Source: Candidatus Desulfosporosinus nitrosoreducens | Lineage (GTDB): Bacteria; Bacillota; Desulfitobacteriia; Desulfitobacteriales; Desulfitobacteriaceae | Assembly (NCBI RefSeq): GCF_030954495.1 | Contig: NZ_JAVHUW010000082.1 | Span: forward strand, 173,108-237,107 | Length of the DNA: 64,000 nucleotides | Direction of reading: 5' to 3' | Part shown: positions 1-64,000 of the stretch, one piece after another | How positions within the stretch are numbered: position 1 is the first letter of the stretch | How the letters are laid out: every line of letters starts with the position of its first letter | Made by a program: the position numbers and the translations under genes | Notes under the pieces: generated by a model | The model's database searches: none | Told to the model about the DNA's origin: nothing | Seen by the model: only the letters and a program-made list of their open reading frames with translations

Positions 1-132
1 CGGAGTATTGGAATTAGCTTTCAGGGATTAAGATACTACAAATAGAGGATGCTCTACTGATTTCGTTGGCTATTTCTAGGTTACAAAGTAAGAAATTAAT
101 TACTAAAAATTATAGAGTACGGAGGTTTTACT

Positions 133-1824
133 GTGATCAATCAATTGAAAAAAATCAAGCTTAAAAATTTAGTGACTTCTCTAGCCGTAGCAGCAATCAT
201 ATCCACTCTACTCGTGGGGGCCTTTGGATATTTTAATATGAAAGCTTTAGACAGTCAGATCAATGAAATGTATTCGGAATACCTTATTCCGATTGCTGAC
301 ATTGGAAACATAAGAACGAATTTTTGGCAGATAAAAATTGAATCTCTATCATCAGAAATCTCCAAATCCAATGACTTGGCGGCCAAAATTAAACCTTATA
401 GAGATAACATTAATAAATATCTCGCGGATTTTGCCAAAACCAAAATGGATGAACGGGAAACTAAGGATTTCAATGATGTTACAACAGCCTTAAATTACTT
501 TTCAAATAATATCTGGGATAATGCCGACACTAATAATTTAACCTTAGACATGACTAAAATAACAGAGCAAGAAAACAAAATCGAAACGAGTTTGTCAGAT
601 TTGCAAACTTATGAAGAACAGCTTGCCTTAAACGATAAGGAAATATGTGCTACCGCCAATAGCGCCAGTGAAAAACTTCTATTAATTATCTTTGTTTTAG
701 CACTAGCCATATTTACCGTAATTGCCTACATAATCATTTTAGTTATTAATAAATCTTCGAAGGAAATAATAACGAACTTACAGCAGATTGCCGCAGGCGA
801 CTTGACTGTAAAATTAACTTCCAACGATAAGAATGAGTTTGGCTTAATGAATTCGTCTTTGGAAAAAACGATCCTAAATGTATCAGATATGATCAAAAGC
901 GTAAAAGATGCTGCGAATAGCGTAAACGCACAAACAAAGAATTTGCTGGCTGTGTCAGAAGAAGTGGCGACCTCTTCAGAAAATGTCACCTTATCTGTTA
1001 GGGAAGTTACAAAATCAAATGAATCTCAGTCGGAAGAACTCATTGAGATTAGTTCTAAACTCCAAGAGTTTGCCAAACGGCTGCAAACTATAGTAAAGGC
1101 TATAAAAGCCATCGATCTTAATTCCCAAACTATCAATAGCATGGCTAATCAAAGTGACGTAAAGTTAGAGTTTTTAATTGCATCCCTAACTGAGTTGATT
1201 AATTCATTCCGGGCATTTACAGGAAAGATGAATACCTTAGGTGTTAAATTAAGAAAGATTAATGACATTACAAATTATATTAATAGTATTTCAGAACAAA
1301 CAAACCTACTCGCTTTAAATGCAGCCATCGAAGCAGCAAGAGCCGGCGCGCAAGGTAAAGGTTTTTCAGTTGTGGCTGAGGAGATAAGAAAATTAGCAGA
1401 GCAAAGCAAGGAAGCAACCAATAACATAACTGGTCTAACTTCAGATATTGAAAATGATACTTCTGAAATAATTACTATGACGAACACAATGAATCATAAA
1501 TTAGTTGAACAATCAAATGAAATGGCAACATCCTTAGATTCCTTTAAACAGATTATTACGGCTGTGGAACTGATTATACCGGAAATTAACGGGGTAACCA
1601 TGTCAGTTTCAGATTTAGATGAAGAAAAGGAGAAAATAACCGAGAAAGTAAGCAATACAGCTGTGCTGGCAGAGGAAGTTAGCGCTGCGTCAGAAGAGAT
1701 AGCAGCTACTTCTGAAGTACTAAGCACTTCCACAAACGAAGTAGCAAATTCCGCATCTATTCTAAATAGATCCACAGAAGAAATGATGTCATCTGTAAAT
1801 AGGTTTAGACTAATGGAGTCATAG
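133..1824 (+). CDS. methyl-accepting chemotaxis protein (N-terminal TM/sensor, HAMP, MCP signalling domain)
   Basis: 563-aa ORF starting at GTG. Carries the conserved MCP signalling motif [34 protein letters not shown], an internal TM segment, and a methylation-helix-rich C-terminus. Confidence 0.85.
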
Positions 1825-2089
1825 GGTAAAGCAACGAGTCGTCACAATCCCCGGTTGAAAAGTATCCTGAGCTGAAAATAGTGACCTTAAAATAAAGGAA
1901 TAGTAGTTAGGGTCTTTTAATTCTACCGGAGTGTTTTTGAGCAAGAGTTGATAAAATTATCACTAAATCTTTAGATATTACTCAGATGATTTTCAAAATT
2001 TATTAAGAACTTTATGCTAAAATTTAAATATTCTCTTAAAAGTGCAGGAAAAAATCATTTTTGCTTAGCGGATACGTACAGAAAATGAG

Positions 2090-2320
2090 GTGATGACTAT
2101 GATAGATTATAAAAACACTTGTCCCTTATGCGGAGATATCTTGATTTACGACGGGGGCTACGTCCAATGCCAGGACCCTGCGTGCGGATGGAATAAACCA
2201 ATTTATTTAGACATTTCCGGGCCCAATACTAACAAAGATGTTATCCGAGGCAAAGTAGATAGAGAATATTCCCTGATTTATAAAGGGGAATTTCCCCAAA
2301 CAATATCTGGTTATTTTTAA
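2090..2320 (+). CDS. small hypothetical protein with Cys-rich zinc-ribbon-like motif (CPLCG...C..PACGW)
   Basis: 76-aa ORF containing four Cys arranged as CxxC...CxxxxC. No recognisable family. Confidence 0.35.
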   Translation: MMTMIDYKNTCPLCGDILIYDGGYVQCQDPACGWNKPIYLDISGPNTNKDVIRGKVDREYSLIYKGEFPQTISGYF

Positions 2321-2377
2321 TATTTTGCCCCTGCTTCAGTCTTTTGTACAGCGCCGATTCGGGAAAGAGGGTAATAG

Positions 2378-2772
2378 ATGTATACCTACATCGCCCTCTT
2401 GCGCGGCATCAATGTGGGCGGGAACAACAAGGCAGACATGAAGCAACTCGCCATTTTCGTCATCTCGCTGCTACGGCAGCGGGCGTGTGCACAGAGGTCG
2501 GTGAAATCAAGCCCGAGTATGAAAAATGCGCCTACTGGGGCAAACTCATCTTTTGGTCTGCCCCGATGAAGACCTTTTTACGGATGCGTTGGGCCACAAT
2601 GTCCAAGCAGGCAATCTATCAGAAGATTACCATACGCAACTTCACTACGGAGTTCAAGCTGGCGGAATTGGGGAAAGTGAGCAAGGAGAAAAGTGATGCC
2701 TGGAGAGATAAGTGTGAATGGCAGGCCTGTTCCAAATTCGAATGCGCATTCGAATTTGGAACAGGTTTTTAG
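2378..2772 (+). pseudogene. DUF1697-family protein remnant, frameshifted
   Basis: The N-terminus MYTYIALLRGINVGGNNKADMKQL matches the DUF1697 start. The C-terminal portion (ITIRNFTT..KLAEL) continues in a second frame (ORF 2344..2772). Local GC is much higher than the surroundings. Confidence 0.5.
2729..2768. terminator. perfect 20-bp-arm palindrome followed by a T-run; rho-independent terminator; shares its core with the hairpin at 23384
   Basis: cctgttccaaattcgaatgc|gcattcgaatttggaacagg, then ttttt. Confidence 0.6.
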
Positions 2773-2890
2773 TTTTACTTGAAAATGAACTCTATAGAAC
2801 CGCAACCGATGCCTTCCCATTAGTTGCTTGGGATTCCAGTCTTAGCTACTGCGGACATACCCGCTCTCGTTTCACACTGTTTTGATTCTG

Positions 2891-3448
2891 CTACATGTCC
2901 TGCCGCTTTAAGATCATTTTCTTTAAGGCTTGTATTTGTGCTTCATTAACAAGTGGCAGCTGCATTTTCAGCCTTGATTTTTGGTCTGCCGTAAGATTGT
3001 CGTGAAAAGCTTTCAACTTTTCGACCAACTCCGGTGTTAGATAATTATTTTCATTCATTCGGATCAACTCCAATATTTTTAGTAATTGGTCTGCACTGAT
3101 ATCATTGTTCAATGACAGCAGCGCTTGGATCTGCTCAAGCTCATGGCGTAGCTTTTCCTTTAACTTTATCTGCTCGTTTATGATTTCAAGCTGAGCTTGA
3201 ACTACGAGCATTGGATTATAGCTCGGATCTTCAATGAAGTCATGGATATCCTCTAATGAAAGCCCCAGTTGCTTGAGAGACAATATCTGCTGAAGTTTTG
3301 ATAAATCAGACTTTGTGTAAAGTCTATGCCCGGCTTCGGTATATTCAGAGGGCACTAGCAGACCTATTTGGTGATAATGGTGCAGTGTTCTTACTGTAAT
3401 TCCACACTGGCTTGCAAGCTCACCAATTTTCCAAGTGGTCTTTGACAT
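2891..3448 (-). CDS. MerR-family transcriptional regulator
   Basis: The N-terminal HTH WKIGELASQCGITVRTLHHYHQIGLL is a typical MerR motif, followed by a long coiled-coil. Confidence 0.85.
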   Translation of the reverse strand: MSKTTWKIGELASQCGITVRTLHHYHQIGLLVPSEYTEAGHRLYTKSDLSKLQQILSLKQLGLSLEDIHDFIEDPSYNPMLVVQAQLEIINEQIKLKEKLRHELEQIQALLSLNNDISADQLLKILELIRMNENNYLTPELVEKLKAFHDNLTADQKSRLKMQLPLVNEAQIQALKKMILKRQDM

Positions 3449-3490
3449 CCTTTCACCTCGTTTAATACGTTTTATTTGTCGACATGTAAA

Positions 3491-3521
3491 TTGTACAACC
3501 TGACGTTACGTCAGTTACAAT
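3491..3521. promoter_or_regulatory. MerR-type promoter: TTGTAC-N19-TACAAT with a palindromic 19-bp spacer. The same arrangement reads on both strands, giving a divergent, overlapping promoter pair.
   Basis: ttgtac aacctgacgttacgtcagt tacaat. The spacer contains the near-perfect palindrome ctgacgTtacgtcag. The reverse complement reads TTGTAA-N19-TACAAT. A 19-bp spacer is the hallmark of MerR-regulated promoters. It lies 40 nt upstream of the merR start. Confidence 0.6.
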
Positions 3522-3999
3522 AGGTTTTAATTAATTTATGCCCTTTTTTAGGGACTCAAATTAAAGATAAAGGGATGAAAGAGCCTTTATGTCGCGGCTG
3601 ATATTATTGACCCAGGTAATCCACTTATAAAAACAGCATACTATCAATTGAAAGTAATCCTGGAGAAAAATTAGATGATGCTAAATCCCGGCGCTCTTTT
3701 TGCATTCTTATTGCAGGAAATAAAGGATAGAAGTGGAATTAGTAAGATATATTGAGATGCCAATGTTACTGCCACGCCGGGAGAGCTGGGGGGCTTGAAA
3801 TGCTTCAGAGTTTTGGGGAGGGAATTCCTTACAGTGATTACCCAAACTGAATTGTTTAATATCATAATTAAAGGTCGGAATGAATGTTATGTTAAGAAAA
3901 GTTCTACTTACTAACCCGTATGTACCAGGCGATACTTACGACTGGCATTTTGAACTTTAGATGCAATTAAAGAAAAGTTATAGAGGGAAGTGTTGAGAA

Positions 4000-4524
4000 A
4001 TGGATAATCTCAGGTATCCTATCGGTCAATTTAAAATGTCAGAAGATGTTAGTCTGGATCAGGTTGAAAAGCTGATTGCTCAAATTGAGGCTGTGCCACA
4101 GTTACTTGTTGATTCCGTTAAAGATTTAAAAGAGGAACAACTGAATTCTTCATACAGACCGGGGGGATGGACGATTCGGCAAGTTGTTCATCATATAGCA
4201 GATAGTCATATGAATGGTTATATTAGATTCAAACTCGCTTTGACTGAGGATACTCCTATAATAAAGTCGTATAACGAAGCTTTATGGGCAGAGCTTGAAG
4301 ACGCTCGAACCTTACCGGTCGAGGTTTCTCTGAATCTTGTCGAAACCCTACATAAAAGATGGGCTGTTTTACTGAGGTCATTGTCAAGCACTGAACTTAA
4401 TCGTCAATTTCGCCATCCAGAGGATGGAGATTTAAATATTAAAAAGGCAATTGGGTTATATGCTTGGCATGGAAATCATCACTTAGCACATATTACGAAT
4501 TATAGAAAAAGTATAGGCATTTAG
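4000..4524 (+). CDS. DinB/YfiT-like putative metal-dependent hydrolase (DinB_2 family)
   Basis: Contains the His-triad-like motifs HHIADSHMNGY and WHGNHHLAHI typical of the YfiT/DinB_2 family. Confidence 0.7.
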   Translation: MDNLRYPIGQFKMSEDVSLDQVEKLIAQIEAVPQLLVDSVKDLKEEQLNSSYRPGGWTIRQVVHHIADSHMNGYIRFKLALTEDTPIIKSYNEALWAELEDARTLPVEVSLNLVETLHKRWAVLLRSLSSTELNRQFRHPEDGDLNIKKAIGLYAWHGNHHLAHITNYRKSIGI

Positions 4525-4735
4525 TCTTTACGCGCCCGGTTAGTTCAACATCATTTCCGGCACATCCGTAGATACCAATTCACCCCCGGCTTGCGTGGTG
4601 AGGGAGATTTGGAGAGCGGGTTGAGTGAAAACCCACAAACAATTCAACAAACAGCATAAATCATTAAAAGCCTCTCTCTCATCTTAAAATGAAAGAGGGG
4701 CTTTTATATTTACAGGGTCTATTCTACTTTTAAGG

Positions 4736-5125
4736 CTAATTTTCAGGAGATGTTGAAGTTTTGATCACTGTTCCATTGGAATAATTGATAATGTTTGTTT
4801 TAACTGCCTTTTTTTCTGTGCCATTAAAGGTCTGATATATTGAACCAAAAAGCTGAAGGCCGATTAAGCTGATCTCATTGAGAGGAGCATAATGTTCAGC
4901 GTCTACCTTGACGTTTAATTCCGAGTAATCCTTGTTAAAGGATATATTCTTAAAAACATTTTTATTTTCATCTTTTGCTAAAAACTCAGTGATGCTATCA
5001 TTTATGGATGCTGCCATTTTATCCATCATTTTTGATGTTCGCTTAAGATACGGCAATCTGTAGACAATGCCAATGTTAAAACACGTTCCTCTCTCCCGCA
5101 CATCTTTTAAACTTTTATTCGCCAT
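4736..5125 (-). CDS. hypothetical protein
   Basis: 129-aa ORF in an otherwise empty region. No recognisable motifs. Confidence 0.3.
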   Translation of the reverse strand: MANKSLKDVRERGTCFNIGIVYRLPYLKRTSKMMDKMAASINDSITEFLAKDENKNVFKNISFNKDYSELNVKVDAEHYAPLNEISLIGLQLFGSIYQTFNGTEKKAVKTNIINYSNGTVIKTSTSPEN

Positions 5126-5376
5126 AGTAAGATATTAGGAGAAGGTAGAGCATTGAAAGGATGAAAAGTAAAAAATGCATCCGGAATATGCCCACCATGA
5201 GGATGTATTTATAAAGCTTTGTGGGCGATGATGGGTAATTACAAATAAAACAGTTTCTTTTAAAATCCTTGGCTTATCCATGCTATAGGATATTGCAAGC
5301 TAGCGCCAAGTAACCATTAATACGGGGAACATGGAGACTGTTTGTCTTTTGGCAAAGAATATTTAAAGGAGGCATT

Positions 5377-5790
5377 ATGTATATATACAAATGCACATTA
5401 GATGATACCAGGCAACTCGCTATCCTGAACAAGAAATTGATCGAAGATGAAAAACACGATAATCCCATGAACACAGATGAATTAGCAAAGCGAATGCAAG
5501 AATTCATCAGCGGAGATTATAATGCCTATTTCTATAAAGCAGATAACAATGTGATTGGATATGCTTTAGTACGAATTTCTTCTACTCCTAAGTATTTGAG
5601 ACAATTCTTCATATGTCGTGAATATAGGAGAAAGGGATGCGGAAAGTCCTTTTTTACTGAGCTAATGAAAGAATTAGGTGAAAAGGCTTTGGATATTGAA
5701 GTTCTATCATGGAACAAAACAGGTATCAAATTTTGGGAGAGTATGGGCTTTTTACCGAGAAGCATATATATGCGTTATCATGAAAACTAA
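5377..5790 (+). CDS. GNAT-family N-acetyltransferase
   Basis: Contains the acetyl-CoA-binding motif RRKGCGKSFFTELMKEL (R/Q-x-x-G-x-G/A). Confidence 0.7.
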   Translation: MYIYKCTLDDTRQLAILNKKLIEDEKHDNPMNTDELAKRMQEFISGDYNAYFYKADNNVIGYALVRISSTPKYLRQFFICREYRRKGCGKSFFTELMKELGEKALDIEVLSWNKTGIKFWESMGFLPRSIYMRYHEN

Positions 5791-5945
5791 CGTATTATTA
5801 GGACTTGGTTAATTTGCATCAAGGCCTCACCAGGTTCAAACGGCATCTTTTTTGATCGTTCAAGGCGGGTGGAAACGGTCACGTAAATACTACCCAAAAT
5901 AAAACAGACAGCGAAGATTCAAGTGATATACTTATGGGGATATCA

Positions 5946-5991
5946 ACAAGTCACAGGATCACCCGTTCAACGGGTGGTCCTGTGACTTGTT
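5946..5991. repeat. 46-bp near-perfect palindrome (22-bp arms, one G-U-type mismatch) in a GC-rich intergenic segment
   Basis: acaagtcacaggatcacccgtt|caacgggtggtcctgtgacttgt. No following U-tract. Confidence 0.5.
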
Positions 5992-6245
5992 ATCGCGAGG
6001 ATTGACGACGGAAATATGAAGTAGATCGGGAGGGGCGGGGAGCAGGTAATGGAGATAGGGTGATTTAGGGCCTGTTGACTTAGACCTTTTCAGCAAATTC
6101 GCTTCAGTTGGAATTTGTTACGCTTAGGATTATTTTCGCGATCTTGGGAGGAAATAAAGGAAAGATGTGGAAGGTATATTATTAGTTCGGAAGCCAGCAT
6201 GGCAAAAATTGAATTATCATATAAACAAGATAAGGGAGCTTAAGA

Positions 6246-6782
6246 ATGGGCATTTATATTTCCACCAAAAGACTTAAGATAAGGCAATTCAGTCCGGATG
6301 ATGCAAATCAATTGTATAAAATTTGTAATCAACCATACATTCTTAAATGGATGCCTGACTGGGAAACATCATTAGATGACATTGAACGTTGGATTAGCCA
6401 AAAAGAAAAACGGTATTCCCAGTGGACTAAAGATAACGTAAGAATTATGCTCGCGGTTACACTTGAAAAGGACGGTAAAGTTATAGGGATGGTTGGAATT
6501 GGCAATAAGGTAGAAGTAGACAATGAGGTGGAAATAGCGTACTTCATTTCCGAAGAGTATAGTAATCAAGGATATATGAGTGAAGCCGCAAAAGCTATGA
6601 CAAAATGGGCATTTGATAATGTAAAGCTTGATTATCTGATTGCTATAGTTGAACCGGATAATTCCGCATCACAGAAGGTTGTTGAAAGGTGTGGCTTTAA
6701 TAAAATCAAGGAAAGAATGATCCTCAATTCAGGCGAATCGGAAGAAAAACCTTTTTATTATTACAGGTTATATAATAGCTAG
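6246..6782 (+). CDS. GNAT-family acetyltransferase (RimJ/RimL-like)
   Basis: Contains YSNQGYMSEAAKAMTKWAFDN and the general GNAT fold pattern. Confidence 0.7.
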   Translation: MGIYISTKRLKIRQFSPDDANQLYKICNQPYILKWMPDWETSLDDIERWISQKEKRYSQWTKDNVRIMLAVTLEKDGKVIGMVGIGNKVEVDNEVEIAYFISEEYSNQGYMSEAAKAMTKWAFDNVKLDYLIAIVEPDNSASQKVVERCGFNKIKERMILNSGESEEKPFYYYRLYNS

Positions 6783-7174
6783 TTTATGCTGTTTTGTGCA
6801 GGTGGTTAGGGTTACCAGCACATTACAGGAATGGCTCCTTGAATAGTTAATAATCAAGAGCACCTTGGGCAGAAAAACCTGCTGGAGGACTCCCGGGCCT
6901 TGGAGTAATCCCTATAGATCTGTTTGGAATTTCTGGAAAAATGAACCCCACGGGTGCATAAAGTTGGAGCCAGCTTTTTTGGGGAGCCTCCCACAATGGG
7001 GTGGCTTTTTTTATGTGCCGGACACTGAAGGATAGAGGTTAGTGAAAGCAATAGATGTAATGCTCCAAAACTTGACTTGTATTCTAACATAATATACCAT
7101 TTGTTAAAGATAGTACGTACTTGTTTGACAGTACGTATCGGCAATAAAAATAATGTTTTCAAGGAGTTAGGTTT

Positions 7175-8647
7175 ATGAAGATATATAATGCTTATAGTAG
7201 AGAAAAGGAAGAGTTTGTACCCATTGAAAGTAATAAAGTAAAAATGTACGCTTGCGGTATAACTGTATATGATGATTGCCATATTGGACACGCACGGCAA
7301 GCGATTGTTTTTGATGTAATCAGTCAGTATTTAAGGCATAGAGGATATGATGTAACTTATGTAAGAAATTATACCGATGTAGATGACAAAATTATTGCAA
7401 GGGCTAATTCAGAAGGAATAAATGCATTAACCTATTCACAAAAAAAGATAGAAGAAGCAGAGTTGGATTTATCAACGCTGGGAGTTATTGATGCAGATAT
7501 AAAGCCCAAGGCATCGGATTATATAGAGAAGATTATAGATTTTATTGATGGTTTAATCAAGAAAGGTCATGCCTATGCCACAGAAAGAGGAGATGTTTAT
7601 TTCTCTGTAAGCAGTTTTAAGGAGTATGGGAAATTATCTAACAGGAATACTGAAGAGCTATTAAATGGCGTTAGAAAAGATGTAGAAGAAGGTAAAAAAA
7701 GTCCAATTGACTTTGCACTATGGAAATCTGCTAAAGTTGGAGAAATATATTGGGAAAGTCCATGGGGAAAAGGTAGACCAGGCTGGCATATTGAATGCTC
7801 AACTATGGTAATTGACACATTAGGAGAAAGCATAGATATACATGGTGGTGGCAAGGATTTGATTTTTCCCCATCACGAGAATGAAATTGCTCAAAGTGAA
7901 GCCTTTACAGGGAAACCATATACAAAATATTGGATTCACAATGGCTTGATTACAATTAATGGACAAAAAATGAGCAAATCACTTGGCAATTCAATGACAA
8001 TTAAGCAAGCTCTTGAGAAATATAATGCTGAAGTAATTAGATATGCAATGCTTGAAAAACATTATTCTACCGCTATAGATTTGAATGAAAAAGTATTTTC
8101 ATTAGCTGAAAAGCAACTTTACTACTTTTATAATACTCTGTTAAAAATAAATGAATTCCTGAAAAGCAATGACAATAGTAACGGAAAGGCTATTGAACCT
8201 TCAATTGTTGAAAATATTCAAAAGAGCTTTAATGACTCGATGGATGACGATTTCAATACTACCACAGCTATCTCGGACTTATTCTCTATTTGCAAGTATA
8301 TTAACTCACTAATTATTAACAAGAAATTTGCTAAAGAGGATATTTCTATGACACTATCTCAGATTAAAGACAAGTTAGTTCAAGTATTTTCAGTAATCGG
8401 GTTATTGAACGAGAATCCGCAAGAATTTGTCGATGAACTTAGGAATAAGCATTTAAAGATATTAGGAATTTCTGCAGAGGACATTGAAGATATAATTCTG
8501 CAAAGAGCTAATTCAAAAGCTGATAAAAACTATGAAGTTGCTGATAAATTAAGAAACAATTTATTGGACCAAGGCATTATACTCAATGACAGCAAATATG
8601 GAACAAGCTGGGATATTAAAGAGTTGTATAGTATAGGAAATGAGTAA
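7175..8647 (+). CDS. cysS: cysteine--tRNA ligase
   Basis: Class I aaRS HIGH motif (CHIGHAR) and KMSKS motif (KMSKSLGN). The length and overall sequence are typical of CysRS. Confidence 0.95.
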   Translation: MKIYNAYSREKEEFVPIESNKVKMYACGITVYDDCHIGHARQAIVFDVISQYLRHRGYDVTYVRNYTDVDDKIIARANSEGINALTYSQKKIEEAELDLSTLGVIDADIKPKASDYIEKIIDFIDGLIKKGHAYATERGDVYFSVSSFKEYGKLSNRNTEELLNGVRKDVEEGKKSPIDFALWKSAKVGEIYWESPWGKGRPGWHIECSTMVIDTLGESIDIHGGGKDLIFPHHENEIAQSEAFTGKPYTKYWIHNGLITINGQKMSKSLGNSMTIKQALEKYNAEVIRYAMLEKHYSTAIDLNEKVFSLAEKQLYYFYNTLLKINEFLKSNDNSNGKAIEPSIVENIQKSFNDSMDDDFNTTTAISDLFSICKYINSLIINKKFAKEDISMTLSQIKDKLVQVFSVIGLLNENPQEFVDELRNKHLKILGISAEDIEDIILQRANSKADKNYEVADKLRNNLLDQGIILNDSKYGTSWDIKELYSIGNE

Positions 8648-8759
8648 ATTAGCTCAATAGTATTTTTGTTTAAAAGGGATTTTAAATAGTTTATATAAAT
8701 TATATAAAAGTGACAAAATTAAGCACTTTAAGAATCGTTAATATAATTAAGTAAGATAA

Positions 8760-8843
8760 GTGCTGGCAGGCTCATGAGCAGGACTAAGGCAAAACAAAGT
8801 TTTACCGTTTCGGACTTTAAAAAACAGATGAAGGATGTCTACA
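8760..8843 (+). pseudogene. 84-bp internal fragment of rtcB (encodes ..AGRLMSRTKAKQSFTVSDFKKQMKDVY..), identical to the resident rtcB at 27880-27963
   Basis: Direct comparison with the reverse complement of 27880-27963 gives an exact match. Identity stops abruptly at 8843/8844, where the GC-rich DNA begins. Confidence 0.8.
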
Positions 8844-9254
8844 TCCCGGCGGCTTGGACATCCCGGCGGATTCTGCACGCCGGCGAATAAGGAGCATAGC
8901 GGACGGATAGGCGGTGGACGTGCCAATGCCTATGAGAATTCGCGCTACGGCCAGCATAGTCAAGTCACGTCCAAACCCACCCAACAAACCTCCCCAAAGT
9001 ACCATAAGAATTCCAGCCAGAAATACCCGGCGGGGCCCGAATTCCGCTGAAAGCTTTCCGGCGGTGGGCTGTGCGATCGAGCAGGCCAGATAAAGCGCCG
9101 TCACCAGAATTGTGGTTTGAGCTACTGAAACATGCATATAGGCAGCGATGGGTACGAGCGCAGTGGCAATCATCGAGCTGTTGACGGGATTAAGCGTGGA
9201 CCCCATGTACAGAGGCGCCACGAACCTCCAAGAGAATGGGTTGCCACCTGTCAT
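8817..9254 (-). pseudogene. MFS transporter, N-terminal fragment only (truncated)
   Basis: The first TM helices of an MFS transporter are present (GILMVLWGGLLGGFG, ILIGIGTSTAYP), but the ORF ends after about 145 aa at the island junction. GC-rich. Confidence 0.55.
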
Positions 9255-9261
9255 GATTGGT

Positions 9262-9834
9262 TCACTCCTTGGTCATTGAGTCTAATCCGCCGATCCAATC
9301 GTCGACGGTCAGCACATCCGCCTGACGAGGGAAGACCTTCTCCATGAGCACGCGATGAACTTCAGGATCAGCATCAATGCAGGCGTCCGAAAGCACTTTG
9401 ATTGTAAAATCCTTGTCCGCTGCTTCCCGCAGGGTTGACAACACGACTCCGCTCGTGGCAATGCCGGTGAGAATTAAAGTGTCAATTTGTTTCGCCCGAA
9501 GGATAACTTCCAAATTGCTTCCGGCGAAGGCGCTAACCCGATACTTCGTAACGACCGGTTCACCATTCATTGGTTGTACCGATTCATGGATTTGAGTTAC
9601 ATGATCCGATACTGTCATGCCGCCAAATTGAGCAATTTGCGAGAAAGACTTGTTTTTGGGACTTACCTCCGGGTATCCTTCACTAAAAGCAACCCGTACG
9701 AAGATGACCGGGATGTTGTAGCGCCGCGCTGTTTCCACTGATTTTTGAAACGGGAGCAACAATTCAGGATTGGCTTGAAAACGGGATACGATTCCATTCT
9801 GCATGTCCATGACCAGAAGTGAGGGCTTGCTCAT
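9262..9834 (-). CDS. isochorismatase-family cysteine hydrolase
   Basis: MSKPSLLVMDMQNGIV.. and the catalytic-Cys context (LTGIATSGVV) are typical of isochorismatase-like hydrolases. GC-rich. Confidence 0.75.
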   Translation of the reverse strand: MSKPSLLVMDMQNGIVSRFQANPELLLPFQKSVETARRYNIPVIFVRVAFSEGYPEVSPKNKSFSQIAQFGGMTVSDHVTQIHESVQPMNGEPVVTKYRVSAFAGSNLEVILRAKQIDTLILTGIATSGVVLSTLREAADKDFTIKVLSDACIDADPEVHRVLMEKVFPRQADVLTVDDWIGGLDSMTKE

Positions 9835-9952
9835 ATGTTTTACACTCCTATCGTTTTACTATATAATAAGTGGGGAAGTCTCCACTTATTATAAACGGAG
9901 AAATCTCCACTTGTCAACGAGATTTACAATTTTACTATTGGGAGTGGAAGTC

Positions 9953-10540
9953 GTGAAGAGTAGGGAAGAAACCAAGGTGCGACAAGAACGCCGCGATGCT
10001 GCTGAAAATCGTCAGAGAATATTAGATGCGGCAATTAAGCTTTTTGCACAACAGGGTGTTAAGCAAGTCAGTATGAACCAAATTGCGCTGGAAGCTCAAA
10101 TTGGTTCGGGGACTCTTTACCGTCGTTATAAAAACAAAAGTGAGTTGTGTCTGGATTTAATTAAAGACAACATCTTGCTGCTCTTCGAGGACATTGATAG
10201 ATACTTGGAACAGCATCAGACCGCTACACCGCGTCAGCGTTTAAAAGGGGTGCTCAGCCTTTTTATGCGTTTTCGTGAGAAAAAACTTCAGTTGCTGGCA
10301 GGTGTTGAAGAGGGAGCACTAGAGAATAGTCACTTTAAGTTCAATCTGCAGGAAATCGTCGTTCAGCTGCTCGCGGAGATGAACAGAGACGAACATACCG
10401 AAGCGAACACTGTGTTTAAGGCCGATATGTTATTGGTGGCTTTAAGAAGTGATTCTTATATATTTCAGAGAGATGTGCGCGGGTATTCGTCCGAATCGTT
10501 TTTGGAGCAAATTTTCTTGACATTTTTTCCGGAGAGATAA
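9953..10540 (+). CDS. TetR/AcrR-family transcriptional regulator
   Basis: HTH region ILDAAIKLFAQQGVKQVSMNQIALEAQIGSGTLYRRYKNK. A GTG start with a GGAG RBS was chosen because the upstream ATG overlaps the divergent isochorismatase gene. Two tctccactt half-sites lie in the divergent promoter (9862-9912). Confidence 0.75.
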   Translation: MKSREETKVRQERRDAAENRQRILDAAIKLFAQQGVKQVSMNQIALEAQIGSGTLYRRYKNKSELCLDLIKDNILLLFEDIDRYLEQHQTATPRQRLKGVLSLFMRFREKKLQLLAGVEEGALENSHFKFNLQEIVVQLLAEMNRDEHTEANTVFKADMLLVALRSDSYIFQRDVRGYSSESFLEQIFLTFFPER

Positions 10541-10854
10541 CTAGTCTTGAGGCGAATACGATCGAAGGCACATGCCCGCTAATTTTTTGCCATATTTGCG
10601 CCGGACACAATGACTTCCTCCGGCCCCATGAGAATGAAGAAAAAATTAATAGATTTTAAAAAAATGTAGAAAAAATACATTTATTACAGTATAATATTCT
10701 TATAAGTGAATATAAAATATTTTCATAAAATATAATTGCTCCATTAAGGACAAGCTGAGCTGCCTAATAAGTATTGAAGTATTTGTTAGACTTAAACAAG
10801 GAGTTGTAACCATTGGGGATAGACGGTAAGAAAGAGATAAATTTTGAAGTTGCC

Positions 10855-11688
10855 ATGAGAGAAAATTATGATTTACTGACGAATATAGAAAAGAAAATCG
10901 TTGACTATATAATTAAAAATGAATCTGAGATTATTTGGTACACTCTCACTGATTTGGCTGAAAAAATAAGAGCAAGTGAAGCAGCCATAATTAGAACATG
11001 TAAGAAGCTGGGTTATACCGGATTTCAAGAATTTAAAATAAATATGGCCCTTTCTAAAATACATTCGCTTACTAAAGTAGAAAACGAAATAAAAGATATT
11101 GATAACGATGGCAGCATAAAAACGTTATCCGAAAAAGTCCGGCAAATGCATATTATTGCTATAAATGAGGTTTTTGCGAATCTTAACCATACAGAAATAG
11201 AAAACATTGCTAAGAAGTTGCTGGAAGCCAGATTTATTAATTTGTTTGCTTTTGGAGGAACATTGCCAATTGCTGTGGATCTGAATTATAAACTCTTCAG
11301 AATGGGCTTATCTTCTGCTGTCATTGTTGATCAACGAGAGCAGAGAATGAAAGCAGCATTAGCGAAACCTGGGGATGTTTTTTGGGGATTCAACTTTTCA
11401 GGTATGGGGGCTAACCTTTATGATATTCTGCTGTTAGCTCGCGAAAATGGGGCTACAATAATCTCCCTAACCAGCAATAAAAATTCACCTGTGGCTAAAA
11501 TAAGTGATTATAAACTTTTGGGTGTAAATAATTGTGAAACCCTATTTACTGGAACAACGGATCGTTTAACTCAACTCGCCATTATCGATGTTCTCTTTTT
11601 GTATATTATTAACTTAAATAGCGGTGAGATTAGGTCAGCATTGGAAAAGACTCTAAATATTATTGCAGCTGATCAAAATAAGAGATAA
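10855..11688 (+). CDS. RpiR/MurR-family transcriptional regulator (HTH + SIS domain)
   Basis: N-terminal HTH_6 pattern (LTNIEKKIVDYIIKN..YTLTDLAEKIRASEAAIIRTCKKLGYTGFQEFK) and a C-terminal SIS phosphosugar-binding pattern. An alternative upstream TTG start lies at 10813. Confidence 0.75.
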   Translation: MRENYDLLTNIEKKIVDYIIKNESEIIWYTLTDLAEKIRASEAAIIRTCKKLGYTGFQEFKINMALSKIHSLTKVENEIKDIDNDGSIKTLSEKVRQMHIIAINEVFANLNHTEIENIAKKLLEARFINLFAFGGTLPIAVDLNYKLFRMGLSSAVIVDQREQRMKAALAKPGDVFWGFNFSGMGANLYDILLLARENGATIISLTSNKNSPVAKISDYKLLGVNNCETLFTGTTDRLTQLAIIDVLFLYIINLNSGEIRSALEKTLNIIAADQNKR

Positions 11689-11965
11689 GTATATTGAGAA
11701 TTCAATTTTAATTAGGACTTTTTCCAGACAAAAATTTTTTAAAATTTTTAGAAGAAATAATTCATTTTTTATTATTATATTGGAGATAAAATTCTCATAG
11801 AAATAACTTATTGTGGTCTCTAGTTTCCTTAAAGAAATTAATAATTTCCGGATGGGGAACTTCAGTAAATAACCTAAAGGTGGTGGTAATCGGAACAATT
11901 GAATTAAATTGTCAGATGGTACAAATAGCAGTTACTTGTCACCCTCATTAATGAATTTAAGGATA

Positions 11966-12140
11966 GAAAAAAACGGAAAGGTCCGCCAATGATCCAAGTT
12001 TATCCGCTGACTAATCCGCTCTAAGACTCCCGCTTCGGCAAGCGGTGAGTTAAGAGCGGGCTAAGTCCCTGGATAAGTGCGACTAAGATTCAGATGGAGT
12101 TAAAACCCCACCTGAATCAAGTCTTCTTTAATTGGAACGT
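11966..12140 (-). repeat. copy 1 of an ~180-nt structured repeat / sRNA candidate (three hairpins plus an intrinsic terminator), transcribed leftward
   Basis: 85-90% identical to 53372-53565 and 61178-61350 in reverse orientation. Ends with cggacctttccg followed by ttttttt on the minus strand. Confidence 0.6.
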
Positions 12141-12310
12141 CTTAAGACAAAACATGTTTATTTTCTTCTCTGTGATTTATTATTTTGTGTGGTAACGTTG
12201 TTTCAAAGCCGAGGAAAATATAAAAGCCTAACGGGTGAAAAGTTAGGCGAATCAACAATTGTGAGATTTCGCAATTGCTTATAGATTAATAAACAAAGGA
12301 GGAGTAAGAA

Positions 12311-13738
12311 ATGTCAAATTCAAATTATCTTGATGAAGTTAAGAACACACCCGCAGATGAAATGATGAGCATAGGTAAATTGTCTGTTTTGGGATTACAA
12401 CAGGTGTTGGCAATGTTCGCAAGCTCAATTGCAATTCCGATTATTGTTTCGGGAGCATTAAAATTGCCTTTAAACGTGATGGCTATTTTGATTGCTTCAT
12501 CATGTTTTGCAACTGGTATATGCACTGCTTTTCAATCGATTGGTTTAAAAAGATATTTAGGCATAAGATTACCCATTGTTTTAGGGTGTGGTATGGCATC
12601 TGTAGCACCAATTTTGCTCATAATTAATAATCTCTCATCTAATATCGCCGGAGGCGGCTCGGGCCTTTCAATTGATCAATCTGTGGCATTAAGAACTGTT
12701 TTTGGTGCCACAATTATAGCTGGTATAGTTGCTTTTTTAGTTGCTCCTATACTTGGAAGACTGTCTTCATTGTTTTCCAAAATTGTTATAGGGTGCTTAC
12801 TATTAACGGTCGGTTCATCATTATTTAATGCTGCATTAAACAATATAGTTGGAGTTCCTAATACACCTAGTTATGGTAATGCCCAAAATATTTGGATAGC
12901 TCTTATTACATTACTGGCAATTGTGTTACTATATAGATTCGTAAATCAAAAATTAAGAAGTGTCGCTATATTGTTCGGGATATTAATTGGCTTTGTAGTG
13001 TCTATCTTTGCTGGAATTGTAAATTTTGCTCCTGTAATTAATGCCGGATGGATTGGATTGCCTCAGCCTTTCAAATTTGGAGCCCCTATTTTCACAAACA
13101 TTAACGCCGATCTCTTGCTTATAATTGTTTCCTTAATCAACTCAATCGAAGCTATCGGCTGTTTCAGTGTAGTATCAAACTTATGCGGATCACCTATGCC
13201 GACTAAAAGAATGATTAGTGGTTTAAGAGCAGAAGGTATATGTGTTGCATTTTCAGGTATGTTTAATTCTTTCTCCCTAACATCATTTTCTTCAAATATA
13301 GGAATTTTATTGCTGTCAGGAATACGCTCAAGATGGACAACTTTCGTAGGCGGTATTATTTTAGTAGCCTTTGGATTAATTCCTAAAACAGCAGCTTTTA
13401 TTACTATAATCCCAAGTTGTGTGCTTGGCGCAGGTATTTTAGCAATTTGTGGCTCCGTTTTGGTAGCTGGCATTATCAATTTAAAACAAGTTAATTTAGA
13501 TTATTATGGAAACGTAATAACCATAGCTATCTCTGTAGGAGTAGGTGTTGCATTTAATGGAAAACAAGCAGCTTTATCACAGATGCCAACTTTTGTGAAA
13601 GATATTTTGCCAGGTGGTGTAATATGTACAGTGATTATTGCTGTGTTGCTTAACTTGCTCTTCAATTTTAAAGAAATAAAGGAAAATTTTAAAGCATTAA
13701 ATGCAAAAGAAAAATTAAGCGTGGAAAAAGCTATCTAA
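12311..13738 (+). CDS. nucleobase:cation symporter-2 (NCS2) family permease (xanthine/uracil/purine permease)
   Basis: About 12 TM helices and an NCS2-like sequence pattern throughout. Has a GGAG RBS. Confidence 0.75.
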   Translation: MSNSNYLDEVKNTPADEMMSIGKLSVLGLQQVLAMFASSIAIPIIVSGALKLPLNVMAILIASSCFATGICTAFQSIGLKRYLGIRLPIVLGCGMASVAPILLIINNLSSNIAGGGSGLSIDQSVALRTVFGATIIAGIVAFLVAPILGRLSSLFSKIVIGCLLLTVGSSLFNAALNNIVGVPNTPSYGNAQNIWIALITLLAIVLLYRFVNQKLRSVAILFGILIGFVVSIFAGIVNFAPVINAGWIGLPQPFKFGAPIFTNINADLLLIIVSLINSIEAIGCFSVVSNLCGSPMPTKRMISGLRAEGICVAFSGMFNSFSLTSFSSNIGILLLSGIRSRWTTFVGGIILVAFGLIPKTAAFITIIPSCVLGAGILAICGSVLVAGIINLKQVNLDYYGNVITIAISVGVGVAFNGKQAALSQMPTFVKDILPGGVICTVIIAVLLNLLFNFKEIKENFKALNAKEKLSVEKAI

Positions 13739-13927
13739 AGATAAGTACCTCTCGAAAAGGATTTTGCTGCCCCTTTGGAAATCACAGATAAAGGAATTCT
13801 TTAAAGGGTTGTTGTGGAGTTTGCTTGTTTGGTCACTTCTGAATTCCCACAAAATCCTAATGAATTCCTTTTTGTTTCGGGGTGTTTTGAGACAAAAGTT
13901 CCTTAGTTTTTCAGGGGAATATGGGTA

Positions 13928-14701
13928 ATGGGGGTTGCAATGAATACTATTATTGTTGTTAATATCATAATCGGATTCTTACTTGGAAGTACAAGTGTTT
14001 CTGGATTTTTACTTCCAATATTTTATCATGAAAGCTTAAAATTGAACGCTTCCGCTACCCTTTCAGTCAGCTTTTTTGTTTTTTTTATTGCAGGGATTAT
14101 TGCTTCGTATATTTATTATAAAAAAGGTGATTTAGACTTAAAATTGTCATGTGTGATGGGAATTGGAAGTTTTGTTGGGGCTATCATAGGAGTTTTCTTA
14201 AATTCGCTTATTCCTGAACGTATAGTTATAGTAATATTATATGTTGTTGTTCTTCTATCAGGAATATCTATTATTGTAAGAACATACACAAGTCCTAAAA
14301 GCCAAAGAAATGATTCACCTAATAAGATATTATCAAACAATATATTTGTTGTAACCTTTGGTTTATTAACAAGCATAATATGTTCATTTTCCGGAGCAGG
14401 TGGTCCAGTTTTAGTTATGCCGTTATTGGTTGCGTTAGGGTTAAATGCTCGTGTTGCCATTGGAGTTGCGTTGTTTGATTCAGTATTTATCGCGCTTCCG
14501 GCTTTTGTAGGATATACATTAAAATCCAATACCCATTCAATTATGTATTTGTTTATCTTAAGTAGTATAGCTCTTTCTATTGGAGTAGTATCCGGAAGTC
14601 TCGTTGTAAATAAAATTCCTCAAAAACCATTAAAATTAGCAATTGCAATATTTCCGATTGCAATTGCTATATGGAAACTATTTCAACTTCAAAAGGGGTA
14701 G
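13928..14701 (+). CDS. TauE/SafE (DUF81) family sulfite-exporter-like membrane protein
   Basis: Two 4-TM repeats with the pattern GAGGPVLVMPLLVALGLNARVAIGVALF typical of DUF81. Confidence 0.65.
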   Translation: MGVAMNTIIVVNIIIGFLLGSTSVSGFLLPIFYHESLKLNASATLSVSFFVFFIAGIIASYIYYKKGDLDLKLSCVMGIGSFVGAIIGVFLNSLIPERIVIVILYVVVLLSGISIIVRTYTSPKSQRNDSPNKILSNNIFVVTFGLLTSIICSFSGAGGPVLVMPLLVALGLNARVAIGVALFDSVFIALPAFVGYTLKSNTHSIMYLFILSSIALSIGVVSGSLVVNKIPQKPLKLAIAIFPIAIAIWKLFQLQKG

Positions 14702-14706
14702 AAAAT

Positions 14707-16020
14707 ATGAACTGTGATATCTTAATTAAGAATACAAGTTTTTTAAACGAAAATTTTGCTATTGTAAAAGGTAAAAATATTGCCATAAATAATGGGAAAA
14801 TCGAATCAATATTTGATTGCCTGGAAAACGACTATACATCTGATAATTTTATAGACGGTAAAGATATTGTATGGATGCCAGGTCTGGTTGATGGACACTT
14901 GCATACAAGCCAACAACTTTTAAGAGGTAGACTATTAGATGAACGTCCTGTTATTTGGAAAAGAATAAACATTCCTCACGAAAGCAAATTGACGGAGGAA
15001 GGATCAGAATTAAGTTCCAAAATTGCAGCTTTGGAAATGATTAAAAGCGGAACAACTGGTTTTGTAGATATTGGCGGCAAATATGTTGAAAACTTTGCAT
15101 CTGTTTACGAAAAGTCTGGTTTACGTTGTGCACTCACATATATGACAAATGACAATCCCTTTGCCCCAGAATCATTAAGAACTACTGTAACAGAAGGAAT
15201 AGATAGGCTTATCGATCTCTACAATAAGTATGAAAATAAACATAAGCGAATGAAAGTCTTTTTTTCGGTACCTTCATTAACAGTAGCATCTGAAGAAATG
15301 ATAACAGCGGTTTTTTCTGAAGCAAAAAAAAGAGATATCCCTGTTGAAACGCATATGAATGAATATAGCAGTGAAGTATTTGAGTTTATAGAAAAATATC
15401 AACTAAGACCATTTGAATATTTGGAGAAAAATAATCTAATTGGGAAGTTTATAGCAGCACATTGTATTTTTCTTTCTGAAACAGAAATCGAAATAATTAA
15501 AAATCACGATGTTAAAGTTATACATTGTCCATTTAGTAATAGTGCTAAAGGAGTGCCAAGAACACCGCAATTACTTGCTAATAATATATCTGTAGGATTT
15601 GGCACAGATGGTAGCGGTCATGGTGGATTAGATTTATTTAAAGATATGAGATTATTCAGAGGAATTATGAATGCGGTTATTGGAACAGGAAGTGCCGATT
15701 ATCAAATTATGCCATCAAAAACTCTTTTAAAAATTGCCACCCAAGGTGGATCAAATTCCTTGTTTTCAGACAATATCGGCAAACTTAAAGAAGGCTACTT
15801 TGCTGATTTGATAGGTATTGATTTGATGCAGCCACATATTTACCCAACGCAAAATTTAGTTAATTCACTGGTTGAAAGTGTTTGCGGAAATGATGTAAAG
15901 CATATGATTGTACATGGTAATTTGATTATGAAAAACCGGGAAATCGTAACGATGGATGAAGAAAAAATATTATATGAAATGAAAAAGTTTATTGAGGATG
16001 GCAAATTAGAGGTGTTTTAA
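14707..16020 (+). CDS. amidohydrolase-family deaminase/chlorohydrolase (guanine/cytosine/MTA-deaminase-like)
   Basis: Metal-binding MPGLVDGHLHTSQQLLRG (HxH), later HCPFSN and GTDGSG motifs. A start at 14707 with an AAGGGG RBS was chosen to avoid overlap. Confidence 0.75.
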   Translation: MNCDILIKNTSFLNENFAIVKGKNIAINNGKIESIFDCLENDYTSDNFIDGKDIVWMPGLVDGHLHTSQQLLRGRLLDERPVIWKRINIPHESKLTEEGSELSSKIAALEMIKSGTTGFVDIGGKYVENFASVYEKSGLRCALTYMTNDNPFAPESLRTTVTEGIDRLIDLYNKYENKHKRMKVFFSVPSLTVASEEMITAVFSEAKKRDIPVETHMNEYSSEVFEFIEKYQLRPFEYLEKNNLIGKFIAAHCIFLSETEIEIIKNHDVKVIHCPFSNSAKGVPRTPQLLANNISVGFGTDGSGHGGLDLFKDMRLFRGIMNAVIGTGSADYQIMPSKTLLKIATQGGSNSLFSDNIGKLKEGYFADLIGIDLMQPHIYPTQNLVNSLVESVCGNDVKHMIVHGNLIMKNREIVTMDEEKILYEMKKFIEDGKLEVF

Positions 16021-16145
16021 TAGGAAAGCGAGAAAAGACTAGCCAATAATTTTTGTTTTCAGATGACCAATTCAAAAGGCTGATTCCCAAAACAGTATAA
16101 ATAAGCACATCAAATACGTTGCAAGTGAAGGATTTTTTAATAACG

Positions 16146-16195
16146 ATAAATTCGCCCAGATTTTCATTGGCTGAAGATCTGGGCGAATTTTTATG
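16146..16195. terminator. bidirectional rho-independent terminator (13-bp perfect stem)
   Basis: aattcgcccagat..atctgggcgaatt followed by ttttt. Confidence 0.65.
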
Positions 16196-16612
16196 TCAGT
16201 TTTTATGTCAGGCTATTTTTCCACCGCTTATCACTAAAAAACATAGGCATACGCAGGTTTGAGGGGATATTGATCCAAGATTAATTTCAATTTCGAAATA
16301 AAGGAGTTTTCTACCTGATTATTTAATAGAAACTGAAATCAATTAGACACTCTATTATACGTCTAGATAAGGTTTAACAATGGCCGCGGTTTTGCGGTTT
16401 AAATATTTTTACTAAATTTTGCCCCCAAAAATCTTAATTTGGTGAGCCTGTTTACGGAATTGAGTCAAGAAGTTGTTCATGTGGACTTGTAATTCTGAGA
16501 TTTTCATAACCATATTTATTTTATAAATCAACAATAATTTTGTCAGATAATTACTTGTTCTTTCGTATTAGAAAGTGAGAAGTTTCTTAACTGAAAAGAG
16601 GGAGGTTAAAGG

Positions 16613-17173
16613 GTGGAATTAAATGAAACTAACTTTATCCTGAAAATGAAAAAGAGAGAGAGTAGGGCTTTGGAATTTGTAGTTGACAGTTATAGCAATC
16701 TGGTTTTTAAAGTTGTACGTAGTGTTTTGAATACAAGTTTCTACTCTCAACATATTGAAGAATGTGTTAATGAAGTTTTTTGGTCAGTGTGGAACAATAT
16801 TCAAAGTTTTGACGAGAGTAAAGGTAATTTTAAATATTGGATTACTGCGGTAACGAAATACAAAGCGATTGACTTCAAAAGAAAGCTATTGAAACTAAAT
16901 ACTACGGAATGTATTCATGATTTTACTTTCTCTAACGAAGAAAGTACGGAAAACATAGTAATTTCCAAGGAAAACAGAGAAGAACTATTAATGGCAATAT
17001 CTGATATGAAAGATGAGGATCGAGAAATATTCATCAGAAGATATTTCTTGTTTGAAGAAATTGAAAGTATAGCTAAAACCTTTCATGTTGATAGAAATTT
17101 AGTTGATAAAAGGCTTTCAAGAGGACGCAAGTTTTTAAAAGGAAAGCTTATTTCTTTGAAAGGAGAGATATAA
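16613..17173 (+). CDS. RNA polymerase sigma-70 factor, ECF subfamily
   Basis: Region 2 (..YWITAVTKYKAIDFKRK) and a region-4 HTH (DREIFIRRYFLFEEIESIAKTFHVDRNLVDKRLSRGRKFL). Confidence 0.8.
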   Translation: MELNETNFILKMKKRESRALEFVVDSYSNLVFKVVRSVLNTSFYSQHIEECVNEVFWSVWNNIQSFDESKGNFKYWITAVTKYKAIDFKRKLLKLNTTECIHDFTFSNEESTENIVISKENREELLMAISDMKDEDREIFIRRYFLFEEIESIAKTFHVDRNLVDKRLSRGRKFLKGKLISLKGEI

Positions 17174-17174
17174 G

Positions 17175-18620
17175 ATGAATTACAAAGATTTTAATCTTGA
17201 GGAAAAAGATATCTTTAAGTTATTTAATCAAGTAAGCTTTGAGGAAAACGAAAGTGAGTTAAATGATCTAGATTGTGATGAAATATCACAGTTTCAAAAA
17301 GAAAAGATTAAAAAACATTTAAATAAAAGGATTAAAGGCAATTTTAGTTTGAGATTATTTAAATATTGTTCTACGGCGGTTGCCGTTGGGTTAGTGTGCT
17401 TAATTGGAATCGGCACAGCTTATCCTGCCTTTGCAGAAAATGTTCCTATCTTGAACTCGATCAGCCAAGCTCTTAATAGCCAATTTGGATATCAGGGAAA
17501 TTATGCTGAATACTCTCAAATGATCAATAAAAGTGTAACGGATAATGGGATAACAGTAACAATAAATGAAGCCCTTGCGGATAATTCAAAATTGATTATA
17601 GGATATACAATAAAAAGTGCTAAAAAAATTAATGATTTAGAGGTACTAGGGATTTCCAGATTCTTAAAGATAAATGGAAAAGTTGTTTCAGGAGAAGGCA
17701 GTGGTATGGGGAATTATCAAGACGACAATACTTATGTGGGCAGTGAAGAATTTCACACTAACTTGCCCCAAAACTCAGATAGATTTAATGTCGATTTTGA
17801 TATCAATGACATCAAGGGCATAAAAGGGAAATGGGATTTTGCCTTCAGTGTGTCTAAGGACGAATTAACTAAACATAGCACTGTATTTAACCCTGAAAAA
17901 GTAGTTGATTTTCCAGATAGTAAGGTGACTATCGACAAAGTAGTCTTTTCACCAATTGATACAGCTATTTTGCTCAGCGGAAATTATACGGATAAAAATA
18001 GACAATTAAAAGATAGTATCTTTGATTATAATTACTGGCTCGCTTTTGATGATGAGGGAGTAGAGCTAATACCGAAAGGTATTGGCGGAGGAAGCAGTAA
18101 CTTAACAACGCAGACTTTCCACAGTGAAATGGATTATGAGACTATGAAAAATATACCTAAATATTTAACCATTGTGCCCTGTAAGATTATCCCTTCAGCC
18201 GGAGGCGGTGTGAAGATGGATGCGGATGGTAAGGAAGCAAAGCAAAATGTTGAAACTGAGAAGCCTGTAGAAATAAACAAAGTAATTGATGGAGTATATC
18301 CTATTGAACTTCCCCAAGGTGGATTTGGGAAGCTGATTATTAATGAAATCAATACAGAAAATGACACTACCACTATTAATTTCACAGCAGAAGGTAAAGC
18401 CCCTTATTTTCAGGCAACTGAATTTTTTCTCAAAGATAATACTGGGGAAATATTGATCCCTAAAACCTATGTTAAACGGAAAGACAAACAGAACCCCAAC
18501 GAATTCACAATTGCTTTTACAGCATTAGATCCAAACAAGAAATATACTGTTAGCACAACAGCGCTAAATAATGTGGAATTGAGAGAAGATTTGAAATTTA
18601 AGATTGAGCTAAACAACTAA
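17175..18620 (+). CDS. anti-sigma factor-like membrane protein (DUF4179-like), cognate to the upstream ECF sigma
   Basis: Translationally coupled to the sigma gene (ATAAGATG overlap). One TM helix (VAVGLVCLIGIGTAYPAFA) followed by a large extracytoplasmic domain. Confidence 0.6.
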   Translation: MNYKDFNLEEKDIFKLFNQVSFEENESELNDLDCDEISQFQKEKIKKHLNKRIKGNFSLRLFKYCSTAVAVGLVCLIGIGTAYPAFAENVPILNSISQALNSQFGYQGNYAEYSQMINKSVTDNGITVTINEALADNSKLIIGYTIKSAKKINDLEVLGISRFLKINGKVVSGEGSGMGNYQDDNTYVGSEEFHTNLPQNSDRFNVDFDINDIKGIKGKWDFAFSVSKDELTKHSTVFNPEKVVDFPDSKVTIDKVVFSPIDTAILLSGNYTDKNRQLKDSIFDYNYWLAFDDEGVELIPKGIGGGSSNLTTQTFHSEMDYETMKNIPKYLTIVPCKIIPSAGGGVKMDADGKEAKQNVETEKPVEINKVIDGVYPIELPQGGFGKLIINEINTENDTTTINFTAEGKAPYFQATEFFLKDNTGEILIPKTYVKRKDKQNPNEFTIAFTALDPNKKYTVSTTALNNVELREDLKFKIELNN

Positions 18621-19006
18621 CGGTTAAAATCGAAAAATTGGTAAAAGCATCAACCACTGAGGTCAAGGGATGTAAAAATCTCGTTGACCTAACGATTACG
18701 GATACTTAAGTCCGATCCTCATGTTGGATGGGTCCTGATGCAAAAAAGTTCTAGTAATGTAGATACAGATTTGGATCGATTAGAGAACAGTCAAGATGAA
18801 CAATTAATGTGCTTGCAAAGTCGATGTTTTGGCAACTCCAGACACTTCGATGTGACATCATTGTTATTTCAATACGGTAACATCAACCCATGCGTTACTT
18901 CTATTGAAGGTTTATGTAATAAAAAATAGACCAAGAATCCCTGGAGGAGACATATCATATAAGCCTGCCAAGGATTCTTGGTTATTATAATCCTCGATAG
19001 AGAGAA

Positions 19007-19378
19007 TTATTTTACTGCAGGGATAATCTCCAGCCAATAATTATCCGGATCATTAATGAAGTAGATGCCCATTTCTTTATTCTCGTAGCAGATGCAGCCC
19101 ATAGTCTTATGGTGTGCATAGGCGGCCTCAAAATCATTGACCTTAAAAGCTAGGTGGAATTCATTTTCTCCTAAGTTATAGGGTGTAGTTCTTTCCTTTA
19201 ACCAGGTTAGCTCTAAGCTGTGGGGAGTGACCCCGTCGCCGAGATAAACGAGAATAAAGTTGCCATCCGGCTGCCGGTACCTTTTCACCTCTTTCAGGCC
19301 TAGGGCTTCCTTGTAGAACTCTAGGCTTTTTTCCAGATTAAGGACATTGAGGTTGTTATGGTCAAAGCGAAACTCCAT
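19007..19378 (-). CDS. glyoxalase/bleomycin-resistance/VOC-family protein (lactoylglutathione-lyase-like)
   Basis: N-terminus FDHNNLNVLNLEKSLEFYKEALGLK and length typical of glyoxalase I. Preceded downstream by a 10-bp-stem terminator at 18930-18985. Confidence 0.75.
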   Translation of the reverse strand: MEFRFDHNNLNVLNLEKSLEFYKEALGLKEVKRYRQPDGNFILVYLGDGVTPHSLELTWLKERTTPYNLGENEFHLAFKVNDFEAAYAHHKTMGCICYENKEMGIYFINDPDNYWLEIIPAVK

Positions 19379-19461
19379 GTAAAATCTTCCTCCTCTACTA
19401 AGTGTTTTCTTCCGCTAGACTAATTTTCCAGTATCCATAATTATTGTATAATCGTTAAGAG

Positions 19462-20166
19462 GTGATAACAATGGAGACACCAACGATTCGAATTAAATAT
19501 TTATATCACAGTGGTTTTCTGGTGGAAACGGATCTGCATCTGCTGATATTTGATTATTATCAAGGTGCTGTTCAACCAATAATTAAAGAAAGTCCCAAAA
19601 AGATTGTGGTTTTTTGTTACCACAGCCACCCCGACCATTATAATCCGGCGATTCTGGAATGGCAAAAGGATCGAGTGGATATTCAGGATGTCTTTAGTCG
19701 GGAAAATATCATTTCCCAATCAGCCAAAAACATCAATTATCTGTCGCCTTATGAGGAACTGGAACTGGGTGACCTAAAAGTTAAGGCCTTTAATTCTACG
19801 GATATCGGCGTTTCATTTCTGGTCCAAGCGGATGGGATGCGCATCTTTCATGCCGGAGATCTGAATTGGTGGTATTGGATTGATACTCCGGAGGAGATGG
19901 CTAAAGCTGAACGAGATTTTAAGGCTGAGGTCCAACACCTGAAGGGAGAGATCATAGATATTGCCTTCTTCCCCGTGGACCCAAGGCTGGAGGAAAACTA
20001 CGGTGCAGGGGGTGAGTACTTCATCCGGGAGCTTAAACCGAAGATTTTTGTTCCCATGCACTTCGGGGACAGTCCTGAAATCACAAGGAGATTCAGGGAA
20101 AAAATGCAAGGCTCCCTAACTAGGATTGCTGAACTAACCCAGATAGGGCAGGAGTTAGTAATTTAA
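19462..20166 (+). CDS. MBL-fold metallo-hydrolase
   Basis: Contains the H-x-H-x-D-H motif (YHSHPDHYNP). Confidence 0.7.
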   Translation: MITMETPTIRIKYLYHSGFLVETDLHLLIFDYYQGAVQPIIKESPKKIVVFCYHSHPDHYNPAILEWQKDRVDIQDVFSRENIISQSAKNINYLSPYEELELGDLKVKAFNSTDIGVSFLVQADGMRIFHAGDLNWWYWIDTPEEMAKAERDFKAEVQHLKGEIIDIAFFPVDPRLEENYGAGGEYFIRELKPKIFVPMHFGDSPEITRRFREKMQGSLTRIAELTQIGQELVI

Positions 20167-20392
20167 CCTTAATAAAAGAAAGAGAGTGTGGTGGGCAATA
20201 CTGGTGGTTTTGCGTCTACTTTAATGTTATGAGATAATTAAGTTACGAGATAATTAAACCCAAAGGAAGTGGTGTAATGGGTAAAGTTATTGACGGGATA
20301 ACCTACGTGCATTCAGAGGAAGATAACTCTAGCAGTTCATTTATGGATACCTATTTTGTTACTGCAAATGAGTCGGGGCGGTTAAAGAAAAT

Positions 20393-20578
20393 GTGGACAT
20401 GGTTAACTCTAATCTTCTTTTTGATAGGATCAACCATATCAATCTTAAGTTTTTTATTGAGGTAAGTCGGCAATCTATCTGGTGGACCGATCCGGATAGG
20501 GAGCGCCAGTTGGTCGAACGACTTAGAAACCACGGCGTTGATGTTGTGCCAGATAAATGGGAACTTAAGGAAGGTTGA
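20393..20578 (+). pseudogene. TIR-domain N-terminal fragment (truncated, about 60 aa)
   Basis: KFFIEVSRQSIWW...LVERLRNHGVDVVPDKWELKEG matches the TIR opening pattern (hydrophobic-F-I-S-x-S...W...L..G..VW.DkW.ikpG). The ORF stops after 61 aa, and a competing overlapping frame is present. Confidence 0.35.
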
Positions 20579-20705
20579 GATAAATATACTTTCATGGAGC
20601 TTAAATACATATCCTGATGAATGCCCAAACGGAAGTGAAAAGAAGATAAAAAAACCGTTGCCTGTCTTGAGGTTACAGCCTTAACATTCCTTTCCCAAGA
20701 AGAGC

Positions 20706-20747
20706 CGGTTAAGGTTGTCCCAAAATCGACAACGTTGTCGATTTTGG
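20706..20747. repeat. perfect 42-bp palindrome (20-bp arms)
   Basis: ggttgtcccaaaatcgacaa cg ttgtcgattttgggacaacc. No U-tract. Lies immediately upstream of the transposase remnant. Confidence 0.6.
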
Positions 20748-20837
20748 GACAACCTCTGCATGGTTCTCACACTTCCGGGCTTAGTCACATATTCTGGAAA
20801 TATAGCGCTGAAATGGGCGGACAATAATATGAATGAT

Positions 20838-21100
20838 TTTACCTTAGATCGGATGCCACCTGTTATTGCGGTTGAAATAAACACGCTTAAATCCCGGACC
20901 GGAAAAATCCATTACACACCAAAACATGGGTAGCTGGTTGAATATTGTTGAAATTGAACTCGGCGTGATGACTCGTCAATGCTTGGGTCGTAGAATTCCG
21001 TCTTTAAAGCTCCTTCGTGATGAATTAACAGTATGGGAATCTACAAGGAATAACCCCAAAAAGGTGTTGATTGGCAATTTACAACTAATGCTGCACGAAT
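20838..21100 (+). mobile_element. IS630/Tc1-type DDE transposase, C-terminal remnant with a 1-nt frameshift (pseudogene)
   Basis: ..IHYTPKHG*/SWLNIVEIE.. is split between two frames and aligns to the IS630-family ...PxxSPxLNxIE... catalytic-E region. It continues QCLGRRIPSLKLLRDELTVWESTRNN. No N-terminal part is present. Confidence 0.5.
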
Positions 21101-21171
21101 TAAGCTTAAGCGACTCGATCCACAGTTTAAAAGTTGACAGTGTACTAGGCTGGTATGAGTGGGGGATAACA

Positions 21172-21546
21172 ATGAATATTATTGGCAATATTATTTGGCT
21201 TTTATGCGGCGGATTAATAGCTTGTATTGCCTGGTGTATTTCAGGACTGATTTTGTGCATTACGATTATCGGGATACCATTTGGCGTGCAATGTTTCAAG
21301 ATTGTGTTATTTGTATTGTGGCCCTTTGGAAAAGAGATAGAACTTGGCAACTTCGGAGCAGGGGGATTATTTTTAAATATAATATGGCTGATCGTTTTTG
21401 GCTGGGGGTTTGCTGTAGCTCATTTAATTATTGGTATACTTTTTTGTATAACGATTATCGGTATTCCGTTTGGACTCCAACATTTTAAATTTGCTAAACT
21501 TGGACTCATACCATTTGGGGCGAGAATTTACTATTCTGCAAACTGA
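21172..21546 (+). CDS. YccF-like inner membrane protein (DUF307)
   Basis: Duplicated motif ITIIGIPFG(V/L)Q.FK typical of YccF. The upstream in-frame extension to 20926 is transposase-remnant reading frame, not part of this gene. Confidence 0.7.
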   Translation: MNIIGNIIWLLCGGLIACIAWCISGLILCITIIGIPFGVQCFKIVLFVLWPFGKEIELGNFGAGGLFLNIIWLIVFGWGFAVAHLIIGILFCITIIGIPFGLQHFKFAKLGLIPFGARIYYSAN

Positions 21547-21735
21547 AACATCCTGTCACTCATCTATGTGAAATTATCATGTCTACCCGCGCCGCCAGAC
21601 TAACACAAGAAGAAATAGCCCGCCGCGTATAAAGGCTAGCTGGAGGTCGAGGGGTGTGAATAAGAAGATTGGTTGAGAAAAAGTTTACAAGATAACTTGA
21701 AAATAGTGACTTTCATTTCAAAGGAGGGGCAAAAA

Positions 21736-22068
21736 ATGAGTACATATAATTTTAAAATAAGCATTTCTCCAATTGAAGCATTGGATTTGGTCAAGCAGAA
21801 TGAAAATGCAGAACTTGTACATGAGGAAACTCATGATTTGGGTAACGGGATTTACATTGGGACATTAATATTTGAAAAATATTACATGAGGGTGAATAAT
21901 AGGGTGGCACTCGTCGTAATAATTGACAATATTCATGGACAAACGGATGTCAGGTCGATAGCTACCGGCAGTTCAGAAAGCATGATTTTTAATTTTGACT
22001 GGGGTGCGGCTGATTCTTTTGCCAACAGTGTACAAGACATCCTTAGTGATTATATTATTTCATCATAG
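21736..22068 (+). CDS. hypothetical protein
   Basis: 111-aa ORF with a strong RBS (AAAGGAGGGG, 8 nt upstream of the ATG). Confidence 0.5.
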   Translation: MSTYNFKISISPIEALDLVKQNENAELVHEETHDLGNGIYIGTLIFEKYYMRVNNRVALVVIIDNIHGQTDVRSIATGSSESMIFNFDWGAADSFANSVQDILSDYIISS

Positions 22069-22614
22069 TAATCCAGAGTATCAATTCCGCCTCCAGCCCT
22101 GATATTCGATCATTCCCGCCCACCCAGCATCCCGCTAAGCTCAAGAAGGCGCCCAGATAAGTCTGGCCAGTTGTTGAGTACTAGTCAAAATATTTTAAGC
22201 TAATTGCCCATTGGTAAATCTCGGTGAACAAGGCTCCGGAATGCTCCCGAATACTGATGAACAAACCTTACAGGGTTTAGTGCAACGTTTAGATCCATTT
22301 ACAAAGTCCAATACACGCTAAGGACAGGCGCAATGTTTTCTATCTGCGTTCGAGGGTACATGTTTAGTTGATAGTCACCAGATTGTTCCAATAACTATGG
22401 AATGGTCTGGTTTTCTTGTAAATAATTTAAAGATTAACAGGAATTTAATTAATGACTGTCGAAATATTCCCTCAACAAGGAGGAGAAATTTTAGATATGA
22501 AAGAGGAATTACGCGGCATAAATTCTTAAACGTTAGATGCATATAGTTCATATAGGGGTATTCTATTGGATTGAGCATATTATGGCTTAAAAATATAAAA
22601 AGTGGTGGAGATAT

Positions 22615-23307
22615 TTGAAAAACACAAAGCATGGAATAATCGGTGGATTACTAATTTTTGCCTCGATATTAATAGGTACTAGAACAGAAACAGGGTTTTC
22701 ATTAGGAGATAAGCTCTTCTTAGCACTAGGGATAGCTCCATGGACAAATGGACAAACAGGAGGAATACATTTACCATTTTTTATAGTATTTGCGTTGTTT
22801 ATTATTGGATGCCTTGAAGCAAGAAGGGTATTGAGTGTGGGCCAAACGTTATTACTCTTAGCCATTTTATTGCTGTTAGCTCCACCGGTTCTATCTTCAA
22901 TAAAACCACTTTACTATATGACGCAAAACGGCTTAAACGCTATTGAATATGACACAAGAAACAGTCATTTTCAAATTTATAGCGAAAACGATAATCAAAA
23001 TATTGATGTACTTGCATCGATTACACTTAGCAACTATGGGAAAGATACAATCCAATTTGGCCTGAAAATACCTCCGAATCAAGGATTATTGGATTGGCCT
23101 CATAAGGATTTGATCTTGAAAGCAGAAACAAATTCTCAAGAACAAGAGAGTTTCATATTATATCCAGGAGAAACAAAAACATTTTTGTCATTAACAGTAT
23201 TTCCAAGCAATATTGAAAACAATGGCGAGGGTCAAGGAACATTCAATGGACCTAACCTAATCTTGTTTAAGAATAATGAAAGCAGATTAGTTGGATTTAA
23301 TCTCTGA
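22615..23307 (+). CDS. hypothetical membrane protein (three predicted TM helices plus a C-terminal soluble domain)
   Basis: TTG start. Hydrophobic segments GIIGGLLIFASILIG, FFIVFALFIIGCL and LLLLAILLLLAPPVL. Confidence 0.45.
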   Translation: MKNTKHGIIGGLLIFASILIGTRTETGFSLGDKLFLALGIAPWTNGQTGGIHLPFFIVFALFIIGCLEARRVLSVGQTLLLLAILLLLAPPVLSSIKPLYYMTQNGLNAIEYDTRNSHFQIYSENDNQNIDVLASITLSNYGKDTIQFGLKIPPNQGLLDWPHKDLILKAETNSQEQESFILYPGETKTFLSLTVFPSNIENNGEGQGTFNGPNLILFKNNESRLVGFNL

Positions 23308-23383
23308 ACAGATTTCGTATTGAGAAACGGCTGAGCGACATAAAATGAGCGGTATAACGAATACCGCTCTGATTCTTGGGGAA

Positions 23384-23431
23384 TTGGTCGGCCGAAACCA
23401 AATTCGAATGCGCATCCGAATTTGGTTTCGG
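23384..23431. terminator. extended 23-bp-arm palindrome plus T-run; same 28-bp core as 2729-2768
   Basis: cggccgaaaccaaattcgaatgcg|cgcatccgaatttggtttcggccg, then tttgatttt. Confidence 0.6.
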
Positions 23432-23493
23432 CCGTTTGATTTTACCTTACCTTTAATAATAAATCTTAAACGATAAAATTATGGAGGTGCGGG

Positions 23494-24420
23494 ATGAAAG
23501 TAGGGATCTTTGGCGGAACAGGCTTTATTGGGCGAAATCTTACCACTGAATTGCTGGCAAATGGATATCAGGTAAGTGTAGTAACAAGGAATAGTGTGGA
23601 ATCTATAACTAAGGCAGAAAATAGAGTCCGGATGATCAGGTGGTCCGATGAGTCGCCTTTAGCCTTTCTAAGCGAATTGGAAGATGCTGACGCAATCATA
23701 AACCTTGCGGGAGAGTCAATCGGAAATCGGCGTTGGACGGATGCGGTTAAGAAAGAAATCTTGAACAGCAGGATTAAGACTACTAAAGCGATTGTTTCAG
23801 CTATAAATAGCCGGGCCATTCTGCCGAAAGCTTTAATTAATGCTTCTGCGGTCGGGTATTATGGCCCTCACAAAGATGAGGAAATAACTGAGGCGGAAGA
23901 AGCAGGAGAAGATTTTTTAGCTCAGGTATGCAGAGAGTGGGAGAAAGAAGCGTATAAAGTTCAGCCCAATTTGACTAGGGTGGCAACGATAAGGATTGGT
24001 GTGGTATTAGGAAATGAAGGGGCGTTGAACAGAATGGCAATGCCCTTCAGATTTTATCTTGGCGGTCCGTTGGGAACGGGAGAGCAATGGCTCTCGTGGA
24101 TACATATTAAAGATTTAACAAGGATAATTTCAATTTCTACTGAATATGGTAAAACAATAAACCTTCCGGACATTAAGAGACTGCAGTTAAAAAATGATCT
24201 TCCTCAAGGTCTGAAAAAAGTTGTTGGTATTAATTTGGGGACAATTCTCAAAGGAAATTTTACTTCAAAAGATGGCGATTTAACAGTTTATATTGATACA
24301 GCACATCCGCCATTTATTTTTCTTAGTACCACAACCGGACTAATTATCATTAACGATCGGACAAAAACCGATACTCAGTCCCTATACAACCAATTAGAAA
24401 CCAAGATAAAGCAAAAATAA
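23494..24420 (+). CDS. NAD-dependent epimerase/dehydratase family protein (YfcH/DUF1731-like SDR)
   Basis: N-terminal Rossmann motif MKVGIFGGTGFIGRNL. The C-terminal region diverges from typical YfcH. Confidence 0.65.
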   Translation: MKVGIFGGTGFIGRNLTTELLANGYQVSVVTRNSVESITKAENRVRMIRWSDESPLAFLSELEDADAIINLAGESIGNRRWTDAVKKEILNSRIKTTKAIVSAINSRAILPKALINASAVGYYGPHKDEEITEAEEAGEDFLAQVCREWEKEAYKVQPNLTRVATIRIGVVLGNEGALNRMAMPFRFYLGGPLGTGEQWLSWIHIKDLTRIISISTEYGKTINLPDIKRLQLKNDLPQGLKKVVGINLGTILKGNFTSKDGDLTVYIDTAHPPFIFLSTTTGLIIINDRTKTDTQSLYNQLETKIKQK

Positions 24421-24513
24421 CCAAATAGGGCTTCAATATACATATAACAGAAGGTTTGCAACGCCGGAGAGACGTTATTCGAAACTGCTGGGTTTGGACA
24501 GCAAAGAGCTTAC

Positions 24514-24930
24514 ATGGGGGGGAATAGGGTGTTTAATACTGGTCCAGCCGACTTAATGTTTTCATTAGTACCAATGTTTATATTTGTGATTTTTATCCTA
24601 GTTTTTGGTTTAATCATTTTCGGTGTCATAAAAAGTATTGGCCAATGGAGATATAACAACTCACAACCAATATTAAGTGTAGTTGCTAAGGTTACATCAA
24701 AGAGAACCCATACAACAAGTACTATTCACAATAGTGCTGGGGAAACTGGAATACATCACAGTCAATCTAATACTACATATTTTGTTACATTTGAGGTTGA
24801 AAGCGGAGATCGAATAGAATTTATGGTAGACGGTCATGAATATGGACAACTTGCTGATAATGACATCGGAAAACTTAAGTTTCAAGGTACTCGGTTCTTG
24901 AGCTTTGCCAGAAGTAATTTAGGCATATAA
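24514..24930 (+). CDS. DUF2500-like small membrane protein
   Basis: Single N-terminal TM helix (LVPMFIFVIFILVFGLIIFGVI) followed by a soluble domain. The start could be an internal Met near 24559. Confidence 0.45.
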   Translation: MGGNRVFNTGPADLMFSLVPMFIFVIFILVFGLIIFGVIKSIGQWRYNNSQPILSVVAKVTSKRTHTTSTIHNSAGETGIHHSQSNTTYFVTFEVESGDRIEFMVDGHEYGQLADNDIGKLKFQGTRFLSFARSNLGI

Positions 24931-25053
24931 AACTTACATGGGCATTCCTTTGGGTTGTTATTTTGGGGAAGCAATTCTTGCACCGGCCATATCGTAAACA
25001 GGAGTTCCGGAGGAAAAATTAAACAAACTCTCTAATTTAAAAAAAATCATGAA

Positions 25054-25544
25054 TTAATGCTGGAATTTCCCATATATTTCCTTGGTAATGTCAATATCTT
25101 CTTTGTTGAATAATTTAAGGATATCATTATCAGGAAATATACTTTCTGTGTCATCTGAAACAGGGCAATAAGATATAAAATATTCTTGCTGTGGTATCTT
25201 AATCTTATAATCTTTTCCATTCAATGTTATTTTTACATGAAAAATGTCACTTCCATATTCAGTAAAGTCCATTTTATATTTTGCATTTATGCCTTTACTT
25301 AATACTGCATCGCCTATACCTGAAAAGCTATTACTTATAAATAAAACATATTCTTTATTATCAACATAAATTGTTTGTTTAATGTAATATTTTCGATAAT
25401 TACTGAATTTTTATTAATAAATCGCATAATGCCATCTTCTAATTGTTTGCCGTTATCGTTAATTGAAAACGTTTTATTATAATTGAAAATTATTATACAG
25501 ACAATGATTAATATGATTGCTATAATAAAAGAGGCTTTTTTCAC
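25054..25544 (-). pseudogene. possible frameshifted small secreted or lipoprotein (two adjacent ORFs, 25054-25272 and 25335-25544)
   Basis: The upstream piece has a signal-peptide-like N-terminus (MKKASFIIAIILIIVCIII) and the downstream piece continues in another frame. Confidence 0.25.
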
Positions 25545-25754
25545 AACACACTCTACCTTTTCATGTGAATTATTTTTATTACATTATAAAGTAATTGAGC
25601 TTATTTGCACAACGAAATTATTTTAGTGTGAAAGTTAAACTATAGGACATCCCATAGTTTTGATTCTTATAAGATATTCTATATCTTATAAGAAAATTAA
25701 AGAATAATGCTGAAAGAGTACTATGGTACTTGTAGTATAGAAAGGATTTTTACC

Positions 25755-26231
25755 ATGACCTTTAGAGTAAGAGCAGCAGCAATAATATTTAATGCGAGGG
25801 GAGAGCTTCTTCTCGTATTTCACAGGAGTCCAATTACAGGTGACGAATGGTGGACTCTTCCTGGAGGCGGGCTAGAAGATAATGAAAACGCACTCGAAGC
25901 ACTAGTAAGAGAAGTGAAGGAAGAGTGTGGCGTAGAATGTAAACCCGGGAGATTAGTTTATGTGAGAGAGTTTTTAGAAAGTACTGAGAAGGGTGTTCAC
26001 CATGTTGAACTATTCTTTACCGCAGAAGTAGATACCTATGATATAGTTACAGGCTTTGATCCGGAGTTTGCAGAACAATATATAATTGAATCGCGTTTTT
26101 TGAGCAAGAAAGAGATTGTAAGTTCAAATACTAAAGTCTACCCAGAGATATTAAATGATAGGTTTTGGAATGACCTACGGACTGGATTTATTGGACATGA
26201 CGTCTATCTAGGAATAAAGCAGATGATCTAG
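25755..26231 (+). CDS. NUDIX hydrolase
   Basis: Nudix box GGGLEDNENALEALVREVKEECGV (GX5EX7REUXEEXGU). Confidence 0.85.
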   Translation: MTFRVRAAAIIFNARGELLLVFHRSPITGDEWWTLPGGGLEDNENALEALVREVKEECGVECKPGRLVYVREFLESTEKGVHHVELFFTAEVDTYDIVTGFDPEFAEQYIIESRFLSKKEIVSSNTKVYPEILNDRFWNDLRTGFIGHDVYLGIKQMI

Positions 26232-26292
26232 GTATTTTTTCCTCTCCTTGTCAAGGATATGTTGATAACGGATACATGTAAGGAGTGATTTT

Positions 26293-26748
26293 ATGCCTTT
26301 ACCGGAATCAAAGGGGAAATATACTTATGCCGATTACCTAACTTGGCCGGAAGAAGGTGAACGGTGGGAAATCATCGACGGAGTGCCCTATATGCAAGCA
26401 GCACCCACCTGGCAGCATCAAGCAATATCCGGTAATATATTTGGCCAATTCTTCGAGTATTTGAAAGGTAAACCCTGGCAGGTTTTTGCTGCTCCTTTTG
26501 ACTTAATTGAAATAACTTCACCGTCCACTGGAAAAATGGATCGGCTTATTAAATACAATAAATATGAAAAAGCTGGGGTAAAAGAATACTGGATTGTTGA
26601 ACCGGAGACAAAGATCGTGAGTGTATTCGTGCTACAGGACAATAACAGATATGGTAGGCTGGAAGTTTACGCCGAAGAGGATAAAATTAACATAAGTATT
26701 TTCCCGGATCTCTTTATAGATTTAAAGCCAGTTTTCACAGGTATTTAA
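26293..26748 (+). CDS. Uma2-family endonuclease (DUF820, putative restriction-endonuclease-like)
   Basis: YTYADYLTWPEEGERWEIIDGVPYMQAAPTWQHQ is the characteristic Uma2 N-terminus. Confidence 0.75.
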   Translation: MPLPESKGKYTYADYLTWPEEGERWEIIDGVPYMQAAPTWQHQAISGNIFGQFFEYLKGKPWQVFAAPFDLIEITSPSTGKMDRLIKYNKYEKAGVKEYWIVEPETKIVSVFVLQDNNRYGRLEVYAEEDKINISIFPDLFIDLKPVFTGI

Positions 26749-27470
26749 TTATACGGAAAAAGTCAGATTTCCTGTGAGCTAAAGAATTTTCATCACGATA
26801 TAGCTTGATGCTGGAATGCCGAGATATAAGGCATCCCTGTTGCAAAACAAATTAAATTTATTGGCTCAAACGAGAGCAACTGTTTAGACGGTAGTTATTT
26901 AAATTATTATTTGAGTCCGATAATAGATATTATGTAAAGTAGAGTATAATTTTTGGCGGTTAGACTAAAATAGCCTGAAAATCCTGGTACGGATTTTTAC
27001 AAGCTGATTTATCCGTATCAGCGATTTTTTAAGCTTTCGGTATTTAATCCAATTATCAGTATTACATGTCGGTTAGATAAATTCAGTTGATAACTGCTAC
27101 TATTTTTGGCTTTCAAGTTTGATATCCTCTAGATTAAGCTCCAGTTTGGACATTACTATTCAATTGAACTCGTTTATAAGGTTTACGATAACCGTCATGA
27201 AAAACTAGCCTCTAGGAGCCTCTGTAAGGCTTTAGAAATTGATGCTTAATATGATTAGGCTAATCCAAGTAAACTATGGCTACAGGAGCCATTTAAAGTC
27301 TTGAATATTTATCGATATATACGAACGAGTCAGTTTTCAGGTGCTAAATTTGGAATTCTAAAAGATTCAATTGATGCTTTACTAATCGAATTACGTTTTT
27401 AATAGATATTTGAGCCATGTAATTAGCTCATTAGAGATATTGACCTAACGACATGCTTTATTAGCCTCTA

Positions 27471-27510
27471 TTAACTATGCACTAAATTTCTATTTAGTGC
27501 ATAGTTAATA
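27471..27510. repeat. perfect 17-bp-arm palindrome in a 1-kb noncoding AT-rich region
   Basis: ttaactatgcactaaat ttc tatttagtgcatagttaa. Confidence 0.5.
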
Positions 27511-27730
27511 GTTCTCACATTTCTATAAGTTTAAACACGAAAACTTTCACATAAAATAATACCACCTGGTTTTCCTCTTAAACAATTAGGAATCTGTTTG
27601 AAACTGAACTTTATACGTATTGTTCGGTTAATATGTAATAAATTAACAGCAAGGCATTTTCATCCTCTTCCCTATCTTATCTTACCAAATAACGGATGAA
27701 GTTTATATCCAAAACATTTATTGATCTTGC

Positions 27731-28939
27731 TTAATACTCTTCTCCCGCCTTAAAGTTATAAATCGGTTTAATTACTTTCACAATATCTGCTGTCGGGCCA
27801 ATATGGTTTACGATGTCATCCATAGACTTATAAGCCATTGGACACTCATCCAATGTTTCTTTATTAACTGATGTCGTGTAGACATCCTTCATCTGTTTTT
27901 TAAAGTCCGAAACGGTAAAACTTTGTTTTGCCTTAGTCCTGCTCATGAGCCTGCCAGCACCATGAGGGGCAGAGCAGTTCCAATCCTCATTGCCTTTTCC
28001 TAAACAGATGAGACTACCATCCCTCATATTGATCGGAATTAAAAGTCTTTCTCCTTTCTTTGCGGACACGGCGCCTTTCCGTAAGATCATCGTGTCGGTA
28101 TCAATGTAATTATGAGTCGTAGTGAACTGTTCCGCTACGTCTAATTTCATGCCTTTCACGATCTCAGTAATCATTGCTTTACGGTTTAGCACCGCAAACT
28201 GCTGAACGATTTTCATATCATGAATATAATCCTCAAACAGACTCCCAGTTACATAAGCAAGAGGAAACGGAATTTCGGTCATTACCTGATTTTTAAATTC
28301 CTTTAATGCATTCTCTATTTCTTTATCACGGCCTTCAGACTTTAAGCGGACAATGAGTGCCTCCATATCTGATTTGCCATTATGGTTTAACTGCTTATAC
28401 CCGGCGTCCTGATAATATTTTGCCACCTCAAGTCCTAAGTGACGGCTCCCTGAATGAACTACAACATATAAGCTGCCCGCCTCATCCTTATTAACCTCAA
28501 TAAAATGATTGCCGCCACCCAATGTTCCAATACTTTTTTCTGCTCTGTCCAGTTGCACTGCTTTACGACAACGTAGCCCTGTTAAATCAATTTGCTCATT
28601 ATACCGATGCGGTGTCTTCCGCACCTCAAAACCTGACGGTATGTTCTCATAAATCAACTTATCTAACCTTTGCAGTTCCAGTCGTTTGTTGCTGATTGAG
28701 ATAGTTTCCATACCGCAGCCAATATCTACGCCCACTAAGTTAGGAACCACTTTATCCGTAATGGTCATCGTGGTTCCAATCGTGCAGCCGGCTCCAGCAT
28801 GCACATCCGGCATGACCCTGATTTTGCTTGCTTTTACAAACTCCTGGTTACAAAGGGTCTCAATCTGTGAAGCAGCTCCTTCTTCCAGAATATCGGTATA
28901 CACCTTTGCTATATTAAATTTCCCTTCTATTTGCAACAT
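27731..28939 (-). CDS. rtcB: RNA-splicing ligase RtcB (RtcB2-type, paired with PrfH)
   Basis: 402 aa with conserved RtcB motifs: GVDIGCGM, GGGNHFIEV, and HGAGR near the C-terminus. Sits directly downstream of the prfH homolog. Confidence 0.9.
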   Translation of the reverse strand: MLQIEGKFNIAKVYTDILEEGAASQIETLCNQEFVKASKIRVMPDVHAGAGCTIGTTMTITDKVVPNLVGVDIGCGMETISISNKRLELQRLDKLIYENIPSGFEVRKTPHRYNEQIDLTGLRCRKAVQLDRAEKSIGTLGGGNHFIEVNKDEAGSLYVVVHSGSRHLGLEVAKYYQDAGYKQLNHNGKSDMEALIVRLKSEGRDKEIENALKEFKNQVMTEIPFPLAYVTGSLFEDYIHDMKIVQQFAVLNRKAMITEIVKGMKLDVAEQFTTTHNYIDTDTMILRKGAVSAKKGERLLIPINMRDGSLICLGKGNEDWNCSAPHGAGRLMSRTKAKQSFTVSDFKKQMKDVYTTSVNKETLDECPMAYKSMDDIVNHIGPTADIVKVIKPIYNFKAGEEY

Positions 28940-29118
28940 CTAATACACCGTTCCATTCTTATATTTTTGGTTCTTAAATAATCGGTAATGATTCATAAAA
29001 GTCCCATTCTTCGGCTTGAAGTTAGTCTCCACGTATCTTGCTTAACCTCTTCGAAAGTAATGAATTAATTCACTTCAATCATACGTTGCTTTATCAATTA
29101 TCTGATATTTATTATTTG

Positions 29119-29727
29119 TTATTGCTTAAGCTTAAACTCCTTACCTTCATAAACTCTCATGGGATTTCCTCTGGTAAGAAGATTGTGTTGCCTCCACATA
29201 GATTCTTTATGGTCACTGTTATTATCTTCGTTTTTTGTATTAATAAGGATTGACAATCGAGCAAGTGCCAGCTTTTTATTCATATATTGCGATCGTTCCT
29301 CACCTGCGGTTACCGTTAACCCAGTGGGAATATGAACCGCCCTGACAGCTGTTTCTACTTTATTTACATTTTGTCCACCCGGACCAGAACTTCTCATAGC
29401 AACAATCTTTACATCTTTTTCCGAAAAGTTGAACCTTTCAGCCGACTGATATACTTCAATATTAATAAACCAATTCTTTCTTCGATGGTTAGGCCTGTAT
29501 GGACTTTGACAAATCCAGAGGATTGTACCCTTCGTGTTGTCAGTATCACCCTTGAATTCATTTGCAGCGATGGATAAAAGAACAGATTTGTAGGTCCCGT
29601 TATAGCGTCCGGGTACTGCATCGATGACTCTTGTAGTTTTATTTTCCTTTAATATTTTTTGCAGAAAAAGACCGACTGCCAGTTCACATTCCTCGGGGCC
29701 TTTCCCTGAGCTAATTTGCATCCACAT
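29119..29727 (-). CDS. prfH: peptide chain release factor H (RF-H; release-factor homolog lacking the codon-recognition domain)
   Basis: 202 aa with the GGQ motif (SGPGGQNVNKVETAVR) and homology to the RF2 C-terminal half. Its size and pairing with rtcB are diagnostic of PrfH. Confidence 0.85.
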   Translation of the reverse strand: MWMQISSGKGPEECELAVGLFLQKILKENKTTRVIDAVPGRYNGTYKSVLLSIAANEFKGDTDNTKGTILWICQSPYRPNHRRKNWFINIEVYQSAERFNFSEKDVKIVAMRSSGPGGQNVNKVETAVRAVHIPTGLTVTAGEERSQYMNKKLALARLSILINTKNEDNNSDHKESMWRQHNLLTRGNPMRVYEGKEFKLKQ

Positions 29728-29772
29728 TTCGTGAACCTCCTTGAACTTTCGGAAAATAGCAATGTAGATTCA

Positions 29773-31350
29773 CTATCTTCTGATCCTAAGAACAAATTGT
29801 AAATCTTTTATAACACTTTCGCTGATTAATCGTTTTAGGCATATTTTCTCATAAAGTTCGACGATTGCCTTCTCTGTGTCTCCCTCCGGTCTGGAGTATA
29901 AGCCTGTAGATTTATGCAACCAATTGTTCAATAAATTTTTTGCTTCGCTCAAAACCGGCTCTTGCTCTCTGGAGATGGCATAAAGAATAGCTAGAAGAGC
30001 CTGCCACCCTCCGTAACTATAAATTATTTGAAGCGCAAAGATTCGCATATCAAGATCTTCGCTTCTCAATTTCTCCTTCATGGCAAATAGAATTGTTGGC
30101 ATTTTTGTCTTTTTGAGAAGACGTTTTGCTGTTTTTTTAATCTTTGGTATATCAGAATTTAAAGCGTCCAATATAAAACCAACGGTGTCCGCTTTCGATA
30201 GCTGCCACATCGCTACCATGGAAGCCAGTCTCATTTTAGAATCTTCATGAGTTTTGAACTCACAAACAATATCATAGTCTCTCTGGCCGCCAATTTCCCC
30301 TAGCCCGGCAATAGCTCCCGGTAAAGGGTTCTTTATAATTTGAAGTCTATAGAATTCCGGAATATCTGTGATCATTGAATGCTTTTTTACAATAAATCTA
30401 GCGCCCTCTCGCACGGAAGCATAGTCATCTACCAAGAACATCTCCAAAATTCTTCTGAAATGCAGGCAGACAACATCTTCGTGTTCTCTTAGTACTGCCG
30501 TTTTAACTTTAGCGGATTTGTCCCGCAGCAATTTTTCAATAATCGCGTATCGGTCCTGGGGTTCAAGAGTTTTTATTGCTTCAACAAGCCACATCCTAAC
30601 TTCAAATGATTTGTCATGAAGAGCGGAGGTTATGATGGTTTCATCATTGACAATCCTCCCCCTCAATAACTGATAACAGAATAGCCGTATCTTAACCTGA
30701 GGATCTTTTAGCTTATTCTTGACCATATCTTGAACCGAATCATCTTTAAGAAAACCTTCAATTTCTGTTTTTATACTTTTAAGGTCGACACGTACTGCAT
30801 CTTGTAATTTATTAATTAAATTAAAGTGATCGATAAAACAATCTATGTTCTCAGGAATTAACATGTTTTTAAGTATATGCTCTGCCAGATTTCTTACAGA
30901 TACAACCCAATCGTTGAGCCTTAAAAGAATATATGGAACAGCGCTTGGGCTTTTTACACCAGACATTAATTTCAAAGCCTTCTCCCGAACATATCCATTA
31001 CTGTTGAGTGACGCGATACCTAACAGGTGAACGGAGATATCAGTCTCAAACTCTAAAAGGCTAACCAGGCTTTTCTCGTCTATTCTAGTGTATTTAACTT
31101 GATCGTAGATGCGGCTCCAGTCCTTGCTCCCAATTTTACTCATGATTCCTGCTGCCATTTGGGCAGAAGTTAAAACAAGCGTTGTATTTTTTATGAAAAT
31201 TAGAGGAAAGACATATTCAATATCCTTTAGATCGATATCTTTGCTTAACCAAAGCAGGGCATCTACTTTATCTTTAACCCTCGGAAATCCGAACATTTTT
31301 AGGGGCTTGATTAGAATCTGATGTGCAGAATACTTATCCTGATATTTCAT
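29773..31350 (-). CDS. HEAT-repeat (PBS-lyase/E-Z type) protein, 525 aa
   Basis: Repeated helix-turn-helix HEAT-like units (..GYVREKALKLMSGVKSPSAVPYILLRLNDWVVSVRNLA.., ..DKSFEVRMWLVEAIKTL.., ..DKSAKVKTAVLREHE.., ..DSKMRLASMVAMWQL.., ..DLDMRIFALQIIYSYG..). No vWA/MIDAS or TM region. Sits 45 nt upstream of prfH. Confidence 0.6.
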   Translation of the reverse strand: MKYQDKYSAHQILIKPLKMFGFPRVKDKVDALLWLSKDIDLKDIEYVFPLIFIKNTTLVLTSAQMAAGIMSKIGSKDWSRIYDQVKYTRIDEKSLVSLLEFETDISVHLLGIASLNSNGYVREKALKLMSGVKSPSAVPYILLRLNDWVVSVRNLAEHILKNMLIPENIDCFIDHFNLINKLQDAVRVDLKSIKTEIEGFLKDDSVQDMVKNKLKDPQVKIRLFCYQLLRGRIVNDETIITSALHDKSFEVRMWLVEAIKTLEPQDRYAIIEKLLRDKSAKVKTAVLREHEDVVCLHFRRILEMFLVDDYASVREGARFIVKKHSMITDIPEFYRLQIIKNPLPGAIAGLGEIGGQRDYDIVCEFKTHEDSKMRLASMVAMWQLSKADTVGFILDALNSDIPKIKKTAKRLLKKTKMPTILFAMKEKLRSEDLDMRIFALQIIYSYGGWQALLAILYAISREQEPVLSEAKNLLNNWLHKSTGLYSRPEGDTEKAIVELYEKICLKRLISESVIKDLQFVLRIRR

Positions 31351-31445
31351 CGTTAAGTCACCTTCTTTTTCGATTCATCTGCAAAAGGAAGAAAATCTCT
31401 CCTACTAGCCATTTGTTCATCAGAGAGATTTTAAGAAACCTCATA

Positions 31446-32579
31446 TTAATTAATTGATTTAGCCGAGAGCAAATTATTCAGCTGTTCAAGCAAGCTACCT
31501 CCACCGGTAAGCGATATATTTCCGATCTTATCACAGATTTTTTCTAAAAACTCCAGTTCCTTTAACCGATAAAGGGTTTGGTTTTCTTCCATCAGCTTTG
31601 CCGTATTTAAGAGACTTCTGGTCGAAGCGACTTCCTCTCTGCGGGTAATAACATTGGCTTGGGCTTTCTTTTCCGCAACCAACACGGTATTGAGGATTTC
31701 TTTAATATCGCCGGGCAGAATAATATCTTTTACCCCAACAAAAATGAATTCAACACCATAACTGGAGCTTTTCTCTTGAAATTTTCCAAGGACATAGCTC
31801 CCTACTTCATGTTTCTTTAAAAGAAGATCGTCTAACTTTAAAGATCCAATATACTCTCTTAAAATGAGCTGTAAAAAGATATAAAGCTGTTCCTCAAAGG
31901 ACTTTACTTCAATGACTTTTAGTGGATCGATAATTTTATACTGACAAACAAAATTCAGTCGTAATGTGATCTTGTCTTCCGTCATAATCTCTTGGCCCGT
32001 CATATCCATCTGCTGCTGCCTTAAATCTATATTTTTCACGGCAATATGTACCGGACTTTTCCAAAAGAAATATCTACCAGGTTCCAATATTTTATGAATT
32101 ATATTGTTGTAATAGAGAATCCCTTTTTCGTAGCTTGCAACTTCACAATAAGTCAAAAAACCGGCCAGCATCGGGTTACTATATACTGAAGGATCTATAT
32201 CCGATTGGACTTCGGGATTGCGTATATCTATGATAATAAACTCATGCTTTTTCATGATGTTCCAGAATGCATATTTTCCCGGCTTTAGCACCTCAATAAA
32301 CTTATTATCTTCAAAATGGATCGCAATCTCATAGTCCTGGACATCGATAACTGTAAGTTCCTGCAAAAGTTCATGATCTCCAAGAAACAGATTGATGTTT
32401 TTACCATTCGTCTCAAAAGTTTTGTTAACATCGGATGTCACAACTTGATATTTGATCAATGGATTAAAGTAATGTTTTCCAGGTTTTAAGCATTTCGTAT
32501 AGTTACCGTCTTTGAATAATAAACCTCTTTCATCATTCTTAATGCTTACCTTCATTTTAATCCATCCTTTTCTTAACAA
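31446..32579 (-). CDS. SPFH/band-7 domain protein with a triplicated N-terminal G..F.DG...LkPGKyfF motif, no TM helix
   Basis: C-terminal SPFH pattern (..RLNFVCQYKIIDPLKVI..IGSLKLDDLL..GVEFIFVGVKDIILPGDIKEILNTVLVAEKKAQANVITRREEVAS..). The N-terminus has three repeats (GLLFKDGNYTKCLKPGKHYF / FEDNKFIEVLKPGKYAFW / YYNNIIHKILEPGRYFFW). An alternative start lies at 32555. Confidence 0.6.
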   Translation of the reverse strand: MLRKGWIKMKVSIKNDERGLLFKDGNYTKCLKPGKHYFNPLIKYQVVTSDVNKTFETNGKNINLFLGDHELLQELTVIDVQDYEIAIHFEDNKFIEVLKPGKYAFWNIMKKHEFIIIDIRNPEVQSDIDPSVYSNPMLAGFLTYCEVASYEKGILYYNNIIHKILEPGRYFFWKSPVHIAVKNIDLRQQQMDMTGQEIMTEDKITLRLNFVCQYKIIDPLKVIEVKSFEEQLYIFLQLILREYIGSLKLDDLLLKKHEVGSYVLGKFQEKSSSYGVEFIFVGVKDIILPGDIKEILNTVLVAEKKAQANVITRREEVASTRSLLNTAKLMEENQTLYRLKELEFLEKICDKIGNISLTGGGSLLEQLNNLLSAKSIN

Positions 32580-32861
32580 TTTTGCTGAATCTTTTTCGAG
32601 AATCCTTTCGGAACTTTAGCGGAGTACTGCTTAAGAACAGAGCTTACCTATCTTTGTCATGAATCAATTGTTTCTGCCACAGACATAGCCTTGGCAAGAA
32701 CTGCTTCAGATAAGTTTAGGTTTGCTTTATTCGGTATCCGCGCACTTCATGGCTTAAATCCCGGCGTCTTTGCAGTTATACTGCCTAAACATAGGATTCT
32801 CTCCAAAGATTCATACTCCGGGTGACCATTGAGAGCTAACCATAGCTTCAGATCCTTAAAT

Positions 32862-32960
32862 CTGATGGGGATTCGAACCCCATATTGCCGAAGGCTCTGC
32901 CGCTGAGCTAATTACCTTACGGTAATGGAGGAATCGAACCTCCGTTCTTCGGTTATTGAG
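32862..32960 (-). ncRNA. candidate tRNA-like structured RNA (Y-RNA/YrlA-like). A closing stem encloses a TΨC-type hairpin, a GNRA hairpin and a D-arm-like hairpin, and is followed by a second TΨC-type hairpin.
   Basis: Minus-strand reading: CCGAAG-[GGAGG UUCGAUU CCUCC]-[AUUACC GUAA GGUAAU]-[GCUC AGCGGCA GAGC]-CUUCGG-CAAUAU-[GGGG UUCGAAU CCCC]. The T-loop motif is correct only on the minus strand. No anticodon arm or matching acceptor stem, so it is not a canonical tRNA. Confidence 0.45.
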
Positions 32961-33102
32961 TTCCATATTCCGATACCGGCATACCTAAATCTTAACAAGA
33001 TCAGGCACCGCAAGATCATACAGAAATCTAGGTAAAGGAATTAGAAACATTTTCAGTATACCGGGATAATTTACCGGTCAAAAGACAAAAAGTTTGCAAC
33101 AT

Positions 33103-35401
<2,299 letters not shown>

Positions 35402-35951
35402 TTATTACTCTTTAATTCATCTGCTTTCCTTTGTACTACTGTTCTTTATTTCTAGCGGCTCAAAGCAATGGGAATCTAATTTATGTCAAAGGCACTTATT
35501 GCCGTACCAGTTGCCCATTGCGGAGACTGTAACGAATATTCTAGCGCTTCAATAGTTGTGGGAGGAAAGAGGTCATAATGCCAGTAACATCAATGATAGA
35601 CAGTAGTAGAGGCTAAAGTGCTGTATTATGAGCGCCTGCTCGAACTTGTGCTTGGAGAACTTCATCAGAGATTAATAGGGAATATAAAATATAGATAAAT
35701 TGAACCAGGTTATACTATCAACATGCTAAATGCTGTAAATTGTGGGATGAAAAGTTTATTGAATTGTAATTTTATTTTCTGATTGAAGAATACAAAATTG
35801 TCATTTTATTTAATTTATAATAAGTGTTATGATTGAGAAAAGTTAGATTAGTATGAATTGAGTGAATAGTTTGTAAAGAAATTTCAGCTAAAATATTTCA
35901 ATATAATTTGCAATGTATACATCACAAAAATTATGTTGAGAGGTGGACTAA

Positions 35952-36485
35952 ATGGGGAGAAAAAATATAATCATTGGCGTTACTCCTGTAGAATTCGATA
36001 ATATGCCGGAGTCATTAATTGGTAAGTTCACGCTTGCGGTTGTAGGGGTTCGGGATTTGTACAATAAAATGACACACGAGTGGGCAGTAGAGCGCAATAT
36101 TGATCTTGAAGTGAACAACAAGTGTAATATGCAAACAGCTATATCTATATCTATGACAAAAGACTGCATTTCTTTAGAGGCTTTAAGTATTTTAATGCGA
36201 GTAGGCAGAAGACCTGTGTTAATTGCGCTTGCTCAAAAGAGCGGAATACCACACCTAGTGTTTCGCGTAAAAAACAAAGTAATATTTAGCTATAATCTTT
36301 TAATTTTTGATACTTTAGAAGACGCGACAAATATGGCTAAACTCTTTGTTACTCAAGCGAACAACTATTCCAGTGTTCTTGAAAGGTATTCGTACGAAGC
36401 GACTGGATTAATATCTAATGCGAGTATGTTTTACCGTGAAATAACTCCTAGTTATGAGCCAAGTTCTCAATTGGCCAATAATTAA
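35952..36485 (+). CDS. hypothetical protein, divergent from the WYL pair
   Basis: 177-aa ORF followed by two terminator-like hairpins (36505-36545, 36628-36670). Confidence 0.45.
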   Translation: MGRKNIIIGVTPVEFDNMPESLIGKFTLAVVGVRDLYNKMTHEWAVERNIDLEVNNKCNMQTAISISMTKDCISLEALSILMRVGRRPVLIALAQKSGIPHLVFRVKNKVIFSYNLLIFDTLEDATNMAKLFVTQANNYSSVLERYSYEATGLISNASMFYREITPSYEPSSQLANN

Positions 36486-36973
36486 ATAAACTTATCGGAG
36501 AAGAGGATTTAAAAAGCCGCTCCAAAGTGACCACTTTTCGTAGCGGCCGACGAATGTGGTGTGTGGTTTTATTATGCTTTTTAAACAGATAGTACACTTA
36601 GTTCAGAACTGATTGGAAGCTTGAGTTAAGGGCGAGTTGATTACGTTGTAAGCAGCTCGCCCTTATTGAGATTGTAAAAAAACGAATGCTTTTATTTGTT
36701 ACCTACTCGTCCTTCATCTGATAGTATTGAAAATTTGCATAGGATTATCCTGATTTTGGGGCATGTCAGAAAATCGATGAATTTCAATCGCCTCTGTTTT
36801 CTAGAATGCTCTCGTGTAGAGTTCAATTGCTTCTTGGCAGTTACCTAGAAACTTTCTTTGAATAAAAACGGGGAATTGGTTCCTTCATGTCACACTCGGA
36901 GATGAGGGCCGCAAGTCCCTTTCCCAGTGAGGGCAGGTACCACATCGAGAGATAATTAGTGACCAAACTTCGC

Positions 36974-38626
36974 CTAAATTTTGAACCGCCCAACGACAAG
37001 GTTAAGTTCACTCGAAAGGTCATTCAACGTATTCATATTTGCACTCACTTCTTCAAAAGAAGCTGTCTGTTCTTGTACTGCAGCAGCAACATTTTGCGTA
37101 TTGCTGGAGTTATTCGTAACAACTTCCGCAATCTTACTGGCGGAATTTGTGATTACCTCAAAATTGTTCTTGATTGTCAAATTGATGGATTCAATTTCTT
37201 TTGCATCTGAATAAGTAGTGTCTGCTTTTTGAACAATTTCACTTAATTTATTCATTACAACATCCATGTTTTGAGACTGGCTGTCAATACGTTCAGCCAT
37301 TAGCGTCATGTTATCTCTTACCATGACTGTTTGTCCTGTTATATTGTTAATAATTTCAGATATTTGAATTGTTGCTTGACCTGTACCCTCTGCCAGTTTT
37401 CTAATTTCTCCAGCAACTACAGCGAATCCCCTTCCGGATTCACCTGCACGAGCGGCCTCTATAGCCGCATTCAAGGCCAGTAAATTGGTTTGACTGGATA
37501 TACTATCGATAATCTTCAAGATGCCTATAATATCATTGGAATATCCTTCAAGTAGTTTTACAGCATCATTGGCATCCCCTAAGCTTGAAACGACTTCCGT
37601 TAAGCCTCTTGCCTGCAGCTTCAAAAGTTGATTTCCTTCTCCTGCAGAAGCTTTAGAACTCTCTGAACCTTGAAGCAAATTCTCGGTTTTATAAAGCACC
37701 TTGCCCACATCCACATTCATCTGCTCTACTAATGTATTAAGACCGCCAATCATCTCCGTTTGTTCTACGCTGCCGTCAGAAACCTCCATTACAGCATTAG
37801 CAATCATTTCTGTGGACTTAGATAGTTCATGGCTAGTTCCAGAGATGCCCTGCATCGAGTTACTAAGCACATCAGATGAATTAGAAATCTTAGTAACTAT
37901 CTCCCTGATACTGGCCAGGAAGCCGTTAAAATGCTTGATCAATTCTCCAAGTTCATCCTGCCTTACAATGTTGATCGTCGTCGTTAAGTCACCCTCACCA
38001 GAAGAAATTTCTTTCATTTCCTTTGAAAGTCGTTCAATCGGGCGTATAACTTGTACTCTAACCATTATTATGCCAAAAATGCCAAAGAGGACCGTGATTA
38101 ATAGCATGATATCGCTAATAATCTTTGCATTTGTAACTTTACTTTGTGATAAGGCCGAATATCCGCCAACAAATTGATCTACTTCAGTTACAAAGCCGTC
38201 AACTGAACCCTCAATGCTACCTAGTCCATGTCTATCTCCATTTTTGGCTATCGCTTCATAGGCAGGTTTATACTGATTTTCCCATTTGCTCTCAATGGAT
38301 TGCAATTTTTGCAACATTTCTGGCTGTTGCAGTTTTTTTAGCCCAAGAGATTCATCCCCATTTATCAATGACTTAATTAGGTTATCAAAAAATACAATCC
38401 TTTCCTGTAGCTGTTTGCTCTCTGTTTCTTGATCAACTCCACCGATTATTATTCGTTCTGATAGGTATGCCATTCTGTAGCTGTTCGCTCTTAATTTTCC
38501 GGCGTAGTTTACAAAGGCGGCATCACTGTCTAATGATTTATAAGTAATTAAATTCAGGCTGACAATGGCCATGGTTAGAAATATCATGATAGAAAACACT
38601 AATAAAAGCTTCACCTTAATTTTCAT
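36974..38626 (-). CDS. methyl-accepting chemotaxis protein (periplasmic sensor + HAMP + MCP domain)
   Basis: MCP signalling motif [34 protein letters not shown]. Two TM helices bracket a sensor domain. The start was set at MKIKVKLL. Confidence 0.85.
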
Positions 38627-39001
38627 TTTATCATCCCTTCTCCTCAATTTGGTTCTCTTTGTGGTGCTTAAATTTGACACTTTAAAGACAGGTGGGCTAT
38701 GTATTATTAATATATTTTTATAGGAGTCAGATACTCCAAAAGTACCAGCACTGCACCTTTAGATGGCTTTCTAAGCCTTATAAATAATTCGTTTCTTTAC
38801 GATACATTCCACATTTTTTCTACATTTCCTCTCAAGATAACAGAAATAACCTAAGAAAAAACCAAAACCAGATTGAATTCATGTAAATTAAGTCCCACAC
38901 CTTTAATTTCAAGCAGTTTCCCCACGTCTGGTATTTGCCTACACATAAATTAACTAATAAATGAACTTTCCCATCTCCTTTAAGAGGATGGGAAAGTTCA
39001 T

Positions 39002-39688
39002 TTATTTATCCTTAGATGATGTCAAGTTAACCCCCATGGCACGATGGATTCCTCGGTATGTGCCACATAGAGTCCAGACCGCCATCTGTCTTGGAGAATA
39101 CTCCATTCCGTTTTCCAACCACCACGTCAGGACACTTACCGGCCAAGAAGCTAAGCATGCTAGCCCGACATCAAGAGGCATATCGTTGTCTGATCTTTGA
39201 AGCGGCAACTTTTTTTTAACCTTGATGTTTTTATAGAAGCTATTCTTTAGGTAATCGATCAGCTGTGCGGTGAACCAGGCGCTGCCGCGCCGACCTAGCA
39301 TTGCCTGGTAAAGTCGGGCATATTTGGCAAAGTGTTCAAAAAATTTGATCCAGGCCTCGATTGCGGACTGCACCTTGGGACTAACCGAGTTGGGATTCTC
39401 TAGGTACGATTCAGCAAAAATCTCGTTATGCCATTGGTAGATTGCATCCATGTCATCTGGTGGGTGTCCCAGCTCGCTAAGCAGCTTATCAACAGACTCC
39501 TGAAAAATGCTGGTGACCAGTTCATATTTGTCGTGGTAGTGCCGGTAGAAGGTGGCCCGGTTAATCATCGCCCGCTCAGCTATATCTCCTACCGTGACCG
39601 CATCAAAACCCTTCTCGGAGATCAGGTCGATCAGAGCCTCTCGCAGATCGGCCTTCGTGCGCTTAATCCTTAAATCAGTCTGCATCAT
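39002..39688 (-). CDS. TetR-family transcriptional regulator
   Basis: HTH LREALIDLISEKGFDAVTVGDIAERAMINRATFYRHYHDKYELV. Confidence 0.8.
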   Translation of the reverse strand: MMQTDLRIKRTKADLREALIDLISEKGFDAVTVGDIAERAMINRATFYRHYHDKYELVTSIFQESVDKLLSELGHPPDDMDAIYQWHNEIFAESYLENPNSVSPKVQSAIEAWIKFFEHFAKYARLYQAMLGRRGSAWFTAQLIDYLKNSFYKNIKVKKKLPLQRSDNDMPLDVGLACLASWPVSVLTWWLENGMEYSPRQMAVWTLCGTYRGIHRAMGVNLTSSKDK

Positions 39689-39759
39689 ATTCCTCCTTTT
39701 GTTGCATATGCAACAGATTTCCAAATTTGATACTTGTTTGCCACGTATCCCTGGCTATA

Positions 39760-39887
39760 ATTAGTTATGTAACATTATAATGCATAACTGCTGAATTACT
39801 AGTTATGTAATATTATAGCGTATAACTTCTGAATTATTAGTTATGTAATATTATAACGTATAACTACTGAATTACTACATAATACAG
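39760..39887. promoter_or_regulatory. 3.4 tandem copies of a 38-bp unit, each with an internal inverted repeat (agttatg..cataact). Likely a multi-operator array in the TetR/SDR divergent promoter.
   Basis: attagttatgtaacattataatgcataactgctgaatt / actagttatgtaatattatagcgtataacttctgaatt / attagttatgtaatattataacgtataactactgaatt / actacataatacag. Confidence 0.6.
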
Positions 39888-40022
39888 AAAAGAGAAGTAG
39901 TGAAGATATCAGAAACACTGGAAGATTTCACTCATTTTAATAAATATTCAAAGCATAGACGTGGACGAGTACCAGGCGTTTGGAGCTTTGATATAAAACA
40001 ACTGAATGGAGGGGTTCTAACT

Positions 40023-40793
40023 GTGAAATTAAGCGGAAATACGGTACTGATTACCGGTGGTGCAACAGGTATAGGGTTTGCCCTGGCGGAAGAATTTCTG
40101 GATAAGGGCAATAAAGTCATCATCTGTGGGCGAAGAGAACAGAAGCTTCTGGAAGCGCAGAAAAAACATCCGGATTTAAGTATTAAGGTTTGTGATGTCG
40201 CCGACGAATTAAGCAGAAAAGAACTTTATGAATGGATTAAAGCCAACTTTCCCGATGTAAACGTTCTGATAAACAATGCCGGCATTCAAAGAAATATTGA
40301 TTTCACCAAAGGCACGGAAGAATTATTCAGCGGAGAAAACGAAATAAGGATAAACCAGGAAGGGCCAATTTTCCTTTCTGCCCTGTTTATCCCTTTATTA
40401 TCCGGTAAAAATGAAGCAGCAATAGTAAATGTAACAGCGGGTTCGGGCTTTTTCCCTGCAGCAAATCAGCCGGTTTACAGCGCGACTAAAGCCGGCATGC
40501 ACATGTTCTCAGTTATTATCAGGCAGCAGCTTGCACAAATGGGCATCAGGGTTTTTGAAGCGATAGCGCCGGGAATTTTGGATACAGAATTAAACTTGGA
40601 AGGGAGAATAAAATTCAGAAGAGAAAATCCGAACTTTACAACCCCGTCTCCTGCTGAATATGCAGCAGCAGTTTTAAAAGGAATGGAAGAAAATAATTAT
40701 GAAATAGGCTACGACTATACCAATGACTGGAAAAATGCGTCCAGAGCCGATCTGGATAAAATGTTTGCAGATCAGTTTTCTAATAGAAAATAG
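40023..40793 (+). CDS. short-chain dehydrogenase/reductase (SDR)
   Basis: Cofactor-binding motif TGGATGIGFALA, NNAG, and catalytic Y-x3-K (YSATKAGMHMF). A GTG start with a GGAGGGG RBS was chosen. Confidence 0.8.
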   Translation: MKLSGNTVLITGGATGIGFALAEEFLDKGNKVIICGRREQKLLEAQKKHPDLSIKVCDVADELSRKELYEWIKANFPDVNVLINNAGIQRNIDFTKGTEELFSGENEIRINQEGPIFLSALFIPLLSGKNEAAIVNVTAGSGFFPAANQPVYSATKAGMHMFSVIIRQQLAQMGIRVFEAIAPGILDTELNLEGRIKFRRENPNFTTPSPAEYAAAVLKGMEENNYEIGYDYTNDWKNASRADLDKMFADQFSNRK

Positions 40794-40864
40794 GATTATT
40801 CCGATCCACCACCTTAGAGGCGGGGACTTCTAGTCGATGTTAAAATTACTAGGGAGGTAAAATT

Positions 40865-41575
40865 ATGGAAGACTTATTAAGTTTAATCAAGACAAGGCAG
40901 TCGTCAAGAGGTCTGTTTGACACAAACAGGTCCATATCAAAAGAAGACCTCAATAAGATTCTCGAAGCCGGAGGCTGGGCACCTACTGCCCACAATATGC
41001 AAAATTTTGAAATAGTTGTAGTTGATGATCCGAAGATTCTTGAGGCAATTGGAAATGTCAAGATAACCAGACCAAAAAGTGCTATTGAAGAAAACAATAA
41101 CTATGTGTCTGCTTCTGAAGAAGAACTGCAAAGCAGAAAGTCCGGGATTTTGAATAGTATGCCTAGTGCCATAACAGAACACGGTAAAGACCCTTTATAT
41201 GAGTATTTGAGAAAATCTATAACCGCAACCAGCGTGCTTTTAATTGTAATGTATGATCCTCGTAAACGGGCTCCTGGCTCAGAAGGAGATTTTCTGGGTA
41301 AAATTAGCCTTGGTTGTGTTATGGAAAATATGTGGCTTATGGCGCATTCTCTGGGAATAGGTCTGCAGATAGTCAGTGCCGTGGGTTATAGCGATGATTA
41401 TGAAAAGCAGATAAAAGGCATCCTGGGTATCCCTGAATATTTTGAGCGTGCCTATTCGTGCCGTTTGGGCTATCCTGTTTCAACTAAGGGAAATTATTTA
41501 CGTGTACGTCGTGATCTAGAAGACTATACTCATTATAATCACTTTGGGAATAATAATGAGAGCAAAAAAGTATAG
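40865..41575 (+). CDS. nitroreductase-family protein
   Basis: RQSSRGLFDTNRSISKEDLNKILEAGGWAPTAHNMQNFEIVVV is a typical nitroreductase N-terminus. Confidence 0.75.
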   Translation: MEDLLSLIKTRQSSRGLFDTNRSISKEDLNKILEAGGWAPTAHNMQNFEIVVVDDPKILEAIGNVKITRPKSAIEENNNYVSASEEELQSRKSGILNSMPSAITEHGKDPLYEYLRKSITATSVLLIVMYDPRKRAPGSEGDFLGKISLGCVMENMWLMAHSLGIGLQIVSAVGYSDDYEKQIKGILGIPEYFERAYSCRLGYPVSTKGNYLRVRRDLEDYTHYNHFGNNNESKKV

Positions 41576-41903
41576 GTAATGTCATGATGCCCGACGTCAC
41601 TCCGCCGATGTTTATGAATTTAACTTTAAAACCGAATCAGTCTCCCGCTTGTAGAAGCGAAAGATGAATTCGGCAGTTTGGCATCCAACTCAGTGGGAGT
41701 ACATGTATTCCGCATTCCGTTCAGGCCACGTATTCCGCTTTCCATTCGTGCCGGGCGTAGCCCGGATGCAGTTAACCCCCACTGAACCCCCAAGCAAAGC
41801 GAGTTGCTTGGTAAGGCTTGAATTTCTCCAAATTGAGTTAAGAGTCTTTTAACCAATAATGATATAGGTTTCTCGGCTTACAAGGTTGTTGGCTATGCAG
41901 ATC

Positions 41904-42815
41904 TTACAAAATTCCATTTAGTTTGGGATAAACCGTAAGCACATTTTGATAAAATACAGCTTCGTGGTACTCTTCCGGTATGACATGCTTGATAAATTCC
42001 ACATAAGGTTTAATCGGTACAAGTGGCCAATCCGTTCCAAAAAGAACTTTATTATAGCAATTCGATATGACTAAGGCTTGTTGAATATACTCGACGTAAA
42101 GCCTTTTATCTTTGATTTTCATCACGTGCTCTTTATTCCCTGCAATGAGTCCGGATAAGTCTGCGTAAACATTATGATTCTTGGCGGTGACCTCTGCTGC
42201 ATCAATCATCCACGGGACGCCCATATGACAGATCACAAACGTAATGTCCTCTTGTTTTACAGCTAACTCATCAATCGTTAATGGATGGGAATATTTTAAA
42301 AGCCCTTTTGGGGATTGTGTATCCCCACAATGAATCGCCACAGGAACCTGGTATTTGCGAGCAAGCTCATAGATGGGATCATAAATCGAATCGTACACGT
42401 AATAGGGAAAATAACCGGGATAGAGTTTAATCCCTGTCACCCCCCCTTTTTTAAGTTCTCCTTCAATATAATCAAGTTCTTTGTGATCTTCCTTTAGCCT
42501 TTCAGGATTGACCCCTACACAAGAAAGTAAACCTTCTACAGTCCCATCTTCCAAAACAAATTCTTCCGGACTCCCCGAAGGTTGGTTGGGCTCCCGGCTG
42601 GGCGTTGACATGATGATTCCAGCGACAACACCGGCTTGTTCAAACTCTTGTCTTAGCCCTTGAGCACTATATTCCACTTGTGATATATGTTTGGCCGTTT
42701 CATTAAATCCAGGGCGACATGAAAAATGCAAATGCGCGTCAATGATTTTCAAAATAACATCCTCCGTATTTGGTATCCTATCAATTTCAAATTTATTTCC
42801 TTCATTATATCTCAT
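41904..42815 (-). CDS. amidohydrolase-2-family (TIM-barrel) metal-dependent hydrolase
   Basis: KIIDAHLHFS opening, later HCG and D residues in the Amidohydro_2 pattern. Confidence 0.65.
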   Translation of the reverse strand: MRYNEGNKFEIDRIPNTEDVILKIIDAHLHFSCRPGFNETAKHISQVEYSAQGLRQEFEQAGVVAGIIMSTPSREPNQPSGSPEEFVLEDGTVEGLLSCVGVNPERLKEDHKELDYIEGELKKGGVTGIKLYPGYFPYYVYDSIYDPIYELARKYQVPVAIHCGDTQSPKGLLKYSHPLTIDELAVKQEDITFVICHMGVPWMIDAAEVTAKNHNVYADLSGLIAGNKEHVMKIKDKRLYVEYIQQALVISNCYNKVLFGTDWPLVPIKPYVEFIKHVIPEEYHEAVFYQNVLTVYPKLNGIL

Positions 42816-42873
42816 TTTGTTATTGTTCCTGTTTAAATTTCGCTAACGCATCAGCTAAGGCCGTGTTCAATTG

Positions 42874-43653
42874 TTATATTTCATTAGCGTTCCTGATAAT
42901 TTCAAGATACTTTCTAAGTTCTTCAAGAAGATATTCCCCGATTAAGGACACCATTTCTGTCGAATCATTACCCTTTGAATAACTTATAAAGGCCTCATAA
43001 TATCGCCTGCGATCAGCGAATTTAATATTAATTGGAGGATAACCTTCTTTCATAAGCTCAAGGTTAAGCAATAATCGACCTGTCCTTCCGTTGCCATCAA
43101 GAAACGGATGGATAGTTTCAAATGCCAGATGAAAGTTTGATATTCGTTCAATAATGTGAAGAGCTATCATCTCCTGATATTTTTTAACGAGTTGTTCCAT
43201 TAATGAAGGTACAAGATAAGGTTGCGGTGGAGTATAAGCAGCACCCATAATGGTTACCGGAACTCGTCTGTATACTCCCCTGTCTTCTCGTCTGTCCATT
43301 AGGACCAGGCTCTGGATTTCTTTAATAACTTTTTCCGATATTTGAACCTTATTTTTGACTAATTCCTCTACATATAACCATGCTTCTTTATGGCCTACCG
43401 CTTCTAGATGGTCCTTAAGAGGTTTTCTGTCGATAGTAATTCCTTCTTTTAGAATAAGAGCTGTTTCCTGTAATGTTAAAGTATTTCCCTCTATAGCATT
43501 CGAGTTATATGTAAAATTAATTAAAAACTCTTCCCTTAATCTTAGGAGTTCACCTTCGGTAAGAGGCCGATATGAATTTAACTCCCGTAACATTTCATCA
43601 AACTTAACAAAATTAAGTATCACACATCCCTCGTTTCTAAACGTGTTTTTCAC
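42874..43653 (-). CDS. Fic/DOC-family protein (putative AMPylase/toxin)
   Basis: Fic motif HPFLDGNGRTGR. Confidence 0.85.
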   Translation of the reverse strand: MKNTFRNEGCVILNFVKFDEMLRELNSYRPLTEGELLRLREEFLINFTYNSNAIEGNTLTLQETALILKEGITIDRKPLKDHLEAVGHKEAWLYVEELVKNKVQISEKVIKEIQSLVLMDRREDRGVYRRVPVTIMGAAYTPPQPYLVPSLMEQLVKKYQEMIALHIIERISNFHLAFETIHPFLDGNGRTGRLLLNLELMKEGYPPINIKFADRRRYYEAFISYSKGNDSTEMVSLIGEYLLEELRKYLEIIRNANEI

Positions 43654-43724
43654 AAAACCACAACCATATTATACCAATAATACGGTTGTAAATATATAGA
43701 TCATACACCAGCAATAAAAATGAT

Positions 43725-44177
43725 CTATTCATACTCTGACAATTGTAGTAACTGATTATAGAGATCCTTATTTATTAAATGTTCCAGTTCTAAATCTTTG
43801 ATTAAGCTTACTAAACCAAATGCCCAAAAATCATCATTTTCTTTAATTGAACGCTTTGAGGCATCCTCAATAGAAGAAAGAAGGTCAGTTGGGCTTATAG
43901 CCCGAAATATTTCAACGATTGTTCTAACCCCAGGCCAATTAACATCTTGGAACCATTCCATAAGATAGGACAGGACTGGCTTAATGCGTGGATAGCCAAT
44001 TGCTTTCAAAACTAACGCCGCATTATGCCAGCAATATTTATAATTAAGTTCATTCTGTTGAGCTAAATAAATGATATCCCTATCATCTATTTCTTGCAAT
44101 TGTTCCATAGCCTTCTTCTGAACATCTTCTGGCTTACTCCAATCCAAATCACGTATTATGTTAAAAATATTATCCAT
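43725..44177 (-). CDS. hypothetical protein (150 aa), the middle gene of the DUF1653-x-Fic cassette
   Basis: ORF between DUF1653 and fic on the same strand. Confidence 0.45.
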   Translation of the reverse strand: MDNIFNIIRDLDWSKPEDVQKKAMEQLQEIDDRDIIYLAQQNELNYKYCWHNAALVLKAIGYPRIKPVLSYLMEWFQDVNWPGVRTIVEIFRAISPTDLLSSIEDASKRSIKENDDFWAFGLVSLIKDLELEHLINKDLYNQLLQLSEYE

Positions 44178-44229
44178 TCCCTATGCCCCGCTCTGAAATT
44201 GTTTTGATATACTTAATATCCCCATAGCC

Positions 44230-44439
44230 TTATATGTATACCAGTGGAAATGTAAAATGGTCTACTTCGCTCAAAAGCATGTCGTAGGGACGGATATATA
44301 CCCTGAAATCGTCATACAGCGCCTGATAAACAATATATTTTTCCGCAGTTTCGTTGTGAGTGGCAACCGCCAGTAGTTGGTAAATTTTATTCTTGGAATG
44401 GCGGTACTTGCCGCCGATTACTGGTTTTCTTGGTTTCAT
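44230..44439 (-). CDS. DUF1653-family small protein
   Basis: MKPRKPVIGGKYRHSKNKIYQLLAVATHNETAEKYIVYQALYDDFRVYIRP matches the DUF1653 pattern (KYRHYKG..Y.V...A.H.ET.E..VVY.ALY). Has an AGGAGG RBS. Confidence 0.7.
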   Translation of the reverse strand: MKPRKPVIGGKYRHSKNKIYQLLAVATHNETAEKYIVYQALYDDFRVYIRPYDMLLSEVDHFTFPLVYI

Positions 44440-44812
44440 AAGTACCTCCTGCGATATATAAAAGATGACAAGCGCCAAACTACCTGGGTTTTTGCTGTAA
44501 TAATCGGAATGGTTTGTGTAAACGGGCAAGCCTTGTCACAGGGAAGAACTTCTTGGGGATTGATTTGCGGGATATTATCGGCAATCATGTATGCTATTAT
44601 GGTGATTTTCAACAAAAAGGCTGTTAGCATAAACTCGAAAATTCCATGTGGCAGCTAATTACGAGCTTTCCCGTATTGGGAAAAGCATATAATCGTTAAA
44701 GGTTTAAGCAATTTACATTCCACCGTGGTTAGATTCTGACCACTGGGCGCTGGTAAGGGGGGCACAAAGAACGCCCGCGAAAATCGCAGGCGTTCACAAT
44801 ATAATTCTATTT

Positions 44813-45988
44813 CTATTTCTTTCTCATCTTCTCTGGAATATATACGCAGAATGGCTCTGATGCCATATAGTTTCCAGTTGCGCCGTACGCACGTGCTCTT
44901 GATCCCCCACAAACTTTGTTGTACTCACAAATACCACATTTACCTTCGTATTTATCTGGTGAACGCAAGTCTTTTAAAATAGGGCTTTCGCGGTAGATGT
45001 CGCGCAGTCTATTTTCTTTAACATTACCAACTACTAATGGTAAAAATCCACTTGGCATAACGTCACCAGTGTGTGATACGAAGATGAAACCATTTCCATC
45101 GTTAACTGCTTTTGGTGCCCTTGCCAGACCGTCAATGAACTGAGCCATGTCACGTGTCTTAGTACCTTCGAAAGTGATTTCCCCACTTGTAGTACCGTTT
45201 TCCTTAGCACGTTGTTGGAATACAACACGACGATAGTGCTGACCAGCAGTTGTTTTTATATCATAAGGCGCAACTTTACTTAACTCGTAAAGCCACTTGA
45301 ATACTTCTTCGTGCTCAGCAGCTGTTATGCAATCATCCATTGAAGCACGTCCAGTTGGAATCAGCATCAAAATGTACCAAACCGAAGTCTTCAACTCTTT
45401 CATCAATTCCGCCATTTGCTCAAGTTGGTGTAAGTTTGCTTTGTTAATGCAAGTATTGATTTGATGAGAAATACCAATTTCATTTAAATACTTAAGTTTC
45501 TCGATTGTTAAATCAAAAGTTCCATCGATTCCACGGAAAGCATCGTGCGTCTTAGCATCTGCACCGTCAATTGAGAAACTCCAACGAGAAATCCCAACTT
45601 CTTTCGCCATGTCCATGCGCTCTTTTGTTACTTCAACAGTAGCACTTGGGCTCATCGAAACACGCATTCCTTTTTTAATAGCGTAGTCTGCTAATTCAAA
45701 AAGGTCTTTGCGAAGCATGCAGTCCCCACCAGTGAAAACTAGCATCGGGTTGTCCATTTCGTAGATTTCATCAATTAGCGCGATACCTTGCTCGTGCGTT
45801 AACTCCTCTGGATGCGGATCAGGTTGCGCATCTGCACGACAGTGTTGGCACTTAAGCCCACATGCACGAGTAGTTTCCCAGATTACGATGAACGGGTTCC
45901 TATCGTAGTCAACATTCATTCCTGGGTGCCCACCTGGATGACCACCTTTACCGTGCGGATGTCCACCCATTTTCATTTTATTTTCCAT
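44813..45988 (-). CDS. radical SAM/SPASM-domain protein with a His/Gly-rich N-terminal tail
   Basis: CxxxCxxC (ACGLKCQHC) after ..NPFIVIWETTRA.. A C-terminal Cys cluster (KCGICEYNKVCGGSRARAY) is typical of SPASM. The N-terminus is GGHPHGKGGHPGGHPG. Confidence 0.75.
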   Translation of the reverse strand: MENKMKMGGHPHGKGGHPGGHPGMNVDYDRNPFIVIWETTRACGLKCQHCRADAQPDPHPEELTHEQGIALIDEIYEMDNPMLVFTGGDCMLRKDLFELADYAIKKGMRVSMSPSATVEVTKERMDMAKEVGISRWSFSIDGADAKTHDAFRGIDGTFDLTIEKLKYLNEIGISHQINTCINKANLHQLEQMAELMKELKTSVWYILMLIPTGRASMDDCITAAEHEEVFKWLYELSKVAPYDIKTTAGQHYRRVVFQQRAKENGTTSGEITFEGTKTRDMAQFIDGLARAPKAVNDGNGFIFVSHTGDVMPSGFLPLVVGNVKENRLRDIYRESPILKDLRSPDKYEGKCGICEYNKVCGGSRARAYGATGNYMASEPFCVYIPEKMRKK

Positions 45989-46517
45989 CTCAAATCACTC
46001 AATCCATTTTAGTTTTCTAAATAAAGATTTTACACAAAAATCTGGCGAAAGTCCATTGATTGGACTTTTCGCTATTGTCCAACAAAACTTTCAGTTGAAT
46101 CCAAAACAGCCTGTTTCTCGCCAGTTTTCTCATATTATGGGCCATACAATATAGTCCCCACTCTAGTTTGCCTTATCTGATCCCTTCAGGATAAATCGTC
46201 GTACACCAAAATTACCCTTTATATCTTCAAAGACATTTTCTACCTCTACCGATCTTAAGCTTTGCATTCTTAGACCGTATTCGCTGCTTAAAGGTAAGGC
46301 CATGCTCGTCCTTATACATTATCACGTCCCGGCCATCAAAAATGATTTCTGCCGGAACCATGAAATTTTTCTCGTTTAGGATGTCTCATACGACACAAGA
46401 GACAAAGTCCTTGGCGTCTTTCATCGTTACAGATATAATAAACAGCTTTTTTCCCAACAGCATATATGTCTCCTTCTACCCACCCCGAGCGGCTCCATTC
46501 CTTTGTAAAATATCCAC

Positions 46518-47510
46518 TTATTCAGGTTTTTCTAATTTTATCTCGAATTCCAGTTCCATTAGATGGTCCGCCCATGTATGATTTTCTTTTTCTCCCACCT
46601 TGCCAAAACCGGCTTTGGTGTACATGCCAATCGCTTTTTCCAAATCTTGAGTAGTATCAAGGTAGACCGCTTTGTATCCCTTTTCCCGACAGAAGTCCAA
46701 GGATTCATTCAATAACCGTTTGCCCAGACCAAGGCCTCGGTAATTCGGATGCAGAAGAAACCACCGCAGTTGGGCTCTGTCACCACGGCCTACAATCCCT
46801 ATGCAACCGATGATCTCACAATTATGTTCTGCAATCCACAGCCTGTCTCTGTTGGCATTATAGTTGAGCAGGAATTCAAAAAAAGACTGTGCAACGTACC
46901 CTTCAAAAGCGGTTGTATAGTTATATTCATGCTTATAAATCCAGCCGTGCATATAGGTGATATAACCCGCATCACCCGGTTTGATAGTATGGCGGATGGT
47001 TATGTCTTCGGGCTTTATATTCTTGCCTTCGGTCAGCACATTTTCAATAGATGCCATATTGAGTACCAGTTTGGCTTGACTTTCTTCTGATAACGGCTGA
47101 ATTAAATTATAAATCTGTTCATCCGAACGTGTGTTTAACGCATCCATTTTTTCTTGGCCGTTTTGGGTTAGGTAAAGGAATTGTGAACGACCATCTTCCG
47201 GAGACTGCCTTTTCTCTATCAACCCATATTTCTGAAATTGTTTAAGGATTCGGCTCAAATATCCCGAATCCATACAAAGAATCTCCGCAAGTTTTTTAGA
47301 TGTGCAATCCTCCGTCTTTTCAATCTCGTGAAGCACCCTTACCTCTGATAGAGTAAAATCACTTTCCAGAATATGTTGGTCAAGTAATCCCAGCACATTC
47401 GTATAGTAACGGTTAAAGCTCCTGATGATACCTACTTCTTTTTTTAGTTTACTGTTCATATCGCAAACCTCCCTTAGAAGTATAATATCGAATTTTATTG
47501 CCTCAGTCAA
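46518..47510 (-). CDS. MarR-type HTH fused to a GNAT acetyltransferase domain
   Basis: N-terminal MarR-like wHTH (LSEVRVLHEIEKTEDCTSKKLAEILCMDSGYLSRILKQFQKYGLI). The C-terminus carries a GNAT motif (RGLGLGKRLLNESLDFCREKGY). Confidence 0.7.
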   Translation of the reverse strand: MTEAIKFDIILLREVCDMNSKLKKEVGIIRSFNRYYTNVLGLLDQHILESDFTLSEVRVLHEIEKTEDCTSKKLAEILCMDSGYLSRILKQFQKYGLIEKRQSPEDGRSQFLYLTQNGQEKMDALNTRSDEQIYNLIQPLSEESQAKLVLNMASIENVLTEGKNIKPEDITIRHTIKPGDAGYITYMHGWIYKHEYNYTTAFEGYVAQSFFEFLLNYNANRDRLWIAEHNCEIIGCIGIVGRGDRAQLRWFLLHPNYRGLGLGKRLLNESLDFCREKGYKAVYLDTTQDLEKAIGMYTKAGFGKVGEKENHTWADHLMELEFEIKLEKPE

Positions 47511-47932
47511 TTATATTATATGACAAAGTCATATAAATGGCACAAACTTTAGGAAGCCATGATACCTTTAAAGATGGAGAAAACGAAGGAAAAGAAAAAC
47601 GGCAAGCAGGGCAAGTGTCAACACACTTGCGTATTTTTTGCACTTTGCCCTGCGGCCAAAACACAAAAAATCTGCTTGTTGGGGCCAGCCCCAAACCCAT
47701 GCCGTATCGGGCCAACTTGGCCCGATATATGAGCACTTCGCGCCCGTGCTGCGTTACATCGCTATCGCTCCTGTTCCCCAATAAGAAGCTCCGTTCTCAT
47801 GACATCTGTCGGTTTCCTGCCTTGGCAATCCAGCCGGTTCTTTTGCATTGAGCTAAAGAACATTCTGTCACTTTCTTGCATAAATTGGCTAAGTAAAAAG
47901 GACTACGTTTTAAGTAGAAAGGAAGCGACGCA

Positions 47933-49078
47933 ATGATGGCCAAACCGTTTGTCAGGAAGATGTTTCCGGGTGCTGTAACCTCCCAAGGCTTTTACTCCTA
48001 CTACAATTACATTATCGAGCCGGATGCCCTACATATTTTTGTAATCAAAGGTGGTCCCGGGGTAGGTAAATCGACCTTCATGAAAAAAATTGCTGAATCT
48101 ATGTTAAAAATGGGTTATGACCTTGAATACCATTGTTGTTCCTCCGACAACAATTCCATCGACGGCTTAGTCATTCCCTCCTTAAGAATTGCCCTCATGG
48201 ACGGCACCGCCCCGCATATTGTTGATCCGAAGAATCCCGGAGCAGTGGATGAAATCATTAACCTGGGGGAATATTGGGACGAAAGCGTGATTCAAAAAGC
48301 AAAACCGCAGATTATGCGCTGCAATTATCAGATCGGCCGTTATTTCCAAGCTGCTTATTTGGCCTTAAGAGAGGCCCAAATAGCCTTGGAAGAGTGGGAG
48401 TTCTACGTGAAGGAGTTCCAAAATTGGCAGGTTATCAACCAGATAACTCTAAATATTGAAAAGAAGCTATTCACAGAGGGCAAAGGCGGGAATGGCAAAG
48501 GACGCCATCTTTTTGCCTGGTCCCATACCCCTCAAGGCAAAGTTCAATATATTGACACTTTGCTGAAGGATATCACCACTCTCTATACCCTGGAAGGGCA
48601 GCCGGGCACCGGGAAGTCGACTTTCTTAAGCCATGTTGCCGAAAGGGCCAGTGCTTATGGCTTAAACGTCGAGTATTATCACAATATCCTTGAACCGGCT
48701 AAGCTGGATCTGATTATCATACCCGAACTGCACCTGGCTATGAGTGTGGTTTCCGCGCCCTACGAATATACGCCGAAGTTTTCCGGCCAACAGATCACCC
48801 TGGATTTTGATCAGAGTGTCAACATGATTGGCCTTGCTGATTTTGCCGGCGATATTGAAGATTGCCGCGAACGGGTGAATAAAAATATTGAGCGGGCAAT
48901 TAAGAACTCCAGCCGGGCTAAAGCAACCCATGATTTGTTGGAGACCTATTATGTTGCCGCTATGGACTTCCCCGCCATCGAGAAAAAACGCCAGGAAATC
49001 GAAGCCCGCATCCTCAATATGAGTGATCTGGATATTGCCGTGAGCGCAGCGGGAACAGCATTGCCTGATAAGACCTGA
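47933..49078 (+). CDS. P-loop NTPase with two Walker-A motifs (tandem kinase-like halves)
   Basis: GGPGVGKST at residues ~41-49 and GQPGTGKST at ~224-232. Confidence 0.6.
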   Translation: MMAKPFVRKMFPGAVTSQGFYSYYNYIIEPDALHIFVIKGGPGVGKSTFMKKIAESMLKMGYDLEYHCCSSDNNSIDGLVIPSLRIALMDGTAPHIVDPKNPGAVDEIINLGEYWDESVIQKAKPQIMRCNYQIGRYFQAAYLALREAQIALEEWEFYVKEFQNWQVINQITLNIEKKLFTEGKGGNGKGRHLFAWSHTPQGKVQYIDTLLKDITTLYTLEGQPGTGKSTFLSHVAERASAYGLNVEYYHNILEPAKLDLIIIPELHLAMSVVSAPYEYTPKFSGQQITLDFDQSVNMIGLADFAGDIEDCRERVNKNIERAIKNSSRAKATHDLLETYYVAAMDFPAIEKKRQEIEARILNMSDLDIAVSAAGTALPDKT

Positions 49079-49114
49079 TCTATTGCAAAGACCACAAGGT
49101 TTTGGGCCTTGTGG

Positions 49115-49240
49115 TCTTTGCTACATTTCATTAGTATTCCTGATAATTTCAAGATACTTTCCAAGTTCTTCAAGAAGATGTTCCCCAACTAAAGAAACCA
49201 TTTTGTAGAATCATTACCCTTTGAATAACTTAAAGCGGGG
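49115..49240 (-). pseudogene. diverged duplicate of the fic 3' end (about 88% identical to 42874-42990). Cassette border.
   Basis: tttcattagtattcctgataatttcaagatactttccaagttcttcaagaag.. matches tttcattagcgttcctgataatttcaagatactttctaagttcttcaagaag... Confidence 0.7.
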
Positions 49241-49261
49241 TGGCACACATAGCCTTTAGTG

Positions 49262-49741
49262 TTAGTTAAACAATTCTGCGGCTTTTCTGGCGATCCTTTC
49301 CCCAAATATTTTTGCCCGCTCTTTTTGTCCATCATCCCCATCTTTAATACACACAGCTCCATAATGAATGAAAGGCTGTCCCTCAGCAACACCTGAAGAG
49401 TAGACCAGCATACCTTTTACCAACATCTCGGCAATCATTGAGATTTCCGCCACCTCTGCACCACCGCCAACATAATTTGCCGTAGCAAAAACAGCTCCAA
49501 GTTTTCCGCCGACATTTTTAGCTGTATCTAACCATTGCTTTAATTGAGAGGCAAAGCTTCCCGCAATCGTCGGCGATCCAACAATAACTGCTTTGGCTTC
49601 GTTCAAGAATTCGTTGTCGATTTCTTCGATCGACATACTTTTGACATCGACTTTTTCAATTCTCTTCGCACCTTCAGCTATAAGATCTGCAACCCTTTGA
49701 GTATTACCGGTCTTACTAAAATAAACAATAGCTATTTTCAT
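49262..49741 (-). CDS. flavodoxin-like protein
   Basis: MKIAIVYFSKTGNTQRVADLIAEG is a flavodoxin FMN-binding N-terminus. Confidence 0.75.
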   Translation of the reverse strand: MKIAIVYFSKTGNTQRVADLIAEGAKRIEKVDVKSMSIEEIDNEFLNEAKAVIVGSPTIAGSFASQLKQWLDTAKNVGGKLGAVFATANYVGGGAEVAEISMIAEMLVKGMLVYSSGVAEGQPFIHYGAVCIKDGDDGQKERAKIFGERIARKAAELFN

Positions 49742-49908
49742 GAAATCCCCCTCCTTTTGAACACAATTTTAACACTATTCCCACAGTTTGGAAATAAAAA
49801 TCTATACGAGTTTACGTTCATCTATCAGCTGACTCAAAGGCGCTTGGGAAAGTCCCGCTTTCATAGCAACTACCTCACTATCAAGAGGCGGCGACACAAT
49901 TAATAGTT

Positions 49909-50163
49909 TTAATTTCTTTCTTGTTTTAAGTAGCGTATGACTTTACTTTCAATTGATCTTAAAACATCGCGAGAGATATTGAACTCGGAACACAGCTGTT
50001 GTAATGTCATCGGGACTGATTCTATACCATGTCTAGCCTGGAAAATACTTTTTTCGCTGTCATTTAGGCATTTTTCCATTGCATTAAGAATTTTATTGTT
50101 ATCAAACACCGAGTTCCCCCCTGTATGAGTTCCCTTTGCTTTAGGGTATCCAAGGAGTGCCAT
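49909..50163 (-). pseudogene. sigma-70 region-4-like fragment (84 aa)
   Basis: ..MTLQQLCSEFNISRDVLRSIESKVIRYLKQ resembles a sigma region 4.2 HTH. Regions 2 and 3 are absent. Confidence 0.35.
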
Positions 50164-50229
50164 CTAACTTACACTATGGGCTTCAGAATTATGTGGATTA
50201 CTTAAAGCATCTATCCCTCTAAGTAGGAA

Positions 50230-50661
50230 TTATATCTTTGGCTCAACTACTTTGAATATAACTCTTAACATCATAATGACCGATGCAAGCCTATATTTTT
50301 TCTCAATCGGCACTGTGCTGCCATCATTCATAAAATCCCAAACATCCTGCCTTGGGATTTTTGCAAATTTTGCTATGGTATCAACACTAATCTTATGAGC
50401 TTCGATGAGCACCTCCAAAAATGCCCTGAATCTAAAATCTGGTTCATAGCTTGAAATATTCTCCAACATCAACAGTAAACTAATAAAAGAATTACGTTCT
50501 GCAAAACCGGTTGGCATTACAACCTTATGTCCGTCAAGTTTTACCCCTAACAAATTCGACAGGCATTCAGAGCTCATTCCATAACCGTTCATTAATGTAT
50601 CCAATATTTCTTCTATTTCTTTCTCGCCAACCGCCTGACAATTTCCCGGCAATATCATCAC
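50230..50661 (-). CDS. hypothetical protein (143 aa)
   Basis: ORF inside the alternative cassette payload. Confidence 0.4.
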   Translation of the reverse strand: MMILPGNCQAVGEKEIEEILDTLMNGYGMSSECLSNLLGVKLDGHKVVMPTGFAERNSFISLLLMLENISSYEPDFRFRAFLEVLIEAHKISVDTIAKFAKIPRQDVWDFMNDGSTVPIEKKYRLASVIMMLRVIFKVVEPKI

Positions 50662-50742
50662 CTCTAAAAATTAGTTCTCCTTAAATTTCCCTACGGAAAT
50701 TCCAACGAAGGCGTTGTGGAAATCGTGGAATAGGATTGAAAA

Positions 50743-51279
50743 TTATTCCACTGTAAACTTTGCGGTCAACTGATAATTATTGTAATTACCAGGACTCAGA
50801 ACTTTTAAAAAATCCGTTGCGATGCGATATGTCCCTTTCTCCAACTTATCACTATAAAGTCGGATGTTGTAGCTGTGTTTCACCTCAGAATGAGAGGCTA
50901 CCCTATGTCCAATAGAAGTAAATGCTGCTCCTTGATCTCCGATTGCTTTCCATTCATTGCCGACCAACTTCTGAATGGTGAAAGGATTACCAAACATCAG
51001 GACTTCATTGCTGTCATTTTTCCAAACTACATTTATCTCACTGACATCAGGAGGATACTGGTTCTTTTCAGTAAACATAGAAACCCCCAAGAGTTCCGAT
51101 GTTCCTTCGTTTGAACTTGGCTTATTTTCACATCCAACAGCTAAGACTATAACGCTGAGAATAAGGGCTGCTATTATTAATCTTCTCCTCATACTCATCC
51201 CTCCCAGAATACATAGCCTATCCTCGACTTTTGTAACTATTCCAATTGACTTTAATATTGAGAGTCTTAACTCTCTCAA
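50743..51279 (-). CDS. putative lipoprotein (signal peptide plus lipobox LAVGC)
   Basis: N-terminus MRRRLIIAALILSVIVLAVGCENK. Confidence 0.55.
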   Translation of the reverse strand: MRELRLSILKSIGIVTKVEDRLCILGGMSMRRRLIIAALILSVIVLAVGCENKPSSNEGTSELLGVSMFTEKNQYPPDVSEINVVWKNDSNEVLMFGNPFTIQKLVGNEWKAIGDQGAAFTSIGHRVASHSEVKHSYNIRLYSDKLEKGTYRIATDFLKVLSPGNYNNYQLTAKFTVE

Positions 51280-51304
51280 TCATCAATGCAGAAAAACCCG
51301 TAAT

Positions 51305-51372
51305 TGTCGATCTTGAAATGGCAGTACTTGCCACCGATCACTGGTTTTCTTGGTACCATAAGTACCTCCTGC
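51305..51372 (-). pseudogene. diverged duplicate of the DUF1653 5' end plus RBS (22 codons, then a stop). Cassette border.
   Basis: About 90% identical to 44386-44455. Translates MVPRKPVIGGKYCHFKIDNYGFFCIDD* on the minus strand. Confidence 0.65.
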
Positions 51373-51551
51373 GATATGTTTCAGACTATGATTCGGAAAT
51401 TTCCGGTTTTATGGATAATGGGAGGTTCAGTAAGTGGGAAGCACTGTAACAAATTAAGAATAACTAGAACAATTATGATGATAGCAAAGTGGCGTAAATT
51501 CTCTGTAATATGACGTTTCCTGCCCCAAGTTATTGCTAAATATTTCCGACC

Positions 51552-52163
51552 TTATATAAACATAAAAGTTTTACTCACCTTTTCAATCGTTTCTTTAGAT
51601 TCTGAGCTTATCTGAAATATATACCGACTATTGGATAGGAATATGTAATAATAATTTTCTTCGACCGATTTATATATATTGCAGTTTACATTATTTACAA
51701 CCATGTTTCCATCAATAACTATTCTATTTTTGAAATTGTTCTGAATAAAATTTATTATACTTTTGTATGTATCAATTCTTATTGAATCAATGTCTACATA
51801 TGGTTGTTCTTTAGAATATAAAGACAATCTTACCTCATATTCAGGGTTTGCTACTACACTATGTCCCCCAGAAATACTCGGCTCATAATTTTCTGGGTAT
51901 GCAATTTCATATCCGCATTCTAAATATCGATAAATCTTCCAGTCTTGGGGTATATTTGGGGGATTATCCTTCGGATTATGGAAATCGTCTATCTGTGTTT
52001 TTAAAGCCGTATTTTCTAATTCTATTTCAGATTTGTCAGGTTGATTTAAATTACCAACCTGCTGATGTGTCTCTACGTTACCTTTGCTTGCACAGCCAAA
52101 TAGTCCTATTATTATTGATAGAACCAATAAAATATAAAATAACCTCTTCACGATTACCCCCAT
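51552..52163 (-). CDS. putative lipoprotein
   Basis: Signal peptide with lipobox (LLVLSIIIGLFGCAS). Confidence 0.55.
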   Translation of the reverse strand: MGVIVKRLFYILLVLSIIIGLFGCASKGNVETHQQVGNLNQPDKSEIELENTALKTQIDDFHNPKDNPPNIPQDWKIYRYLECGYEIAYPENYEPSISGGHSVVANPEYEVRLSLYSKEQPYVDIDSIRIDTYKSIINFIQNNFKNRIVIDGNMVVNNVNCNIYKSVEENYYYIFLSNSRYIFQISSESKETIEKVSKTFMFI

Positions 52164-52460
52164 TGATTAATAAAAATTTCTTCGCTATGTTTGGCCAAAT
52201 TTATTTATACTATCTTTAATTGTCTGTCTCATGAAATTAATGCAAACTTGTTCGCTTTTCCTTTATTAATCATTCGACACGACGGCAATTTCACCTTTGT
52301 TTTACTCAATATGTCATAACATGCAAAACCTTGATTCGTAGATAATCAATAATTATGTTTAACAATTGACATTGAAATTAACTTCCACTAATCCTACTAA
52401 CTGCGAGAAACCTGTTTTTTGGCAACGTTAGATTTGCTTGTCGCTGAATAAAATCAACTA

Positions 52461-53144
52461 CTAATCAATTTTCTTAAAGGTTTCAGCTATCTTTGTAACG
52501 TCATTTTCCATTTGCATATACCCTCTGTATAATATCTTATCATCAGTTATATACTGTGCGTCGGTAGGCGTTGAAAGTCCAACGACTACTTTGTTATCTT
52601 CATAAATCTTTTTTAAACCTACTGCAGCATTTAACCCCTCATATTGATCGTTCCAGCCATCTATAGATTTATCAAACACTGTGATTTGAAATAGAACTCC
52701 TTCTCCATTTTTTAGCCATGTCGGCTTATGATGTATTCTTATACCAACACCCTGTACGTCTTCAACAGTATACTGATCCTGCCAATAGGCCGGAAACGCA
52801 AGGCTAAAGCTATACTTCTCATTCACATAGGTTATTTCATCAACGTCAGTATTTCCGTAAGTAATTACTTCCTGCTTATTTAAAAGATCATCAATTAATT
52901 CAAAGCTGCTGTTGCTTAATTTTAAGGAGGAAATGTCTAAGGCACTTTCTGCATTTCCGCTGGAACCTGTTTGATCAGGCTGCAACTTTTTTACTGAACT
53001 CGTAACTTCGGACTGATTCCCCAAGTTATTATCTGTAGAAGCACTGCCGGTTAACTTCTGATTCCCTGAGGAACAACCAAATGTCGCTAAAATAAGGATA
53101 CAGAATGATACAGAAATTACTTTTATGTAGTTACCTCTTTTCAA
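52461..53144 (-). CDS. putative lipoprotein
   Basis: Signal peptide with lipobox (ILILATFGCSSG) and a Ser/Thr-rich linker. Confidence 0.55.
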   Translation of the reverse strand: MKRGNYIKVISVSFCILILATFGCSSGNQKLTGSASTDNNLGNQSEVTSSVKKLQPDQTGSSGNAESALDISSLKLSNSSFELIDDLLNKQEVITYGNTDVDEITYVNEKYSFSLAFPAYWQDQYTVEDVQGVGIRIHHKPTWLKNGEGVLFQITVFDKSIDGWNDQYEGLNAAVGLKKIYEDNKVVVGLSTPTDAQYITDDKILYRGYMQMENDVTKIAETFKKID

Positions 53145-53371
53145 CCTCCAACCACCTCAAATAACTTTTCACAAACATCTGAACGTTCTGCTCTTTGCAG
53201 ATGGCCTATATTTATCCCAGGATGCAGGCAATACGCTGTCCCACTGGCAATAATAGACTTTACCGGCTGAGTCATCATGGCGAAAAGGATGAGGAGCAAT
53301 AAGAATGTATCGTAACACTTCTACTTTTCAATGGCGATTCCTGCAAGATTTAAACAAATATTCCCACATTA

Positions 53372-53565
53372 GATAAAGAAGACTTGATTTAGGGTGAAGT
53401 TTTAACTCCCTCTGAATCTTAGTCGCCCTTATCCAGGGACTTAGCCGCTTTTAACTCACCGCTTGCCGAAGCGGGAGTCTTAGAGCGGATCAGTCAGCGG
53501 ATAAAACTCCCTCTGTTAGCAAACAAGTAACCACTCCAGTAACGTGAAGTGGTTACTTGTTTTCA
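53372..53565 (+). repeat. copy 2 of the ~180-nt structured repeat / sRNA candidate. Best-preserved copy, with a strong intrinsic terminator.
   Basis: Hairpin 1: gatttagggtgaagttttaactccctctgaatc. Hairpin 2: agtcgcccttatccagggact. Hairpin 3: gccgcttttaactcaccgcttgccgaagcgggagtcttagagcgg. Terminator: aacaagtaaccact..agtggttacttgtt plus tttt. Confidence 0.65.
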
Positions 53566-53927
53566 ATTCTTAATAATTTCTTGATGCTAAGCTGATAAAA
53601 TATCCTGAACTTTATTGTATTCTGTTTGTAGAAGAAATGAAAAAGACATAAATCAGAGAAATATCAACACATGAAAAAGACTAAAAGCCGCCCTTGCTGT
53701 GGGGCGGCTTTTAAACTCTTAATGAATTAAGCTCCTGGGTTTATTTGCTTAAACCTCACCTTAAATCCGATCAGTCATTGACGAGTTTCATCTATCTTGT
53801 ATAGAAATTGAGCTTTAAGGAAAACAGAGGTTGGTCTTTGCACTGTCTGTCACTCAAACTTGTTAAAAGGTAGAGACAGCAAGTTTTAGTTGGAATCGTT
53901 TCCAGACCTCTCTCTGTCTTAGCTCTC

Positions 53928-55328
53928 TTATTCAGCTTCAATACCATAGCGGTGCAATTTAATGTAAAAAGCACGCCTGGAAATTCCCAATGCCTTCATA
54001 GCTTTAGTTCGGTTATTATTGCAAGTTGCCAAGGCAGACAACATAAGTTCTTTTTCCACTCTGCCCATGGTCTCTTTTATATCGTAATATTTATCTTTAC
54101 TTCTTCTCTGGCAGTCATGTTTCGGCAGCATGTTTGCAGGCAAGTGATGGAGTTCTATAGTCATACTGCTACAGACTATACTTGCGTGCTCTAAGACATT
54201 CTGCAATTCCCGGATATTGCCGGGCCAATCGTACTCCCGAAAAAACCTTACTACGTGCGGTGATAATGTAAGCTCATGCCCTACTACTTTACTGTACTGG
54301 TCTAAAAATTTCCGGGCTAAGGTCATGATGTCATCCTTGCGTTCTCTAAGCGGCGGCAGTTTAAGCGGGACAATATTAAGGCGATAATATAAATCCCGCC
54401 GAAATGTCCCATTATCAATCATACTTGCCAAATCTTGATTGGTGGCTGCGATCACCCTAATGTCGACCTTGACAGTTTTGGTTCCGCCAACACGTTCAAA
54501 TTCCCTTTCTTGCAGCACGCGCAGCAACTTTGCCTGCATAGTCATCCCCATATCTCCAATTTCATCCAGGAAAATAGTGCCGCCGTGGGCTAATTCAAAC
54601 TTACCGAGCTTTCCTCCTTTTTTGGCCCCTGTAAATGCCCCTTCTTCATAACCAAACAATTCACTCTCGATCAACTCCTCCGGAATTGCCGCACAATTGA
54701 CTTTGATCATAGGCTTATCTTTACGCCGGCTGCAATTGTGAACGGCATTGGCTAAGACTCCCTTCCCCACACCGCTCTCGCCAAGTATCAGCACCGTACT
54801 GTCAGTTCGTGCCACCTTTGCCGCCAGCAGCAAAGTTTCCTTCAGATGACTGTTTTGCTTTACATAGTCTTTAAAGGACAGTGGAAGCTGTTCCCATTGA
54901 ACTAACTGCTCTTTCAAATAATCAGCTACACCCTTAGATTGCTGCAGTTCCCGGTTTAATTCAACAACTTCGGTTACGTTTTTGAAAATAGAAATACTGG
55001 CAATGATATCCTTGCCACTGAACAGGGGGAATGTATATCCGACAACATTTATTCCCAGAGACTCAAGATAGTAACTTCCCTTACTTGGCTCACCGGTTTG
55101 CAATACTTTAATGGTTGTAGCTCCCGGTTCTATTGTTTTCAACTTGTGCCCTAACACCTTTTCAACCGGAACCCCCAAAATTTTGGCATAGGCTTGATTC
55201 GCATATACAATAGTTGTATTCGAGTCTATGACTAAAACTACATCATGAATGTTATCCAGGATTTTAAATAACATGTCACAATCCCATTGAGGAAAGTAAG
55301 ATGTTGTGATAGCATGAGTTCCGATCAT
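53928..55328 (-). CDS. sigma-54-dependent transcriptional activator (PAS sensor, AAA+ sigma-54 interaction domain, Fis-type HTH)
   Basis: Walker [22 protein letters not shown] motif (EEGAFTGA), and a C-terminal HTH. Confidence 0.9.
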
Positions 55329-55439
55329 TATTTCATCCCCTATTTTCTGATATCCTTCTGCACCGGCTAGCAGACTATCAACGATTCTTCAGGGCATTCT
55401 AAACATGAAAGATCTGCCTTACATATTATTTCGGCTAAA

Positions 55440-55763
55440 TTAAATGCACTCACTGCTTGAACCCCAGCCATTTTTCTGTATAAATTGGAATACTTCCTTG
55501 AAACCCGGAGGGGAGGTTACGGCTCCGTTTTCTAAAACGGCAGGATTTCTGTCGCCCACTACATTAATAGGACTTATTACCTCACGGCATATTTTGTAGC
55601 CCTCCGCAAGAATCTGGTCGATATCCCCCAGGCCATAAAAGTCTTTAAAACGGTCACAGGCCAACACTTCTTCAGTTGGCAGCCATTCTTTTAAAATAAA
55701 CTTTAAATCACGGATATCGTATTTGAATTCCATCTTAACTCTCATTCCTTTCACTCTGCTCAA
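55440..55763 (-). pseudogene. N-terminal ~100-aa fragment of a long-type acyl-CoA dehydrogenase (AidB/FadE-like)
   Basis: ..PPGFKEVFQFIQKNGW.. matches the N-terminal region of long ACADs. The ORF ends after 107 aa. Confidence 0.4.
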
Positions 55764-55977
55764 AGGCTGAAAATGACTAAGCAGCAGTTCACGACTTCGC
55801 TAATAATCTGCGGCCCAGGAGCGCGGTTCTTGTAAAAGACGGCAGCTGCGGAAAATAAACATTGATACGGATCTCTTTCAAGCAAATCCTTGTACTACCG
55901 GCAGGAGTGTCACAAGCAGCCGGGAATAAAAGGGAGCTTGCGAGAAGCTCCCTCATTAATCCCTGATCCTTGCTGCC

Positions 55978-57168
55978 TTAGTTAAGGTTCTCAACAATTG
56001 TAGAAATCCCTTGACCTCCCCCTATACACATGGTCGCTAAACCATAACGCTTTCCGGTGCGTTTTAACTCATTGATTAATTTGATCAAGATGATAGCCCC
56101 TGTGGCGCCTAAAGGATGTCCCAAAGCAATCGCACCGCCGTTGACATTCGTCCGGGCAATGTCCAAACCCAGTTCTTTGATTACGGCCAGGGACTGGGCC
56201 GCAAAGGCTTCATTCAGTTCAATTAAATCAATCTGCTCTAAAGTGAGGCCTGCCATCCGCAGAGCAGCCGCAGATGCGGGCACTGGTCCAATGCCCATAA
56301 TTTGCGGCGGCACGCCTTTGGCTCCAATACCGAGCACCCGAACCAGAGGCTTCAGACCATATTCTTTCGCCTTTGCCGCTGTGGTCAGAATTAAAACGGC
56401 GGCAGCGTCGTTCCGTCCGCTGGAATTCCCCGCCGTGACTGTACCGCCTTCCTTGAAGACAGCAGGCAATTTGGCCAGCTGAGCCAGGCTGGTTTCCCTG
56501 GGATGTTCGTCCGCGGCAAAAATCACGCTTTCCCTTTTTCCTTTAACTTCATAAGGAACGATTTCTGCTTTGAACAGCCCTTCTTTAAGGGCACGCAAGG
56601 CCCGTTCCTGGCTGATCAAGGCAAATTCATCCTGCTCCTGACGGCTGATCTTGTATTTTTCCGCTAGATTCTCGGCTGTTAATCCCATGTTCAAATATCC
56701 ATAACGCTCTTGGGGCTGACAACGTGGCTGGCTTTCCGTATTGGAATCCAAAATCTCCGCATTGCCCATACGAAAGCCATAACGCGCGTGCCGCAGATAA
56801 TAGGGCGCAGTGCTCATGCTTTCCGCTCCGCCGGCCATGACGATTTCCTGGGTTCCTGCCCAAATGGACTGGACAGCGTCATTGACGGCCGTCAGGGCAG
56901 AGCCGCATTGACGGTGCACCGTATAAGCCGGTACCGCCTCGGACATATTGGCCCTCAGCCAAGCGAGCCGGGCTAAATTGGGATTATCCCCGCTTTGCTT
57001 GGTATGGCCAAAAATCACTTCATCAATAGACGTGTCCGGAATTCCGCTGCGGGCAATGGCCTCCTTGATGACTTGAGCGGCCAGATAGTCCGCCTCAACA
57101 TCCTTCAGAGTCCCGCCAACCCTGCCGATGGCTGTACGAACTCCGGCAACGATAACCGCTTCGTTCAC
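55978..57168 (-). CDS. acetyl-CoA C-acetyltransferase (thiolase II)
   Basis: Contains AGVRTAIGR, active-site Cys context (HRQCGSALTAV), and C-terminal [17 protein letters not shown] and CIGGGQG. Confidence 0.9.
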   Translation of the reverse strand: MNEAVIVAGVRTAIGRVGGTLKDVEADYLAAQVIKEAIARSGIPDTSIDEVIFGHTKQSGDNPNLARLAWLRANMSEAVPAYTVHRQCGSALTAVNDAVQSIWAGTQEIVMAGGAESMSTAPYYLRHARYGFRMGNAEILDSNTESQPRCQPQERYGYLNMGLTAENLAEKYKISRQEQDEFALISQERALRALKEGLFKAEIVPYEVKGKRESVIFAADEHPRETSLAQLAKLPAVFKEGGTVTAGNSSGRNDAAAVLILTTAAKAKEYGLKPLVRVLGIGAKGVPPQIMGIGPVPASAAALRMAGLTLEQIDLIELNEAFAAQSLAVIKELGLDIARTNVNGGAIALGHPLGATGAIILIKLINELKRTGKRYGLATMCIGGGQGISTIVENLN

Positions 57169-57184
57169 GATTCTCCCTCCTTGC

Positions 57185-58342
57185 TTATAGCGCGTATTCT
57201 TTTCTTAACTGGGCGGCAATAATATTACGCTGAATTTCCGAAGTCCCTTCATAAATCCGGGCGATTCGGGCATCACGGTAATAACGTTCTACTTCACACT
57301 CCCGCATGTATCCCATACCGCCGTGGATCTGAACTGCTAAATCCGCGACCCGGCCATAAGCCTCCGAACCAAATGTTTTGACAATGGCCGCTTCTTTGAT
57401 GACCTTTTTCCCCGCGTCAATTTTCCGGGCAACATCATAGGTCAAACTGCGCAAAGCTTCAATGTCTATGGACATGTTTGCTAAATAATGCTGGATGATC
57501 TGGTTTTCAAAAATTGGCTTGCCAAATTGCACCCTCTGTAAAGCATATTTAGCACTGATTTCCAGGAGCTTCTCGCAGGACCCGAGATTGCGGGCGGCCA
57601 GTCCCGCCCGGCCGTTGGCCAGGATTCTCAAGGCGTTGACATACCCCTGCCCTAGCTCGCCTAAAACGTTTTCCACAGGTACCTCGCAGTCCTCAAAGAT
57701 AAGTTCCGCAGTTTGAGAGCCGTGCAAGCCCATTTTTTTCTCATATTTGCCGACTGAAAATCCTTTAAAGCCACGCTCTACGAGAAAGGAGGTAATTCCT
57801 TTGCTTCCTTTGCTCTTGTCCGTTACCGCCATGACCGTGAAAATATCGGCAATATCACCGTTTGTAATAAATTGCTTGGTTCCGTTCAGGATATAGCGCT
57901 CCCCTTTGAGAACGGCTGTCGTCTTCAGGCTGGCGGGATCGGAACCGGCCGATGCTTCAGTAAGGGCAAAGGCCCCGATCAATTGTCCGGCAGCTATTTT
58001 AGGCAGATAACGTTTCTTCTGCTCTTGATTGCCGCACTCAACAATACCGACACTCCCAATACCGTTGTGGCAGCCGATAATTGAAGTAAAGCAATTCGGT
58101 CCCCGGCCTAATTCCTCATAAATCATGACTTTGCCGACCATTCCCGCACCCAGCCCGTCGTACTCTTGAGGCGTACTTAGCCCAAACAAACCGATTTCCG
58201 CAGCCTTGTCAAGCAAATTCCGGGGCACGGCGTCCTCCTCCTCCATTTGTTGAGCAAGAGGTTCAACCTCCTTGGCGATAAAGCTGCGCACGGTTTGTCT
58301 TATAATATTAAGTTCTTCCGCCGTTATTTGGCTTGCTTCCAT
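57185..58342 (-). CDS. acyl-CoA dehydrogenase (butyryl-CoA-dehydrogenase-like)
   Basis: ACAD N/M/C domains and a catalytic-Glu context (YEGTSEIQRNII). Confidence 0.9.
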   Translation of the reverse strand: MEASQITAEELNIIRQTVRSFIAKEVEPLAQQMEEEDAVPRNLLDKAAEIGLFGLSTPQEYDGLGAGMVGKVMIYEELGRGPNCFTSIIGCHNGIGSVGIVECGNQEQKKRYLPKIAAGQLIGAFALTEASAGSDPASLKTTAVLKGERYILNGTKQFITNGDIADIFTVMAVTDKSKGSKGITSFLVERGFKGFSVGKYEKKMGLHGSQTAELIFEDCEVPVENVLGELGQGYVNALRILANGRAGLAARNLGSCEKLLEISAKYALQRVQFGKPIFENQIIQHYLANMSIDIEALRSLTYDVARKIDAGKKVIKEAAIVKTFGSEAYGRVADLAVQIHGGMGYMRECEVERYYRDARIARIYEGTSEIQRNIIAAQLRKEYAL

Positions 58343-58422
58343 TGCAGTTCCTCCTACCATGATTTTTCAGACAACCTGTGAAAGAAATTCCGGCCTGCCC
58401 CTCAAGGCTGTGCGCTTATTTT

Positions 58423-58668
58423 TCAGGGTATTCGTAAAATCCTTTTCCGGTTTTTCGTCCCCATTCTTTTAGCAACTCTTTCCGGCAGATAGGCCGCTGC
58501 AAATTGCTCGGCCTTTTGTAAAACGTCTTTGTCTACATCCGTGCATTTCACTTTAAAACCGGCTAAAGCTGCGGATAAGGCAATCTGGTGCCCCATATTC
58601 CCTGCCCCGACAATGCAAATATTAGCAATGCCGCCTTTTTCCATCACAATCCCTCCCAGCAGTTTCAA
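58423..58668 (-). pseudogene. 3-hydroxyacyl-CoA dehydrogenase (hbd) N-terminal fragment
   Basis: Contains the Rossmann motif IVGAGNMGHQIA. The ORF stops after about 65 relevant residues, 63 nt before the ACAD start. Confidence 0.6.
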
Positions 58669-59843
58669 TGCGATACTCTTTCCAAGATAGTAGCGATACC
58701 TTGCCCGCCGCCAATACAGGCTGTGATCAAACCGAAGCGGACCTCTCTCCGACTCATCTCATACACTAACTTGGTGGTCAGAATCGCTCCGGTAGCCGCT
58801 ATTGGATGACCGTGAGCAATCGCCCCGCCGTTAACATTCACCTTTTCCATATTAAAATGCAGATCCCGGTCCACGGCTAAAACCTGGGCGGCAAAAGCTT
58901 CGTTTATTTCGATGAGATCCATATCGTCTAAAGTAAGGCCGGCTTGAGCCAAGGCTTTTCTTGTAGCGGGTACCGGTCCGATTCCCATGATATTGGGGTC
59001 TACACCGGCAACAGCGAAGGTGCGGATTTTGGCCATAGCTTTCAGACCCAGCGCCTTGGCTTTATCCGCTGACATGACAAGCACTGCGGCTGCGGCATCA
59101 TTTAAACCGGAACTGTTTCCCGCCGTTACGGTTCCGCCGGCTTTAAAGGCAGGCGGCAGTTTGCTTAATCCTTCCAGCGTTGTTTGGGGACGGGGGTGTT
59201 CGTCACTGTCCAAAACAAGCGTTTTACCTTTCCCCAGGGGAACAGTCAGGGGGACAATCTGACTCTTATACAAACCTGCCGCCATAGCTTTGCCCATTTT
59301 TTGCTGGCTGAGCAGAGAGAACTCATCCTGTTCCCGGCGGCTGATGCCATATTTTTCAGCTAAGTTCTCGGCAGTAATTCCCATGGGCGGATTGCCAATT
59401 TCAGCGGGTGACAATTGAAAGCCTGCCCGAAACTTCGGACCGGTTTTGCTGAAAAATTCCATATGCTCCATAACATACGGTTTCAGCGAGCAGCTTTCCG
59501 TGCCTCCGGCAACATAAATGTCGCCCATCCCGGCCATGACAGCCTGTGCCGCTAAATTGACGGCATTAAGGCCGGAGCCGCACTGGCGGTCAACGGTAAG
59601 CCCCGGGATTTCCATAGGCAAACCGGCCTTGAGGGCACATAACCGCGCCATATTGCCGCCGGCATTCAGGCAATTGCCGAAAATGACATCGCTTATCTCT
59701 CCGGGGTCCAGGTCTATTCGTTTAAGCACTTCTTTGATAACGTCCGCTCCGTAGTTTTCCGGGGGAACCTTGCCGAGAGCACCGCCGGCGCGACCTATCG
59801 GAGTTCTCACTGCCGCAACAATAACAGCTTCCTTAAGCATCAT
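58665..59843 (-). CDS. acetyl-CoA C-acetyltransferase (thiolase II), second copy
   Basis: Contains [40 protein letters not shown] and CIGGGQG. Confidence 0.9.
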
Positions 59844-59867
59844 TGTGACCTCCTAATTTCACCTAGT

Positions 59868-60068
59868 TTACTCGTAAGTATAGTAGCCTTTTCCGGTCTT
59901 CCTGCCCCATTCTCCCTTAGTGAATTTCTCGACAACCAATGGTGACAGCTTGTCTTTGGGATCACGGCTGTTTTGATAACGTTCCCTTGCCGAATAGTAG
60001 GAAAGGTCAATACCTGTCAGATCCATGAGACGGAAAGGTCCCATCGGTTGTCCCAGGGCGTCCTGCAT
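59868..60068 (-). pseudogene. 3-hydroxyacyl-CoA dehydrogenase (hbd) C-terminal fragment
   Basis: GPFRLMDLTGIDLSYY...GEWGRKTGKGYYTYE matches the Hbd C-terminal dimerisation domain. No N-terminal domain lies upstream. Confidence 0.6.
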
Positions 60069-60146
60069 CAGAACCGCCGCCGGGTTCGGTGATACACATG
60101 GTTCCTTCCCAGGTTGTTGCTCACTTCAGCGAAAAGAGCAAGGGGA

Positions 60147-60932
60147 TTATTTTCCACGGAAGGTTGGTTTGCGTTTCTCAATAAAGGCTTGCATACCTTC
60201 TTTTTGATCCTCTGTCGCAAACAGCAAGCTAAAGCATTTATGCTCATACTGCAAACCCAGCTCTAAATCCATCCTCAACCCTTCATTGATACAGGTCTTG
60301 GCAAGTCCTAAGGCAACCGCTCCTCTTGAAGCAAATTTTCTGGCCATTTTTTGAGCTTCGGGCAATAACTGTTCGGCAGGCACCACTTTATTCACAAGGC
60401 CAATCCTCAGCGCTTCCTCGGCACTGATAAAGTCGCCGCTGAAGATCAATTCTTTGGCCTTACCGGCGCCAATGAGACGGGGCAGGCGTTGAGTTCCTCC
60501 CCCGCCGGGCAAGATGCCTAATTTAATTTCCGGCAGACCGAATTGAGCATTAGCGGCGGCAATGCGCACATCGGCGGCCAAGGTTAACTCACATCCCCCG
60601 CCGAGAGCATAACCGCAAACTGCCGCAATGACCGGCTTGCGCATATTCTCCAGCAGATTGAAAGCCTTCATGGAAGGTCTGGCACTCGCGGCAACATCGA
60701 CAGCGCTTAATGAGGCCATGCCTTTGATGTCTGCCCCCGCGGCAAATACTTTGTCCCCGCCTGTAATGATCACAGCCCTGACTGAGTCATCGGCACCTAA
60801 CTTAGCGGCCGCATCTGCCAATTCTTCGAACACCTGACTGTTCAGGGCATTTAACACTTCCGGACGATTAAGGGTGATCGTGGCAATCCCTTCTTCGATT
60901 GCCACAATGATTGTTTCGTATGCCAACTCCAT
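60147..60932 (-). CDS. enoyl-CoA hydratase (crotonase family)
   Basis: Crotonase fold motifs: ITLNRPEVLNAL, AVCGYALGGGCELTLAAD, FGLPEIKLGILPGGGGTQRL. Confidence 0.9.
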   Translation of the reverse strand: MELAYETIIVAIEEGIATITLNRPEVLNALNSQVFEELADAAAKLGADDSVRAVIITGGDKVFAAGADIKGMASLSAVDVAASARPSMKAFNLLENMRKPVIAAVCGYALGGGCELTLAADVRIAAANAQFGLPEIKLGILPGGGGTQRLPRLIGAGKAKELIFSGDFISAEEALRIGLVNKVVPAEQLLPEAQKMARKFASRGAVALGLAKTCINEGLRMDLELGLQYEHKCFSLLFATEDQKEGMQAFIEKRKPTFRGK

Positions 60933-61177
60933 TACCTCCTTACATTCTCCATTTCGCTTACTGTGTCAACAGCTTCATGAGGGTTCCTTACCACTTTCCC
61001 CGGGAACCCCAGCTCAAATTGGGTAAAAATTTCCTTTCCCATCTACTCGAACACTTTCAGGTATACCTCTGTCCTCTCGGCTAGTTTTTCTGCAAACAGA
61101 CTGCGGAAACTCCTGGCATATCTTGCGCAAACGTCAAGCTGATGCTTAACACTTGCAAGAACCTCGCCAAAATCCGG

Positions 61178-61350
61178 ATAAAGAGGACTTGATTCAGGTG
61201 GAGTTTTAACTCCATTTGAATCTTAGTCGCCCTTAGCCAGGGACTTCGCCGCTCTTAACTCACCGCTTGCCGCAGCAGGAGTCTTAGAGCGGCTTAGTCA
61301 GCGGATAAAAACACGTTTCACTCCCAACAATGAAGCGGCGGCTTTTGCTT
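61178..61350 (+). repeat. copy 3 of the ~180-nt structured repeat / sRNA candidate (slightly degenerate terminal stem)
   Basis: Aligns to copy 2 along its length (gattcaggtggagttttaactccatttgaatcttagtcgcccttagccagggacttcgccgctcttaactcaccgcttgccgcagcaggagtcttagagcggcttagtcagcggataaa). The following hairpin plus T-run is weak. Confidence 0.6.
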
Positions 61351-61551
61351 ACAGGGGGGTCTTTACCCTTTCTTCGAGTTGCACAGACAGCTAAACTTTC
61401 GCTGCAGGTTAAAATGGGCTGAAAAGTGTTTAAAAAGTATACGCCTTGTTGGGAAAGAAAATGAGTTTGGGCTAACTCAAGCCGCCATGAAGGAAAAGAA
61501 GGCTATGTCATCCTCTGACAATAGCCTTCTCGCTGTATATTTAAGATCATC

Positions 61552-62880
61552 TTATAAAATATTTAAGTCTTTAGCTTCTTGAATTAATTCATCTCTAAAA
61601 TCCGGATGAGCAATGCTGATTAATTTCTCAGCTCTTTTCCACATCGGCTGCCCTTTAAGATTAACCATTCCATATTCCGTAGCAACATAATGCACTAAAG
61701 GGCGAGGTACTGTGACCACGGCACCCAAGGTCAGGACCGGCTTGATGCGGGAATGAACTTTTCCATTCGAGTCGGTATAGGTTGAAGACAGACAAAGATA
61801 ACTTCTTCCCCCCTTGGAATTATAGGCATTATCAACGAAATCCAATTGCCCGCCCGCGCCGCTGATCATGCGGGTACCTTTCGATTCTGAACAGACTTGT
61901 CCAGTCAGGTCCATTTCAATCACATTATTAATGGAGACCATGTTGTTATTTCGGCTGGCAATGGACCTGTCATTGGTGTAGTCAGCCGGGTAACCTGCAC
62001 ACATGGGATTATTGTCAATGAAATCATAGAGTTTTTGTGAACCGACAGCGAATGTGTATACAATCCGGCCCGGGTCGATCTGCTTTTTTCTCCCTGTAAC
62101 TCTTCCCATTTCGACCATATCGACCATGCTGTCACACAACATCTCCGTATGAATTCCTAAATCTTTCAGGTCGGACTGGGCAATCATTTTTCCCAGAGCA
62201 TTAGGCATCCCGCCAATTCCCAGCTGCAGACAATCTCCATCCCTGAGCTCTTCAAGGATAAATTCAGCAATCTTTTGGTAAACGTCTGTCGTTTCCTCTT
62301 CGGGAATCTGCGGCATCCCTGTGTGCCCGCCTTCCACGATGTAGGTTACTTCCGAAATATGAATATTATTGCCATATCCCCCATGAGCATACGGCATATC
62401 CTCGTTGACTTCGACGATTATAATATCGGCGACATCGGCCGCGGCACGGAAATGGGTAATTGTAGGCCCCATGTTAAAAAATCCATGTTTATCCATCGGA
62501 GCCACTTGAATCATAAGAATGTTGGGCGGACAATTCTCCCGCACGTAGCGCAGAGCTTCCGAGTATCTCAAAGGCGCATATTGCACAGTTCGTGTTTTGG
62601 CATACAGGCGGTCAAGCCCCGTCATATGAGTAGATTTCCAGATGCTATGCTCACCGCTGGGATCTGCTTTATACACCGCATGCGGGCGGGTTGAAATTCC
62701 GTTAACGATTACAATATCATGAAGATCATGGATACGTTTAGCAAAAGCCGCATCGAGAACCGGCACTGTGTTTGCCGCAAACGAATATTGAATCCAATCC
62801 CCGTCTTTAACAACACTCACTGCCTTCTCGGCTGAAACAAGTTTACTTTGGTATTCTGCTGCCCATCGAGACATCTTCAT
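61552..62880 (-). CDS. acetyl-CoA hydrolase/transferase-family CoA-transferase (4-hydroxybutyrate/butyryl-CoA:acetate CoA-transferase-like)
   Basis: Family pattern throughout, including GGQLDF. Confidence 0.8.
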   Translation of the reverse strand: MKMSRWAAEYQSKLVSAEKAVSVVKDGDWIQYSFAANTVPVLDAAFAKRIHDLHDIVIVNGISTRPHAVYKADPSGEHSIWKSTHMTGLDRLYAKTRTVQYAPLRYSEALRYVRENCPPNILMIQVAPMDKHGFFNMGPTITHFRAAADVADIIIVEVNEDMPYAHGGYGNNIHISEVTYIVEGGHTGMPQIPEEETTDVYQKIAEFILEELRDGDCLQLGIGGMPNALGKMIAQSDLKDLGIHTEMLCDSMVDMVEMGRVTGRKKQIDPGRIVYTFAVGSQKLYDFIDNNPMCAGYPADYTNDRSIASRNNNMVSINNVIEMDLTGQVCSESKGTRMISGAGGQLDFVDNAYNSKGGRSYLCLSSTYTDSNGKVHSRIKPVLTLGAVVTVPRPLVHYVATEYGMVNLKGQPMWKRAEKLISIAHPDFRDELIQEAKDLNIL

Positions 62881-62983
62881 TTCCTCCCTATTACCTTCTG
62901 AGCTGACCAGAGTTCATACAGTTAATATAGTTAGCCTAAATAGTTAGCCCGTCGAAAACACCTAGCCTCTTTGGGCAGTTAAT

Positions 62984-63001
62984 ATGCAAAATCTATACCA
63001 G
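62984..63001 (-). promoter_or_regulatory. sigma-54 (-24/-12) promoter upstream of the CoA-transferase operon
   Basis: The minus strand reads cTGGTATagattTTGCAt, with GG-N10-GC spacing matching TGGCAC-N5-TTGCW. It lies about 100 nt upstream of the 62880 start. A sigma-54 activator is encoded at the distal end of the same gene string. Confidence 0.55.
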
Positions 63002-63357
63002 AGAAATTGGTCGAATTTATATAATATTCCCTCAACTCGTTCTGTTGACTGCTTTGACAAGCATTAAATTTTAAATCTGCCGGTGATTAATCAAAATAGT
63101 GTTAATTTTTTATACATTTATGTATACATATTATACGAAAATTATCCTTAGCAACCCCGCTCCTGGATTGTCAACAGCTCCAGGGCAAACCTAAACTTCG
63201 GAGACTTGAATTCACAGCCAGGGTTAAGAAGGTTCTGCGGTACACGTTGTCCGGGTAATAGCTTAGAGATTTGCGATGTTGGGAGAATAAAAAAAGCCAT
63301 TGATCAAAATCAGTGGCTAAGGAAAAGAATATTTAATAGCGTTACAAGCAATATTCA

Positions 63358-63645
63358 CTAGTACGGGGGACACAAGACATGATCGTGATCGCCTATGTTA
63401 TGTAGAAGGCAAATCTGGATACCGTTCTCTTCCAGCCACTCAAAAGTAAATCGTATACTCATATTGAGGCTGGCTTCCCAGATTCTGTCAGTCCCTTGGA
63501 CCCTTTTAACCTGGAGAGAAGGGTGGCGCCAATTATCAATAAATTGTTCCATTTTGTCTCCAAAGAGCAATTGAATTTCACGTGGTAGCTTTTTAAACGC
63601 ACGTTTGAATTTAGAAGTACGCTCAATCTTTATCATCGGCAGCAT
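63358..63645 (-). CDS. RelE/ParE-family type II toxin
   Basis: ..FKRAFKKLPREIQLLFGDKMEQFIDNWRHPSLQVKRVQGTDRIWEASLNMSIRFTFEW.. shows the ParE/RelE fold pattern. Overlaps the upstream antitoxin gene by 23 nt. Confidence 0.7.
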   Translation of the reverse strand: MLPMIKIERTSKFKRAFKKLPREIQLLFGDKMEQFIDNWRHPSLQVKRVQGTDRIWEASLNMSIRFTFEWLEENGIQICLLHNIGDHDHVLCPPY

Positions 63646-63949
63646 CTGCCTCCATAAGATCTTGCATTAGGTCTTTAACCGTGTCAAATCGCTTTGTTCT
63701 TCGAGCTTTTATATCCTCTTGAGCTTCCCGTTCTGCGGCTTGCCATTCTTCTGTCCAATACCACGCTTGATCAGCAGGAATTAGTTTTTTGGGTTCAAGA
63801 ATGATGCGGCCGTCTTCCACAATTATCTCGAATACCTCTCCCTCATCAGCCAAGTGCAATAATTTACGAACCTCTTTGCCTATCGTGATAGTAGAGCGAC
63901 GTTTTGTCTGAACGATTCCAAATGATTTGCGAAATTGTGCCTTTGGCAT
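63623..63949 (-). CDS. AbrB/MazE/SpoVT-fold antitoxin with an acidic C-terminal extension
   Basis: The swapped-hairpin motif TITIGKEVRKLLHLADEGEVFEIIVEDGRIILEP lies in the first half. The tail is acidic (..EADAADDKD). Confidence 0.65.
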   Translation of the reverse strand: MPKAQFRKSFGIVQTKRRSTITIGKEVRKLLHLADEGEVFEIIVEDGRIILEPKKLIPADQAWYWTEEWQAAEREAQEDIKARRTKRFDTVKDLMQDLMEADAADDKD

Positions 63950-64000
63950 AATGTCACCTCTGCGTCGTTTCTGATTTTCTGTGTTTATTATAACAATTTC

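Follow-up and report, generated by a model that had tools for sequence, protein, structure and literature searches.

Templated (filler) insertions arise at the junctions left by double-strand-break repair, and 84 bp, the length that concerns us here, lies at or above the upper end of the reported lengths of such templated patches. The staggered-break model, described for Drosophila, yields inversions whose breakpoints carry inverted duplications, and Harms et al. reportedly described short-patch double illegitimate recombination in 2016. Homology-facilitated illegitimate recombination (HFIR), in which one end is guided by homology and the other is illegitimate, is a documented class, seen during transformation or conjugation in Acinetobacter baylyi, Streptococcus pneumoniae, Pseudomonas stutzeri, and Escherichia coli (PMC3240628, PMC6382021). 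In the 64,000 nucleotides analysed here (the window), a segment of 84 bp, hereafter the patch, joins a low-GC cysS cassette to a truncated MFS transporter gene and repeats part of the resident rtcB gene base for base (Table 1). On balance, this patch is probably the junction scar of a horizontal transfer of the cysS cassette into Desulfosporosinus sp. PR.

The locus resembles HFIR in that a foreign insert, with a cysS 98% identical in nucleotide sequence to that of a Clostridia lineage, stands without mobile-element machinery; in that one junction falls inside homology between donor and recipient, with the switch at the first alignable base; and in that resident DNA is deleted at the site. In HFIR the remaining junction is illegitimate, with 0-10 nt of microhomology; here the cassette's left end and the join of patch and MFS gene have no obvious microhomology against the SB140 proxy. 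However, experimental HFIR anchors are near-identical and at least ~100-200 bp long, whereas the identity is 57-62% here, with a longest run of 17 nt; moreover, HFIR places its insert at the anchor locus, whereas here it lies 19 kb off, in the MFS gene, with rtcB intact. Since the anchor is too divergent and the insert is away from the anchor locus, we call the event HFIR-like without assigning it to the class. A templated filler is likewise a short ectopic copy at a rearrangement junction with its source locus unchanged, but the register here seems dictated by a homologous incoming remnant rather than by a microhomology of a few bases. The short, gene-internal inverted duplication at both ends of a segment also recalls staggered-break inversion, from which the locus differs in its intact rtcB and in its setting at a bacterial terminus.

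Table 1. Coordinates of the main features, counted from the first base of the window.
Feature	Coordinates	Strand	Remarks
cysS cassette	7025..8759	+	leader/promoter 7025-7174, cysS 7175-8647, 3' non-coding 8648-8759 (spacer 8674-8759)
84-bp rtcB patch, resident (Desulfosporosinus-type) allele, sense orientation	8760..8843	+	100% identity to the reverse complement of 27877-27960
MFS transporter 5' fragment, 137 codons	8844..9254	-	Pfam MFS_1 profile positions 2-113 of 347
Isochorismatase-family cysteine hydrolase, intact	9262..9834	-	Pfam PF00857; 92% aa identity to SB140
TetR-family regulator, likely GTG start 9953	9953..10540	+	Pfam TetR_N; 195-aa homologue in L082
dif-like 28-mer GAGTCCGATAATAGATATTATGTAAAGT	26913..26940	+	at GC-skew maximum, between the arms, 0.9 kb from the rtcB arm
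Resident full-length rtcB, intact	27731..28939	-	402-aa ORF, Pfam RtcB
prfH, partner gene upstream of rtcB (peptide chain release factor H)	29119..29727	-	NCBIfam TIGR03072

The proteins of the window are exact matches of entries MDQ7096640-670, which belong to Candidatus D. nitrosoreducens (Desulfosporosinus sp. PR) and lie on a 321,015-bp contig, although exact-protein searches of a contig index with CysS, RtcB, and the hydrolase had no match; a scenario in which a low-GC Clostridia host imported an island and rtcB from Desulfosporosinus was rejected on this ground. The genome is a short-read MAG (MEGAHIT v1.2.9, NovaSeq) from a co-culture of two species that was sequenced very deeply (PMC11096178). 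Its resident RtcB is 88-95% identical in amino acids to Desulfosporosinus and Desulfitobacterium homologues and falls, at 90% or more, into one cluster with the proteins of D. meridiei, D. hippei, and others; PrfH scores 224.5 against a TIGR03072 cutoff of 166.65 and clusters with Desulfosporosinus PrfH proteins. By these matches, rtcB and prfH are typical Desulfosporosinus genes.

All 84 bases (84/84) of the patch, whose GC content is 42.9%, are the exact reverse complement of a source arm internal to the rtcB ORF, as had been claimed; the earlier note had rightly placed that second arm inside rtcB, at 27880-27963, which is 3 bp off the actual 27877-27960. The copy opens at base 2 of the Gly codon of HGAGR and encodes ..AGRLMSRTKAKQSFTVSDFKKQMKDVY.., the very peptide that had been reported. 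An exact 84-mer cannot have recurred by chance within 64 kb, and tblastn of the window found no rtcB-like fragment besides this copy and the full-length gene. Against rtcB of other Desulfosporosinus-type contigs the patch is 92.7% and 84% identical, matching the gene-wide values, and a metagenome scan with a 23-mer from the patch gave 0 matches. The zero divergence between the arms stands, but as 84 bp bounds divergence only to roughly <3.5% (Poisson estimate), it says little for the recent date that had been drawn from it. Identity terminates at 8843/8844, where GC rises rightward, again as first described; the steps are 31.8% in the cassette, 42.9% in the patch, and 48.1% in the next block, of which the first 500 bp reach 54%.

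By BLAST, 7025-8794 is ~96% identical to six contigs (L086, L096-L100) of an uncultured low-GC Clostridia lineage, whose sources include the NCBI MAG GCA_964494355.1, two metagenomes from JGI (3300065779 and 3300065701), and one from an anaerobic digester. Nucleotide identity reaches 98.0% in cysS and 91% in the leader, and the 81% of the spacer is a caveat on the sampled contigs as donors. In these contigs cysS stands in a low-GC housekeeping context (rsgA, cysS, tRNA-Thr, merR, metG). Among the best 120 homologues listed, the closest CysS proteins are metagenomic (98, 93, 89, and 88% identity), the few named matches are all Clostridia/Clostridiales MAGs at 60-66%, and none carries a Desulfosporosinus label. 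Past either end of the cassette no donor-like DNA resumes. Judged from these sequence comparisons, we conclude that 7025-8759 (~1.7 kb) is imported DNA, and that cysS of strain PR (MDQ7096648.1) is a xenologue.

Around cysS, synteny across 80 genome loci showed nothing in common besides cysS itself, and among plasmids and phages the cassette had only remote cysS matches (65-72%) by distant blastn. A scan of metagenomes for the spacer motif gave one unrelated chance match (L101), and Rfam at gathering thresholds had no hit in 6600-8900, nor window-wide. Left of the cassette, 6783-7024 is a GC-richer, hairpin-rich, non-coding segment of 240 bp that ends in a terminator-like stem and a T-run. At the opposite side of the locus, 10543-10640 (95-100 bp, 50% GC) directly follows the tetR stop codon. 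Neither segment matched anything in the window, the compared loci, or Rfam.

The feature that carries our reading lies at the 3' side of the cassette. Behind the spacer, all six donor-lineage contigs (6/6) have an rtcB remnant, truncated at its 5' end but extending to the rtcB stop; this remnant is an intact ORF of 68 aa that matches Pfam RtcB and has 55.6% amino acid identity to the RtcB of the window. More distant cysS relatives (93% and 87% nt) have neither spacer nor remnant, and their homology stops at 8673-8682. Remnant and patch open at the same rtcB nucleotide (GATAA/G.., the slash marking the junction), the junction bases being ..AAGTAAAGATAA/GGGCGGGCAGA.. in the donor and ..AAGTAAGATAA/GTGCTGGCAGG.. 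in the window. Relative to the resident allele, the remnant is 57% identical in nucleotides over the 84 bp, with no identical run >6 nt there, and 62% identical over the next 132 bp; the sole long stretch of identity, GTCCAATGGCTTATAAG of 17 nt, is found 34 nt past the patch end. At the positions of these 84 that distinguish the two alleles, the patch has the resident state throughout (36/36).

By our estimate, filler drawn at random from 5 Mb of genome would have a chance of ~10^-7 of hitting this register to the base; homology with the incoming remnant, or descent from it, therefore set the left boundary of the patch. Since the patch is purely resident-type, resident rtcB would have replaced the donor sequence up to the heterology border. 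The earlier note had held that the insertion of an island created this boundary, which instead matches the source-lineage remnant at the same nucleotide; it had also named relatives carrying the fragment here with no island as evidence against its own account, and what we found is a modified form of this, the donor-lineage remnant. Because the patch occupies the exact place of a broken rtcB remnant in the source lineage of the cassette, we read it as the scar of a single recombination event rather than a new system, and it has no evident function.

The remnant itself (L086 3606-3812; L096 4491-4697; likewise in L097-L100) opens with an ATG, has a purine-rich stretch upstream, and encodes an identical protein in the six contigs, which come from different samples. 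Beside the cassette, no 5' part of rtcB was found in the window or in the donor contigs. Att-like repeats, an integrase, an intron, or an intein behind the shared breakpoint were rejected, there being no repeats and no adjoining 5' part of rtcB; furthermore, NCBIfam models of intein-containing RtcB put the intein elsewhere in the protein.

The DNA to the right of the patch had been taken for an inserted, GC-rich island. The segment 8844-10540 (1697 bp) gives an uninterrupted alignment at 89.8% nt identity with the chromosome of Desulfosporosinus sp. SB140 (D. paludis), beginning exactly at 8844 and stopping at the tetR stop codon, and is 87.9% identical to a Logan contig (L082); megablast found no match to the block among plasmids. 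At 56-61 kb, a native beta-oxidation operon reaches 51% GC, so high GC is no sign of foreignness in this genome. By similarity, then, the GC-rich block belongs to Desulfosporosinus, as do rtcB and the surrounding backbone, and it is the cysS cassette that was imported. Insertion of the MFS-hydrolase-tetR block as an island, with a random piece of rtcB captured as filler at its left junction, is accordingly quite unlikely, as the block is 88-90% identical in nucleotides to SB140 and L082, native operons here are normally GC-rich, foreign origin is demonstrable for the cassette, and the base-exact register would be an accident of about 1 in 10^7. What speaks for that account is that the block is short (1.7 kb), begins within a gene and ends at a stop codon before ~95 bp of 50%-GC DNA, that the hydrolase has 85% aa homologues in high-GC Alicyclobacillus, which makes an older acquisition within the genus possible, and that one genome does not reveal which side was inserted into which.

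The gene content past the junction was largely as first described, with an isochorismatase hydrolase and a TetR regulator; the MFS gene, in contrast to the 5' truncation then reported, is truncated at its 3' end, since its N-terminal 137 codons are kept and the truncated 3' end faces the fragment. This MFS fragment is 91-92% identical in amino acids to that of SB140, the alignment ending at 8844, and the remaining ~70% (3') of the gene is absent from the window. The ORF extends into the patch to a stop at 8817, so that the junction gives it a tail of 9 codons (8 aa and the stop); the junction-spanning 145-aa ORF is MDQ7096649.1. Judged against SB140 as a proxy for the pre-insertion sequence, neither 7024/7025 nor 8843/8844 has obvious microhomology. 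Between the divergent hydrolase gene and tetR lie an operator-like palindrome (9862-9893) and promoter-like sites.

Some incidental features accompany this region. The joining of patch and MFS gene makes a 6+6 palindrome, GGATGT-CT-ACATCC (8832-8847), which scores as a terminator-like hairpin on the minus strand, and a 12-nt direct repeat, ACATCCCGGCGG (8841-8852 and 8858-8869), whose second copy is native MFS sequence. At 10543-10640, homology to both SB140 and L082 has ended. In SB140 itself (L081 7296-7858, 8581-9968) the homologous tetR is split into 60+113 aa and the MFS gene into 55+403 aa, and both are probably pseudogenes, as each is divided into two ORFs; an IS91-family transposase lies 2.2 kb from this split region.

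The earlier remark that hallmarks of mobile elements are absent holds. No recombinase or transposase was found among the ORFs of at least 120 aa scanned in 1-32.6 kb; the window has no tRNA, 7025-10640 is not flanked by repeats, and no plasmid or phage matched closely. A genomic island or integrative mobile element was rejected, as these scans yielded no integrase, transposase, recombinase, att-type repeats, or tRNA target. A shufflon-type invertible gene end was likewise set aside, no recombinase having been found among the scanned ORFs, the arms lying 19 kb apart, and the sequence behind the arm being antisense MFS, which would append 13 codons and a stop rather than another C-terminus for RtcB; so was a diversity-generating retroelement, as the repeats are 100% identical and no scanned ORF has an RT domain.

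In the sequence of events that we consider probable, a cysS cassette of ~1.7 kb would have arrived from an uncultured low-GC Clostridia lineage carrying cysS, the spacer, and an rtcB pseudogene. When the cassette arrived, or afterwards, the donor remnant would have paired in register with resident rtcB, the pairing probably nucleating at the 17-nt identical stretch further 3' in the remnant, and resident sequence would have replaced donor sequence up to the homology boundary. This could have happened by a heteroduplex or Holliday junction driven to the heterology border and resolved there, or by annealing of a resident-derived strand to the donor strand with removal of the non-homologous tail. 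The right end, 84 bp into the remnant, would then have been joined with essentially no microhomology into codon 137 of the resident MFS gene, a join that deletes the 3' 70% of that gene and looks like end joining. Resident rtcB would have been left intact, the outcome being an 84-bp inverted repeat with its copies 19 kb apart around a dif-like site.

Remnant and resident rtcB do align in register, and the window is resident-type from the first alignable base; from this we infer the pairing, replacement, and joining steps. Several points count against this explanation. Transformation of B. subtilis collapses above ~15% divergence, and in vitro a 77-bp region with ~54% divergence halts RecA-mediated strand exchange (PMC6382021); the 57-62% identity between remnant and resident gene is far below the normal tolerance of RecA. 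The product lacks the 17-nt nucleation site, which calls for a further step of trimming or joining. Moreover, no relative of strain PR without the cassette was found.

The position of the repeat at the putative terminus bears on the main rival. Cumulative GC skew reaches its maximum at ~27 kb, gene orientation converges there, and the two inverted arms lie 19 kb apart on either side of the dif-like site. The 28-mer GAGTCCGATAATAGATATTATGTAAAGT has 7 mismatches to what we take to be the B. subtilis dif sequence, with its ATTATGTAAA arm intact. It is held in a 1-kb AT-rich stretch without ORFs (26749-27730), which is probably the replication terminus. Terminus-including inversions preserve gene-strand bias. 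A 19-kb segment containing the dif-like site might have inverted and then re-inverted, the breaks in rtcB being staggered by 84 nt: the first flip would split rtcB into overlapping halves, giving cysS, the spacer, and the rtcB 3' end, and recombination between the 84-bp copies would then restore rtcB. We regard this double inversion as unlikely, though less so than the other alternatives. The arms are inverted and bracket the skew maximum and the dif-like site, the gene-strand bias would be kept, an in silico flip of 8844-27876 gives the spacer plus the rtcB 3' end to the stop, which is the donor-lineage layout, and the blunt junction between patch and MFS gene suits end joining. Yet two rearrangements are required, a second, restoring inversion having to be assumed because rtcB is intact in the present arrangement; the first break must hit the first base of the donor remnant, so that homology guidance is needed all the same; and there is no sequence trace of the flipped state.

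Assembly error, whether as false joins by MEGAHIT or as one path through a polymorphic repeat, seems very unlikely. Neither flank of the patch is that of the authentic rtcB, so an artefact would take two false joins made independently, and the donor-type remnant and resident rtcB share no k-mer >17 nt, and none >6 nt within the patch, so that a de Bruijn graph could not have crossed between them. The largest default k of MEGAHIT (99-141) exceeds 84. Desulfosporosinus-type DNA flanks the 1.7-kb cassette on both sides, and coverage is very deep. What speaks for an artefact is that this is a short-read metagenome assembly and that trace Clostridia amplicons were detected in the co-culture at its ninth transfer (PMC11096178). 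The claim, made at the outset, that the fragment is a copy of resident rtcB at a genuine recombination junction holds. It is also very unlikely that the cassette integrated with its own 84-bp remnant at the MFS join, to be converted later by resident rtcB: the identity does fill exactly the stretch between two heterology borders, as a homology-limited tract would, but 84 bp at 57% identity, with no run >6 nt, is no plausible RecA-dependent substrate (PMC6382021).

Other repeats in the window deserve a brief record. A family of REP-like intergenic palindromes, CCAAATTCGAATGCGCATTCGAATTTGG, occurs at 2719-2759, 20707-20747, and 23385-23425, on both sides of the cassette, and is common to D. paludis SB140 (L081 10556-10696, 12102-12160). 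A hairpin-rich repeat of ~125 nt has three copies, 83-97% alike (11999-12130, inverted; 53393-53506; 61179-61310), located just upstream of, and oriented with, a xanthine/uracil permease gene, a 227-aa ORF, and an enoyl-CoA hydratase operon; it matches no Rfam family and may represent a MITE-like element or else a leader or regulatory region common to these genes. Three tandem 38-bp repeats (39757-39877), 82-89% alike and each with an inverted repeat, lie between the divergent genes 39002-39724 (-) and 39900-40793 (+) and have an operator-like look. In addition, paired segments of 78-116 nt, 86-94% alike and 6.2-6.9 kb apart (42871-42986/49118-49232; 44380-44457/51300-51377), suggest a partly duplicated gene cluster.

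In brief, the kind of event preferred here, a horizontal-transfer junction with a templated patch, is known; what appears unusual is its very legible anatomy, in which an incoming pseudogene fragment seemingly dictated the junction. More speculatively, and with little probability in our view, the pseudogene fragment of rtcB, a very widely conserved gene, might have served as a portable homology tag by which a cysS gene passed from another Firmicutes order or class into Desulfosporosinus in spite of ~40% divergence, and the 84-bp repeat could now flip the terminus, switching rtcB off and on. The locus also illustrates that a jump in base composition can indicate the wrong side of a junction, and the bracketing of the putative dif site by an 84-bp inverted repeat matters for assembly finishing and genome stability. 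It would, moreover, be a clean natural example of a single foreign gene fixed in a bacterial chromosome without mobile-element machinery, with all three sources, the donor, the resident template, and the target gene, identifiable to the base.

Follow-up and report, generated by a model that had tools for sequence, protein, structure and literature searches.

The locus lies within the window, i.e., the whole stretch of 64,000 nucleotides of Desulfosporosinus DNA that was analysed, and its genes are read from the minus strand. Two overlapping genes with WYL and WCX domains (Pfam; 35380-34097 and 34155-33103, together spanning 33103..35380) probably encode the transcription regulators of the operon, judging from these domains; the WYL protein gave no match when searched against PDB sequences. 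Further along lies a slipin (SPFH) gene (31446..32570, with its Shine-Dalgarno sequence AAAGGAUGG at 32570-32562 and its ATG at 32555), the product of which matches Pfam Band_7 at 1e-28, is 92% identical to a Desulfosporosinus slipin, lacks a membrane segment and adopts the SPFH fold known from proteins that form rings and cages. It is followed by genes for a HEAT-repeat protein (31350-29773, Pfam), PrfH (29727-29119, Pfam and TIGR03072) and RtcB (28939-27731, Pfam). PrfH passes the TIGR03072 equivalog model with 224.5 bits against a cut-off of 166.65, and in the test for a PrfH-RtcB2 module RtcB reached 108 bits against the release_rtcB cut-off of 271.8. An earlier reading of the sequence alone had placed a tRNA-like structured RNA inside an RtcB operon here, and rightly so.

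The hairpins of this element are all where that reading had put them on the minus strand, as confirmed by inspection of the sequence: a closing stem CCGAAG/CUUCGG (32952-32947 and 32893-32888), a T arm GGAGG-UUCGAUU-CCUCC (32943-32927), a GUAA-capped hairpin AUUACC-GUAA-GGUAAU (32926-32911) and a D arm GCUC-AGCGGCA-GAGC (32908-32894). Together they form module 1 (32879..32957, minus strand). The covariance model R1, built for this module, scores 84.5 bits in the window and recovers it at the same position in 25 loci with 70-102 bits. In these 25 related loci 100% of 480 base-pair cells are paired, both sides have changed in 8 of the 20 pairs, and the covariation score is 0.299, compared with 0.138 for shuffles and at most 0.082 for slid partners. 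The stems, which the sequence-only reading had left to covariation analysis, thus keep both pairing and covariation, and the flagged stretch is a genuine RNA module, conserved and shaped like a tRNA. One could still argue for chance hairpins, or for decayed remnants of tandem tRNA genes devoid of present function, because the single-sequence folding energy is unremarkable (z = -1.83, by itself non-significant) and because module 1 is absent in some relatives (deleted in L015 and L032, partly replaced in L003 and L011), for which reason it is, as far as these loci indicate, dispensable. However, position and pairs are kept through compensatory changes from Clostridia to Paenibacillus, and the T-loop motif lies about 100-fold above chance in the window, where the 11-mer GGTTCGAWTCC has 2 copies, both at this element, with 0.02 expected. 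Since the covariation counts already refute the reading as chance or remnant, we consider its probability negligible.

The arms of module 1 follow the order anticodon-stem equivalent (32952-32948 and 32892-32888), short variable loop, T arm, capped acceptor, U8-A9 and D arm. It had been supposed that there is no anticodon arm and no matching acceptor stem, which has to be revised: the element has equivalents of both, the acceptor stem as the closed, GUAA-capped hairpin and the anticodon stem as what had been called the closing stem. The view that this is a tRNA-like structured RNA and not a tRNA gene holds, as the fold is conserved and ARAGORN called zero tRNAs in the window and in the related loci L005, L029, L061 and L073; in place of the contiguous cloverleaf with free acceptor ends that defines a tRNA gene, the arm order is permuted and the acceptor stem closed. 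The nucleotides U8, A9, A14, G18, G19, A21, U54, U55, C56 and A58 are invariant in 24 of 24 sequences, while G46 and C48 are kept in 20 of 24. These are positions of tertiary contacts in tRNA, so that, together with the established rules of tRNA structure, they point to an L-shaped fold. [quoted passage not shown] On this comparative evidence, module 1 mimics a tRNA in the manner of YrlA, being circularly permuted and having a closed acceptor.

The proposed likeness to YrlA stands in so far as YrlA (RF02553) is the nearest curated family, no other Rfam family ranking higher on module 1 either in the window (36.6 bits, E 4e-6 in a local search) or in five relatives (33-44 bits); it falls short in that all these scores lie below the gathering score of 69 and the outer stem is unsupported. 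The alignment to RF02553 is good only in the tRNA-like part, at about model positions 23-85. The candidate for the outer, Ro60-type stem that the Rfam alignment gives, GAACUC/GGGUUC, is 75.4% paired compared with 75.2% for shuffles, displays zero covariation, and overlaps the T stem of module 2 (see below), a well-supported helix with which it competes. Since the Ro60-binding outer stem of YrlA is thus left without comparative support, the label of Y RNA is not justified here. The statement that no Ro60/TROVE gene is present agrees with our Pfam search, in which no TROVE protein was matched among the window's ORFs of 440 aa or more. We also weighed whether this could be a true Y RNA binding a Ro60/Rsr protein encoded elsewhere in the genome, with the adjacency to slipin being secondary. 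The top Rfam rank of YrlA would fit, as would the known position of YrlA RNAs adjacent to rtcB (10.1101/312249), but the subthreshold scores with only the tRNA-like part aligning well, the state of the Ro60-helix equivalent, the missing TROVE match and a conserved neighbour that is slipin in the relatives make this reading very improbable.

The second T-loop hairpin, (U)GGGG-UUCGAAU-CCCC(A) (32882-32866), is present as had been noticed; it is more than a lone hairpin, as it starts a second, widespread permuted tRNA-like module (module 2, model R2, 32814..32884, minus strand) with its own capped acceptor hairpin of 7 bp (32865-32848), D arm GCUA-UGGU-UAGC (32846-32835) and anticodon-arm position (32833-32816). 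Its arm order is that of module 1 with its own anticodon arm added, and it opens toward the remaining RNA at the variable-loop position. The window scores 59.2 bits with the covariance model R2, which has matches in 51 loci (E < 4e-6), compared with the 25 loci of module 1, at the same position upstream of slipin. In the R2 loci 92.9% of cells are paired, compared with 74.6% for shuffles, 18 of 20 pairs have changed on both sides and the covariation score is 0.396 (shuffles, 0.109); the covariance-model alignment was used for this, as a cross-phylum MAFFT alignment (A5) misaligned the acceptor and D arms. The Rfam tRNA model scores above its gathering score on module 2 of L033, L073 and L029. 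Among 80 fetched loci in viral contigs, taken from the 120 matches of a DNA pattern that was too loose (GTGCC..GGTAT.C.G..GGTTCGA), R2 found no real copy, and there is therefore no evidence for phage-borne copies.

Change is much faster in the anticodon loop of module 2 than in the remaining RNA: 4 of its 7 positions differ between RNAs of 5-9% divergence, and 3-5 of 7 at 12-14%. The stem below it is nearly invariant. In the window itself decay has left only about 3 bp of the anticodon arm. Several loops match natural Paenibacillus anticodon loops (Lys, Glu, Gly, Asn and Leu) exactly, which is weak evidence, as most CU-NNN-AA loops would match some tRNA. We also weighed whether module 2, and perhaps module 1, could be a circularly permuted pre-tRNA maturing to a working replacement tRNA, the acceptor loop being opened by RNase P/Z and the variable-loop side being joined by RtcB, which is encoded alongside. 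Permuted tRNA genes share the order T arm, acceptor 3' strand, loop, acceptor 5' strand, D arm and anticodon arm; with its typical length of 17 nt the acceptor hairpin has room for 7 bp and a 3-nt loop; and RNase P cuts the YrlA of Mycobacterium smegmatis, which has an acceptor stem of 7 bp and to which CCA is added. However, bacteria have no known enzyme for excising the module on its variable-loop side, the acceptor stems and the discriminator-equivalent position vary freely and do not track the anticodon, the Pnkp/Hen1 loci have no RtcB, and the window's anticodon arm is decayed, so that we find maturation to a tRNA extremely unlikely.

The proposal of a discrete RNA gene of about 100 nt had to be given up. 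According to the alignments, both modules are parts of a conserved structured RNA of about 480 nt (approximately 33048-32598, minus strand). Its 5' domain (32958..33048) holds the closing helices P0a (GUUUC.../GGAAC) and P0b (AUUCC/GG..) and the hairpins P1 (33032-33010) and P2 (33009-32978), the latter with a base GUGCC/GGUAU that contains two invariant G.U pairs. P1 and P2 are paired in 91.8% of cells in a MAFFT alignment of 45 loci (A9), with 81.4% for shuffles, and their covariation is 0.334 (shuffles, 0.173), one pair being AU in 23 and GC in 22 sequences. P0b is 90% paired with swaps from CG to UA or AU, and P0a is weaker (72%, partly through alignment slippage). At the other end the long-range helix L of 10 bp joins GAGAAUCCUA (32792..32801) to AAGGAUUCUC (32598..32607), the latter strand being the probable 3' limit of the structured RNA; 7 of its pairs change on both sides in a MAFFT alignment of 43 loci (A10). 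Helix N is formed by AGUGCGC (32746-32740), directly followed by the near-invariant GGAUACCG (32739-32732), and by GCAGUACU (32623..32630) within the conserved block CUUAAGCAGYACUCCGC; it is 96.5% paired, with both-side changes in 3 of 4 counted pairs. For helices L, M and N together, scored on alignments that were not fitted to any structure, 94.1% of cells are paired compared with 82.9% for shuffles, and the covariation is 0.462, with 0.247 for shuffles and at most 0.165 for slid partners (A10). In the helix search both-side changes were required, as a naive version with G.U allowed was too noisy. A long-range pairing of GGUAUGCCGG with CGGAUACC was dropped because the 5' sequence is the base of the local hairpin P2, and a pairing of the 5' end with the Shine-Dalgarno sequence suggested by RNAalifold was rejected, being only 4 bp of a generic anti-SD type.

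At gathering thresholds Rfam has no family in the window and gives only tRNA matches in 11 related loci; the RNA of about 480 nt is therefore not a curated family. These scans also exclude OLE, ROOL, GOLLD, raiA, T-box and tmRNA, and the permissive matches to tmRNA, sX4, SNORA32 and mir-571 were dismissed as T-loop echoes or noise.

Just upstream, 7-8 nt before the conserved 5' UUGUUCC, lies the -10-like hexamer TATACT (33055..33060, minus strand), which is near-invariant in an alignment of 24 loci (A11) and is probably the promoter of an RNA-slipin transcript. The nearest -35-like element, TTGACC (33081-33076), is only 15 nt away, and this short spacer is why a consensus promoter scan missed the hexamer. 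A terminator-like hairpin GUUUGCAAC/GUUGCAAAC with a U run (33089..33121, minus strand) overlaps the stop codon of the second WYL/WCX gene. Clostridial loci keep this hairpin in their upstream sequences, and it may double as an operator. It is the sole terminator-like site in 32300-33400, and the scan of this interval gave no terminator between the RNA and slipin. We also note that the Clostridial RNA stands at the 5' end of the operon, where it could be a cis-acting leader.

Among the relatives, slipin lies directly 3' of the RNA in Clostridia, Thermoactinomycetaceae and Paenibacillus, and in 72 of 81 sequences the 5' anchor motif precedes slipin by 380-640 nt. The HEAT-repeat protein, which had been put forward as a possible RNA-binding partner, is confined, like PrfH, to 3 of the 81 loci (the window, L001 and L002), all in Desulfosporosinus; the conserved neighbour is slipin. 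In many loci the RNA-slipin unit has the WYL/WCX pair beside it, encoded on the same strand in Clostridia and divergently in Paenibacillus. The ligase varies, with two types of RtcB or Pnkp/Hen1 (Hen1-Pnkp replaces RtcB in L041), and the gene orders include WYL-WYL-RNA-slipin-RtcB, RtcB-RNA-slipin and Hen1-Pnkp-DUF6847-RNA-slipin, RtcB being downstream of the RNA in Clostridia and upstream in many Paenibacillus loci.

Starting from the observed fold, its conservation, the larger RNA and the invariant adjacency of RNA and slipin, we lean, with some reserve, towards the RNA with two modules being the partner of a slipin scaffold in RNA repair, in a recruiting role, a decoy role, or both. We infer that its transcription would start from a promoter closely following the WYL regulator genes, and the transcript would run on, with no terminator, into slipin-HEAT-prfH-rtcB. 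The RNA may then bind the cytosolic slipin (Band-7/SPFH) scaffold as its cognate partner, as Y RNA does for Ro60, and the resulting RNP would show tRNA-shaped surfaces that recruit or regulate tRNA-handling repair enzymes, i.e., RtcB here and Pnkp/Hen1 elsewhere. Alternatively or additionally, the tRNA shapes of the RNP could compete with tRNAs for tRNA-cutting toxins. Counting against this reading are that module 1 can be lost, that the window's module 2 has a degenerate anticodon arm, and that the Clostridial RNA, from its place at the head of the operon, could act in cis as a leader.

A different role, which we hold to be unlikely, is that of a cis-acting damage sensor, where the tRNA mimics of a leader bait tRNA-targeting nucleases. 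Once the bait is cut, for instance within the module 2 anticodon loop, the slipin-RtcB message downstream would change in stability or translation, or cyclic-phosphate fragments would arise that the WYL regulators sense, and RtcB would reseal the leader and so reset the switch. This would agree with a Clostridial RNA that begins right after the conserved -10 box and enters slipin with no terminator, with the fast-changing loop on its almost invariant stem and its identities to natural loops, and with damaged tRNAs being a known inducer of the Salmonella rtc operon (PMC7790460). On the other hand, the RNA in Paenibacillus lies downstream of RtcB or Pnkp/Hen1 and therefore cannot be their leader, the YrlA of Salmonella is not cut by an anticodon nuclease active there, module 1 has no anticodon loop and the window's module 2 has mostly lost its anticodon stem, while the loop identities count for little. 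As the RNA is mid-operon in some arrangements, a partner RNA fits better than an operon leader.

The partner reading could be carried further, to a bacterial vault-like RNP composed of a membrane-free, MVP-like slipin and the two-mimic RNA of about 480 nt, with a diversifying anticodon-loop bait and coupling to repair, which is a speculative extension that we think improbable. Here the anticodon loop of module 2 would be under diversifying selection to imitate whichever host tRNA is targeted, so that the second mimic would be a bait or decoy for anticodon nucleases, and its cleavage or occupancy would couple toxin attack to repair by RtcB or Pnkp-Hen1 and, in Desulfosporosinus, also to ribosome rescue by PrfH.

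Bacterial RNA-repair operons are thought to use RNA cofactors, and to our knowledge Ro60 with Y RNA is the only such pair that has been studied experimentally. The pair of Band-7 protein and tRNA-like RNA has stayed a computational prediction since 2016. This locus and its approximately 70 relatives provide a covariation-supported model of an RNA of about 480 nt, absent from Rfam, with two tRNA mimics, an invariant slipin partner, interchangeable ligases and a fast-changing anticodon loop, which makes tRNA mimicry for recruitment, decoy or damage sensing testable in the repair of toxin-cut tRNA and rRNA. It also bears on whether SPFH cages can be RNA-binding machines, and hence on the origin of the eukaryotic vault.

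Compared with known systems, the likeness of the slipin-RNA pair to the vault RNP (major vault protein, vault RNA and the TROVE-domain protein TEP1) is a lead only, as stomatin and HflK/C score better for slipin, TM-scores are low (approximately 0.4) and cage formation is putative. Permuted tRNA genes of red algae and some archaea likewise have the 3' half before the 5' half and an acceptor closed by an intervening loop; unlike the RNA described here, in which acceptor identity elements are not conserved, they mature to working tRNAs through a splicing endonuclease and a ligase, and we know of no equivalent splicing endonuclease in bacteria. YrlA is closer: module 1 shares its order of anticodon stem without loop, variable loop, T arm, closed acceptor stem-loop and D arm, the conserved sequences of D arm and T loop, the position beside rtcB and the best Rfam match. 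It differs in scoring about half of the gathering score, in having neither a supported Ro60-binding stem nor an rsr gene nearby, in sitting inside an RNA of about 480 nt instead of being a separate RNA of about 100 nt, and in that the neighbour of its RNA is slipin.

Closest of all is the b7a-tRNA. As described in 10.1101/312249, Burroughs and Aravind predicted in 2016 a Band-7-associated tRNA-like RNA beside RtcB as well as YrlA adjoining Band-7 proteins; according to the same source, b7a-tRNA was never experimentally validated. Beyond the YrlA structure preprint, our search of the literature on Band-7/SPFH proteins with RtcB found nothing relevant, nor did the CoCoNuT paper bear on the subject, and Rfam has no family for such an RNA of about 480 nt. 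Against the literature searched, with the original description of 2016 standing outside the comparison, it appears to be new that module 2 is permuted and capped, that a YrlA-type module can precede it, and that both modules lie within a larger covarying RNA. The RNA described here is presumably the predicted b7a-tRNA, or YrlA by Band-7, in so far as that prediction is set out in the source cited: in both cases a tRNA-like noncoding RNA, interchangeable with YrlA, stands beside Band-7/SPFH and RtcB in RNA-repair operons. In our loci a tRNA-like RNA is immediately beside the Band-7/SPFH gene and shares a repair operon with an RNA ligase (RtcB or another), and module 2, above the Rfam tRNA threshold in some Paenibacillus loci, fits the b7a-tRNA as predicted.

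All hairpins described in the sequence-only reading are present when the minus strand of 32960-32862 is read directly: a closing stem CCGAAG/CUUCGG (32952-32947 with 32893-32888), a T arm GGAGG-UUCGAUU-CCUCC (32943-32927), a hairpin AUUACC-GUAA-GGUAAU (32926-32911), a D arm GCUC-AGCGGCA-GAGC (32908-32894) and a second T arm GGGG-UUCGAAU-CCCC (32882-32866). The window has two copies of the T-loop 11-mer GGTTCGAWTCC, and both fall in this element; 0.02 copies are expected. ARAGORN calls no tRNA in the window, in agreement with the earlier statement that this is not a tRNA gene, and a scan at Rfam gathering thresholds gives no hit there; the top of a permissive scan is YrlA (RF02553) with 36.6 bits (E 4e-6) against a cut-off of 69 bits. 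Since the single-sequence folding energy is unremarkable (z = -1.83), the case depends on comparison with other genomes.

A 547-nt gap separates a pair of WYL/WCX genes (35380-34097 and 34155-33103, minus strand) from a slipin/SPFH gene on the same strand (ATG at 32555), and the element lies in it. A Desulfosporosinus protein shares 92% identity with this slipin, and for proteins of Clostridia, Thermoactinomycetaceae and Paenibacillus the identity is above 60%. Scanning one genome per species gave 343 related loci, of which the best 80 were compared. The motif of T arm, capped hairpin and D arm recurs 350-450 nt upstream of slipin with compensatory hairpin changes visible, the whole upstream region can be aligned among relatives, and 72 of 81 sequences have a 5' anchor motif with the expected spacing.

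A covariance model of the flagged element (module 1), built from 18 sequences (R1, alignment A2), matches 25 loci with 70-102 bits, and in the window it covers 32957-32879 of the minus strand with 84.5 bits. In the R1 alignment of these 25 loci, standard pairs occupy 480 of 480 cells; fitting to the model biases this alignment toward pairing, but with so wide a margin and with the slid controls an artefact is unlikely. The stems covary: 8/20 pairs are changed on both sides, and the covariation of 0.299 exceeds that of shuffles (0.138) and of slid partners (0.082 or less); we regard chance as an extremely improbable source of these hairpins.

The order of parts in module 1 is anticodon-stem 3' strand, variable loop (GUGUC in most sequences, GAAC or AAC in the window), T arm, loop-closed acceptor stem, U8-A9, D arm, A26 and anticodon-stem 5' strand, and this is the architecture of a permuted tRNA. 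The "GNRA hairpin" and "closing stem" of the sequence-only reading are therefore real, but they are the acceptor and anticodon stems, respectively. Nucleotides at the positions of tRNA tertiary contacts vary little or not at all (U8, A9, A14, G18, G19, A21, U54, U55, C56 and A58 in 24/24 sequences, R15 in 23/24, G46 and C48 in 20/24), which by established rules of tRNA structure implies an L-shaped fold. The solved structure of Salmonella YrlA shares this topology (10.1101/312249). A permuted pre-tRNA matured by RtcB would be another reading of such an order, and we consider it very improbable. Paenibacillus loci carry no module 1, only a second module, and module 1 is lineage-specific and dispensable. 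At L015:3925-4005 it was lost via a deletion joining both T-loops, at L032:594-687 it is absent, and at L003:106-220 and L011:1670-1782 its acceptor/D part is swapped for an unrelated insert of ~60 nt common to both loci.

The second T-loop also exists, although not as a lone hairpin, because it starts a second tRNA-like unit (module 2; 32884-32814, minus strand). Its covariance model (R2, built on alignment A6) scores 59.2 bits in the window and matches 51 loci at E <4e-6, Paenibacillus included. The order here is T arm, capped acceptor hairpin of usually 17 nt (7 bp in the window), a two-base linker, D arm with GG in the loop, one base and an anticodon arm of the form CUCGA-7 nt-UCGAG. Across these loci 92.9% of cells are paired versus 74.6% in shuffles, covariation is 0.396 versus 0.109, and 18/20 pairs are changed on both sides. 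The acceptor hairpin covaries freely, while the anticodon stem sequence is almost invariant; in the window this stem is decayed, with ~3 bp left. The Rfam tRNA model scores above threshold on module 2 of three loci (L033, L073 and L029), and ARAGORN rejects the module as a tRNA.

In its anticodon loop C32/U33 are kept and A37 mostly so, and at least 17 different triplets occur, most often UUU, UCC and UUC. Read from pairwise differences and not from a phylogeny, turnover of the loop is fast: Paenibacillus RNAs 5-9% divergent carry two loop alleles differing at 4/7 positions, and loops of Clostridial RNA pairs 12-14% divergent differ at 3-5/7 positions. This turnover of tRNA identity is possibly adaptive. 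Several module 2 loops are identical to anticodon loops of tRNAs in the L033 array (Lys CUUUUAA, Glu CUUUCAC, Gly CUUCCAA, Asn CUGUUAA and Leu CUUAAAA), with the caveat that a CU-NNN-AA loop would in most cases match one tRNA or another. This array (L033:1102-3175, Paenibacillus allorhizosphaerae) holds 19 tandem tRNA genes directly upstream of an RtcB-RNA-slipin unit, and its position beside a tRNA-repair system may be no coincidence.

The flagged element is not a discrete gene but one module of a larger covarying RNA of ~480 nt. Its further helices were scored on MAFFT alignments fitted to no structure. The 5' hairpins P1 and P2 (A9) are 91.8% paired versus 81.4%, with covariation of 0.334 versus 0.173 and one pair that is AU in 23 and GC in 22 sequences; helix P0b, closing the 5' domain (A11), shows CG to UA/AU swaps at 90% pairing. 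In the 3' domain, the long-range helices L (10 bp), M and N (A10) are 94.1% paired versus 82.9%, with 13/17 pairs changed on both sides and covariation of 0.462 versus 0.247. Helix L pairs 32801-32792 with 32607-32598 (minus strand), which places the structured RNA at roughly 33048-32598; Rfam 15 has no match to this larger RNA. At the P2 base GUGCC/GGUAU (32978-33009, minus strand) two G.U pairs are essentially invariant (GU in 45/45 and 41/45), which suggests a specific metal or protein contact. The stretch GGAUACCG (32732-32739, minus strand) is among the most conserved blocks, and no pairing partner could be assigned to it in the RNA alignments.

Within 32300-33400 a single site resembles a terminator, a hairpin (33121-33089, minus strand) at the second WYL gene's stop codon; it is formed by the palindrome GUUUGCAAC..GUUGCAAAC and followed by UUUUUGUCU. 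Lying between the -10 box and the WYL genes, the palindrome keeps its sequence in four relatives (L004, L005, L008 and L009) and could act both as a terminator and as an operator of the WYL pair. A TATACT box (33060-33055), nearly invariant in Clostridial relatives, lies 7-8 nt upstream of a conserved start UUGUUCC. With the terminator only upstream and this box conserved, we infer that the RNA is made from the predicted promoter and read through into slipin. Further downstream on the minus strand are a HEAT-repeat protein, PrfH (a true equivalog, TIGR03072, 224.5 bits) and RtcB (27731-28939), which scores 108 bits with release_rtcB, the PrfH-partner family, against a cut-off of 271.8, and is by sequence apparently not of that type.

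Tblastn of the window proteins against the 80 loci, together with Pfam scans, showed that slipin is the constant neighbour of the RNA while other genes vary. Clostridial loci read WYL-WYL-RNA-slipin-RtcB, and many Paenibacillus loci read RtcB-RNA-slipin with a divergent WYL pair and a distant RtcB type (about 27% identical). In Paenibacillus tyrfis (L041:243-5250), Hen1, Pnkp and a DUF6847 protein take the place of RtcB (Hen1-Pnkp-DUF6847-RNA-slipin), so the RNA-slipin pair goes together with RNA-repair ligases that are unrelated to each other. A MAG labelled Candidatus Udaeobacter (Verrucomicrobiota; L038) also has an RNA-slipin-RtcB unit typical of Paenibacillus, which may reflect horizontal transfer or a contaminated bin. 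Three loci alone, the window, L001 and L002, all Desulfosporosinus, have PrfH and the HEAT protein, which look like a recent addition to the slipin-RtcB system; the HEAT protein, previously suggested as RNA partner, is thus a poor candidate and slipin a good one. The slipin sequence has no hydrophobic segment, and in its AlphaFold model (pLDDT 79) an SPFH domain and long helices accompany three beta repeats at the N terminus, with stomatin and HflK/C as best structural matches and major vault protein giving the longest alignments.

Somewhat favoured, then, is the view that the RNA is slipin's partner, whose tRNA-shaped surfaces would serve to recruit or regulate the ligase, to compete with tRNAs for toxins, or to do both. 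It is best supported because RNA-slipin adjacency is invariant whatever the gene order or ligase, the RNA is mid-operon in Paenibacillus, and it is large and complex. The main rival, a cis-acting bait or sensor leader, is favoured by the rapid evolution of the anticodon loop and by the 5' location of the RNA in Clostridia; we hold it to be rather unlikely, though ahead of chance, a pre-tRNA or a Y RNA bound by Ro60.

The last of these, which we rate as improbable, turns on the YrlA similarity. The Rfam YrlA model matches module 1 in every relative tested with 33-44 bits (cut-off 69), aligning well at about positions 23-85 only. The outer stem GAACUC/GGGUUC from the Rfam alignment, the would-be counterpart of the Ro60-binding helix, overlaps the module 2 T stem, is paired in 75.4% of cells versus 75.2% in shuffles, and shows no covariation. 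No TROVE domain was found among window ORFs of at least 440 aa, in which scope the noted absence of a Ro60/TROVE gene holds. With the outer stem unsupported and no rsr gene nearby, the defining features of a Y RNA are missing; the suggested YrlA-like tRNA mimicry stands and the Y RNA assignment does not, and module 1 would act like the YrlA tRNA domain yet is not classifiable as a Y RNA.

Rot/TROVE and SPFH/Band-7 modules were reportedly regarded by Burroughs and Aravind in 2016 as scaffolds with cognate RNAs, namely Y RNAs and a novel tRNA-like molecule. The RtcB gene of some bacteria lies beside genes for a Band-7 protein and for a predicted "band 7-associated tRNA", and YrlA occasionally adjoins a Band-7 protein (Burroughs and Aravind 2016, as summarised in 10.1101/312249, where these adjacencies are described as a prediction without experimental validation). 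The flagged element is presumably a member of this predicted class. In the literature consulted we found no description of a tandem YrlA-type and b7a-type arrangement, of the permuted, capped nature of module 2, or of a ~480-nt covarying RNA with both modules. A decade-old prediction of a Band-7/tRNA-like RNA becomes in this way an RNA that is defined and can be tested, with additional anatomy that was not expected, and the proposed partnership of RNA and slipin would be analogous to that of Y RNA and Ro60.

Follow-up and report, generated by a model that had tools for sequence, protein, structure and literature searches.

A short structured interspersed repeat in Desulfosporosinus with probable kinship to the bcr1-like repeats of Bacillus

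In a 64-kb window (the whole stretch of DNA that we analysed), three loci very probably represent an interspersed repeat of Desulfosporosinus, ~130 bp long, non-coding and non-autonomous, which belongs to the same superfamily as the apparent bcr1 element of the Bacillus cereus group. A preliminary description of this DNA had offered two readings of these loci, namely a multicopy sRNA gene family with intrinsic terminators and a MITE-like repeat comparable to bcr1, RUP or BOX. Our analysis supports the second of these: the window copies are homologous to a bcr1-like Bacillus repeat, and the family to which they belong behaves as a dispersed, non-autonomous element. Of note, close structural relatives of a repeat hitherto regarded as exclusive to the B. 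cereus group occur across Clostridia. If the link to bcr1 holds, what has been a single-clade oddity becomes a broad family, with representatives in Desulfosporosinus, on Clostridium plasmids and in many uncultured Bacillota.

The repeat unit and its three copies in the window

Taking the core of each copy as the span from T(A)AAG to GGAT, we obtained cores of 128–129 nt with pairwise identities of 93%, 92% and 90% and a mean column identity of 94% in the alignment of all three. Copy 1 lies on the reverse strand (11999..12132, core 12130-12002) and is bounded by TT, rather than AT, on its 5' side and by AAA on its 3' side. Copies 2 (53373..53505, core 53374-53502) and 3 (61178..61309, core 61179-61306) lie on the forward strand, and both consist of AT, the core and AAA. 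A covariance model built from the three window copies (R1) scores them at 162.6, 153.5 and 155.5 bits, respectively. When the flanks are included in the alignment, the similarity begins at ...ATAAAGA(A/G)GACTTGATT and ends at ...CAGCGGAT-AAA, and all else differs. A 38-mer from the core occurs three times in the window against an expectation of zero, and searches of the 64 kb with R1 and with an nhmmer profile of 82 family members found no further copies or fragments. The count of three copies in the preliminary description is thereby confirmed by alignment, k-mer count, and covariance-model and profile searches. Its measurements, ~180 nt at 85–90% identity, capture a genuine repeat, the real unit of which is shorter and more alike between copies than had been estimated.

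All three copies are intergenic, and each is antisense to its neighbouring genes. Copy 1 is flanked by the genes for an RpiR-type regulator and a xanthine/uracil permease, and copy 2 by an unknown 227-aa ORF and a sigma-54 activator (53928-55328). The activator matches a protein of Desulfosporosinus sp. PR with 100% identity, which identifies the source of the window. The neighbours of copy 3, as identified by Pfam hits, are the genes for an enoyl-CoA hydratase and an acetyl-CoA hydrolase/transferase, both on the opposite strand; this copy had indeed been placed amid acyl-CoA genes of that strand. The antisense arrangement previously reported for copies 2 and 3 likewise applies to both neighbours of each. 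No transposase or recombinase genes were seen in the window. The nearest homologues of the sigma-54 activator reside in non-syntenic loci without the repeat, and the permease beside copy 1 has no close homologue besides itself, and hence offers no orthologous empty site.

Family members, hosts and insertion sites

A blastn search of plasmids returned partial matches on plasmids of Clostridium beijerinckii and C. tetani, and R1 aligns these copies over their full length (E ~1e-12 to 1e-14) with compensated stems. One of the Clostridium plasmid copies has the tetanus toxin gene ~3.5 kb away. Sequence collections were then scanned with a gapped motif derived from the basal part of hairpin 1. This motif recovered at least 120 loci from metagenome contigs and one from viral contigs; another viral-contig scan gave none, and the phage collection had no match to the repeat. 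In the retrieved sequences, R1 recognised 82 copies at E <= 1e-11, and ~100 in total. Some contigs have multiple copies, for example, the 107-kb Ga0123334_1000087 with three loci. A scan of genome contigs with CTTAACTCACCGCTTGCCG, a pattern that contained a base variable in copy 2, gave just five chance matches.

A second plasmid blastn search, with a low-GC family member as the query, led to Bacillus plasmids, where R1 matches copies from B. thuringiensis, B. mycoides and Bacillus sp. over their full length (E 3e-11 to 1e-8). In the reverse direction, a covariance model built from three Bacillus copies alone (R2) matches window copies 1, 2 and 3 at E = 1.3e-12, 2.4e-10 and 5.4e-9, and other clostridial-type copies at E-values down to 3e-20. 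Homology is therefore supported both ways. The family thus recovered occurs in very many copies across many Bacillota, including uncultured ones. Its absence from the catalogue of known RNA families, as claimed in the preliminary description, stood up at either type of threshold: the whole window gave no matches to Rfam 15 at the gathering thresholds, and E-value scans of copy 2 (E <= 10), of a Bacillus copy and of an expanded copy gave chance hairpin matches far below threshold.

The Bacillus element reads ATAAAGTGAAAC...GGGATAAAT and is ~157 nt long. It was found in 57 plasmid records, 55 of which are from Bacillus, mostly the B. cereus group, with at least 40 places in a single 5.5-Mb record and seven on one B. 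mycoides plasmid. The published bcr1 is a repeat of ~155 bp, the commonest in the B. cereus group and described as restricted to it, with 11–130 copies and its maximum in B. mycoides; it is transcribed, frequently within UTRs, and its mobility mechanism is unexplained (PMC6542083, PMC3184786, PMC3446304, PMC6199540). Direct repeats of 5 bp (TTTAT) flank it, and its fold comprises two independent stem-loops in which compensatory changes occur (PMC3184786, PMC6542083, PMC6199540). The Bacillus copies match this description closely in every respect (their size, the hosts and copy numbers, the end motif and the fold), and by description alone they appear to be bcr1, with bcr2 or bcr3 also being possible. 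Given its Desulfosporosinus host and its homologues on Clostridium plasmids, the window repeat is therefore a relative within a wider superfamily rather than bcr1 in the strict sense.

The genomic context across the family showed no common partner. The 222 flanking ORFs fall into 195 clusters, i.e., the neighbours are unrelated, and the repeat is oriented at random with respect to them, 108 of the flanking genes sharing its strand and 112 being on the other. All but one of 96 copies are intergenic, the exception lying inside a long ORF. The 766 ORFs of the family loci show no enrichment of any transposase or recombinase family. The DUF1659/DUF2922 neighbours of the two Clostridium plasmid copies do not recur elsewhere. 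Thus, about 100 copies with unrelated neighbours, random orientation, intergenic placement and no partner enzyme point to a dispersed non-autonomous repeat, and it is from this distribution pattern that we infer its mobility.

The ends of the repeat are sharply defined. Upstream, the base composition is that of the background up to the AT (~96–100% conserved), which is followed by (A/C)AA(G/T); downstream, conservation stops past GGAT and the following AAA (A in 87, 89 and 76% of copies at the three positions). The unit accordingly runs from AT(A/C)AAG to GGAT-AAA and is devoid of terminal inverted repeats, promoter, terminator or ORF. One large subfamily invariably has ATCAAG at the 5' end and GATAAA at the 3' end; therefore, the two "ATAAA" motifs are not simply a duplicated 5-bp target. 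Two pairs of related loci bear directly on the junction. First, a filled locus (L033) and an empty one (L057) with flanks 90% identical fit a clean insertion of TCAAG...GGAT at TTTA^AAAAC with nothing duplicated. Second, in a pair that is 78% identical (L015 and L113), the new copy occupies precisely the ...AT^AAAC terminus of an older relic, which fits AT on both sides. These comparisons thus fix the junction to one or two bases, and a real 5-bp target duplication is unlikely. As the filled and empty sites show, the repeat enters the DNA as a discrete unit, at A/T-rich positions (A or AT, then AAA). For two of the Bacillus plasmid copies, a search for empty sites found only filled relatives.

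Abutting copies share A(T/C)AAA (L070, L015 and L069), and copy 2 of the window appears to preserve a trace of such an arrangement. The fragment AACTCCCTCTGTTAG directly after it (53505..53519, forward strand) repeats the 3' arm of hairpin 1 of the same copy (53404-53422) minus AATC, and is best read as what remains of a second, adjoining copy rather than as a target-site duplication. The duplication suggested earlier for this copy dissolves on the same grounds: one occurrence of AACTCCCTCTG is within hairpin 1 (53404-53414), and the other, just past the element (53505-53515), reads as part of the second-copy fragment. More generally, tandem, nested, truncated, internally deleted and expanded forms occur in the family. 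Variants of 62 nt consist of just hairpin 1 plus the 3' end, and others are truncated or have structured modules of 20 to 130 nt in the loops of hairpin 2.

Fold, covariation and alternative readings

Each window copy folds at -52 to -64 kcal/mol (z -4.5 to -7.8 versus shuffled sequence), and the minimum free energy (MFE) folds comprise two hairpins, not three, in each of them. In copy 1, on the reverse strand, hairpin 1 of the MFE fold (12081..12123) has a GACU/AGUC closing stem and a 14-bp stem, GAUUCAGGUGGGGU/ACUCCAUCUGAAUC, and hairpin 2 (12000..12076) is a single long imperfect hairpin indicated by both the MFE fold and the family covariation. Their counterparts on the forward strand are at 53381-53424 and 53429-53504 in copy 2, the first of which is degenerate with one inserted G and mismatches, and at 61186-61228 and 61233-61308 in copy 3. 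Hairpin 2 is built from the helices UUAUCC/GGAUAA, GACU/AGUC, CCGCUCU/AGAGCGG and ACUC/GAGU and the apical CCGCUU-GCCG-AAGCGG.

We counted covariation on a model-based alignment of 82 copies (A5). Standard pairs occupy 93.1% of the cells of this alignment, which is itself fitted to the model, as opposed to 31–42% when the partners are slid by 1–3 columns; column shuffles, used as a further control, still give 84% paired cells. Structural covariation, which the preliminary description had proposed as a check, is strong: 35 of the 45 pairs changed on both sides, and none of 500 shuffles matches that. Helix 1 is 94.6% paired across the family with two-sided changes in 11 of 18 pairs, and helices 2–6 are 88–96% paired with such changes in 24 of 27 pairs; all six helices, including the long-range ones, are supported. 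Examples of compensation are the replacement of UUAUCC/GGAUAA by UUAUCU/AGAUAA and of GACU/AGUC by GUC/GAC or AGC/GCU, and an independent MAFFT alignment shows the same compensations in the helices that MAFFT aligns. The invariance at the base of hairpin 1 among the metagenome copies is partly by construction, as they were fished with a motif from that base; the same base does vary, in a compensated manner, in the copies from Bacillus and C. tetani.

Of the three hairpins previously proposed, GAUUCAG/CUGAAUC (hairpin 1) and the 44-nt hairpin with CCGCUU-GCCG-AAGCGG are real and covary across the family. The AGUC(G)CCC/GGGACU hairpin did not survive: its inner pairs are present in only 34 of 80 and 7 of 76 members, and its outer four pairs compete with better-supported helices. 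What the family keeps is the long-range UUAUCC/GGAUAA and GACU/AGUC pairing, which closes one long 3' hairpin. The base-pair-preserving differences that had been noted among the three window copies are merely changes from G-C or A-U to G-U, true two-sided compensation being visible only in the wider family.

The stem cells contain 123 G-U/U-G as against 76 A-C/C-A combinations, or 78 as against 58 if one special pair of hairpin 1 is set aside. That pair is G-U in 45 copies, A-C in 18, A-U in 8 and G-C in none, and is a kept wobble. The strand given in the preliminary description (the top strand) is more stable as RNA in 68 of the 82 copies (means -60.3 versus -54.8 kcal/mol), the copies not being independent of each other. 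The top strand is the more likely folded strand, with RNA and single-stranded DNA both possible as the folding molecule, the evidence on this being mixed.

These features bring up the reading in which the family consists of genes for a trans-acting sRNA, each copy being a ~180-nt transcription unit with its own terminator and the fold being that of a functional sRNA. We consider this improbable. It would accommodate the very stable and covarying fold, the better folding of the top strand as RNA in 68 of 82 copies and the 123 to 76 ratio of G-U to A-C, as also the reported transcription of bcr1; however, the G-U excess is modest for a constraint acting on RNA only. Promoter-like matches are present upstream of copies 1 (a 10/12 site 50 nt upstream) and 3 (a 9/12 site just upstream), but the counts of such matches near the window copies are at the level of shuffled sequence. 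Terminator-like sites follow copies 1 and 2, namely a 6-pair hairpin with T7 detected by the terminator scan (11967..11987, reverse strand) and a strong hairpin with TTTTC (53519..53564, forward strand; -18.5 kcal/mol), and both are outside the repeat unit; downstream of copy 3, there is only a weak one. Across the family, a terminator-like site is found within 100 nt downstream in only 17 of 116 distinct copies, compared to 8 of 116 in the antisense control. Conservation is sharply bounded by the element, with no conserved -35/-10 region or terminator. The terminators that had been taken for a part of the element are hence not so, with the similarity ending at GGAT-AAA, and the terminator-like and promoter-like sites around the window copies are probably features of the host loci. 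The tandem, nested, truncated and internally deleted forms, too, typify a mobile repeat rather than sRNA paralogues. The sRNA gene family of the preliminary description is thus set aside, there being neither promoter nor terminator in the conserved unit and ~100 copies beside unrelated genes; individual copies may still be transcribed. There is a warning for annotation in this: such repeats mimic structured-RNA or sRNA candidates, with z-scores down to -7.8 and strong covariation, and, if the link to bcr1 holds, will reappear as false "novel sRNA families" in scans of Firmicutes genomes.

Less probable still is that the fold acts in the mobility of the repeat itself, either as an RNA that guides or scaffolds a recombinase or nuclease encoded elsewhere, in the manner of omega RNA or bridge RNA, or as an RNA intermediate copied back into DNA at T-rich nicks. 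As in functional RNAs, the core helices persist even where the peripheral loops have taken up large structured insertions; the wobble pair of hairpin 1 is retained (GU 45, AC 18, AU 8, GC 0); the top strand is favoured; and insertion by an A run, with the end ...GGAT preceding AAA, would suit priming from a T run. However, genes for TnpB, IscB, IS110 and reverse transcriptase neither adjoin any copy nor are enriched at the loci, and Rfam gave no match to omega-RNA or other known families. Moreover, the ~5 conserved bases of the flanks are too few for a programmed target, and the family displays neither a poly-A tail nor a series of 5' truncations.

A regulatory RNA acting in cis, such as a leader, riboswitch or attenuator, is a very remote prospect, as is a transcript stabiliser selected at each locus. 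The fold is stable, and some copies do lie near gene starts (L054) or terminators, but the flanking genes are unrelated, the orientation is random, copies 2 and 3 are antisense to both of their neighbours, and there is no match to a riboswitch family. As specific candidates, a riboswitch or leader, a TnpB-associated omega-RNA, an IS110 bridge RNA, a retron and a group II fragment were each rejected for want of a partner gene and a model match. Finally, a decayed local duplication private to this Desulfosporosinus region, as might be imagined from three copies in a 64-kb window of one genome, can be practically dismissed in view of the more than 100 homologous copies in other organisms and plasmids with different flanks.

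Mobility and comparison with known repeats

As a non-autonomous interspersed repeat, the element would be spread in trans by an enzyme encoded elsewhere in the genome, for which the hairpins and the short end sequences, as single strands, would be the recognition sites. A tentative candidate for this role is an HUH-type transposase acting on single strands (IS200/IS605-like or IS91/Helitron-like), favoured because of the lack of inverted repeats, little or no target duplication, the structured ends and the A/T-rich insertion motif. Several observations speak against the IS200/IS605 version of this guess: orientation bias is absent, the two hairpins do not resemble each other, TnpA genes are lacking nearby, and the better-folding strand (68 of 82 copies) has the conserved AAA flank on its 3' and not its 5' side. 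Close behind, as a somewhat more doubtful candidate, comes a site-specific recombinase acting on an ATAAA/TTTAT core, as proposed in the older bcr1 literature. More speculatively, bcr1 and the clostridial repeats might constitute one Bacillota-wide superfamily of structured elements, without terminal inverted repeats or a transposase of their own, that moves by a mechanism undescribed for bacterial repeats. Such a mechanism could involve a structure-specific single-strand enzyme or recombinase acting at A(T)^AAA with no real target duplication; alternatively, the two-hairpin fold could be an RNA or single-stranded DNA cofactor in its own transposition. Any effects on the host would be incidental. 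The very stable fold of a transcribed copy could make the transcript more or less stable, or change how it is processed. If the link to bcr1 holds, the family alignment defines invariant ends, a kept wobble pair and dispensable parts, and so provides a handle on the mobility mechanism; a comparison of genomes that carry the element with others that do not could also lead to the enzyme behind its movement.

Like the classical MITEs and related repeats (RUP, Correia/NEMIS, ERIC and BOX), the window repeat is short, non-coding, multi-copy, intergenic and strongly folding; those repeats, too, are probably mobilised in trans, and they are frequently transcribed together with their neighbours. In contrast to them, it lacks terminal inverted repeats: its 5' end, ATAAAGAAGACTTGA, mismatches the reverse complement of its 3' end, TTTATCCGATGACTAA, and the only inverted repeats are the arms of its internal hairpins. 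It also differs in having no clear target-site duplication beyond at most AT, and no related insertion sequence was found for it.

With the PATEs, which derive from IS200/IS605 elements, and the REP/RAYT system, it shares the absence of inverted repeats, little or no target duplication, subterminal hairpins and insertion beside a short A/T-rich motif. Unlike in those systems, the two end hairpins are dissimilar to each other, the family has no orientation bias with gene (replication) direction (108 versus 112), and no TnpA or RAYT gene is found near the family loci. Further, with its ~76 nt, hairpin 2 greatly exceeds a transposase-binding hairpin in complexity.

The closest likeness is to bcr1, from which the window repeat is nevertheless distinguishable on several counts. 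Its host is a clostridial sulfate reducer, whereas that of bcr1 is the B. cereus group. Its unit is 128–129 nt as against ~157 nt for the Bacillus element, owing to a shorter apical part of hairpin 2, and the stem of hairpin 1 is GAUUCAG/CUGAAUC in the window as against UAAUCAG/CUGAUUA in Bacillus, a compensated difference. In the window family, one well-conserved empty site suggests that there is no 5-bp duplication, whereas the TTTAT of the bcr1 literature is possibly duplicated. On the other side, both are small (~130–157 bp), non-coding, interspersed, intergenic and multi-copy repeats without a known transposase. Both have ATAAA (TTTAT on the other strand) at the two ends, with window copies 2 and 3 reading ATAAAG at the 5' end and GGATAAA at the 3' end, and copy 1 having TTAAAG at its 5' end. 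In both, the fold comprises two long stem-loops, independent of each other, that compensatory changes have preserved, and the bcr1-like Bacillus copies and the window copies are homologous in both directions of covariance-model search.

A kept wobble pair in hairpin 1

In our model-based alignment of 82 family copies (A5), the hairpin 1 pair formed by columns 24 and 46, which corresponds to the G12107/U12093 region of window copy 1, stays a wobble across subfamilies: G-U occurs 45 times, A-C 18 times and A-U 8 times, with G-C at 0. This retention across subfamilies suggests that the pair is a recognition feature rather than a matter of mere stem stability. Window copy 2 has a variant form of hairpin 1, and the 3' arm of this hairpin (53404-53422) occurs a second time, minus AATC, as AACTCCCTCTGTTAG immediately 3' of the copy (53505-53519). 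The fragment looks like the stump of an adjoining second copy with the same private mutations as copy 2.

Modules nested in the hairpin 2 loop

Outside the window, some family copies were found to hold a structured module of ~110 nt, AAGTGAGCCTTGG...GTTAACGAGAT, within the apical loop of hairpin 2, the 3' of the two long hairpins: L035 1936-2082 (+) and, on the minus strand, L051 1825-1943 and downstream, L104 3140-3238, L088 11823-11918 and L055 5279-5351. It starts with AAGTGA, preceded by AT, and has GAT at its end; going by these termini, the module may be a related element that obeys the repeat's own insertion rule. A second module of ~130 nt, AAGCAGATAAGTGAAAGTCCAAATC...GAGGAGTTTCA, is also nested in this loop, at L019 1607, L103 630, L105 2570 and L057 7892 (all +), L017 3043 and near L010 6163 (both -), and in L028. 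Further, mini-hairpins of 20 nt, ACCCTCAAGGGGCACAATGT, are seen 3' of CTTAT at five loci (L024, L095, L025, L040 and L048), with 1-3 per site.

Other features of the window

The cumulative GC skew of the window reaches its maximum near 27 kb, and at ~27000 the genes switch from the plus strand on the left to the minus strand on the right, which looks like either a point where opposite directions of replication meet or the edge of an inversion. Genes for an RtcB RNA ligase (27731-28939), an SPFH/Band-7 protein (31446-32579) and a WYL/WCX-domain regulator (34097-35380), all on the minus strand, lie near one another and possibly form an RNA-repair or defence-related cluster. The acyl-CoA dehydrogenase/thiolase gene string (56000-60000) has a G+C of 51%, against 34-42% across most of the remaining window.

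Plasmid copies in Clostridium and Bacillus

On the C. tetani plasmid NC_022778, the copy (L011 3944-4082) and tetX, which encodes tetanus toxin, are ~3.5 kb apart. Small DUF1659/DUF2922 (and YvrJ) genes are close to the copies on both this and the C. beijerinckii plasmid (L010), a DUF1659/DUF2922 neighbourhood that does not recur among the metagenome loci. NZ_CP093325.1, though filed in PLSDB as 'plasmid p1' of Bacillus sp. N5-665, is 5.5 Mb long with merely 25 annotated features and is evidently a chromosome; plasmid counts are therefore inflated for the Bacillus repeat, the homologous ~157-nt element of the B. cereus group that fits the published description of bcr1.
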